39,723 nt of DNA from an uncultured Thermodesulfobacteriota bacterium (GCA_964528225.1 CAZGRT010000001.1:1-39723); one strand, 5' to 3'. Positions 1 through 39,723 are shown, numbered from the stretch's first letter. Notes: generated by a model from the letters alone, not told the origin. Translations and numbers: made by a program.

Positions 1-818
1 TCCAGGTAGGACTTGATCCGCACCAGCGCGTTGACGATCCGCGGGTTGCCCACGCAGAACCCCACCCTCCAGCCCGCCATGTTGTAGCTCTTCGACAGGC
101 TCATGAACTCCACGGCGATGTCCTTGGCGCCGGGAACCTGCAGGATGCTGGGGGCCTTGTACCCGTCGAAGCAGATGTCCGCGTACGCGAGGTCGTGCAC
201 GAGGATCATCCGGTGTTCCCGGCAGAAGTCCACGATCCGCTCGAAGAACGCCAGGTCGGCGGTCTGGGTCGTGGGGTTCTGCGGAAAGTTGAGGATGAGC
301 ATCCGGGGCCGGGGCCACACGGTCTTCGTGGCCTGCTCCAACCGCTGGATGAACTCGGAGCCCCCCTCGCCGAGGGGGATCGCCCGGAGGTCTCCGTCGG
401 CGAGGACCACCGAGTACGAGTGGATCGGATAGGTCGGGTTCGGCACGAACACCAGGTCGCCCGGCGCCAGGGTGGCCATCACGAGGTGGGCCAGCCCTTC
501 CTTGGCGCCCATGGTGGCGCACACCTCCGACTCCGGATCCAGGTACACCCCGTAACGGTCCTCGTACCACTTCGCGATCCCGAGCCGGAGCTTGTAGATG
601 CCCCGGGAGACGCTGTAGCGGTGGTTCTTCGGCTTCTGGACGGCCTCCACCAGTTTGTCGATGATCGCCTGGGGAGTCGGGCGGTCGGGGTTCCCCATGC
701 CGAGGTCGATGATGTCCTCGCCCTGGCGACGGGCCCGCATCTTCAGTTCGTCCACGACCTTGAACACGTACGGGGGAAGCCGCTCGATGCGGTGGAAGGT
801 CATGCTGTCCTGGGACAT
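1..818 (-). CDS. alaC: PLP-dependent aminotransferase, class I/II (AlaC/YfdZ-like alanine transaminase). Partial: the C-terminus lies beyond the window start.
   Basis: The reverse-strand frame is open from the window edge to the ATG at 816-818. My translation reads [45 protein letters not shown]...[65 protein letters not shown]. It is collinear with E. coli AlaC as I recall it, including the [10 protein letters not shown] lysine motif. The ORF is missing from the supplied track because it has no stop inside the window. Confidence 0.85.
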
Positions 819-947
819 GGGATGGGCCTCCCGGAGGGTCGTGGCCGGCTCGAAAAGAGCGATCATGCTACTGGATCGCCTCCACGGGGGTCAACGGCTT
901 TCCCCACGGAAGTACCCGTTTTTCCGAGGGGTTATGGCCCTCGTCGT

Positions 948-976
948 TTGACCCCCGGGAGGATTTTCGGTACGGT
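948..976 (+). promoter_or_regulatory. Candidate sigma70-type promoter for ftsH (TTGACC-17 nt-TACGGT)
   Basis: TTGACC lies at 948-953, followed by a 17-nt spacer and TACGGT at 971-976, about 30 nt upstream of the ftsH ATG. The -10 element is weak. Confidence 0.3.
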
Positions 977-1006
977 AGCGCTCCACCCGCGGGCTGCGAG
1001 GATTCG

Positions 1007-2869
<1,863 letters not shown>

Positions 2870-2915
2870 CGGGGCACCTCGAGCGCCCCACAACCTCACG
2901 ACCCAGGCAGGCCCC

Positions 2916-3398
2916 ATGACGACCCAACCGGAAACCAAGGCCCACGTGCTGATCAAGAAGTACGCGAACCGCAGGCTCTACGACACCGCCCACAGCCGCT
3001 ACGTCAACCTCAAGCAGATCTTCGAGATGATCCGCGAGGGGCACACGGTGGAGGTCGTGGACGCCTCCACGGGGGAGGACCTCTCCAAGGTGATCCTGAC
3101 CCAGATCATCCTCGAGGAGGAGAAGGGGCAGCGCAACCTCCTCCCCGTGGATTTTTTGCATCGCATCATCCAAGAGGGCGAGTCGGCCTACGAGAAGTTC
3201 CTCGAACGCGGCCTCGCCGCAGGGCTCGCCGCCTACCGCTCGGCGCAGGAGCAGATGGAGTCCGCCCTGCGGGGCTGGATGACCCCGTGGATGAACGTGC
3301 CCGGCGCGGACGCCCGAAGCGAGATCGAGACCCTGCGGGAGCGGATCGGGCAGCTCGAGGCGAAGCTCGCCGAGCGAGGCCGCGGCCCCTCCGACTGA
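2916..3398 (+). CDS. phaR: Polyhydroxyalkanoate synthesis repressor PhaR
   Basis: I take the internal ATG at 2916 (MTTQPETKAHVLIKKYANRRLYDTAHSRYVNLKQIFEMIREG...). The IKKYANRRLYDT N-terminus is the PhaR signature. The longer track ORF starting at 2826 adds a low-complexity Arg/Thr/Pro leader that overlaps the ftsH end. Confidence 0.9.
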   Translation: MTTQPETKAHVLIKKYANRRLYDTAHSRYVNLKQIFEMIREGHTVEVVDASTGEDLSKVILTQIILEEEKGQRNLLPVDFLHRIIQEGESAYEKFLERGLAAGLAAYRSAQEQMESALRGWMTPWMNVPGADARSEIETLRERIGQLEAKLAERGRGPSD

Positions 3399-3473
3399 CC
3401 GCACCCACTCGTCCTCCCGTTCGCCGTGCCGCTGGAGGAGTCCAAACGTCCCCGAGAATTATCCGGATGGCTC

Positions 3474-3502
3474 TTGACGCAGTGCAGCAAAGCGGGTAGC
3501 TT
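3474..3502 (+). promoter_or_regulatory. Candidate sigma70-type promoter (TTGACG-17 nt-TAGCTT) with a TGC-rich spacer, a possible PhaR operator
   Basis: TTGACG lies at 3474-3479 and TAGCTT at 3497-3502, with exactly 17 nt between them. The spacer contains GCAGTGCAGC. The promoter sits about 20 nt upstream of the GGAGGA RBS of the 3523 gene. Confidence 0.4.
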
Positions 3503-3522
3503 CCCGCTCCACGGAGGACGAC

Positions 3523-4008
3523 ATGGACCCGAAGCTGCTGGAAGCCTGGCTCCGCCTGACGGCGGACGCCCTCAAGGGGACCGAGGAAGCCCGCAAGGCG
3601 CTCGAGGCCCTCGGGGTGACTCCTCCCTCCCGCGAGGCACTGTCCCGTTGGGCGAGCGCCTGGCTGCCCCAGTACGGGGAGCGACGGGAGCCGCCCCAGG
3701 GCGGAGAGTTGCAGGAGATGGCGGAGCAGTGGTGGAAGGCGCTCGGAGTGGTGCCGCGGCATCGCTACCTGGAGCTGCTGGAACGGTACGAGGAGCTGAG
3801 GCTCCGCCTCGAAGAGGCGGAGAAGACCATCCGCAACCTCCGTGACGTGCTCGCCCGCCGCGGCTCCGAGTCCGAGGCCGGGAGCGAGTTGCTCGACCAG
3901 TGGGAGGAGACCACCCGCAAGGTCTTGGAGACGCAGTCGGAGTGGGCCAAGTCCTGGGCGGAGGGCTTCTGGAAGGTGGAAGACGACAAGGGCGGAAAGA
4001 AGGCCTGA
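3523..4008 (+). CDS. Small coiled-coil protein in the PHA locus, a candidate phasin or PHA-granule-associated protein
   Basis: 161 aa. GGAGGA lies 5 nt before the ATG and GC3 matches the host. The sequence is helical and charged (YLELLERYEELRLRLEEAEKTIRNLRDVL) with Trp-rich flanks. It sits between phaR and phaE, and its stop overlaps an in-frame ATG of phaE. I recognise no diagnostic motif. Confidence 0.6.
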   Translation: MDPKLLEAWLRLTADALKGTEEARKALEALGVTPPSREALSRWASAWLPQYGERREPPQGGELQEMAEQWWKALGVVPRHRYLELLERYEELRLRLEEAEKTIRNLRDVLARRGSESEAGSELLDQWEETTRKVLETQSEWAKSWAEGFWKVEDDKGGKKA

Positions 4009-4037
4009 TGCCCGTCACGCGAAGGGAGGACGCCGGG

Positions 4038-5291
4038 ATGAACTGGACCGAACAGGCCCAAGAGATGATGAAGTCGTGGACCGGCACCCAGAAGAAGCTC
4101 TGGGAGAGCTGGAGCGACGCGGCGAAGAGCGGGAGCGCGCAGCCCTCCCAGGAGCCGTGGTCGGGGTGGGTGGCGCAGTGGCAGCAGATGGCTCGGGATT
4201 CGCTCCAGAAGATGGGGAGCGGAGCCACGGGTGTGCCCCGGGAGGTCGCCGAGAGGCTCTTCGCCGGCGAGGCCTCCTTCCTGCGGTTCGTGGAGTTCGC
4301 GTTGGGCACCCTCAAGCACATCGCCCCCAAGATCGACGCGGGCGAGGACTGGGTGGAACTGCTTCGCCGTCAACTCGGCCAGATGAAGCAGGAGATGACC
4401 AAGGCGCCCGCGCCCTGGTTCACGCCGGAGGCGGCCGCGGCGTTCTCCAAGGACATCCCGGAGCTCTGGAGGCTGTTCCTGCAGGAAACCGGCAAGCTCT
4501 CGGCGCCGTGGACGAGCTCCATCAAGCAGGCCGGCGGACACATCGGCGAGGCCATGAGCGGGGACCGCCAGGCAGCGATCCGGATGTACAACATGTTCCT
4601 GGACACCTTCGAGAACACGTTCGGCAAGCTGGCCGCCGCGCCGGCTATCGGGTACACGAGGGAGTTCCAGGAGAAGCTGACGAAGGCCTTCGAGTCGTGG
4701 GTGGACGCCAGGAGGGCCGAAGTCGACCTGCGCACCGAGTTGGTCAACACCGGCTTGCGGGCCCTGGAAGGCCTGCTGCGAGAACTCGTGGCCAAGGGGG
4801 AAGCCGGAGAGAAGGTCGACAGCTTCCGAGCCCTCTTCGACCTCTGGGTAGCCACCGCGGAGAAGAGCTACTACGACATCGCGAGCACCGAGTCTTTCGC
4901 CGAGATCCAGGGCCGGGTGGTCAACACGGCCATGCAGTACCGGATCCGGGAGCGGGAGCTGGCCGAGGAGATCTACCGGACGGTCCACCTGCCGACGCAG
5001 AGCGAACTCGACGACGCCTACCGTCACATGCACGACCTCAAGAGCGAGGTCCGGAAACTCCGCAGCGAGGTCAACCAGCTCAAGGCGGCGGCGAAGAGCC
5101 AGCCCGCTCCGGCCCCCGCACCCCAGGCCGCTGCAACTGCCACGGCCCCGGCCCCGAAGAAGGCCCCGACCAAGGCCTCCGTCACGGCCCCGGCCAAGAC
5201 GAAGGCCAAGAGTGCCGCCAAGGCCGCTCCGAAGGCTGCTCCGAAGGCTGCCGCCAAGACCCGGACCAAGACCGGCCGCAAGGGCTCGTAA
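4038..5291 (+). CDS. phaE: Class III PHA synthase subunit PhaE with a C-terminal Ala/Lys/Pro-rich tail
   Basis: I chose the ATG at 4038 because GGGAGGA lies 7 nt upstream. An alternative ATG at 4008 overlaps the preceding stop. The N-terminus is Trp-rich (MNWTEQAQEMMKSWTGTQKKLWESWSDAAK), and the gene lies immediately 5' of a class III phaC. The last ~70 aa form a low-complexity AKP tail. Confidence 0.8.
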   Translation: MNWTEQAQEMMKSWTGTQKKLWESWSDAAKSGSAQPSQEPWSGWVAQWQQMARDSLQKMGSGATGVPREVAERLFAGEASFLRFVEFALGTLKHIAPKIDAGEDWVELLRRQLGQMKQEMTKAPAPWFTPEAAAAFSKDIPELWRLFLQETGKLSAPWTSSIKQAGGHIGEAMSGDRQAAIRMYNMFLDTFENTFGKLAAAPAIGYTREFQEKLTKAFESWVDARRAEVDLRTELVNTGLRALEGLLRELVAKGEAGEKVDSFRALFDLWVATAEKSYYDIASTESFAEIQGRVVNTAMQYRIRERELAEEIYRTVHLPTQSELDDAYRHMHDLKSEVRKLRSEVNQLKAAAKSQPAPAPAPQAAATATAPAPKKAPTKASVTAPAKTKAKSAAKAAPKAAPKAAAKTRTKTGRKGS

Positions 5292-5309
5292 GCGAGAAAG
5301 GACCGCGCC

Positions 5310-6374
5310 ATGTTCCCGATCCAGATCCGTCCAGAGCAGGCCCTCAAGGAGATGGTGGACTTCAATCGGAAGCTCCTGAAGGGCATCGATTCCATCGTCG
5401 ACATCCGGGAAATCGACGTCGCTCCCACTCCCCGGGAGGCGGTGTACCGGGAGGACGAACTCGTCCTCTATCACTACGCGCCCACGGTGAAACGGCCCTG
5501 CAAGGTGCCGGTGCTGATCGTGTACGCCCTGGTGAACCGCCCGTACATGGTCGACATCCAGCAGGATCGCTCCATGGTCCGCAACCTGCTCAACCAGGGT
5601 CTGGACGTCTACCTCGTGGACTGGGGCTATCCCGACCGCTGCGAGCAGTACCTGACGCTGGACGACTACATCAACGGCTACATCGACCGCTGCGTCGACG
5701 TGCTCCGGGAGCGCCACGGGCTCGACAAGGTCAACCTGCTCGGCATCTGCCAGGGGGGCACCTTCAGCCTGTGCTACTCGGCCCTGCACCCGGAGAAGGT
5801 GCAGAACCTGATCACGATGGTGACGCCGGTGGACTTCCACGTGCGCGACGGACTCCTCAACGTGTGGGCACAGAACCTCGACATGGACGCCATGGTCGAC
5901 GCGTTCGGAAACGTTCCCGGCGCCTTCATGAACTGGGGCTTCCTGGTGCTCAAGCCCCTCCAGTTGATGGTGCAGAAGTACCTGGGGTTCGTCTCGATCC
6001 TCGACGACGAGCAGAACCTGAAGAGCTTCCTCCGCATGGAGAAGTGGATCTTCGACAGCCCCGACCAGGCGGGGGCGACGATCCGGCAGTTCGTCAAGGA
6101 CTTCTACCAGCAGAACAAGCTCATCAAGGGCGAGGCGATGATCGGCGAGGATCGGGTCGACCTGCGCAACGTCACCATGCCCGTGCTGAACATCTACGCC
6201 AAGGAGGACCACCTGGTGCCGCCGAGTTCCTCTCTGGCGATGGAGAAGCACGTCGGCTCGAAGGACCTCACGACCCTTGCCTTCCCCGGAGGGCACATCG
6301 GAATCTACGTGAGCGGCCGGGCCCAGAAGGAACTCGCGCCCGCCATCGGAAACTGGGTCAAGGAACGCTGCTGA
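5310..6374 (+). CDS. phaC: Class III poly(R)-hydroxyalkanoate synthase PhaC
   Basis: At 354 aa it has the typical class III size. The lipase-box variant G-I-C-Q-G-G has its Cys at residue 147. The fold context is alpha/beta-hydrolase, and phaE lies upstream. Confidence 0.93.
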   Translation: MFPIQIRPEQALKEMVDFNRKLLKGIDSIVDIREIDVAPTPREAVYREDELVLYHYAPTVKRPCKVPVLIVYALVNRPYMVDIQQDRSMVRNLLNQGLDVYLVDWGYPDRCEQYLTLDDYINGYIDRCVDVLRERHGLDKVNLLGICQGGTFSLCYSALHPEKVQNLITMVTPVDFHVRDGLLNVWAQNLDMDAMVDAFGNVPGAFMNWGFLVLKPLQLMVQKYLGFVSILDDEQNLKSFLRMEKWIFDSPDQAGATIRQFVKDFYQQNKLIKGEAMIGEDRVDLRNVTMPVLNIYAKEDHLVPPSSSLAMEKHVGSKDLTTLAFPGGHIGIYVSGRAQKELAPAIGNWVKERC

Positions 6375-6395
6375 ACCCGGGGGGACCGGGAACGC

Positions 6396-6425
6396 GAGGG
6401 GCCTGCTCCGGCGCAGGGGCCCCTC
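6396..6425 (+). terminator. Possible terminator hairpin after phaC
   Basis: GAGGGGCC (6396-6403) pairs with GGCCCCTC (6418-6425), followed by CTTCCTTCC. The T-tract is poor. Confidence 0.35.
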
Positions 6426-6472
6426 CTTCCTTCCGGCACCTCGCGCCAGGAACGCCGGCCGGAAAAATGGCG

Positions 6473-6501
6473 TTGACCACCTGAGGCGACTTCCGTATCA
6501 T
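6473..6501 (+). promoter_or_regulatory. Sigma70-type promoter of cspA (TTGACC-17 nt-TATCAT)
   Basis: TTGACC lies at 6473-6478 and TATCAT at 6496-6501, with exactly 17 nt between them. The implied leader is about 250 nt, in keeping with the long 5' UTRs of cold-shock genes. Confidence 0.6.
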
Positions 6502-6755
6502 CGCGCCGCTCGATGCGTTCCGCGACGGACGGGAAGCGCGTCGTACGAGATTCACCCAGCGTCGGACTTCAAAGAGGGAGCGGCCGAGGCGGGCTTGCTC
6601 CCTCTCTTGCGTTCCGCGCCGGGCAACCGAGCCACTCCGATGGAACAAGAACAGCGACAGGCAGTGGACCTCCACCTCTCTGAGCTTTTCGAGCCATCGT
6701 CAGTGCAACACATGGGTCAGAAGCCCAGAGTCTAGGAAGAAAGGAGGTACGCACC

Positions 6756-6959
6756 ATGGCAAGAGGAACCGTGAAGTGGTTCAACGACCAGAAGGGGTTC
6801 GGGTTCATCACCCAGGAGAACGGTGGCCCGGACGTCTTCGTGCATTTCAGCGCCATCCAGGGGCAGGGTTTCAAGACCCTGGCCGAGGGCCAGGCGGTGG
6901 AATTCGAGGTCACCCAGGGCCCCAAGGGCGCCCAGGCCTCGAACGTCACGCCCGTCTGA
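6756..6959 (+). CDS. cspA: Cold-shock protein, CspA family
   Basis: 67 aa: [34 protein letters not shown]. It carries the RNP1 (KGFGFI) and RNP2 (VFVHF) motifs, and AAGGAGG lies 8 nt upstream. Confidence 0.98.
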
Positions 6960-6980
6960 TCTGACGCCGAGCGCGTGAAG

Positions 6981-7019
6981 GAAGAGCGGGTCCTCTCTCG
7001 GGGACCCGCTCTTCTTTTT
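6981..7019 (+). terminator. Rho-independent terminator of cspA
   Basis: A perfect 13-bp stem pairs GAAGAGCGGGTCC (6981-6993) with GGACCCGCTCTTC (7002-7014). The loop is 8 nt and TTTTT follows at 7015-7019. Confidence 0.9.
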
Positions 7020-7345
7020 CGCCCTCGGTCGCGTCGGCCCCCCCTCCCGCTCCCGAGGGCTCCCGAATTCCCAGGCGGTCCCCCCGCCCTCGTCCTGGCG
7101 GCCGGTCGCCGAGCGCAACCCGCCCTTCCGGTACCGGGGACGGCCCCGGGATCGGCACCACGAAAACGCTTCGACAGGGAGACGGGGACGGCGGAGCTAG
7201 CGTGCGGTCCGGCGCTCCCGGAGCCAGGCCGCGACATCGGCCTGGAGCTTCCGCTCCATGGCGGCGGGCTGGACCTCCGGGGCCCCTCTCCGCCGCAGGA
7301 CCTGGACGCGGGGCGCTGTTTCGGTGGACGTGCGTGACGCGGTCT

Positions 7346-7390
7346 GAACGTTTCTCATGTGGGGCGACGCTTTTCCTTTCCGGAGATAGG
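7346..7390. repeat. Copy A of a bipartite intergenic motif shared with 24409-24456
   Basis: GAACgTTtCTCATGTGGG, 14 nt, then TTCCGgaGATAGGGT. The 12-mer TTCTCATGTGGG (7352-7363) is identical to 24413-24424. Confidence 0.5.
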
Positions 7391-7658
7391 GTGCCTTCTT
7401 TACGACCCGGGCGCGGGCGGACCCACGAGACGTCCCGGGGTGCTCCTGCGCGCCGACCGCCGGAGCGCGGCTTCCCGGAGGGAACCGCTCAGCGGACGGG
7501 GCTGCCCGTCGACCGGACTCTTCGCGCGACTTCGGGAAAAGGGAGATCTCGAAGGCAGGAACGGGATGGATGCTACCACGGATGCGAAGCGCAAGGAAGG
7601 CCGATGCGCACGCCGCGGTCCACGGGCCGCCTCGCGGGGTTTTCAACCGGGGACGAAC

Positions 7659-7680
7659 GAAGGGCCCCGCAGGGCCCTTC
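7659..7680 (-). terminator. Hairpin downstream of the cytidylate-kinase-like gene, a possible terminator
   Basis: GAAGGGCCC, a cgca loop, then GGGCCCTTC give a 9-bp stem 30 nt past the stop at 7710. No U-tract follows on the minus strand. Confidence 0.35.
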
Positions 7681-7709
7681 TCCGCCACCGGCCTTCCACC
7701 GAACGAGCC

Positions 7710-8414
7710 TCAGGCCTTCTCCGCCGCCTCCGAACCCGCCACGTCCCGGGCCAGCGCCTCGAGGATGTCGGTACAACGATCGAGCCCGAGTTTCGAGGTG
7801 TTCAGGGTGATGTGGTACAGCGTCGGCTGGTCGGGGTCGCAGTCGAAGTAGAAGCGCAGGTAGTCCTGGCTGCGTGCATCGATCTTGTGGACGAAGTCCC
7901 GGGCCTGCTCCTTGGACATGCCCCGCCGCTCCGCGGTCCACGCGACCCGATCCTCGAAAGCAGCCACGAACCGGACGTGGAGCGTACGGGGGTTTTCCTT
8001 GAGGATGCACTGCCCCCCGCGGCCGACCACGATCACGCCGCGCCGCTGACCGAGGGAGGAGACGATCTTGATGACCATCTGCTTGTAGATGTCACCGTCG
8101 ATCCACCCGTCGACCCGGTAGTGGTAGGGGATCTTGTCCCGATCGTCGTACCGGGCGTCGGAGAGAGCGTCCTCCCGGACCTTGGCCTTCTTCTTCAGGG
8201 CGTCGAGATCGAAGATCGTGGAGAAGAAGCTCTTGAGCTTGTTGTGGTGCTCCGCCTCGAACTCCTCGACTTCCTCGTCCGGCACGTTCACCTCGAGCGC
8301 CACGCGGTGGATGATCTCCTTGTCCACGTAGTCGACGCCCAGGCGTTTGGCGAGTTCCTTGGCGACCTCGGGGCCGCCGGCACCAAACTGGTTCGACACG
8401 GTTATGACGGGCAT
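7710..8414 (-). CDS. Cytidylate kinase-like family protein (AAA/Cytidylate_kin2 type)
   Basis: I take the ATG at 8414, which has GGAGGA 5 nt upstream. The N-terminus MPVITVSNQFGAGGPEVAKELAKRLGVDYVDKEII matches the I-T-I-S-R-x-x-G-S-G-G pattern of this family. 234 aa. Confidence 0.8.
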   Translation of the reverse strand: MPVITVSNQFGAGGPEVAKELAKRLGVDYVDKEIIHRVALEVNVPDEEVEEFEAEHHNKLKSFFSTIFDLDALKKKAKVREDALSDARYDDRDKIPYHYRVDGWIDGDIYKQMVIKIVSSLGQRRGVIVVGRGGQCILKENPRTLHVRFVAAFEDRVAWTAERRGMSKEQARDFVHKIDARSQDYLRFYFDCDPDQPTLYHITLNTSKLGLDRCTDILEALARDVAGSEAAEKA

Positions 8415-8608
8415 CGCTCCTCCTTGCCAGACAGGGATCCCCAGAAGAGGTCCGTCCCCGGGGCAGCGTCGTCCGAGCCCCGGGAGAACCCGGCGCATCT
8501 TATAGCAAAGGCCCCCCGGCCCTTCAAGCGCATATCACCCTTAGCAGCTTTGCCCGGCCTCTGTTATCCTGGGCCGTCGGCTCCTTCCCTCTCTCCCGCC
8601 GCCACTCG

Positions 8609-9094
8609 ATGGGAACGCTGCACGTTGTCGGCATTTCGGACTGCAAGACGTCCTCCGACCCCTCCGACTCCGTCGTCACCTACGGGCTGGGATCGTGCGT
8701 CGGCGTCGTCCTGTACGACGCGCGAGCCGCGATCGGCGGCATGGCCCACGTGATGCTGCCCGACTCCCGATGGCGACGGGGAGCGCGGGACTCCAACCCA
8801 CACATGTGCGCCGACACGGCCGTCCCGGCACTCCTCGGGGCAGTGACGTCACTGGGCGCCGCCCGGGAGCACCTGGTCGCCAAACTGGCAGGCGGCGCGA
8901 ACATGCTCGTGCGCTCCGCCCTGTTCGACATCGGGGCGCGCAACGCGGGCGCCCTCCTGGCCCTTCTCCGCCGGGAGAACATCCCGGTCGCCGGCGCGAG
9001 CCTGGGGGGCTCGGTGGGCCGTTCGATGCAGTTTCGGCTGCACGACGGACTGGTCAGGGTGCAGGTACTCGGGCGAGGCACCGAGACGCTATGA
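8609..9094 (+). CDS. cheD: Chemoreceptor glutamine deamidase CheD
   Basis: 161 aa. The motif TYGLGSCVGVVLYD...GGMAHVMLP matches the CheD catalytic Cys/His region. There is no obvious SD. Confidence 0.85.
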   Translation: MGTLHVVGISDCKTSSDPSDSVVTYGLGSCVGVVLYDARAAIGGMAHVMLPDSRWRRGARDSNPHMCADTAVPALLGAVTSLGAAREHLVAKLAGGANMLVRSALFDIGARNAGALLALLRRENIPVAGASLGGSVGRSMQFRLHDGLVRVQVLGRGTETL

Positions 9095-9948
9095 GCCTGG
9101 CGCAGATCCTCGTTCGACTGGAGTCGCTGCCGCCCTTCCCCGAGGTCGCCGCCCGGTTGCTCCGGACCTGCCAGGACCCGGACGTGGACCTCGCCTCCGT
9201 CGCGGCCATCCTGGAGCGCGATCCGGCCATGGCGGCGAACGTCCTCCGGGCCTGCAACGCCCCGTATTTCGGCCTGCGGGGCCGCGTCGCGTCGGTGCGC
9301 CACGCGACCAGCCTCCTCGGCATCCGCAACGTCCTGCAGATCACGATGACCGTCCTCTCCTCCGGGCACCTGGCTTCGCCCCAGGTCGGCTACGGCCTCG
9401 GACCCGGCGACCTGTGGCGAACCTCGGTCGCGTCGGCGCTCGCCGCCGAACTCGTGGCCCAGGAGGTTTCCTACCCCCAGGTCGAGACCGCCTACACGGC
9501 GGGCCTGCTCCAGGACGTGGGCAAAATCGTTCTGGCCGAGTTCGTGGAGAACGCAGCCGAGGCGATCCAGGCTCTGCTGGCAGACGGGGCGGCGTGGCAG
9601 GAGGCCGAAGCGAGGGCCCTCGGGATGACCCACCCCGAGGTGGGCGCGCGACTGCTCTCGCGCTGGGGGTTTCCGTCGGCCATCGTGGACGCTGTGCGGA
9701 CCCACCATCGGCCCTCCGAGGCGACCGTCGATCCGACCCTGACCGCCATCTCCCACCTCGCCGACGCCCTGAAGATGACCCTCGGCGTGGGGTTGGGTGC
9801 CGACGGGCTGGCGTACGAACTGGACGAGGGCGCCCTGGGCGCCCTGGGACTGGCCGACCCCTCGAGGCTCGAGGGGCTCGTTGCCGAGCTGGGGCGGCGG
9901 GTGTCCGGCGCGCAGGAATGGTTCGAGGCGGCGGGAGGGGGCCGATGA
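9091..9948 (+). CDS. HDOD domain-containing signalling protein
   Basis: 285 aa. The start overlaps the cheD stop (ATGA). The N-terminus reads LPPFPEVAARLLRTCQDPDVDLASVAAILERDPAMAANVLRACNAPYFGL, with LLQDVGKIVL and GMTHPEVGARLLSRWGFP further in. All are typical HDOD features. Confidence 0.85.
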   Translation: MSLAQILVRLESLPPFPEVAARLLRTCQDPDVDLASVAAILERDPAMAANVLRACNAPYFGLRGRVASVRHATSLLGIRNVLQITMTVLSSGHLASPQVGYGLGPGDLWRTSVASALAAELVAQEVSYPQVETAYTAGLLQDVGKIVLAEFVENAAEAIQALLADGAAWQEAEARALGMTHPEVGARLLSRWGFPSAIVDAVRTHHRPSEATVDPTLTAISHLADALKMTLGVGLGADGLAYELDEGALGALGLADPSRLEGLVAELGRRVSGAQEWFEAAGGGR

Positions 9949-10376
9949 GGGTCTGGAGTTCTCGATTCTCGTTTGAGACGACCGGCCGGGGACACGTGGT
10001 GGACCTCACCCCGAGGCTCGAGCAGTGGATCGCGGCCCAGCGCATCGGCGAGGCGCAGGGGGTGCTGTTCGTCCCCGGGTCCACCGCCGGGGTCACGACG
10101 ATCGAGTACGAGCCGGGCGTGGTGCGCGACCTGCAGGAAGCGCTGGAAAAACTGGCGCCCTCCGGCGCCCCGTACCATCATGACGCGGCTTGGGGCGACG
10201 GCAACGGCTACGCGCACGTCCGCGCCGCCCTGCTCGGCCCCTCCCTCGCGTTCCTGGTGCGGGACGGGCGACTGCTCCGCGGCACGTGGCAGCAGGTGGT
10301 GCTCTGCGACTTCGACAACTGCAGCCGGAAACGCACGGTGGAGGTGCAGGCGATGGGAACGCCGGGGGAAGGATGA
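9945..10376 (+). CDS. yjbQ: YjbQ/UPF0047 family protein (secondary thiamine-phosphate synthase)
   Basis: 143 aa with an ATGA overlap to the upstream gene. Recognisable segments are VVDLTPRLEQWI, GVLFVPGSTAGVTTIEYEPGVVRDL, and HHDAAWGDGNGYAHVRAALLGPS. Confidence 0.85.
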   Translation: MRVWSSRFSFETTGRGHVVDLTPRLEQWIAAQRIGEAQGVLFVPGSTAGVTTIEYEPGVVRDLQEALEKLAPSGAPYHHDAAWGDGNGYAHVRAALLGPSLAFLVRDGRLLRGTWQQVVLCDFDNCSRKRTVEVQAMGTPGEG

Positions 10377-11356
10377 GCGACGCGGACGCCGTGGAACGGC
10401 TGGAGTTCCAGAACCCCGCGCACCTGGCGGTGCTGGTCGGGGAGCGGGAGGTGCACCTGCGGGAACTGGCCGCCCTGCTCCACGACGTGAGCCTGGCCAG
10501 CCGGGGGAATGCGGTCCAACTGCGCGGCGACCCCGTCGCGGTGGAACTGGCCCGGGAGGTCCTGACCCAACTGTACGCCCTCGTCGAGGAGGGATACCCC
10601 CTCTACCGGGCGGACGTGGACCACGCGGTGCGCATCCTGCGCGCCAACCGAAGGGCGCGGCTCAAGGAGATCTTCCTGGACGCCGTGTTCATCGCCTCCG
10701 ACCGCAGGGTGATCAGCCCCAAGAGCGTGGCCCAGAAGGCCTACATCGAGGCGATGCGGAACTTCGACGTCGTCTTCGGCATCGGGCCGGCCGGCACGGG
10801 GAAGACCTATCTCGCGATGGCGATGGCGGTGGCCGCCCTCACGAAGCGGCAGGTGAACCGGATCATCCTCACGCGCCCTGCGGTGGAGGCCGGGGAAAAG
10901 CTGGGATTCCTCCCCGGGACGCTCTACGAGAAGGTCAACCCGTACCTGCGCCCCCTCTACGACGCGCTCCACCACATGATGGACTTCGAGAAGGCCGCCA
11001 AACTGCTGGAGAAGGGCATCATCGAAGTGGCGCCCCTCGCCTTCATGCGCGGCCGGACCCTGGACGACTCCTTCGTGATCCTCGACGAGGCCCAGAACAC
11101 GACGTCCGACCAGATGAAGATGTTCCTGACACGCCTGGGCTTCGACAGCAAGGCGGTGGTGACCGGCGACATCACCCAGACCGACCTTCCCCCGGGCAAG
11201 GTCTCCGGCCTCGTGGAGGTTCAGGACGTGCTCCGGAGCGTGCCCGGCATCCGGTTCTGCTATTTCTCCCGGGACGACGTCGTGCGCCACCCCCTGGTGC
11301 AGGAGATCATCGAGGCCTACGAGTCCCAGGCGCTGCGCGTGCGGGAGGAGCCGTAG
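10373..11356 (+). CDS. phoH: PhoH-like ATPase (YbeZ)
   Basis: 327 aa with an ATGA overlap upstream. It has Walker A (GIGPAGTGKTYLAMA), RPAVEAGEKLGFLPG, and FVILDEAQNTT. Confidence 0.93.
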   Translation: MSDADAVERLEFQNPAHLAVLVGEREVHLRELAALLHDVSLASRGNAVQLRGDPVAVELAREVLTQLYALVEEGYPLYRADVDHAVRILRANRRARLKEIFLDAVFIASDRRVISPKSVAQKAYIEAMRNFDVVFGIGPAGTGKTYLAMAMAVAALTKRQVNRIILTRPAVEAGEKLGFLPGTLYEKVNPYLRPLYDALHHMMDFEKAAKLLEKGIIEVAPLAFMRGRTLDDSFVILDEAQNTTSDQMKMFLTRLGFDSKAVVTGDITQTDLPPGKVSGLVEVQDVLRSVPGIRFCYFSRDDVVRHPLVQEIIEAYESQALRVREEP

Positions 11357-11358
11357 CC

Positions 11359-13368
11359 GTGCGACCGGGCCGGACCGTCGCGGCACTGGCCGGGTGCGCC
11401 GCCCTGGGCTTCGTGACCGGAGGGGCCCTCGTGCTGGCCCGGGGCCTCCCCCAGGTTTCGGCCCTCGAGGACTTCACGCCGCCCTCCTCCACCCGCGTCT
11501 ATTCGTCCGACGGGAACCTGCTCGCGGAGTTCGCGACCCAGCGTCGCACCCCCGTGGCCCTCGATGCGGTGCCACACGACCTCGTCCGATGTGTCCTCGC
11601 GATCGAGGATCACCGCTTCTTCGAGCACATGGGCATCAACGTCGGCCGCATCCTCAAGGCGGTCGCCGTGGACCTGGCCAAGGGCCGCCTCGCCGAGGGC
11701 GGCTCCACCATCACACAGCAGCTTGCGAAGATCCTGTTCCTCACCCCCGAGAAGACCCTGACCCGGAAACTCCGGGAGGCCCTGCTCGCCCTCGAGATCG
11801 AACGACGGCACACCAAGGAGGAGATCCTCGCCTTCTACCTGAACCAGATCTACCTGGGGAACGGCGCGTACGGGGTGGCGGCGGCGGCGCAGGTCTACTT
11901 CGCCAAGCCCCTGGCCGACCTGGACCTCGCCGAGTGCGCCTTGATCGCGGCCCTGCCGAAGGCGCCCTCCCTGTACGATCCCCTCCGGAACCCGGAGCGC
12001 GCCCGGGCCCGGCGCGATCTCGTGCTTCGCCGACTCCTCCAGCTGGGGTGGGTCTCCGCGGAGCAGGCCTCCGCGGCGCTTGCGCAAGACGTCCCGGCGG
12101 CCCGCCCCGACGTCCAGCGGGTGTCGGCGCCCTACTTCGTGGAGGCCGTGCGCCGCCGACTCCTGGAACACCTGGAGATCGACCTCGTCTACCAGGGCGG
12201 TCTGCGCGTCTACACGACCCTCGACTCCGGGCTCCAGAAGGCCGCCGAGTCCGCCCTGGAGAAGGCCTTGGCCGCCGTGGACCGGAGACACCCGCGGCGG
12301 CAGCCGAAGGCCCAGGGGGCGGTCCTGGCCCTGGATCCCGCGACCGGCTCGGTGCGGGCCCTGGTCGGGGGGAGGAACTGGTCCGAGAGCTCCTTCGACC
12401 GGGCGTTCCAGGCACGGCGTCAGCCGGGAAGCGCCTTCAAGCCTTTCGTGTACCTGGCCGCCCTGGAGACCGGCCTCACCCAGGCCCGCACCCTGCTGGA
12501 CGCCCCGGCGAGCTACCGCGGGGCCTCCCTCTCCCGTCCGTGGACGCCGAGCAACTACGACGGGGAATTCCTGGGAGAGATGACCCTGCGCAAGGCCCTG
12601 GCCCTGAGCCGCAACCTGCCGGCCGTGCGCCTCATGGAGGAGCTCGGCAAGGCCCGGGTGGAGCAGGCGGCGTCGGAGCTCGGGCTGGCCGGCCCCTTCG
12701 GGGAAGGGTTGGCCGCGGCGCTCGGCGTCGGCGGGAGCAGCCTGGTGGAACTGGTGCGCGCCTACGCCGTCTTCCCGGCCGGGGGCCTCCTCCCCGAGCC
12801 CCACCTGATCCGGGCCGTGTACGGACCCGACGGGCGAAACCTCTGGGAGCGCAACGGTGCCGCACGACGGGTCCTGGACCCGGTCACGGCCTACGTGGCG
12901 GCCGACATGCTCCGGGCGGTCGTGGAGTCCGGCACCGGGAAGGCCGCACGGGCCCTGCCCTTCCCCGTGGCCGGGAAGACCGGGACCACGGACGACCAGC
13001 GAGACGCCTGGTTCGTCGGGTTCTCGAGCCGACTCGCCCTCGGCGTCTGGGTGGGGAGAGACGACAACTCCCCCCTGGGCTACGCCGAAACCGGCGCCCA
13101 GGCCGCCCTGCCCGCCTGGATCGACACGATGCTGGCTTCGGCCGCGGAAGGCCCTCCGCCTCCCTGGGCGCCCCCCCCCGGCGTCGTCGTGGCCGAGATC
13201 GACGTCGCCTCGGGGCTCCGGGCCGGCCCGGCGTGCAAGGAAACCGCCTTCGCCGCCTTCGCCCGGGGAACGGAGCCTCGCTCCCCGTGCGATCGGGAGT
13301 CGTTCCAGTGGGACCGGGTCGCACGGGACATCGGCCTGGGGCGCAGCGCCCGGAGAACCGGGCCTTGA
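11359..13368 (+). CDS. mrcA: Class A penicillin-binding protein (PBP1A family, glycosyltransferase plus transpeptidase)
   Basis: A GTG at 11359 lies 2 nt after the phoH stop. The GT51 motifs are EDHRFFEHMGIN, GGSTITQQLAK and RKLREALLALEIE. The transpeptidase motifs are SAFKP and KTGTT. Confidence 0.9.
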   Translation: MRPGRTVAALAGCAALGFVTGGALVLARGLPQVSALEDFTPPSSTRVYSSDGNLLAEFATQRRTPVALDAVPHDLVRCVLAIEDHRFFEHMGINVGRILKAVAVDLAKGRLAEGGSTITQQLAKILFLTPEKTLTRKLREALLALEIERRHTKEEILAFYLNQIYLGNGAYGVAAAAQVYFAKPLADLDLAECALIAALPKAPSLYDPLRNPERARARRDLVLRRLLQLGWVSAEQASAALAQDVPAARPDVQRVSAPYFVEAVRRRLLEHLEIDLVYQGGLRVYTTLDSGLQKAAESALEKALAAVDRRHPRRQPKAQGAVLALDPATGSVRALVGGRNWSESSFDRAFQARRQPGSAFKPFVYLAALETGLTQARTLLDAPASYRGASLSRPWTPSNYDGEFLGEMTLRKALALSRNLPAVRLMEELGKARVEQAASELGLAGPFGEGLAAALGVGGSSLVELVRAYAVFPAGGLLPEPHLIRAVYGPDGRNLWERNGAARRVLDPVTAYVAADMLRAVVESGTGKAARALPFPVAGKTGTTDDQRDAWFVGFSSRLALGVWVGRDDNSPLGYAETGAQAALPAWIDTMLASAAEGPPPPWAPPPGVVVAEIDVASGLRAGPACKETAFAAFARGTEPRSPCDRESFQWDRVARDIGLGRSARRTGP

Positions 13369-14771
13369 TCCGGGAACTGACGGCAGACGTCGCGCCCGAG
13401 ACCGCGTTCCTCTCCCTGGCGGACAGGGCCTACCCGTTCTTCCTCGACAGCGGCGAGGGCTGTCCCCGGCTGGGAACCCGGTCGTACGTGGGTGCGGACC
13501 CGTTTCTGGTCGTCCATGCCAAAGGAACGGAGGCCCGCCTCTCATGGCCCCGGACCGGCCGCACCGAACTCCGGCGCGGCAACCCCTTCCACCTGCTTCG
13601 CGACCTCCTCCGGGAGCACCGGGGGCCGCCCGTCGGCGCGGCGATGACCGGCGGCGGCGCGGTGGGCTACCTGGGCTACGACCTGTTCCCGTTCGTGGAG
13701 GCCATCCCAAGGTCGGCGCGAGACGACCTCCGCATGCCCGACCTTTTCCTCGGCTTCTACGACACCGTCGGCATCTTCGACCACGCGGCCGGGCGGGCCA
13801 CCCTGTGCTCGGGCGACTGGGGCGGACCCGAGGGCCCGCGCCGGGAGGCGTGGGAGGCGTGGGACGGCCTCACGGACGCTCCCGGGCCCGGGCGGCGGGA
13901 CGGCGCCGGGTTCGCGGCCGGTCCGGTGGAGTCCAACTTCACCCGGGAGCAATACGAGGCGGCGGTCCTCCGCGTGAAGGAGCACATCGCGGCGGGGGAC
14001 GTCTACCAGGTGAACCTCTCCCAGCGCTTCCGCGTCCCCTTCGGCGGGTCGCCCCTCTCCTTCTACCGGCGCCTCCGCCGCACGAGCCCTGCGCCCTTCG
14101 GCGCCTGCCTCTTCCCCGACGGTTTCTCCATCCTCTCCAACTCGCCGGAACGGTACCTCCGGATCGAGGGAGACCGCATCGAGACCCGGCCGATCAAGGG
14201 AACGCGCCCCCGGGGCGCGACGCCCCGGGAGGACCGGAAGCTGGCGGAGGAGTTGCGAACGAGCGTTAAGGACCGGGCCGAGCACGTGATGATCGTGGAC
14301 CTCGAGCGCAACGACCTGGGCCGGGTGTGCCGGTACCGTTCCGTCCACGTGCCGGAGCTCGAGGTGGTGGAGTCCTACGCGAACGTCCACCACCTCGTCT
14401 CCACCGTGGCGGGCCTCGTACACCCCTCCAAGGAGGCCGTGGACTGCCTGCGGAACTCCTTCCCGGGCGGGTCGATCACCGGGGCACCCAAGGTGCGGGC
14501 GATGGAGATCATCGAGGCGCTGGAGCCCACGGCGCGTGGCGTGTACTGCGGGGCCATCGGCTACATCGACTTCGCGGGCCGCGCCGACCTCAACATCGCG
14601 ATCCGGACCGCCGTGCTCCAGGGCGACAGCCTGTACGTGCAGGTGGGCGGCGGGATCGTAGCCGACTCCGACCCTGCCGCGGAGTACGAGGAAACCCTGG
14701 TGAAGGCCCGGTCGTTCCTTCGGGTGCTGGGCAGGGAGGAGGGCGAGTGGACCGCGCGCGCCGCTCCGTGA
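13365..14771 (+). CDS. pabB: Aminodeoxychorismate synthase component I (PabB)
   Basis: This is a chorismate-utilising enzyme fold. Its PIKGT motif carries Lys, as in PabB, rather than the PIAGT of TrpE. Further motifs are DLERNDLGRV, SITGAPKVRAMEII and GGGIVADSDP. The only in-frame start near the PBP stop is a TTG at 13365 (TTGA overlap), so the start is uncertain. Confidence 0.85.
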   Translation: MIRELTADVAPETAFLSLADRAYPFFLDSGEGCPRLGTRSYVGADPFLVVHAKGTEARLSWPRTGRTELRRGNPFHLLRDLLREHRGPPVGAAMTGGGAVGYLGYDLFPFVEAIPRSARDDLRMPDLFLGFYDTVGIFDHAAGRATLCSGDWGGPEGPRREAWEAWDGLTDAPGPGRRDGAGFAAGPVESNFTREQYEAAVLRVKEHIAAGDVYQVNLSQRFRVPFGGSPLSFYRRLRRTSPAPFGACLFPDGFSILSNSPERYLRIEGDRIETRPIKGTRPRGATPREDRKLAEELRTSVKDRAEHVMIVDLERNDLGRVCRYRSVHVPELEVVESYANVHHLVSTVAGLVHPSKEAVDCLRNSFPGGSITGAPKVRAMEIIEALEPTARGVYCGAIGYIDFAGRADLNIAIRTAVLQGDSLYVQVGGGIVADSDPAAEYEETLVKARSFLRVLGREEGEWTARAAP

Positions 14772-15610
14772 CCGGCCCGCCGCCGCCGGAGCGTACCGGC
14801 ACCGTCTCGGCTGAGGACCGGGGCCTCCTCTACGGCGACGGGGTGTTCGAGACCCTGCGCGTGTACGCCCGGACCCCGTTCCGGCTGCCGGCCCACTGGG
14901 ACCGCCTTTCCGCCTCCGCCGCCTTCCTCGGGATTCCCGTCCCGGACGTGGACCCCTCCGCCGAAGTGGAGCGGGCCCTCGAGGCCCGCGGCCTCGACGA
15001 CGCTGGCGTCCGCATCACGCTGACCCGAGGCCCCCTCCCCGAGGGCCCCCGGCCGACGCCCGCCGGAGGCGCTCCGACGCTCCTGTTCCAGGCTCGGCCC
15101 CTCAGGCCCGGCTTGGAGGAGCTCGCGCGGACGGGCGTGGCGGCGAGGCGGGTACCCTGGCCCCTGCGGGCGCGGGGAATGCCCCTCCACGGGCACAAGA
15201 CCCTCAACTACCTCGCGAGCGTGGTGGCCCTGGGGGCTGTCGGCCCCGGCGAGGAGGCGGTGCTGCTGAACACCGAGGGGCACCTCGCGGAGGGGGAGAC
15301 ATCCAACCTGTTCTGGGTCCGCCGCGGAATCCTGTACACCCCCGCTCCCGAGGCCGGCTGCCTGCCGGGGCTGGCCCGGGCCCTGGTCCTGGAGGAGGCC
15401 CGGCGTCTCGGCCTGGAGGTCGAGGAGGGACTGCACCCGTTCCGAGCGCTGGCCGGCGCCGAAGAGGCGTTCCTCACCAACTCCCTCGTCGAGGTGCTCC
15501 CTCTCGTCGCCCTGGACGGGGACCCGCTGGGGGGAGGGCGACCCGGGTCGGTGACGCGGCGCCTGCAGCGCGCGTACCGCGGGTGCGTTGAGGCCGAGGC
15601 GGGGAGATGA
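14747..15610 (+). CDS. pabC: Aminodeoxychorismate lyase (PabC), class IV aminotransferase fold
   Basis: A GTG at 14747 is preceded by GGGAGGAGG, and GTG 14768 is an alternative start. Recognisable segments are RGLLYGDGVFETLRVY, HKTLNYL and GETSNLFWV. The gene follows pabB directly. Confidence 0.8.
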   Translation: MDRARRSVTGPPPPERTGTVSAEDRGLLYGDGVFETLRVYARTPFRLPAHWDRLSASAAFLGIPVPDVDPSAEVERALEARGLDDAGVRITLTRGPLPEGPRPTPAGGAPTLLFQARPLRPGLEELARTGVAARRVPWPLRARGMPLHGHKTLNYLASVVALGAVGPGEEAVLLNTEGHLAEGETSNLFWVRRGILYTPAPEAGCLPGLARALVLEEARRLGLEVEEGLHPFRALAGAEEAFLTNSLVEVLPLVALDGDPLGGGRPGSVTRRLQRAYRGCVEAEAGR

Positions 15611-16719
15611 CGCCGGTCGCGGGCGCCTCCTGCCGGGACTACGCGCAGGTGCGGGAAGCCCTCGCCCGGGCCCTGGAGCTCCTGCCGGGCCCCTTCGCGG
15701 CCCGGGGCGACCCCCTCCTCGTGAAGCCCAACCTCCTGGCGGCCCACGACCCGCACGAAGCGGTGACCACCCACCCCGCCGTCGTCGACGCGGCCCTGTC
15801 CCTGGCGTCGGACCTCGGCGCCCGGGCGGTGGTGGCCGACTCCCCGGGGCTGGGCTCCGTGCACCGGGTCGCCCGGGTCGCGGGGGTGGCCGAGGTGTGC
15901 CGTCGCCACGGGGTCCCGTTGCTGGACCTCGGCGACTCGGAGGCGGCCGAGGTCTCCGGCGCGACCTACCGCGGTCTGCGCCTGGCGCGGGAAGCCGTGG
16001 AGACCCGCTGGCTCTGGAACCTCCCCAAGTGGAAGACCCATACCATGATGGGTCTCACTCTCGGCGTGAAGAACCTCTTCGGCTGCGTGCCGGGCAAGAG
16101 CAAGGTGGCCGCCCACTTCCGGGCGGGGCGTCGGCCCCAGGTGTTCGCCCGCCACCTCCTCGACATCGAGGGGGCACTGAGCCCGTGCCTCACCGTGCTC
16201 GACGGGGTGGTGGCCATGGAGGGGGCGGGCCCCAGCCGGGGTCGGCCCCTGGAGCGGGGACTCCTCCTCGCTTCGGGAGACGCCGCCGCGCTCGACTGGG
16301 AGGCGACCCGCCTGTCGGGGTTCGCGCCGCAGGACGTCCCCACCGTGGCGGAGAGCGTGGCGAGCGGGAGGCTCGACCCCGGCAGGGTGCGCCTGCTCGG
16401 CGTCGAGCCCCGGCCGCTCCGGTTCCGCCCGGCGCCCGGGAGCCCGTGCGACTGGCCTCTGCCCCGGCCTCTCAAGCGCCTGCTCCGCGGGGTGGTGTCG
16501 CCCGCGCCCCGCTTCGACGCAGCCGGCTGCAAGGGTTGCGGCGCCTGTTCCGAGGCGTGCCCCGCCGGGGCTCTCCGGCCGGGCACCCCACCGGAGCTCT
16601 CGCAGGAGACGTGCATTCGCTGCTACTGTTGTCAGGAACTGTGCCCCCACGGAGCCGTGGCGATTCCGCGCCGGCTCCCGGCCCGGTTCTCCTTCTCGGG
16701 GCGCGGGAGGAAGGCATGA
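15607..16719 (+). CDS. DUF362 domain protein with a C-terminal 2x[4Fe-4S] ferredoxin domain
   Basis: 370 aa with an ATGA overlap to pabC. LLVKPNLL and NLPKWKTHTMMGLTLGVKNLFGCVPG are typical of DUF362. The C-terminus carries CKGCGACSEACP and CIRCYCCQELCP. Confidence 0.75.
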   Translation: MTPVAGASCRDYAQVREALARALELLPGPFAARGDPLLVKPNLLAAHDPHEAVTTHPAVVDAALSLASDLGARAVVADSPGLGSVHRVARVAGVAEVCRRHGVPLLDLGDSEAAEVSGATYRGLRLAREAVETRWLWNLPKWKTHTMMGLTLGVKNLFGCVPGKSKVAAHFRAGRRPQVFARHLLDIEGALSPCLTVLDGVVAMEGAGPSRGRPLERGLLLASGDAAALDWEATRLSGFAPQDVPTVAESVASGRLDPGRVRLLGVEPRPLRFRPAPGSPCDWPLPRPLKRLLRGVVSPAPRFDAAGCKGCGACSEACPAGALRPGTPPELSQETCIRCYCCQELCPHGAVAIPRRLPARFSFSGRGRKA

Positions 16720-18374
16720 ACGGGATCCTCGTCGGCATCGACGTGGGCGGAACCCACACCGACGGCGTAGCCGTTGAGGGCGGCCGCGTGGTGCACAAGG
16801 TCAAGGTCCGTACCCGGGAGGACCTCACGTCCTGCACCCTGGAAGCCCTGCGGGAACTTCTCGAGGGGGTGAGCACGGCGTCGATCCGGCGGGTCGTCCT
16901 CTCCACCACGCTCGTCACCAACGCCGTGGCCGAAGGGCGGCTCGAGCCGGCGGGCATGGTGCTGACGGCCGGCCCGGGAATGAACCCGGGCCACCTGGGC
17001 GAGACTCCCGACGTCAAGGTGGTCCGCGGCGCCGTGGATCACCGGGGCCGGGAGATCGTTCCCCTGGACGAGGGGCAGGTGGAGAGTCACCTCGCGACGC
17101 TCGCGGACCGAGGCGTGCGCGTGCTCGCCGTCGTGGGGAAGTTCTCGGTGCGCAATCCCACCCACGAACTCCGCGTCGCCGAGCTGGCCGGGGACCGCTT
17201 CGACTACGTGGCCCTCGGGCACGGCCTCTCCGGCTCCCTCAACTTCCCCCGCCGCGCCGCCACGGCGTACCTCGCGGCAGCGGTCTGGCGGCGCCACTCG
17301 GAGTTCGTGAAGTCGATGGTGGCCGCCGTTCGGGATTTCGGCATCCGGGCCCCGCTCTACCTGCTCCGGGCCGACGGCGGCACGCAGACCGCCGACTCCT
17401 TCCGGAACCCGGCGGAGGGCTCCCTGTCCGGGCCTGCCGCGAGCGTCATGGGAATCCAGGGACTCGACGAGGTGGACGGCGACACCCTCGCCGTGGACGT
17501 GGGGGGCACGACCACGGACCTGTCCCTCTTCACCCGGGGTGTACCCCTGCTGGAGCCGCGGGGGGCCACCGTCGGACCCTACCGGACCCAGATCCGGTCC
17601 CTCTATACCCGCTCCCTGGGCGCCGGCGGCGACAGCCTCGTCCACCTCGGCCAGGGTGAGATCCGCGTGGGCCCCCAGCGCATGGGGGCGCCGGCCTCCC
17701 TGGGAGGGGAACACCCCACGCCCACCGACGCCCTCGTGGTCCTCGGGCGGGCCGTGGGGGACCGCGCCCGGGCCCGGGAGGCCCTCACCCCGGTGTCGTC
17801 AGCGATCGGGGTCGGGGTGGAGGAGTGCGCCCGTCGCGTCCTCCGGGCCCTGGCCGTCTCCATCGCCGCGGCGGCCCGCACCCTGCTCGACGAGGTGAAC
17901 GGAAAGCCCGTCTACACCATCCACGAGCTCCTCGAGGGACACCGGGTCGAGCCCCGCCGCGCCGTGGCCGTCGGCGGTCCGGCCCGGGCCCTGGCCCCCT
18001 ACATCGAGGAGGCGCTGGACCTCCCCGTGCACGTGCCCGGCCACTTCGACGTCGCGAACGCGGTGGGGGCCGCCGTCGCCCGGGTGAACCTCGAGGTGAA
18101 CCTGCTCGCCGACACCGCGCTGGGCCGCCTCTCGATCCCCGAGGCCGGGGTCTACCGCCCCGTGGAGCGAGACTACGGGGTGGAAGAGGCCCGGGCCGAG
18201 GCCTTCGAGACCCTCCTGGGCCTGGCCCGGGAGAAGGGCATGCTCGACGAGGAGGCCGTTCCGGAGGCGGCCGAGGAGGAGAGCTTCCGCATCGTGGACG
18301 GCTTCTCGACGGTGGGCAGCATCCACCGCCTCCGGGTCCAGATCCGTCCCGGCATCCTCGGCCGGGTGGAGTGA
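16716..18374 (+). CDS. Hydantoinase/oxoprolinase A-type (HyuA-like) ASKHA ATPase family protein
   Basis: 552 aa with an ATGA overlap upstream. The two phosphate-binding loops are GIDVGGTHTD and AVDVGGTTTD. No HyuB-type partner gene is present in the window. Confidence 0.8.
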   Translation: MNGILVGIDVGGTHTDGVAVEGGRVVHKVKVRTREDLTSCTLEALRELLEGVSTASIRRVVLSTTLVTNAVAEGRLEPAGMVLTAGPGMNPGHLGETPDVKVVRGAVDHRGREIVPLDEGQVESHLATLADRGVRVLAVVGKFSVRNPTHELRVAELAGDRFDYVALGHGLSGSLNFPRRAATAYLAAAVWRRHSEFVKSMVAAVRDFGIRAPLYLLRADGGTQTADSFRNPAEGSLSGPAASVMGIQGLDEVDGDTLAVDVGGTTTDLSLFTRGVPLLEPRGATVGPYRTQIRSLYTRSLGAGGDSLVHLGQGEIRVGPQRMGAPASLGGEHPTPTDALVVLGRAVGDRARAREALTPVSSAIGVGVEECARRVLRALAVSIAAAARTLLDEVNGKPVYTIHELLEGHRVEPRRAVAVGGPARALAPYIEEALDLPVHVPGHFDVANAVGAAVARVNLEVNLLADTALGRLSIPEAGVYRPVERDYGVEEARAEAFETLLGLAREKGMLDEEAVPEAAEEESFRIVDGFSTVGSIHRLRVQIRPGILGRVE

Positions 18375-18382
18375 GCGGCGCC

Positions 18383-19717
18383 ATGCGAACGATCCGAGCC
18401 CCCCACCGAACCGGCGTGGTCTTCTTCCCGGCCTTCGACTGGGCCATCTCCCCCACCCACCCCGAGCGCGAGGAGCGGCTCCTCTACACCCGGGACCAGA
18501 TCTTCGAGGAGGGGCTCCTCGACGTGGAGGGGATCGAGGAGTTCACCCCCTCCGTGGCCACCCTCGAGGACATGGAGCGCGTGCACACCTGCTACCCCTC
18601 CAGCCAGGCGGTCGTCAGCTCCTCCCACCGCATCTCGGCGGGGGGGGCGATCACGGCCGCCCGCAAGGTCCTCTCCGGGGAGGTGGAGCGGGCCTTCGCC
18701 CTGGTGCGGCCCCCGGGCCACCACGCCCGGCGGGTGGTCCACGGACTGCGGGGGTTCTGCATCGTGAACATCGAGGCGGTGATGATCGAGCACGTGCGCC
18801 GCCACGTGCGGGACATGCGGGTGGCCATCGTCGACACCGACTGCCACCACGGCGACGGCACCCAGGACGTGTACTGGAACGACCCGGACACCCTGTTCAT
18901 CTCGATCCACCAGGACGGCCGCACCCTGTACCCGGGCACCGGGTTCCCGGACGAGTTCGGGGGCCCGAACGCTTACGGGACCACCCTCAACGTCCCCCTT
19001 CCCCCGGGCACCAACGACGAGGGGCTGCTCCACGTCATAGACCACTTCGTGCTCCCCGTGCTGGAAGACTGGAAGCCCGACCTCATCGTGAACTCGGCCG
19101 GCCAGGACAACCACTTCACCGACCCCATCACGGACATGTCGATCACGGCCCAGGGGTACGCCGCGCTCACCCGCCGTCTCCGGCCCCACGTCGCCGTGCT
19201 CGAGGGGGGCTACTCGGTGCAGGACGCTCTCCCCTACGTGAACACGGGCATCCTGCTGGCCATGGCGGGCCTCGACACCGGCGCCCTGATCGAACCCGAC
19301 TACCAGCCGGAGCTCTTCCCCAGCTCCGAGCGGAACCAGGAGTACATCCGGCGCCTGTCCGAGGCGCTCCTCGAGAAGTACCGCCACCGGGACGCCCTCA
19401 AGGAGAAGGCCTTCGGGGGCAAGATCCACCACGAGGAGATGCGCCAGGTGTTCTACGACGGCGCGGGCATCACGGAGAACCAGAAGGAGCGCGTCCGGAT
19501 CTGCGGAGACTGCGCCGGGGTGGTGACCCTGGAGAGCTGGGTGGGGGGCCGCGGCAGGCTCCTGGCCGTGGAACTGCCCCGCCGCTGCTGCCTGCGGTGC
19601 CGCGAGGAGGGCCTGCAGGCCTACCACGCCGCGAGCCTGGGGGACCTGTCCCTGGTCGAACTCCGGGACCGGGAGGCCGACCGCGTGGAGCGGAAGAGCG
19701 TCTTCGACGGCGTGTAG
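18383..19717 (+). CDS. Histone deacetylase/acetylpolyamine amidohydrolase family enzyme with a Cys-rich C-terminal extension
   Basis: 444 aa. The signature is complete: RPPGHHA, DTDCHHGDGTQ and LEGGY. An extra ~120 aa follow the core, carrying CGDC...CCLRC. Confidence 0.85.
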   Translation: MRTIRAPHRTGVVFFPAFDWAISPTHPEREERLLYTRDQIFEEGLLDVEGIEEFTPSVATLEDMERVHTCYPSSQAVVSSSHRISAGGAITAARKVLSGEVERAFALVRPPGHHARRVVHGLRGFCIVNIEAVMIEHVRRHVRDMRVAIVDTDCHHGDGTQDVYWNDPDTLFISIHQDGRTLYPGTGFPDEFGGPNAYGTTLNVPLPPGTNDEGLLHVIDHFVLPVLEDWKPDLIVNSAGQDNHFTDPITDMSITAQGYAALTRRLRPHVAVLEGGYSVQDALPYVNTGILLAMAGLDTGALIEPDYQPELFPSSERNQEYIRRLSEALLEKYRHRDALKEKAFGGKIHHEEMRQVFYDGAGITENQKERVRICGDCAGVVTLESWVGGRGRLLAVELPRRCCLRCREEGLQAYHAASLGDLSLVELRDREADRVERKSVFDGV

Positions 19718-19722
19718 CCCGG

Positions 19723-19744
19723 CGGGAGGGAGGGGGGCCTCCCG
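19723..19744. terminator. Hairpin between the convergent HDAC-fold gene and pgm, a possible bidirectional terminator
   Basis: CGGGAGG (19723-19729) pairs with CCTCCCG (19738-19744) around an 8-nt G-rich loop. It sits in the 42-nt gap between the two stop codons. There is no U-tract. Confidence 0.35.
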
Positions 19745-19759
19745 TGGACGGCCCCGCCC

Positions 19760-21412
19760 TCAGGCCCCGGCCGCTCCGAAGGCGTCGGCCACGATGGCCC
19801 TGGCCTCCTCCTGGATGCGGCGCAGGTGCTCCGGGCCCCGGAAGCTCTCGGCGTAGATCTTGTAGACGTCTTCCGTCCCCGAGGGGCGGGCGGCGAACCA
19901 GCCCCCTTCGGTCACGACCTTGAGCCCCCCGATGGGCGCTCCGTTGCCCGGAGCCCGCGTCAGCTTCTCGCGGATGGGGTCGCCGGCCAGTTCCCTCGCC
20001 CTCACGTGGTCCGGCGACAGCTCCTTGAGCGCCGCCTTCTGGCGCGACGTGGCCGGCGCGTCGATCCGTTCGTAGACCGGGCTCCCGAAGCTCGCCTCCA
20101 GGTCGCCGTACAGCTGCCCCGGGTCGCGCCCGGTGCGCGCCGTGATCTCGCACGCCAGGAGGTCGAGGAGGATGCCGTCCTTGTCGGTGGTCCAGACCGT
20201 GCCGTCCCGCCGCAGGAACGACGCCCCGGCGCTCTCCTCCCCGCCGAAGCCGACCGACCCGTCGAGCAGCCCGCCGACGAACCACTTGAAGCCCACCGGA
20301 ACCTCGCACAGCCGCCGTCCCAGCGACGCGGCGACGCGGTCGATCATCGAGGTGGAGACCAGGGTCTTTCCCACCGCGGCCTCCGGGCTCCAACCGGGAC
20401 GGTTCCGGAACAGGTAGGAGATCGCGACCGAGAGGTAGTGGTTGGGGTTGAGCAGACCCCCGTCCCGGGTGACGATGCCGTGCCGGTCCACGTCCGCGTC
20501 GTTCCCGAAGGACAGGTCGAACCGGTCGCGAAGCCGGATGAGGCCCGCCATGGCGTGGGGCGAGGAGCAGTCCATCCGGATCTTTCCGTCCTTGTCCACG
20601 GTCATGAAGGAGAAGGTCGGGTCCACGACCCGGTTGACCAGGTGCAGGTCGAGCCGGTAGCGGTCGGCGATGGGGTCCCAGAAGTCCACCGACGCGCCTC
20701 CGAGGGGGTCCACTCCGATCCGAAGGCCCGCGCCGGCGACGGCCTCCAGGTCCACCGCCTGCCCGAGATCGTCCACGTAGGAGCGCACGTAGTCGTGCTC
20801 CCGGACGTTCCCGGACCGCAGCGCCCGCTCGTAGGGAACGCGGCGCACCGCGGAGATCCCCCCGGCGAGGAGCTCGTTGGCCCGGGCCTCGATGGCCTGC
20901 GTGGTCTTCGTGTCGGCCGGCCCGCCGTCGGGGGGGTTGTACTTGAAGCCGCCGTCCTCCGGCGGGTTGTGGGAGGGGGTGATCACAACCCCGTCCGCAG
21001 GCGCGGAGGTGCGGCCGCGGTTGTACGTGAGGATGGCGTGGGAGACCACCGGCGTCGGGGTGAACCGGAGCCCCGGCTGTACCAGCACGGTGACGCCCCA
21101 GGCACCGAGAACCTCGAGGGCGCTCCGGAGGGCCGGCTCGGAGAGGGCGTGGGTGTCGCGGCCCAGGAACAGGGGACCGGTGACGCCCGCCCTCCGACGG
21201 TGCTCGCAGATGGCCTGGGTGACCGCCAGGATGTGCGCCTCGTTGAAGCTCCGGGCCAGGGAGCTCCCACGGTGCCCCGACGTGCCGAACGAGACCCGCT
21301 CCGCCGGCTCGCCCGGGTCGGGCTCCAGGGTGTAGTACGCCGAGACCAGGGCGGGGATGTCGGCGAGCAGCGAGCGGGGTGCCGGCTGACCGGCCAGTTC
21401 GTGGAGAGCCAC
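19760..21412 (-). CDS. pgm: Phosphoglucomutase, alpha-D-glucose phosphate-specific
   Basis: 550 aa starting at a GTG. The N-terminus (M)[30 protein letters not shown] aligns from residue 1 with E. coli Pgm as I recall it. The active-site region is TSGHRG, and GDADVDRHG-like and GEESAG loops are present. Confidence 0.95.
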
Positions 21413-21422
21413 GGCGGCCGCC

Positions 21423-22169
21423 TCAGCGACCCTGGGCCTGGTTCGCCACCGCCTTGGCCGCGGCCTCCGCCGCCGCCGCGTCGCCCAGGTAGTACCGGCG
21501 CAGGGGCGTGAGGTCGTCGTCGAGTTCGTAGACCAGCGGGATTCCGGTGGGGATGTTCAGTTCCACGATGTCCTCGTCGGACATCCGGTCGAGGTGTTTC
21601 ACGAGGCCTCGGAGGCTGTTCCCGTGGGCCGCGATGACCACGCGCCGGCCGGCCCGGATCTGCGGCACGATGGTCTGCTCGTAGTACGGAAGGGTTCGGG
21701 CCACCGTGTCCTTGAGGCACTCCGAGGCCGGAAGCTGGTCCGGGGAGAGATCGGCGTACCGGGGGTCCGTGCCGGGATGACGGGGATCGTCGGACTCGAG
21801 GGGGGGCGGGGGCACCCCGTAGCTCCGTCGCCAGATCTTGACCTGGTCCATGCCGTGGCGTTCGGCCGTCTCGGCCTTGTTGAGCCCCTGGAGGGCCCCG
21901 TAGTGCCGCTCGTTGAGACGCCACGTGTTGTGCACGGGGATCCACATGAGGTCCATCTCCTCCAGCGCCAGCCACAGGGTCTTGATGGCCCGCTTGAGCA
22001 CCGAGGTGTACGCGACGTCGAACACGTACCCTTCCTGTCGAAGCACGCGGCCGGCCTGCAGGGCCTCCTCCGTCCCCTTCTCCGAGAGCCCCACGTCCGT
22101 CCAGCCCGTGAAACGGTTCTCCCGGTTCCACACGCTCTCCCCGTGCCGCAACAGGACCAGCTTCTTCAT
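21423..22169 (-). CDS. gpmA: 2,3-bisphosphoglycerate-dependent phosphoglycerate mutase
   Basis: 248 aa: [32 protein letters not shown]. It has the RHGE catalytic motif and later AAHGNSLR. Confidence 0.97.
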
Positions 22170-22225
22170 CGTCCGTTTCCTTTCCCGCGCCGCTGCGTGC
22201 GGCGCCTCCGGCGGCCTGCGCCCCC

Positions 22226-23701
22226 CTACCGGGACACGGGCCGACCCAAGTCGATCAACTCCATCCGGTGATTGGTGTCCGGGTGTTTGGACGACGGCCC
22301 CTCGGTGAGAAGGACCAGCTCGCCCTCCATCCCGTGCCGGCGAAGCCACTGCCTCGCGTACGTCCGCCAGTCCTCCGGGTGGTCCGGCTCGTGCACCGGG
22401 TGGACGCCACAGGAGAACTGGAGGCCCCGGCACGTGGCCTCCCTCGAACTGACCGCCACGACCCACACCGGAGGGCGGAAGCGGGCGATGTTGCGGGCGG
22501 TGGTTCCCGTTCGGGTCGGCACGAACACGGCCGCCGGGGTAACCCGGCGCAGGGCCCCCTCGACGCTCCACGCGAGGAGATCCGAGAGCCGGCGGGTCCC
22601 CTGGGCGAAGGCATCCTCGCCCTCGGCGTCCCCGAGTCTGCGGCGGTGAGGCTCCACCGCGGACGCGATCCGGACGAGCATCTCGACGGCCTCCACGGGG
22701 TAGCGTCCCATGGCCGACTCCCCCGAGAGCATGACGCCGTCCGTGCCGTCCAGGATCGCGTTGGCCACGTCGGTCGCCTCCGCCCGCGTCGGGCGGCGGC
22801 TCGCGGTCATCGACTCCAGCATCTGGGTCGCCGTGATGATCGGCTTCCCGAGGCGGTTGGCCTTCCGCATCAGCCGCTTCTGCACGAGGGCGATCTGCTC
22901 GATGGGGATCTCCACGCCGAGGTCCCCCCGGGCGATCATCACCCCGTCCGCTTCTTCCAGGATGGCGTCCACCCGGTCGAGCGCCCTCGCCCTCTCGATC
23001 TTGGCGATCACGAACGGGGCGTGCCCCGCTGCGGCTGCAGCCTCCCGCACCGCCCTCACGTCCTCGGCGCCCTCCACGAAGGACTGGCTGACCGCGTCGA
23101 CCCCGTGGGCCAGGGCGAACGCCAGGCACCGGCGGTCCTCGTCGGTGAAGGCGCGGATTCCCAGGTCCACGCCGGGCAGGTTGAGGCCCTTGCGCGACCG
23201 CAACTCGCCTCCCGCGCGGACCAGACAGCGGACCTCTCGCGGTCCGGTCTCGCGGACCTCCAGCTGGATGAACCCATCGTTGAGGAACAGCGCGTCTCCC
23301 GGCTTCACCACCCGGGGGAGGCGCTCGAAGCTCACCGAGGCGAGGTCCGGGCCTCCCTCCACCTCGTCCACGGTGAGGGTGAACTCCTGCCCGCTGCGCA
23401 GCTCGATCGGCTCCTGCGCCAGGCGACCGATGCGGAGCTTCGGCCCGGGCAGGTCCGCCATGATCGCCACCCGCCGGCCCGCGACGCGCTCCGCCGCGCG
23501 GACCCTCTCGATCGTCCGGCCGTGGCTGGCGAAGTCGCCGTGGGAGAAGTTCAGTCGCACCACGCTCATGCCCGCGTGGATGAGCCGGACCAGGACCTCC
23601 TCCGAGTCCGACGCGGGCCCCACGGTGCACACGATCTTGGTCTTGCTCGGCGGCGGCACTCCGCCCGCTGCCACGGCAGGTCCTCTCGCTTCGGCCGGCA
23701 T
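22226..23701 (-). CDS. pyk: Pyruvate kinase
   Basis: I prefer the ATG at 23701 because GGAGAGGGG lies just upstream. Motifs are [22 protein letters not shown] and [12 protein letters not shown]. 491 aa. Confidence 0.95.
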
Positions 23702-23891
23702 CCCCTCTCCCATTTCGCGTGCACCCCGCGGGGCCTGCGCCCCGCCCCGGCTCCCGGGGCGGGTTCCCGGTTCTGTACCACGGCCGCCATGGCCCGTCCA
23801 GTAGGCGGCGCCCGGCGGGCCGGAGGGGTTGGCGCTTACCGGGTTTCCATGGACAATGGCGGGCCAGGCGGCACGACGATCCGGAGGCTCC

Positions 23892-24344
23892 ATGGCCCCG
23901 TGGCTCTATCTGACCCTGGCGATCGCGGCGGCAATCTCGGCGGGCGCACGTCCCCCGGCCGCGGAGGCGTTCTGCTTCGAAGAAGCCGCCGCACGCTACG
24001 GCCTGCCCCCGGACCTGCTGCGCATCGTGGCGGAGACCGAGTCAACCCTCGACCCCGACGCCGCCGGCTGGAACGCCGACGGGTCGGTGGACGTGGGCCT
24101 CATGCAGATCAACTCCTGGTGGGAACCCCGGCTCGGCACCGAACGCTGGAACGCAGTCTGCACCGACCCCTGCTACAACGTCACCGTGGGGGCGTGGATC
24201 CTGGCCGACTGCCTTCGGCGCCACGGCTACACGCCCGAGGGGATCGGCTGCTACAACGCCCTCAGCCCGGAGAGGCGCGCCCGGTACGCGCGGACCGTTC
24301 TCCAGGCCTACTTCGCCCGGCCCCCCCGGTCCACCCCTCCCTGA
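23892..24344 (+). CDS. Small secreted lytic transglycosylase (SLT domain, IagB/IpgF-like)
   Basis: 150 aa. GGAGG lies 4 nt before the ATG at 23892. The signal peptide is [19 protein letters not shown]. The catalytic region AETESTLDP...[14 protein letters not shown] and a later CYNA match family-1 lytic transglycosylases. Confidence 0.8.
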
Positions 24345-24391
24345 CGCCGTCCCCTCCCCGACGACCGTCCACCGCCAGGTCGACTTCGCAC

Positions 24392-24418
24392 GAACTTCTA
24401 TTTCTCACGAACTTCTCA
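24392..24418 (+). promoter_or_regulatory. Candidate ECF/sigmaE-type promoter (GAACTT-16 nt-TCTCA) built from a tandem CACGAACTTCT repeat
   Basis: GAACTT lies at 24392-24397 and TCTCA at 24414-24418, with exactly 16 nt between them. This compares with the E. coli RpoE consensus GGAACTT-N16-TCnAA as I recall it. It sits in the most AT-rich part of this intergenic region. Confidence 0.3.
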
Positions 24419-24456
24419 TGTGGGCCTCATGTTCGTTTCATCTTCCGCCGATAGAA
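24409..24456. repeat. Copy B of the bipartite intergenic motif shared with 7346-7390
   Basis: GAACTTCTCATGTGGG, 18 nt, then TTCCGccGATAGAAT. The block order and the TTCCG-NN-GATAG spacing match copy A. Confidence 0.5.
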
Positions 24457-24526
24457 TTCCCCACGTACCGTGAAGACGAAGGGATCGGGCGAGTGTGGCA
24501 GCTCCCCGGCCCAATGAACGGTGCGA

Positions 24527-24590
24527 CTTCCTCCTCCTCTTCCTCCTCTCGTTGAACGGGGCCGCTTCGGCGGCCCCGTTCGACGTTTGG
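24527..24590 (+). ncRNA. Candidate 3' module of a small RNA or long 3' UTR: a 24-nt pure pyrimidine tract plus a UUCG-capped terminator-like hairpin
   Basis: 24527-24550 reads CTTCCTCCTCCTCTTCCTCCTCTC. At 24554-24581, GAACGGGGCCGC, a TTCG loop and GCGGCCCCGTTC form a perfect 12-bp stem with a C(UUCG)G loop. GACGTTTGGGGTT follows. Confidence 0.4.
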
Positions 24591-25023
24591 GGTTCCCCTG
24601 GCTGAGGACACCGCGCTCTGCCGCGCCCACCGAGATCTTCCGCCGCGCGGTCCCCTGCGCGGTCACGTGGTTCGTGGAGCGCGCCGCCAGCATCTTGGCC
24701 CTCCGGCCACGCACGAAGGCTCGCGCAAGAACCTTGGGAAGGGACGGGGCGGCGCATCCGACCCGGCAACCGGCATCGGCTGCCGGTCGAGCCTCCACGG
24801 CAGGCACCCGACCACGTCTCCGCTGCGGCGACCCGGCCCCCCGCCCCACTCCGGAGATGGCCGTGCTCACGGCCTGCCACACTCCAGCGGACCTTGGCAC
24901 GGCGCATGCGTAGGAATACGGGCAACTTGGTCCCCAACCGGCCCGCCCCCCGCGGGCTCGCGGTCGGACGCGTTCCCCGGGGAACCACCCCGGCCGGCGG
25001 GACCTCCGAGAAAGGCGGGCCTC

Positions 25024-26958
25024 ATGAACGGCACGTGGAAGGCGTGGCTCCTCGGCGGGCTGGCGGTGCTCGGCTCCTCCTGCGGCGGAGGGGGCGGCGA
25101 TGATGCGCCCCCGCCTCCACCCCCTCCGCCCGACCTCTCCGGCGTCTGGGCCGGCACCTGGGAAGGATTCGACTCGGTCTTCGGCCGGGTCACCGGGTCG
25201 TGGGAGGTGGAGGCGTCCCAGGACGAGTCCGGCGTGGTCGGGAAGGCGTTCCTCAGCGGCGACGTGGACTGCGCCGAGGGGGACCTGAGCGGCACGGTGC
25301 CCTCCGGTGCGGCCCCGGGGGGCACCCTGGACCGCTCCCCGTGCCCTTCCAACCAGTGGACGTTGACCGCCCTCGACCTGGCGACACGGAGCGCCAGCGG
25401 CACCTGGACCAAGCCGGAGACCGGCGGCGCAGGCTCGTTCACCGGAACCCAGGTCGCCACCCCCGGCGGGCCGCGGATCGCGTTCTTCCACCCGCCGGGG
25501 GGAAGACCCGGCGCGATCGTGACCGTCGTGGGCTCCGGATTCGCAGGAGCGACACCGGGGGACATCCTCTTCGACGATGCACCGGCCGAAGCGTTCCTCT
25601 CCTCCCTCGGCGATCGGGTCGTCACGACCGTGCCCGCCGGGGCCACCACGGGCCGGCTCTTCGTCAGCACCCTCCCAGGCACGGCGATCAGCCCGAGGGA
25701 CTTCCGGGTCGAGGTTTCCCACCCCGTCCCCGTCTCCGGAACCGACATCTTCGTCGGAGCCAGCCAGGAGGGGGTGGCCGCGAGCCCGGACGGCCGGAGG
25801 CTCTACATCGCCGCCGGCGACACCGGGGTGGGGTCTCCCTCGGTCGTCATGGTGGACACCGCTTCCCTGCAGAGGATCACCGCGACCCCTCTGACCGCAC
25901 CGATCCTTCAGGGAATCGCCGTGAGCCCGGACGGCAGGCGGTTGTACACAGGCATGGGTCCCGGAGGGGTGGCTGTGCTCCACGGCGTTTCCGCCGCGCT
26001 GCTGGAGGTCCTCCCGATCCCGGCGGGCGACGGGAGCCGCGCCAACCCCCAGGGAATCGCCGTAAGCCCGGACGGCACCCTGCTCTACGTGGCGGACTGC
26101 CGGGACGGCGGAGCGGTCACCGTCTGGGACCTTCCGGGCCGCAGAGCCGTGGCGACGATCCCGACCGACCCGGGTGTCTTCCCCACGGGGGTCGCGCCTG
26201 CGCCCGCGGGCGACCGGGCCTACGTCGCCCTGGCGTCGGACTCCGGCCCCGGGGAGATCGCCGTGTACGACGTCGGGGCCCGCGCACTCTCCGGGCGCCT
26301 GGCCGCCGGGAACCGTCCCCTGGGGGTCACCGTCACCCCCGACGGGGCGAAGTTGGTCGTCGCCCACGCGTCCGACAACTCGATCGTCCTCTTCGACACC
26401 GCAAGCGGGAACCCAACCGCCGCGGTGGCGGTCGGCACCCTGCCCTCGGGGGTGGCGGTCAGCCCGGACGGACGCTTCGCCTACGCGGCCAACCGCGGCG
26501 GGCAAACCGTCACCGTCGTGGATCTGGAAACCGCCGGGGTGGCGGCGACGGTGCCCGTGCTCTCGGGGCCGGTGGCCGTGGCCCTCAGCCCGGACGGCCT
26601 GCGGGCGTACGTCGCCCACCAGGACTTCGGCCTGGCGAGCCAGATCGGAGAGGCCCCGGTGCTCACCATCGCCAAGGGGGGAACGGGAATCGGGACGGTC
26701 ACGTCCTCCCCCGCCGGCATCGACTGCGGGGCCACCTGCAGCGCGGGCTTCGAGCCCGACACGGCGGTGACCCTGACCGCCTCGCCCTATGGCGGGTCGA
26801 CGTTTTCCGGATGGGGGGGAGACCCCGACTGCACCGACGGCGTCGTGACGGTCGCGGCGAGCAGGACGTGCGTTGCCACCTTCACGGCCACGACGACCGG
26901 CGGAGGCGGCGGGGGGAGCGGAGGAGGCGGTTGCTTCGTGGCGGCGTGCAGCCGCTGA
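25024..26958 (+). CDS. Multidomain lipoprotein: poly-Pro linker, unknown ~120-aa domain, IPT/TIG domain, seven YVTN-type beta-propeller repeats, a divergent InlB B-repeat-like domain, and a Gly-rich Cys-containing tail
   Basis: 644 aa. The signal and lipobox read MNGTWKAWLLGGLAVLGSSC. An IPT-like segment is PRIAFFHPPGGRPGAIVTVVGSGF. Repeats of G(I/V)AVSPDG(R)xLY(V)A occur seven times. The segment GTVTSSPAGIDCGATCSAGFEPDTAVTLTASPYGGSTFSGWGGDPDC...CVATF matches the InlB-B-repeat pattern. The protein ends ...GGGGGGSGGGGCFVAACSR. Confidence 0.8.
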   Translation: MNGTWKAWLLGGLAVLGSSCGGGGGDDAPPPPPPPPDLSGVWAGTWEGFDSVFGRVTGSWEVEASQDESGVVGKAFLSGDVDCAEGDLSGTVPSGAAPGGTLDRSPCPSNQWTLTALDLATRSASGTWTKPETGGAGSFTGTQVATPGGPRIAFFHPPGGRPGAIVTVVGSGFAGATPGDILFDDAPAEAFLSSLGDRVVTTVPAGATTGRLFVSTLPGTAISPRDFRVEVSHPVPVSGTDIFVGASQEGVAASPDGRRLYIAAGDTGVGSPSVVMVDTASLQRITATPLTAPILQGIAVSPDGRRLYTGMGPGGVAVLHGVSAALLEVLPIPAGDGSRANPQGIAVSPDGTLLYVADCRDGGAVTVWDLPGRRAVATIPTDPGVFPTGVAPAPAGDRAYVALASDSGPGEIAVYDVGARALSGRLAAGNRPLGVTVTPDGAKLVVAHASDNSIVLFDTASGNPTAAVAVGTLPSGVAVSPDGRFAYAANRGGQTVTVVDLETAGVAATVPVLSGPVAVALSPDGLRAYVAHQDFGLASQIGEAPVLTIAKGGTGIGTVTSSPAGIDCGATCSAGFEPDTAVTLTASPYGGSTFSGWGGDPDCTDGVVTVAASRTCVATFTATTTGGGGGGSGGGGCFVAACSR

Positions 26959-26961
26959 CGC

Positions 26962-27918
26962 CTACGGGGGACAGTCGGCGCACACGGACCGGAACAGGGT
27001 CGTGCTCAGGTAGCGGTCCCCTCGGTCGGGGAGCAGCACCACCACCGTGCCCGACGCCATCTCCCCGGCGACCCGCAGGGCCCCGGCGACGGCGGCCCCG
27101 CTGGACATGCCCACGAAGAGTCCCTCGCGCAGGGCCAGGACCCGCGCCGTCTCGAAGGCCTCCTCGTCCTGGACCACAATCTTCTCGTCCAGGCGCGCAG
27201 GCTCGTAGATCTCCGGGACGATGGCCTCCTGCATGTTCTTGAGGCCCTGGATCGCGTGCCCGACGGGGGGCTCCACGCCGACGATCCGCACCCCCGGCTT
27301 CTTCTCCCTGAGGTACCGGCCGGCTCCCATCAGGGTGCCGGTCGTACCCATGCCCGCCACGAAAACGTCCACCTCGCCGTCGGTCTGGCACAGGACCTCC
27401 GGCCCCGTGGTCTCGTAGTGGGCGAGGACGTTGGCCGGGTTCGCGTACTGGTTGGGCATGTAGTACCGGTCGGGCTCCGTCTCCAGGATCTGGTGGGCCT
27501 TCATGATGGCCCCGTCGGTTCCCTGGCACCCGGCGGAGAGCGTGAGCTCGGCGCCCAGGGCCTCGAGCACCCTCCTCCGCTCCAGGCTCACGCACTCGGG
27601 CATGACCAGGCGGATGCGGTAGCCCTTCACCGCGGCGATCATGGCCAGGGCGATCCCCGTGTTCCCCGAGGTGGGCTCCAGGATGACCCGGTCGGGCGAG
27701 AGTTCGCCGGACTCCTCGGCCCTGGCGATCATGTAGTGGGCGGGCCGGTCCTTCACCGAGCCCCCGGGGTTGCAGCCCTCGAGCTTCGCGAGGATGCGCA
27801 CCCGGGGATTCCCGCTCATCCGCGTCAGCTCCGTGACCGGCGTGTTCCCGATGGCGGCCAGAACCCCGGGGTTCTCGTCGCGCCGGATGAACCTCTGGTC
27901 GATGCGAAGGGGCTCCAT
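26962..27918 (-). CDS. cysK: Cysteine synthase family PLP enzyme (CysK/CysM-like)
   Basis: 318 aa. Motifs are GNTPVTEL, KLEGCNPGGSVKDRPA (PLP lysine), TSGNTGIALA and GMGTTGTLMG. Confidence 0.88.
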   Translation of the reverse strand: MEPLRIDQRFIRRDENPGVLAAIGNTPVTELTRMSGNPRVRILAKLEGCNPGGSVKDRPAHYMIARAEESGELSPDRVILEPTSGNTGIALAMIAAVKGYRIRLVMPECVSLERRRVLEALGAELTLSAGCQGTDGAIMKAHQILETEPDRYYMPNQYANPANVLAHYETTGPEVLCQTDGEVDVFVAGMGTTGTLMGAGRYLREKKPGVRIVGVEPPVGHAIQGLKNMQEAIVPEIYEPARLDEKIVVQDEEAFETARVLALREGLFVGMSSGAAVAGALRVAGEMASGTVVVLLPDRGDRYLSTTLFRSVCADCPP

Positions 27919-27945
27919 GGACTCATGCCTCCGGCCGAAGCGGCG

Positions 27946-28848
27946 TCAGATGTAGCACTCCGCCCGCTCCTCCGGAACCAGGAGGACGGGAATGGAGGCG
28001 GCCTCCGCCACGCGATGGGAGGCGCTCCCCACCACCAGCTCCTTCACCCCGTGCTTGCCCCGGGTCCCCATGACGATCATCGTGGAGTGGCGGTCGGCGG
28101 CGGCCTGCAGGATCTCGTGGGCGATGGATCCGGCGAGCAGATGGGACTCCGCCTCCAGCCCCGCCGCCGAGAGTTCGTCGCAGATCGCTCCGAGCTCGCG
28201 GCGGCACTCGGCCTCCTCGCTCCGGGTCTCCTCCTCGGTGTGGCGCCGCAGGTCCCTCTCGGCGATCACGTGCACCACGTCCGCCCGCTTCGCCGCGCCC
28301 GCCAGCCGCTTCACGAACCCGGCGGCGTGGGACGCGGTCTCCGAGAAGTCGGTCGCGAAGAGCACCCTGTCGTAGGCGCTGGCCCCGGGGACCTCGCAGG
28401 CGGCCTCGGCGGGCGGGTGCTTGCACACGAGCACCGGGATGGCGCTTCGGCGAATCACCCCCATGCTCGTGCCCCCCAGGTAGATGGCGTCGGCCGGGAC
28501 GTGGCGCTGCCGCCCGGTGATGATCAGGTCCACCTGCTCGTCGCAGCTCACCTCGAGGATCTTCCCTTCCGGGCTGCCGATCTCCACCCGGTGGCGCGCG
28601 CCGATCCCCTGCTTCGCGAGCTCCTTCTCCCAGTCCTCGAAGTGGAGCCGCGCCTCCTCGCGCATCTGGTTCGCGAGCTTCTTGTCGAAACCGCGGAACA
28701 GGTCGAACCCCACCTCCTCCCGGTCGATCACGAAGAGGAAGACGATCTCCTCCAGCCCGACGCCCCGGAGGGGGTAGAGCCGCTCCACGCAGCCGAAGGA
28801 GAGGTCCTCGAACTTGGTCGGGAACAGGATCTTCCGGATGGGTTTCAT
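27946..28848 (-). CDS. Universal stress protein, tandem USP domains
   Basis: 300 aa in two halves of about 145 aa. Each half ends in a motif of the G-x2-G-x9-G(S/T) type, namely ITGRQRH...LGGTSMGVIRRSAIPVLV and VMGTRGKHGVKELVVGSASHRVAEAASIPVLLV. Confidence 0.88.
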   Translation of the reverse strand: MKPIRKILFPTKFEDLSFGCVERLYPLRGVGLEEIVFLFVIDREEVGFDLFRGFDKKLANQMREEARLHFEDWEKELAKQGIGARHRVEIGSPEGKILEVSCDEQVDLIITGRQRHVPADAIYLGGTSMGVIRRSAIPVLVCKHPPAEAACEVPGASAYDRVLFATDFSETASHAAGFVKRLAGAAKRADVVHVIAERDLRRHTEEETRSEEAECRRELGAICDELSAAGLEAESHLLAGSIAHEILQAAADRHSTMIVMGTRGKHGVKELVVGSASHRVAEAASIPVLLVPEERAECYI

Positions 28849-28873
28849 GGGCGCACCCCTTTCGAGGCCACTT

Positions 28874-30313
28874 CTAGAGGAAGAACACCGCGGTCACCAC
28901 GAGGAACGCGGGGATCAGGATGGTGGCCGAGTACTTGAGAATATACCCGAAGAAACTGGGCATTTCGACGCCCGTCTCCTCGGCGATGGACCGCACCATG
29001 AAGTTGGGCGCGTTGCCGATGTAGCTGTTCGCCCCCATGAACACGGCCCCGGCAGCGATGGCCTCGAGGTAGATCTCGTTGTTCGCGATCAGGGCGTGGA
29101 TGGCGTCGCGCTCGGCCACGCCCGGGCTGAAGTTGCCGAGCGCGGTGTTGAGGAACACGAGATAGGTGGGCGCGTTGTCGAGAAAGCTCGAGAGCAGGCC
29201 CGTCACCCAGAAGTAGTGGAGGGGCTCCTTGACTGCCCGGATGATGAACGCCAGGTGGCCCTGCGTGCCAGCCTTCAGGATGTCGAGCACCGGGATCATG
29301 GTCACGAAGATCCCGGCGAAGAGGTAGGCCACCTCCTGGATGGGGAACCAGGTGAACTCGTGTCGCTCACGGATCGACCGCCGCGTGGTCTGCAGCGAGA
29401 GAACGCCCATCAGGATCAGGAGGCCGTCCCTCAGGAGGTCGGCCACGGGCCGGTGCACCCCCAGGATGAGCACCTCTCCGATGTGCAGCAACCCGCTCAT
29501 CAGCACCGACGCGACGATGCCCCCGAGGAAGACGAGGATGTGGAGCCCCTCGATCTTGAGCTTCGAACCGTCGGACTCGGGCGGTCTTCCTTCCTCGCGG
29601 CGGTGGAAATAGGTGTCGATGCCGAAGAACAGGGCCAGCAGGAGCAGGGAGACCAGGAGCATGGGCTTGAGGAGCTTCATGGTCCAGAAGAACGGCACGC
29701 CGTGGAGGAAGCCCAGGAAGAGCGGGGGATCGCCCAGGGGCGTCAGGGAGCCGCCGATGTTGCACACGAGGAAGATGAAGAACACCACCTGGTAGGTGCG
29801 CCTCTTCCGCCAGGCGTTGGCCCGCAGGAAGGGCCGGATCAGCAGCATGGCCGCCCCGGTGGTCCCCACCCAGGAGGCGATCACCGTGCCGAACAGGAGC
29901 AGCCCGGTGTTCACCAGCGGGGAGCCCGCGAAGCTGCCGCTCACCAGGATGCCCCCGGCCACCGTGTAGAGCGCCCAGAGCAGGATGATGAAGGGCACGT
30001 AGTCGGCCAGGTAGATGTGGATGATCTCCAGCATCGCCTCGCCGCCGTACATCAGCAGGAAGGGGACGGCCAGGGAGAGCCCCCAGAAGGCCGAGATCTT
30101 GCCGAAGTGGTGGTGCCAGAACCGCGGCGCCAGCAGCGGGAACAGGGCGATGGAGAGCAGGATGCCGACGAAGGGGATCCCGAGGTAGAGGGGCAGCACC
30201 GCCCCGAGTCCTCCCCCGTGCTCGCCGCCGCCCCCGGACGCCAGGGCGGCGGCCGGGCCCAGGACGAGGGCGGCCAGGGCCAACGCCGAAACCTGCGGGA
30301 CACGTCGACTCAT
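28874..30313 (-). CDS. Polytopic ion transporter, ArsB/NhaD (sodium:proton antiporter-like) superfamily
   Basis: I take the ATG at 30313, which has GGAGGAGGAG upstream. 479 aa with about 11-12 hydrophobic segments and an N-terminal signal-like peptide. The segments LDNAPTYLVF and GANSYIGNAPNFMV resemble NhaD-type antiporters. The family call is moderate and the substrate is unknown. Confidence 0.6.
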   Translation of the reverse strand: MSRRVPQVSALALAALVLGPAAALASGGGGEHGGGLGAVLPLYLGIPFVGILLSIALFPLLAPRFWHHHFGKISAFWGLSLAVPFLLMYGGEAMLEIIHIYLADYVPFIILLWALYTVAGGILVSGSFAGSPLVNTGLLLFGTVIASWVGTTGAAMLLIRPFLRANAWRKRRTYQVVFFIFLVCNIGGSLTPLGDPPLFLGFLHGVPFFWTMKLLKPMLLVSLLLLALFFGIDTYFHRREEGRPPESDGSKLKIEGLHILVFLGGIVASVLMSGLLHIGEVLILGVHRPVADLLRDGLLILMGVLSLQTTRRSIRERHEFTWFPIQEVAYLFAGIFVTMIPVLDILKAGTQGHLAFIIRAVKEPLHYFWVTGLLSSFLDNAPTYLVFLNTALGNFSPGVAERDAIHALIANNEIYLEAIAAGAVFMGANSYIGNAPNFMVRSIAEETGVEMPSFFGYILKYSATILIPAFLVVTAVFFL

Positions 30314-30353
30314 GACTCCTCCTCCGTCGATGCGCGCGGGGAGCGGCCCCGCC

Positions 30354-31523
30354 TCAGAACAGGGCGTCGACAAACGCCCGGGCGTCGAAGGGCCGCAGGT
30401 CCTCAACGCCCTCGCCGATCCCGATGTACTTCACGGGGATGCCCAGTTCGTGGCAGATGGCCACGATCACGCCGCCCTTGGCGGTCCCGTCGAGCTTCGT
30501 CAGGGCGATGGAGTCCACCCCGGTGGCGTCGCGAAACGTCCGCGCCTGGCTGACCGCGTTCTGGCCGGTGGTGGCGTCGAGCACCAGGAGCACCTCGTGG
30601 GGAGCGCCCGGCAGCGCCTTGTCCAGGACCCGGCGGACCTTCTTCAGTTCCTCCATGAGGTTGGCCTTCGTGTGCAGCCGGCCGGCCGGGTCCACGATGA
30701 CCAGATCGGCCCGCCGCGCGCGGGCCGCCTCCACCGCGTCGAACGCCACGGCGGCGGGGTCCGAGCCGTGCTGGTGCCGGATCACGGTCGCCCCCACCCG
30801 CTCGCCCCAGATCCCCAGCTGCTCGATCGCAGCGGCCCGGAAGGTGTCCGCGGCGGCGAGGACCACCTTGTGGCCCCTCGCCCGGAACTGGGCGGCGATC
30901 TTCCCTATGGTGGTGGTCTTCCCGACACCGTTGACCCCCACCACCATGAGGACGTGGGGGCGGTCGGGTCCGAGCTCCAGGTGCCCCTCGTCCGCGACCA
31001 GGATGTCCCGGATCGCCTCCCTCAGGTGCTCGCGCAGGGCCTCCGGGCTCGTCAGTTCCTTCCGGCTCACGCGCTCCTGGATCTCGCCGATCAGGGCCTC
31101 CACCGTGTGGACCCCGAGGTCCGCGGTGATGAGCACCTCCTCGAGCGCCTCCAGGGTCTCGGCGTCGATCTCCTTCCGTCCGAAAAGGGCCCGGTCCACC
31201 TTCCGGACGAACCCCTCCCGGGTCTTCGACAATCCCGACCGCAGACGCGCGAACAGGCCCCCCCGGGGCGAGGATTCGGGCTCCTGGACTCCGAGGGCGG
31301 CCTCGGCGTCGGCTTCCCGGCCCGCGGGTTCCCCGGCGGGCTCCGCCGGCGACTCGGCCGGCACCGGGGGTTCCGCCTCGGGGGCCGCCGGCTGCTCGTC
31401 CCCCGAGCCCGGCTCCGCCCCGGGGGCCGGCTCGGGTGCCTCCTCCGCCTTTCCCTTCCGGAACAGGCGACCGAAGAACCCCTTCGCCCTGGCCTTTTCC
31501 TCCGAGGTCTTCTCCTCCGACAC
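30354..31523 (-). CDS. ftsY: Signal recognition particle receptor FtsY
   Basis: The NG domain shows VVGVNGVGKTTTIGKIA, DTFRAAAIEQL, DTAGRLH-like PAGRLHT and TKLDGTAKGG. I prefer the GTG at 31523, which has GGGGAGGAAA 6 nt upstream and gives VSEEKTSEEKARAKGFFGRLF. The track start at 31556 is a GTG overlapping the aroA stop and remains possible. Confidence 0.9.
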   Translation of the reverse strand: MSEEKTSEEKARAKGFFGRLFRKGKAEEAPEPAPGAEPGSGDEQPAAPEAEPPVPAESPAEPAGEPAGREADAEAALGVQEPESSPRGGLFARLRSGLSKTREGFVRKVDRALFGRKEIDAETLEALEEVLITADLGVHTVEALIGEIQERVSRKELTSPEALREHLREAIRDILVADEGHLELGPDRPHVLMVVGVNGVGKTTTIGKIAAQFRARGHKVVLAAADTFRAAAIEQLGIWGERVGATVIRHQHGSDPAAVAFDAVEAARARRADLVIVDPAGRLHTKANLMEELKKVRRVLDKALPGAPHEVLLVLDATTGQNAVSQARTFRDATGVDSIALTKLDGTAKGGVIVAICHELGIPVKYIGIGEGVEDLRPFDARAFVDALF

Positions 31524-31552
31524 CGACGGTTTCCTCCCCGGGAGTATCCGGC

Positions 31553-32833
31553 TCACCGGTCCAGCAGTTGCGCCCAGAACCCGGGGTAGGACACCGACGC
31601 GGCCTCGGCGCCGTCCACCGCAGCCCCCCCCGGGATCGCCAGGGACAGGACCCCCATCGCCATGGCGAGGCGGTGGTCGTCGTGGCTCTCGAAAACCGCC
31701 GGCCGCAAGGGGGCCCCGCCCGTCACCCGCAACCCGTCGGGCAGGGTCTCCACCGGCACCCCGGCCTTGCGCAGCTCCCCGGCCACGGCCTCGATCCGGT
31801 CCGACTCCTTGTGGCGCAGCTCCTCGGCACCCCGGATCCAGGTCTCCCCCCGGGCCGCCGCGGCCACGGCGGCGAGCACCGGGAACTCGTCGATAGCGCT
31901 CGGGACCTCCGCCGGGGACACCTCCACGCCCTCCAGCGGGCCGTGCTCGACCACGACGTCACCCACCGGCTCGCCGCACGCCTCGCCCGTCTCCTCCAGG
32001 GAGACCGGCGCCCCCATCCTGCGGAGGATCCGGTAGAACCCCGTGCGCGTGGGGTTGAGGCTCACGCCTCGGATCCGAACCCGAGACCCCGGCACCAGCA
32101 GCGCCGCCGCCGCCCAGAAGGCCGCCGAGGACGGGTCGCCGGGCACCGCCAGGTCCAGGGCCTTCAGCCGCGCCGGCCCCCGCACCCCCACCCCGAGCCC
32201 GTCGCGCACCACCTCGGCCCCCATGGCGGCGAGCATCCGCTCCGTGTGGTCGCGGGAGAGCTCGGGCTCCCTCACCCAGGTCACGCCCCGGGCGTGCAGC
32301 CCCGCCAGCAGGATCGCGCTCTTCACCTGGGCGCTCGCCACGGGAAGATCCCACTCCAGGGCGCGGAGGCTTCCCCCGCGGAGCACCAGGGGCGCGCGGG
32401 TGTCCTCCGCGCGTCCGAGCGCCAACGCCCCCATCTCCCGGAGGGGATCGAGGATCCGGGCCATGGGCCTGCGGCGCAGCGACGCGTCCCCCGTGAGGAC
32501 CGAGAGGAAGCCGTGCCCGGCCAGGACCCCGGCGAGCAGCCGCATGGTGGTGCCGGAGTTCGCGCAGTCGATCACCGCCTCCGGCTCCCGGAACCCTCCC
32601 AGGCCCCGGCCCGCGACCACCACCGTCCCCCCCTCGTCGCGGACCTCCACCCCCAGCGACTCCACGGCGCGCCGGGTGGCGGCCACGTCCAGCCCCTCCT
32701 GCAGCCCTCGAATGCGGGCTTCCCCTTCCGCCAGGGCCGAGAACAGCAGCGCGCGGTGGGAGAGCGACTTGTCGCCCGGCACGGCCAGGTCCCGCACCAG
32801 CGGCCCGGAGGCGGCCACCCTCAGCGGTGCCAC
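31553..32833 (-). CDS. aroA: 3-phosphoshikimate 1-carboxyvinyltransferase (EPSP synthase)
   Basis: A GTG at 32833 has GGGAAGGA upstream and overlaps the tyrA end. Motifs are VPGDKSLSHRALLFSAL, NSGTTMRLLAGVL, LRRRPM and RHKESDR. Confidence 0.92.
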   Translation of the reverse strand: MAPLRVAASGPLVRDLAVPGDKSLSHRALLFSALAEGEARIRGLQEGLDVAATRRAVESLGVEVRDEGGTVVVAGRGLGGFREPEAVIDCANSGTTMRLLAGVLAGHGFLSVLTGDASLRRRPMARILDPLREMGALALGRAEDTRAPLVLRGGSLRALEWDLPVASAQVKSAILLAGLHARGVTWVREPELSRDHTERMLAAMGAEVVRDGLGVGVRGPARLKALDLAVPGDPSSAAFWAAAALLVPGSRVRIRGVSLNPTRTGFYRILRRMGAPVSLEETGEACGEPVGDVVVEHGPLEGVEVSPAEVPSAIDEFPVLAAVAAAARGETWIRGAEELRHKESDRIEAVAGELRKAGVPVETLPDGLRVTGGAPLRPAVFESHDDHRLAMAMGVLSLAIPGGAAVDGAEAASVSYPGFWAQLLDR

Positions 32834-33681
32834 GGGTTCCTTCCCTCGGAGGCGGCGCGCAGGAAGAACCGGTCCAGCGCCTCCTCGTCGCCGGCCTCCA
32901 CCGCGATCCGCAGCTCGGCCAGGCGCTCGGAGAACGCATCGACCGCGCCGAGCAGCGCGGCCCGGTTCTCCAGGAACACGTCCTTCCACACCGCCGCCGG
33001 GCTCGCGGTGACCCGGGTGAAGTCCCGCAGCGACGTGCCCCCCAGGGACGCCTGGTGCGGCTCCAGCTCCGACGACACCGCGGCCACGAGGCTGTAGGCC
33101 AGGGCGTGGGGCAGGTGGCTCACGTAGGCGAAGACCCGGTCGTGGACGTCCGGGGCGATGCAGACCACCTCGGAGCCGAGGTCGCGCCACAGGGCGCTCA
33201 CCAGCTCCAGCGCCTCGGAGGGCGTGTCGGGCTCCGGCGTCAGGACGCAGGTGCGCCCCTCGAAGAGCCCCGGCACCGCGCCCTCGATGCCTCCCCGCTC
33301 GGTTCCCGCCACCGGGTGCCCCCCGACGAAGGCCACGCCCTCGGGGAGGCACTCCCGCGCGCCGGCGAGCACCGACACCTTGGCGCTCCCGACGTCGGTC
33401 ACCACCTGCCCGGGCCGCAGGTGGGGGGCCAGTTGGCACAGGAGCGAGCGGATGGCCCGGACCGGCGCGGCCAGGATCACCAGATCCGCGCCCGCCACCG
33501 CCTCCGCGGCCTCGGCGTACCCCTCGTCGAGGAAGCCCCTCTGCCGGGCCAGGTCCACCGAGCCCTGGCGGCGGTCGGTACCCGCCACGACCCAGCGCGT
33601 CCTTCGGGCCTTCAGGGAGGCCGCGATGCTCCCTCCGATGAGACCGAGGCCCACCAGCGTCACCGTCCGCCGCGGGGTCAC
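32821..33681 (-). CDS. tyrA: Prephenate dehydrogenase
   Basis: A GTG at 33681 overlaps the upstream stop (GTGA). The Rossmann motif is LVGLGLIGGS, followed by DVGSAK and GGHPVAGTE. 286 aa. Confidence 0.88.
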   Translation of the reverse strand: MTPRRTVTLVGLGLIGGSIAASLKARRTRWVVAGTDRRQGSVDLARQRGFLDEGYAEAAEAVAGADLVILAAPVRAIRSLLCQLAPHLRPGQVVTDVGSAKVSVLAGARECLPEGVAFVGGHPVAGTERGGIEGAVPGLFEGRTCVLTPEPDTPSEALELVSALWRDLGSEVVCIAPDVHDRVFAYVSHLPHALAYSLVAAVSSELEPHQASLGGTSLRDFTRVTASPAAVWKDVFLENRAALLGAVDAFSERLAELRIAVEAGDEEALDRFFLRAASEGRNPWHR

Positions 33682-34700
33682 GGTGCACCCACTTCCCGAC
33701 CCACCGCCCTCGCCACGGCGGCGAGCTCCGCCACGAGCCGGCTGAAGCGCTCGGGCTTGAGGCTCTGGTTGCCGTCGCACAGGGCGGCTTCGGGTGAGGC
33801 GTGCACCTCGATCATCAGGCCGTCGGCGCCCGCCGCGAGGGCCGCCTTCGCCAGGGGGGCCACCAGTTCGTAGCGCCCCGCCGCGTGGCTGGGGTCCACG
33901 ATCACCGGCAGGTGCGTCTGTCCCTTCAGCACCGGCACGGCGGAGAGGTCCAGGGTGCTCCGGGTGGCCGTCTCGAACGTCCGGATGCCCCTCTCGCAGA
34001 GGACGATGCGGCTGTTTCCCTGGGCGGCGACGTACTCCGCGCTCATCAGGCACTCGGTGAGGGTGGCGGACATCCCCCGCTTGATCAAGACCGGCTTCTC
34101 CAGGTTCCCCACCTCCTTGAGCAGGCGGAAGTTCTGCATGTTGCGGGCGCCGATCTGCACCACGTCCGCGTAGCGCGCGACGAGCAGCGTGTCCCGCGGG
34201 TCCATCAGCTCCGTCACCACCGGCAGGCCCGTCTGCTCCCGGGCCTCGGCCAGCAACTCCAGCCCCTTCTCGCCGAGCCCCTGGAAGGCGTAGGGGCTCG
34301 TGCGTGGCTTGTACGCCCCGCCGCGCAGCATCGTGGCGCCGGCCTCCTTGATCGCCTGCGCCGTCTCGAGCAGCGTCGTGCGGTTCTCGATCGAGCAGGG
34401 GCCGGCGATGATCTGCACCGCGGGCCCCCCCAGGCGCACGCCCCGGACCTCGACGACGCTGTCCTCCGCCCGGAACTCGCGGCTCACGAGCTTGTACGGC
34501 TTGAGGATGGGGATCACCCGCTCCACCCCCGGCATCGACTCCAGCGGCAGCTCCCGGAGGGCGTCCTCGTCGCCGATCGCTCCGAGGATGGTCCGCTTCT
34601 GCCCTTCGGACTCGTGGACCGACAGGCCGAGGGCGCGGAGCGTCTGGACGAGCTGCCGCCGGTCTTCCTCCCGGTGGTCGGGCCGCAGGACGATGATCAT
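33678..34700 (-). CDS. aroF: 3-deoxy-7-phosphoheptulonate (DAHP) synthase, type I-beta, with an N-terminal ACT/ferredoxin-like regulatory domain
   Basis: 340 aa. The ATG at 34700 has GGGGAGG upstream. The N-terminal ~75 aa (MIIVLRPDHREEDRRQLVQTLRALGLSVHESEG) form the regulatory domain. The core shows IAGPCSIE, LRGGAYKPRTSPY, GARNMQNF, KRG and VDPSH. Confidence 0.92.
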   Translation of the reverse strand: MIIVLRPDHREEDRRQLVQTLRALGLSVHESEGQKRTILGAIGDEDALRELPLESMPGVERVIPILKPYKLVSREFRAEDSVVEVRGVRLGGPAVQIIAGPCSIENRTTLLETAQAIKEAGATMLRGGAYKPRTSPYAFQGLGEKGLELLAEAREQTGLPVVTELMDPRDTLLVARYADVVQIGARNMQNFRLLKEVGNLEKPVLIKRGMSATLTECLMSAEYVAAQGNSRIVLCERGIRTFETATRSTLDLSAVPVLKGQTHLPVIVDPSHAAGRYELVAPLAKAALAAGADGLMIEVHASPEAALCDGNQSLKPERFSRLVAELAAVARAVGREVGAP

Positions 34701-35836
34701 CCGAGACCTCCCCGCACCGCGAGCACCCGGTCGAAGGCCTCCTCGAAAACGTCCAACTCCTCGGGCAGCCCCACCGTGACGCGGACCCACTCGGGCATGC
34801 CGAAGCTCCGCGCGGAGCGCACGATCACCCCGTGGTCGAGCAGGGCCTCGAACCAGCCGTCTCCGTCCCCCACCCGGGCCAGCACGAAGTTGGCCTCGCT
34901 GGGCACCGCCTCCGCCCCGCGGCCTGCGAGGAAGCGGGTCAGGCGGTCCCTTCCCAGCCGGTTCACCTCCCGGGAGCGGCTCACGTGCTCCTCGTCGCCC
35001 AAGGCGGCGGTCGCCGCGCCCTGGGCTGGCCCGTTGGCGTTGAAGGGCAGCCGGAGCCGGTTCATGAAGTCCACGAGGCGGCGCGGCGCGATCCCGTACC
35101 CGATCCGCAGCGCGGCCAGGCCGTAGGCCTTGGAGAAGGTCCTGGCGCAGACCAGCAGCCGGTCCTCGTCCAGGTACTCCCGCCCCACGGGGAAGTCCGG
35201 GGCCTCCGCGTACTCGGCGTAGGCCTCGTCGAGCAGGATGCCCACGTGGGGCGGCGTGTCGTCGAGAAACCGCTCCCACTCCCGGCGGCGGAAGATGGTG
35301 CCGGTGGGGTTGTTCGGGTTGCCCAGGATCACGAGCGCCGTGTCCCCGTCCACGGCACGGCGGATCCCCTCCAGGTCCACCGAGTGCTCCCGCAGCGGAA
35401 CCCGCCGCACCACTCCCCCCTGCGCGCGCGCCGTGATCTCGTACATGCCGAAGGAAGGGCTCGCCACCACCACGGCCCGGCCGGGGCGCACCAGGAGCCG
35501 GACGATCATCTCGATGACCTCCGACGAGCCGTTGCCGAGCACGAGGTTGTCCCGCGAAACGTTCCACCGACGCGCCAGGGCCTCCTTGAGCTCGAAGCCG
35601 TACCCGTCGGGGTAGCGGTTGAGGCGCCCGGCCTCCCGCTCCAGCGCGGCCAGGGCGGCCGGGCTCGGCCCCACGGGGTTCTCGTTGCTCGCCAGCTTGA
35701 CGATGCGCGCGAGCCCACGCTCCCGCCGGAGCTCGTCGATGGGCTTCCCGGGGACGTAAGGCTTGAGGTCCAGGATCTGCGGGCTCACGACCTGGCGGAA
35801 AAGGCCGCCGTGCCGGACGTCGGTCTGGGGATTCAT
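34697..35836 (-). CDS. hisC: Histidinol-phosphate/aromatic aminotransferase (HisC family)
   Basis: 379 aa starting at the ATG at 35836. Motifs are KLASNENPVGPSP, NPNNPTG, and TFSKAYGLAALRIGY with the PLP lysine. The stop overlaps the aroF start (ATGA). Confidence 0.88.
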   Translation of the reverse strand: MNPQTDVRHGGLFRQVVSPQILDLKPYVPGKPIDELRRERGLARIVKLASNENPVGPSPAALAALEREAGRLNRYPDGYGFELKEALARRWNVSRDNLVLGNGSSEVIEMIVRLLVRPGRAVVVASPSFGMYEITARAQGGVVRRVPLREHSVDLEGIRRAVDGDTALVILGNPNNPTGTIFRRREWERFLDDTPPHVGILLDEAYAEYAEAPDFPVGREYLDEDRLLVCARTFSKAYGLAALRIGYGIAPRRLVDFMNRLRLPFNANGPAQGAATAALGDEEHVSRSREVNRLGRDRLTRFLAGRGAEAVPSEANFVLARVGDGDGWFEALLDHGVIVRSARSFGMPEWVRVTVGLPEELDVFEEAFDRVLAVRGGLG

Positions 35837-36454
35837 GGGCTCCCGAGGCAGAGTGGGCGCGCCGGGCGTTGCCGGGCGGGCGAATTGCTTTCTATATCCC
35901 GAACCGCCCGCGGGAGTCCAGCCGCACGGCGCCTTCGCCGGGGCACACCGCCCGCCCCGCCCGCTCAACTTTCCGACCGGGGGGCGGACGAGGACCTCCG
36001 GCGGACCGTGTCGGGAGCCCGGGAAGCCCGGCGCGGACGGGAACGGCGCATGGGAGGGCGTGGTCATGACCGATGCCGGCGGCCCAAGCGAGCGTGTCAC
36101 AACTACTGGCGCGCCAATTGCGGCGAAACTGGGCACTGGCTGTTCCGTGCCTGCCTCGGGCCATCTGTGTCCAAGAACGCATTCGGGGAACGACCTGAGA
36201 TGTTGGATTGAAGCGGGAGAACGGCTACTGGGATGCCCCGGCAACGTCGACCACGAAGAAAGCCCTCCACCGCGGGTATGGTGCGAGCCGCGACGCAACA
36301 CACCGTGACCTCCTGTCGTCTCCGCCGTGGTTGACGTGGTCCGAATCCGCACCGGCGAGTGCAGGGAGACCGCCCCGTGGACTGCCGGATCTCTTCCCTC
36401 AACCCAGACGTTTCCGGCCTTCACAATTCCGAAGACCAAGCGGCGTCAATGCGA

Positions 36455-36492
36455 CATATATGTGGCAGTATTGTTCAGATGCTACACATATG
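36455..36492. promoter_or_regulatory. Imperfect inverted repeat (13-nt arms, 12-nt spacer) about 145 nt upstream of amt, a candidate operator or RNA hairpin
   Basis: CATATATGTGGCA (36455-36467) faces TGCTACACATATG (36480-36492). Eleven of 13 positions are Watson-Crick and one more is a G-T. Each arm contains a short ACATAT(AT)GT palindrome. This is the most AT-rich spot in the window. Confidence 0.45.
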
Positions 36493-36635
36493 TTTCTTTC
36501 CCGGGGCTGCGCGGCGCGGCGCTCGGCGGTTTTCGGGCCCTTTCGCGGTTCGCCTGCCTGGCACGGATCTTGATCAAGGGGGCGGCAGTGACGAACCCCG
36601 AAACCTCACTCGCACGGACAAGGAGATTCGTTCCC

Positions 36636-37979
36636 ATGACCAACTCACGCCCCATCGGCCGCTTGACGACGAAGAGTATCGCCGGGTGGATTCTTCCCAC
36701 CGCTGCCTTGGCCTTGCTGGCAACCAGCGCCTCCGCAGAAGAGGCTGCCACCAGCGCCGACACCGTGATGTACGGTCTGAACAACCTCTACCTGCTCGTC
36801 TCGGCCGCCCTGGTCTTCTGGATGCACGCCGGGTTCGCGTGTCTGGAGTCCGGCCTGGGCCAAGCCAAGAATACGGTGAACATCTTGGCCAAGAACGTGG
36901 CCGTGGTGGCCTTGTCCGGCATCTCGTACTTCATCGTCGGGTTCAACCTGATGTACCCGGGCGAGTTCAACGGTTTCCTCGGCTTTAGCGGCTTCGGAAT
37001 CGCGTCGGCTACCGATGCAGGGTACGCGGACGGCGGCTACACCCTGTTTACGGACTTCATCTTCCAGGCCGTGTTCGCCGCGACGGCGGCGACGATCATC
37101 TCGGGTGCCGTCGCCGAGCGGATCAAGTTTCACGCGTTCTTGATCGCCGCTATGTTGTTCGTCACCTTCGTATACCCAATCGCCGGATCCTGGAAGTGGG
37201 GCGGTGGCTTCCTCGACGCCATGGGCTTCTACGACTTCGCAGGGTCCACCCTAGTCCACTCCGTTGGCGGCTGGGCGGCTCTGACCGGCGCGATCTTCCT
37301 GGGTCCCCGGAAGGGGAAGTACACGTCGAGCGGCATCAAACCGATCGTCGGCCACAGCATTCCGTTGGCGGCGCTGGGCGTGTTCATCCTGTTCCTGGGG
37401 TGGTTCGGCTTCAACGGTGGGTCGGTCCTGGCAATGGACTCTGAAGCCGTGTCCCGGGTCTGGGTGACGACGTTCCTCGCCGGTTGCGCCGGCGGCGTGT
37501 CTGCCCTCGTGGTGGCCTGGGCCGTTCTGAAGAAGCCTGACATCACCATGATCCTCAACGGCATGCTGGCCGGGCTGGTGGGCATCACGGCCGGTGCCGA
37601 CGTGATCATGCCCTGGAACTCCATCCTGGTGGGTCTGATTGCGGGGGGGCTCGTCGTCTTGGCGGTGGTCTTCATTGATCAGAAGCTGAAGATCGACGAC
37701 CCGGTAGGGGCAGTCTCGGTCCACCTCGTTTGCGGCATCTGGGGCACCCTGGCCGTTGGTCTGTTCTCGGTGAACCCGGAACACAGCCTCATCAACCAAC
37801 TGATCGGTGTTGCCGCGATCGGCGCGTTCACCCTGGCGACGAGCTGCGTGATCTGGGTGGCCCTCAAGGCGACGATCGGCATCCGGGTATCGGAGGAGGA
37901 AGAAGTGAACGGCCTCGACGGGGAAGAACACGGCATGGAAGCCTACCCTGAGTTCAAGGCGACCACCGGGGTTCTCTGA
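36636..37979 (+). CDS. amt: Ammonium transporter (Amt family)
   Basis: 447 aa starting at the ATG at 36636, with AGGAG upstream. The signal peptide reads ...ALALLATSASAEEA. Motifs are FWMHAGFACLESG, DFAGSTLVHSVGGWAAL, GWFGFNGGS and AVSVHLVCGIWGTLAVG. Confidence 0.95.
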   Translation: MTNSRPIGRLTTKSIAGWILPTAALALLATSASAEEAATSADTVMYGLNNLYLLVSAALVFWMHAGFACLESGLGQAKNTVNILAKNVAVVALSGISYFIVGFNLMYPGEFNGFLGFSGFGIASATDAGYADGGYTLFTDFIFQAVFAATAATIISGAVAERIKFHAFLIAAMLFVTFVYPIAGSWKWGGGFLDAMGFYDFAGSTLVHSVGGWAALTGAIFLGPRKGKYTSSGIKPIVGHSIPLAALGVFILFLGWFGFNGGSVLAMDSEAVSRVWVTTFLAGCAGGVSALVVAWAVLKKPDITMILNGMLAGLVGITAGADVIMPWNSILVGLIAGGLVVLAVVFIDQKLKIDDPVGAVSVHLVCGIWGTLAVGLFSVNPEHSLINQLIGVAAIGAFTLATSCVIWVALKATIGIRVSEEEEVNGLDGEEHGMEAYPEFKATTGVL

Positions 37980-38112
37980 TCCCAGAATCGTGGCCGGCAC
38001 GCGCTAGAGAGGGCCGTCCCAGCCGGACGGACGCCGCCACCCGGAGACGCGTGGGATGCGGGGGGCGGTCGGCAGGATCGCCGGGCCCTGACGGGCGCTC
38101 CCTGCGCCGGGT

Positions 38113-39723
38113 TCAGGAATCCGCGGGAAACCCGACGCCCGCGGCTTCCAGCTGCTCCAGGACTCGATCCAGCTCGTCGGAAAGCTGGCTCACGAAGGGC
38201 GGGGCGGAGGCGAGGTCCGCGTGGCGGCCGCAGGTCTCCAGGCACTCGGCCAGCCGGGCCGCCTCCCGGGCCCGGAAGATCATGAGGGACCCGCGCAGCC
38301 GGTGGGCGGCGGCGGCGACGGCGGAGGCGTCCTGCGCCAGGACGCCCTCCCGGATCTTCGCGAACTGCTCCGGGGCGTCCGCGCGGAACCGGTCGAGGAT
38401 CGCGTGCACGGTCTTCCGGTTCCCGGCCAGCGACGCGAGGAGCGTATCCAGTTCCGCCGCCGGGGGCCCTCGGTAGCCCGTCCACTCGGAGACCTTCTCT
38501 CGGAGCACGTCCGGGGAGATCGGCTTGGTGAGGTAGTCGTCCATGCCGGCGTCCAGGCACCTCTGCCGGTCGCCCTCCAGGGCGTAGGCGGTGAGGCCCA
38601 CGATCGGCACCCGGCAACCCGCTTCCCGCAGGCGCCGGGTCGCTTCCAACCCGTCCATGTCCGGCATCTGGACGTCCATGAGGATCAGGTCGAACGATCC
38701 GCTCTCGACCGCCCCCAAGGCCGCCCGGCCCTCGGGCGCGCAGGAGACCTCGGCGCCCTGACGCCGGAGAAGCTCCTCCACCACGTGTCGGTTCACCGCG
38801 TTGTCCTCGACGACCAGCACGCGGAGGCTTTCGCCGGCGGGCTTCTTCGCCCCGGCCCCGGGCAGGCCGGAGGCGCCCCCCCTCCCCTCGGGCCCCAGGG
38901 TTGAACCGGCCGCAGCCGCCGCGGGCGCGGACCCGTCCCCCACCTGCAGTGCCACCTCCAGAAAGAAGGTGCTCCCCCGACCCACCTCGCTCTCCACCCA
39001 CAGGCGGCCGCCCATCTGCTCCGCGAGGCGCTTCGAGATGGACAGCCCGAGCCCCGTGCCCCCGGGGCGCGGCCCGGACGCGGCAGAGACCTGGGAGAAC
39101 ACCTCGAAGATCCTGTTTCGGTCGCCAGGTGCTATTCCGACGCCCGTGTCCCGCACCGAGAATCGGAGCCGCCGAGAGCCCTCGGGACCTCCGGCGGGCG
39201 CTGGCTCCACGCGGATGGCGACCTCCCCCCGGTCGGTGAACTTCACGGCGTTGCCCGCCAGGTTCAGGAGGATCTGCCGCAGCCTCCCCGGGTCTCCCCA
39301 CAGGACGGGCGGGATGTCCGGGTCCACCCAGGCACCGAGGCTCAGCCCCTTGGCCTCGGCCTCGACCTCCAGCACCTGCGCCACCTGCTCGACGAGCCGG
39401 AAGACGTCGAACTCCGCGCGGGAGAGCTCGATCCGGCCCGCCTCGACCTTCGAGAGGTCCAGCACGTCGTTGATGATCGTCAGCAGGGCCCCGGCCGAGC
39501 TCTTGATCATTCCGACGTAGCCGCGCTCCCGCCCCGCGATGCCGGAGCCGAGGAGAAGGTCCGCCATCCCCAGGATGCCGTTCATCGGCGTGCGGATCTC
39601 GTGGCTCATGTTGGCGAGGAACTCGCTCTTGGCCCGGGAGGCGGCCTCCGCCTCCTCCTTGGCGGCGGCCAGTTCCTCCTTCTGGCGCCGGTACGTCCGG
39701 GCGGCGTCGCGGCTCGACAGGAA
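38113..39723 (-). CDS. Hybrid sensor histidine kinase (HisKA, HATPase_c, REC, HPt). Partial: the N-terminus lies beyond the window end.
   Basis: The frame stays open to the window edge. The H-box is [13 protein letters not shown], the N/G boxes are [16 protein letters not shown] and [13 protein letters not shown], the REC segment is [12 protein letters not shown]...[13 protein letters not shown]...TKP, and the C-terminal HPt motif is AAAHRLRGS. Confidence 0.92.

Follow-up and report, generated by a model that had tools for sequence, protein, structure and literature searches.

A widely conserved HyuA-HDAC gene pair, plausibly encoding an ATP-dependent amidohydrolase, next to a clade-specific DUF362-ferredoxin gene

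The HyuA/HyuB-type enzymes, which comprise N-methylhydantoinase, the 5-oxoprolinase OplAB, the caprolactamase CapAB and the acetone and acetophenone carboxylases, are the main comparison set for the locus described here. Their A subunit phosphorylates the substrate and a metal-containing B subunit is responsible for hydrolysis or coupling; the characterized members of the hydantoinase-A family have small-molecule substrates (PMC8453981). A second point of reference are the bacterial class-II-like classical deacylases HdaH, Kdac1, PrpH and DmhA, corresponding to cluster 1 of Graf et al. 2024 (PMC11532494). The main text of that study mentions neither hydantoinase nor oxoprolinase, zinc ribbon or zinc finger, and we found no literature describing a pair of HyuA- and HDAC-like genes. 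A third are the LarA/DUF2088 nickel-pincer racemases, which share the Pfam clan CL0471 with DUF362 (PMC11770544).

We analyzed a stretch of 39,723 nucleotides from an uncultured Thermodesulfobacteriota bacterium, hereafter called the window. GC3 frame analysis yielded co-directional genes on the plus strand, with the following features:

8609..13368, plus strand: upstream part of an overlap-packed string of genes, from Pfam assignments and junctions read in the DNA
8609-9094, plus strand: CheD
9091-9948, plus strand: HDOD/HD
9999-10376, plus strand: UPF0047
10373-11356, plus strand: PhoH
11359-13368, plus strand: PBP1A
13365-14771, plus strand, start approximate: pabB, from GC3 frame, Pfam and NCBIfam
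14768-15610, plus strand: pabC-like gene, class IV aminotransferase fold, probable aminodeoxychorismate lyase
15607-16719, plus strand: DUF362-ferredoxin gene, with the DUF362 domain in residues ~1-265 and a C-terminal 2x[4Fe-4S] ferredoxin domain
16504..16671, plus strand: ferredoxin domain of the DUF362 protein, with the cysteine motifs CKGCGACSEACP and CIRCYCCQELCP and Fer4 matches
16716-18374, plus strand: HyuA-like ASKHA ATPase, 552 residues, first gene of the conserved pair
18383-19717, plus strand: HDAC-fold protein, predicted to be Zn-dependent and deacylase-like, 444 residues, second gene of the conserved pair
19415..19714, plus strand: Cys4 domain at the C-terminus of the HDAC-like protein, all four cysteines invariant

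Reading the junctions directly, we found that the stop codon of the pabC-like gene and the start codon of the DUF362 gene share the ATGA at 15607-15610, that the DUF362 stop and the HyuA-like start share the ATGA at 16716-16719, and that 8 nt (GCGGCGCC) lie between the HyuA-like TGA (18372-18374) and the HDAC-like ATG at 18383. A first-pass annotation had given the same two overlaps and the same 8-nt gap at 18374-18383, and translation returned its protein lengths of 370, 552 and 444 residues as well as all of its motifs (the two cysteine motifs listed above, GIDVGGTHTD, AVDVGGTTTD, PPGHHA, DTDCHHGDGTQ and LEGGY). Its family assignments, DUF362, HyuA-like and HDAC-fold, were borne out by Pfam profile searches, and it was also right that no HyuB/OplB-type partner occurs among the genes of the window. 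None of the three proteins reached a curated functional (equivalog) model. Further upstream, pabB and the pabC-like gene overlap in the GTGA at 14768-14771. The candidate starts of pabB are TTG 13365, which overlaps the PBP1A stop, and GTG 13308; provided that the former is used, the TTGA at 13365-13368 forms the overlap with PBP1A. Between CheD, which begins at 8609, and the HDAC gene, which ends at 19717, all junctions are 4-nt overlaps or gaps of at most ~50 nt. Tight packing is not peculiar to pabB-pabC and the three genes behind them; the whole string, ten functionally mixed genes, is packed alike. At the 72% GC of this DNA, a scan for promoters and terminators was uninformative.

Relatives of the HyuA-like protein occur at no fewer than 588 loci in GTDB species genomes. 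We examined the loci of 80 GTDB species genomes and of 80 metagenome contigs, to which 9 look-ups were added; ~163 of the loci lie outside the clade that has the gene order of the window, and 151 of these contained enough DNA to be informative. An HDAC-like gene lies directly downstream of the HyuA-like gene, in the same orientation, in 147 of the 151 informative non-clade loci (97%) and in all five clade loci. The first-pass annotation had treated the three genes after pabC as a unit, but in 147 of the 151 loci the pair stands alone, with neither DUF362 nor pabBC. Its hosts belong to at least six phyla and include Desulfobacterota, Clostridia, Oxalobacteraceae and Leptospirales, among others. 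Across loci, the HyuA-like protein has ~550 residues and the HDAC-fold protein ~436-444, with intact catalytic residues and the Cys4 domain retained. The two also diverge together: the pairwise identities of the HyuA-like proteins correlate with those of the HDAC-like proteins with r = 0.89 over 129 loci. The flanking genes vary by lineage (RlmN-HisI-HisG, EpmA-like, YcaO, MurL, Amidase_3, NadE). The functional unit is probably the HyuA-HDAC pair, co-inherited across phyla and usually alone among unrelated housekeeping genes. Because it co-occurs across so many phyla, it looks like a two-part enzyme of its own rather than a module that modifies pABA. On balance we consider it somewhat more likely than not that the 4.1-kb stretch combines a clade-specific DUF362-ferredoxin gene with a widely conserved HyuA-HDAC two-gene module and that the pair, by analogy with HyuA/HyuB-type enzymes, would act as an ATP-dependent amidohydrolase.

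The HyuA-like protein matches Hydant_A_N (PF05378, 2.8e-32) and Hydantoinase_A (PF01968, 3.3e-42), both above their gathering scores. Like the A subunits of HyuA/HyuB-type enzymes, it carries both phosphate motifs of ASKHA proteins, phosphate-1 (GIDVGGTHTD) and phosphate-2 (AVDVGGTTTD), and residues G11, G12, T13 and D16 of the one and D261, G263, G264 and T265 of the other are invariant in orthologues. Also as in HyuA/HyuB, its gene adjoins that of a metal-dependent partner, here with Zn as the expected metal. This partner, however, has an HDAC fold and is not a HyuB (PF02538); no HyuB-type gene was found among the genes of the window, and the first 87 loci, the set used for neighbor clustering, contained no recurrent neighbor of HyuB size (~580 residues). 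The ATPase itself differs as well. Its adenosine motif is shortened: in the GxxPGP region, VGPQRMGAPASLGG aligns with VGPQSAGAVPGPVCYGRGG, with a three-residue deletion and the PGP missing. At 552 residues, as compared to a full length of ~690 for canonical HyuA, it is ~140 residues shorter than CapA and OplA. Its profile can be aligned to N-methylhydantoinase, to subunits of the acetophenone and acetone carboxylases and to CapA no further than residue ~380-420, and the alignments to HyuA-type chains of the PDB end at residue 378-419. Residues 442-552 have no Pfam match; the last 130-170 residues match neither the C-terminal region of canonical HyuA nor Pfam. No NCBIfam equivalog was reached; the best score, for CapA (caprolactamase alpha), was 86.8 bits where 1000 are required. 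Since a canonical C-terminal region is not recognizable and the adenosine motif is shortened, the chemistry of the HyuA-like protein may differ from that of HyuA.

The HDAC-like protein matches Hist_deacetyl (PF00850) with an E-value of 3.4e-66 and 224 bits, above the cut-off of 27.9, and reaches no curated NCBIfam model. Residues H113, H114, D151, D153, H155, D242 and Y277 do not vary among 66 orthologue sequences. By analogy with the motifs of HDAC8, we take H113/H114 to be the catalytic dyad, D153, H155 and D242 the zinc ligands and Y277 the catalytic tyrosine. The AF2 model (pLDDT 87.5) has an arginase/deacetylase fold. In Foldseek searches, HdaH, Kdac1 and HDAC6 were matched with E-values of 1e-22 to 1e-25 and target TM-scores of 0.72-0.80, and the top matches, in structure as in sequence (26-30% identity), were the bacterial deacylases HdaH, Kdac1, PrpH and DmhA, which share its fold and catalytic residues. 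Judged by its sequence, the protein is a Zn-dependent deacylase-like enzyme with an intact catalytic signature. In contrast to the HdaH-type deacylases, it carries an invariant N-terminal motif and an additional, conserved C-terminal domain of ~100 residues, and its gene is nearly always paired with a HyuA-like gene. The cysteines of the C-terminal domain, C374-x2-C377 ... C403-x2-C406, are invariant, and the AF2 model shows a confident β-rich fold over residues 349-439; this Cys4 domain has no sequence match in Pfam or the PDB and is probably a Zn-ribbon-type module. Profile searches separate the HDAC-like proteins, at 430-640 bits, from the next tier, at 300 bits or less, and by this measure they form a distinct, very tight group of predicted orthologues.

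By analogy with the HyuA/HyuB lactamases and carboxylases, the two proteins would form an autonomous two-subunit, ATP-dependent Zn amidohydrolase. The ASKHA subunit would use ATP to phosphorylate a small molecule at a carbonyl or amide oxygen (lactim/enol), and the Zn site of the HDAC-fold subunit would then perform the hydrolysis, standing in for the metal-containing HyuB, which is missing. The HDAC-like protein offers two candidate contact surfaces, its Cys4 domain and its invariant N-terminal segment. HDAC-fold enzymes hydrolyze ordinary amides without ATP, which leaves the need for an ATPase unexplained. More tentatively, the pair could represent a previously unrecognized class of two-component ATP-dependent amidohydrolases, present in hundreds of mostly anaerobic species, in which an HDAC-fold Cys4 enzyme replaces HyuB. 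If so, its substrate would be a stable amide or lactam and its reaction a housekeeping one. As speculation, it might serve as an alternative repair enzyme of the 5-oxoprolinase type or in the salvage of folate/pABA amides, and salvage would also account for the occasional linkage to pabBC.

The HDAC-like protein might instead be a protein lysine deacylase, with the HyuA-like protein as its ATP-dependent regulator, chaperone or substrate-loading partner and not a small-molecule kinase. Its nearest solved relatives (HDAC6, HdaH, Kdac1) are lysine deacylases, it has the catalytic tyrosine of active deacylases, its Cys4 domain could serve to bind proteins, and ASKHA proteins include Hsp70-type chaperones. 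We nevertheless regard this as rather unlikely, given that the partner is of the hydantoinase-A type (Pfam E-values of 1e-32 to 1e-42), whose characterized members act on small molecules, and that no acetyltransferase or target gene is conserved near the pair.

The first-pass annotation had speculated on a role of the three genes in the metabolism of a pABA-derived compound. The pabB product matches Chorismate_bind (2.5e-94) and Anth_synt_I_N in Pfam and passes the curated PabB model TIGR00553 of NCBIfam (367.2 bits, cut-off 328.4), whereas it stays below the cut-off of every TrpE model. The pabC-like product matches Aminotran_4 (2.5e-49) and falls below all NCBIfam cut-offs, with about equal scores for PabC and branched-chain aminotransferase (BCAT) models; its best PabC model, PRK07650, gave 146.6 against a cut-off of 308, with a similar score for the BCAT model. 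Its overlap with pabB resembles pabB-pabC operons, and the same two domains occur fused in other Desulfobacterota. From this context, and from the PabB-PabC fusions found near the pair at two loci (L035 and L078), it is probably an aminodeoxychorismate lyase. Unlike in pabB-pabC operons, the genes of the window include no PabA-type gene.

The DUF362 protein (370 residues) matches DUF362 (PF04015, 1e-46) and Fer4 domains. Its two CxxCxxCxxxCP motifs span residues 308-319 and 336-347, and all eight cysteines (C308, C311, C314, C318, C336, C339, C342, C346) are invariant in an alignment of 55 sequences. Its AF2 model (pLDDT 91.6) has LarA-family racemases as top Foldseek matches (probability 1.0, TM-scores 0.40-0.45), which points to a LarA-like fold of the DUF362 domain. 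The differences to LarA are nonetheless considerable: sequence identity is only 10-14%, LarA lacks the C-terminal 2x[4Fe-4S] ferredoxin domain, and of the nickel-pincer cofactor typical of LarA there is no sign in the DUF362 protein. Its score of 179 bits falls short of the 500 required for the NCBIfam Npun_F2552 family, to which it does not belong. Orthologues with at least 52% identity occur only in the clade with the block, and the nearest relatives beyond it (~43% identity) are found in unrelated gene contexts, none of them near pab genes or the HyuA-HDAC pair. The gene is clade-specific, without an independent link to either.

Only in this Deferrisomatales-like clade do pabB-pabC and DUF362 precede the pair. 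There, the order pabB-pabC-DUF362-HyuA-HDAC and the overlapping stop and start codons are kept in five loci (L001, L002, L008, L009, L091), with identities down to ~54% for HyuA and 53% for DUF362, and the upstream order from CheD to PBP1A recurs in L001, L002, L009 and L091. The survey of neighborhoods upheld the five-gene order within the clade and found DUF362 at none of the ~163 loci outside. Since the conserved block also holds PhoH and PBP1A, its order is by itself no sign of a shared pathway. Outside the clade, pabBC genes are near the pair at two loci: in L035, a PabB-PabC fusion directly follows the HDAC gene, starting at its end, and in L078 a fusion lies 4.5 kb from the pair in convergent orientation. 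Two cases in 1.76 Mb of flanking DNA, against ~0.44 expected by chance (P ~0.07), make for a weak link, not significantly above chance, and the closest relative of L035, L092 (HyuA 87% identical), has a toxin-antitoxin pair and no pabBC. The position of the pair behind pabB-pabC is a lineage-specific arrangement and in all likelihood not a dedicated pABA pathway. That the three genes, co-expressed with pabB-pabC, modify, salvage or de-acylate a pABA-derived aryl-amine or amide is therefore unlikely, as is a dedicated pABA role of the pair, even though its structural neighbors include aryl-acylamide hydrolases such as the propanil hydrolase PrpH. Some tie to pABA or folate may exist, as the block persists at ~54% HyuA identity and pabBC recurs in L035 and L078.

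Less likely still is a role of the pair in β-lysine or EF-P-modification metabolism, for instance as an enzyme that deacetylates a lysine-derived amide or opens its ring. Such a role would explain why an EpmA-like ligase gene follows the HDAC gene in many loci of the Desulfobacterales type: a class II aaRS-fold gene (tRNA-synt_2, ~300 residues) lies within ~3 kb downstream of it in 25 loci, in most of them directly adjacent and co-oriented and in one on the opposite strand. Caprolactamase alpha as the top NCBIfam match of the HyuA-like protein would fit as well, although far below its cut-off. Yet the EpmA-like link belongs largely to one broad lineage (median HDAC identity 0.68 within the set, 0.62 to others), the gene is absent from ~140 other loci, and neither an EpmB nor an aminomutase gene recurs in the first 87 loci.

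Finally, it is very improbable that the HyuA-like and HDAC-like proteins are independent enzymes brought together by ordinary synteny: the best 150 profile matches include no HyuA-HDAC fusion, but genes that adjoin each other in 97% of loci, with order and orientation kept across at least six phyla amid otherwise unrelated flanks, and that co-diverge at r = 0.89 are not expected to be unrelated.

The raw ORF lists of the window are crowded with shadow ORFs because of its GC content of ~72%. Genes were called from third-position GC, plotted by frame, together with a codon-position score; these singled out one co-directional string on the forward strand.

Gene string and junctions in the window
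8609-19717, + strand: ten-gene string of CheD, HDOD/HD, UPF0047, PhoH, PBP1A, PabB, PabC-like, DUF362, HyuA-like and HDAC-like
CheD/HDOD junction, + strand: ATGA overlap
UPF0047/PhoH junction, + strand: ATGA overlap
PhoH/PBP1A junction, + strand: 2-nt gap
PBP1A/pabB junction, + strand: TTGA overlap, provided pabB starts at this TTG
pabB/pabC junction, + strand: GTGA overlap
15607-15610, + strand: ATGA shared by the pabC-like stop and the DUF362 start (direct reading)
16716-16719, + strand: ATGA shared by the DUF362 stop and the HyuA-like start (direct reading)
18372-18383, + strand: HyuA-like stop TGA at 18372-18374, 8 nt, HDAC-like start ATG at 18383 (direct reading)

Direct reading thus confirms the two overlaps and the 8-nt gap of the first-pass annotation, and the translations contain every motif quoted there, in products of 370 (DUF362), 552 (HyuA-like) and 444 aa (HDAC-like). 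Its family assignments agree with Pfam profile searches, which matched DUF362 and Fer4 in the first product, Hydant_A_N and Hydantoinase_A in the second, and Hist_deacetyl in the third. Upstream of this trio, PabB matches Chorismate_bind/Anth_synt_I_N and passes the curated TIGR00553 cut-off; the presumed PabC matches Aminotran_4 but falls below every curated model, and its identity rests on context. A scan of the window's other genes found no HyuB-type gene, as had been noted, and no PabA-type gene. Since junctions, lengths, motifs, Pfam matches and gene scan agree, the gene and motif observation stands.

The tight packing is a property of this region of the genome and not peculiar to the trio, and because the functions in the string are plainly heterogeneous, stop/start overlap is not evidence for a common pathway. 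A hairpin 3' of the HDAC-like gene is no more stable than folds of shuffled sequence, and scanning the window for tRNAs and Rfam families gave no matches.

The closest homologues are found in Deferrisoma and Deferrisomatales MAGs. Within this clade, the block PhoH-PBP1A-PabB-PabC-DUF362-HyuA-HDAC recurs at HyuA-like homologues of 66% and 54% identity, and the identical block was found at a DUF362 homologue of 54% identity. Beyond it, at HyuA-like homologues of ~45% identity (Desulfoglaeba, Desulfatiglans, an Eremiobacterota MAG and two complete metagenome-assembled genomes), HyuA followed by HDAC is retained alone, in wholly different flanks, and the nearest outgroup likewise has HyuA then HDAC with other flanks. 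With each GTDB species represented by one genome, a scan returned at least 588 loci encoding a HyuA-like relative, the best 80 of which come from Desulfobacterota, Clostridia (Moorella, Neomoorella, Tepidanaerobacter, Tissierellia), Oxalobacteraceae (Oxalobacter, Herminiimonas), Leptospirales and Spirochaetia, Kiritimatiellae, Pistricoccus and others; a metagenome scan centred on a Syntrophales-type sequence gave 80 further loci. All loci were queried by tblastn with the window's proteins.

The HDAC-like gene lies directly downstream of the HyuA-like gene, and co-oriented with it, in 5 of 5 clade loci and 147 of the 151 non-clade loci with enough DNA, the exceptions being L060, L085, L107 and L167. 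The tblastn searches found DUF362 in none of the non-clade loci. Pairwise identities of the HyuA-like and HDAC-like proteins are correlated (r = 0.89 across 129 loci), and when every ORF in the first 87 loci was clustered, no third recurrent partner emerged, recurrent clusters being limited to antisense shadow ORFs and lineage-specific EpmA-like, RlmN-HisI-HisG and NadE. Given this adjacency, the absence of DUF362, the co-divergence and the lack of a third partner, we conclude that the conserved unit is the pair and not the trio, which does not hold together outside the clade. The pair is very probably an autonomous conserved module, with its linkage to pabBC and DUF362 specific to one clade.

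The HyuA-like protein retains both phosphate-binding ASKHA motifs. It differs from N-methylhydantoinase, CapA and carboxylase subunits in a shortened adenosine motif, and its alignment to them ends at residue ~380-420, leaving the C-terminal 130-170 residues unmatched; its score is far under all curated cut-offs. PADLOC found no defence-system match for the HyuA-like or the HDAC-like protein, and a marginal one for the DUF362 protein, in the ferredoxin region only.

The HDAC-like protein is extremely conserved, with 57-60% identity across phyla and an invariant His-His dyad, Asp/His/Asp zinc ligands and catalytic Tyr. An N-terminal motif, FFPAFDWAISPTHPEREERLLYT (residues 14-36, window 18422-18490), is near-invariant across phyla, and a C-terminal extension of ~100 residues carries four invariant cysteines in two CxxC pairs. 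In the AF2 model (pLDDT 87.5) the C-terminal domain is confident and β-rich, and FFPAFDWAISPTHPEREERLLYT is the least confident part (pLDDT ~58-69); this motif may form an interface or become ordered upon binding. In a profile search against 1.84 billion representatives, the protein and its orthologues form a tight group that scores 430-640 bits. Below it, no higher than 300 bits, come longer multi-domain proteins (~800-1250 aa) and shorter ones of ~350 aa, which, in a library without names, are taken from their lengths and PDB matches to be HDAC6-like and HdaH-like. No HyuA-HDAC fusions occur among the best 150 matches. For the C-terminal Cys4 domain, Pfam gave no family up to E = 10, and a 21-sequence profile matched no PDB sequence. 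Acetone carboxylase has a gamma subunit with a Cys4 zinc; since the domain lacks Pfam and PDB sequence matches, a relationship to this subunit is unsupported by sequence.

The pair is inherited as a unit, with both active sites intact and the usual HyuB partner absent. In enzymes of this family, the HyuA-type subunit phosphorylates bicarbonate or the substrate, the latter as its lactim or enol form, at the expense of ATP; transfer through a tunnel follows, and a metal-containing HyuB subunit then performs the hydrolytic or coupling step (PMC8453981). We tentatively propose that the pair is a two-subunit ATP-dependent hydrolase. The HDAC-fold zinc enzyme would take the role of HyuB, yielding an ATP-dependent amidohydrolase whose target could be an amide or lactam that resists hydrolysis for thermodynamic or kinetic reasons. 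Candidate docking elements would be the Cys4 domain and the N-terminal segment, which is invariant and poorly modelled. The variable housekeeping contexts of the pair suggest a general metabolic or repair role.

Among solved structures, the HDAC-like protein is closest to bacterial HdaH, Kdac1, PrpH and DmhA and, in eukaryotes, to class II HDACs, with identities of 24-30%. That it deacylates protein lysines, aided by an ATP-dependent accessory, seems unlikely to us.

The first-pass annotation had speculated that the trio, coupled to pabB-pabC, could modify, salvage or de-acylate a pABA-derived aryl-amine metabolite. The gene order is indeed kept within the clade, but outside it pabBC was found near the pair at two of the loci gathered for comparison, both from Desulfobacterota MAGs and both with Chorismate_bind and Aminotran_4 in one ORF.

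PabB-PabC fusions near the pair outside the clade
L035 (Syntrophaceae MAG), 5256-7067, + strand: 603-aa fusion, starting at the very end of the HDAC-like gene
L078 (Desulfobacterium MAG), 17580-19952, - strand: 790-aa fusion, 4.5 kb downstream, on the opposite strand

About 0.44 occurrences are expected by chance in the 1.76 Mb of non-clade flanks, assuming a single-copy gene and a 4-Mb genome (Poisson P ~0.07), and these proximities thus lend the pABA idea weak, non-significant support. At the position where L035 has PabB-PabC, its relative L092 (87% identity between the two HyuA-like proteins) has an apparent toxin-antitoxin pair. Overlapping stops and starts and synteny in a single clade are insufficient to link these genes to pABA metabolism, and we regard a pABA-amide module as improbable. 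The first-pass picture of a trio coupled in function to pABA synthesis is supported in part only. A 'pabB-like' match in L053 proved to be a class IV aminotransferase only, this locus having no Chorismate_bind gene. The toxin-antitoxin genes of L092 (6593-7298, - strand) encode an XRE-type antitoxin and a RelE/HigB-like toxin, as judged by eye from the translations.

At 25 loci, mostly of Desulfobacterales type, the HDAC-like gene is followed, directly or at a short distance, by an EpmA/PoxA-like gene with a class II aaRS fold (tRNA-synt_2, ~300 aa), for example at L078:13238-14146, L068:13097-14023 and L142:4144-5046. A link to EF-P β-lysylation or β-lysine metabolism is possible; this neighbour suggests a β-lysine or EF-P-related role of the pair, which we hold to be highly improbable. 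Mere synteny is hardly credible as an explanation of the pairing.

Homologues of the DUF362 protein fall into two groups by identity. Those of at least 52% have a HyuA-like gene on the same contig wherever checked, whereas three look-ups among those of 47% or less adjoin DUF3047 and AsmA/YhdP, or GrpB, and have no pab, HyuA or HDAC genes. Outside the one clade we found no tie of DUF362 to pabBC or to the pair. The eight C-terminal cysteines of its two ferredoxin motifs are invariant. Its AF2 model (pLDDT 91.6) resembles LarA-family racemases, albeit at only 10-14% identity, in agreement with the common Pfam clan of DUF362 and LarA (PMC11770544). In two independent loci (L088:8349-9077, L089:8223-8918), DUF3047 and a large AsmA/YhdP-family gene follow the nearest non-clade DUF362-ferredoxin relatives, forming a different conserved neighbourhood for this subfamily.

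Both proteins of the pair belong to known superfamilies. What appears to be new, though unproven, is that a hydantoinase-A-type ATPase is so constantly paired with a Cys4-bearing HDAC-fold enzyme: we found no description of it in the searchable literature, including a survey of bacterial deacylases (Graf et al. 2024, PMC11532494), whose main text contains none of the terms hydantoinase, oxoprolinase, zinc ribbon and zinc finger. Carriers include cultured Moorella, Oxalobacter formigenes, Herminiimonas and Desulfoluna and a MAG assigned to Syntrophus aciditrophicus, in which the genes are annotated merely as 'hydantoinase/oxoprolinase family protein' and 'histone deacetylase'. If the two proteins truly cooperate, they would provide the first instance in which an HDAC-fold enzyme is coupled to a hydantoinase-A-type subunit that uses ATP, extending both enzyme families and assigning a role to a gene pair in at least about 600 species genomes.

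Some HyuA-like genes have other neighbours: at L060 (10001-11692) and L085 (10001-11650) two of the rare cases, no HDAC-like gene comes next despite 10 kb of downstream DNA; in Desulfonema magnum the gene is followed instead by an opposite-strand ORF of 1212 aa. Elsewhere in the window, 2946-6374 (+) holds a class III PHA synthase locus (PHB_acc_N regulator, an unassigned 161-aa ORF, PhaE with PHA_synth_III_E, and a PhaC-like α/β hydrolase). An aromatic amino-acid/chorismate-supply cluster (EPSP synthase, prephenate dehydrogenase, DAHP synthase with a ferredoxin-like domain, class I/II aminotransferase) lies at 31553-35836 (-), ~12 kb from pabB-pabC and on the opposite strand. Convergent to the HDAC-like gene, at 19760-23659 (-), is a glycolytic trio of a phosphoglucomutase-family protein, a phosphoglycerate-mutase-like His_Phos_1 protein and pyruvate kinase; L091 likewise has a downstream, convergent His_Phos_1 gene, followed by cobalamin genes instead of glycolytic ones.
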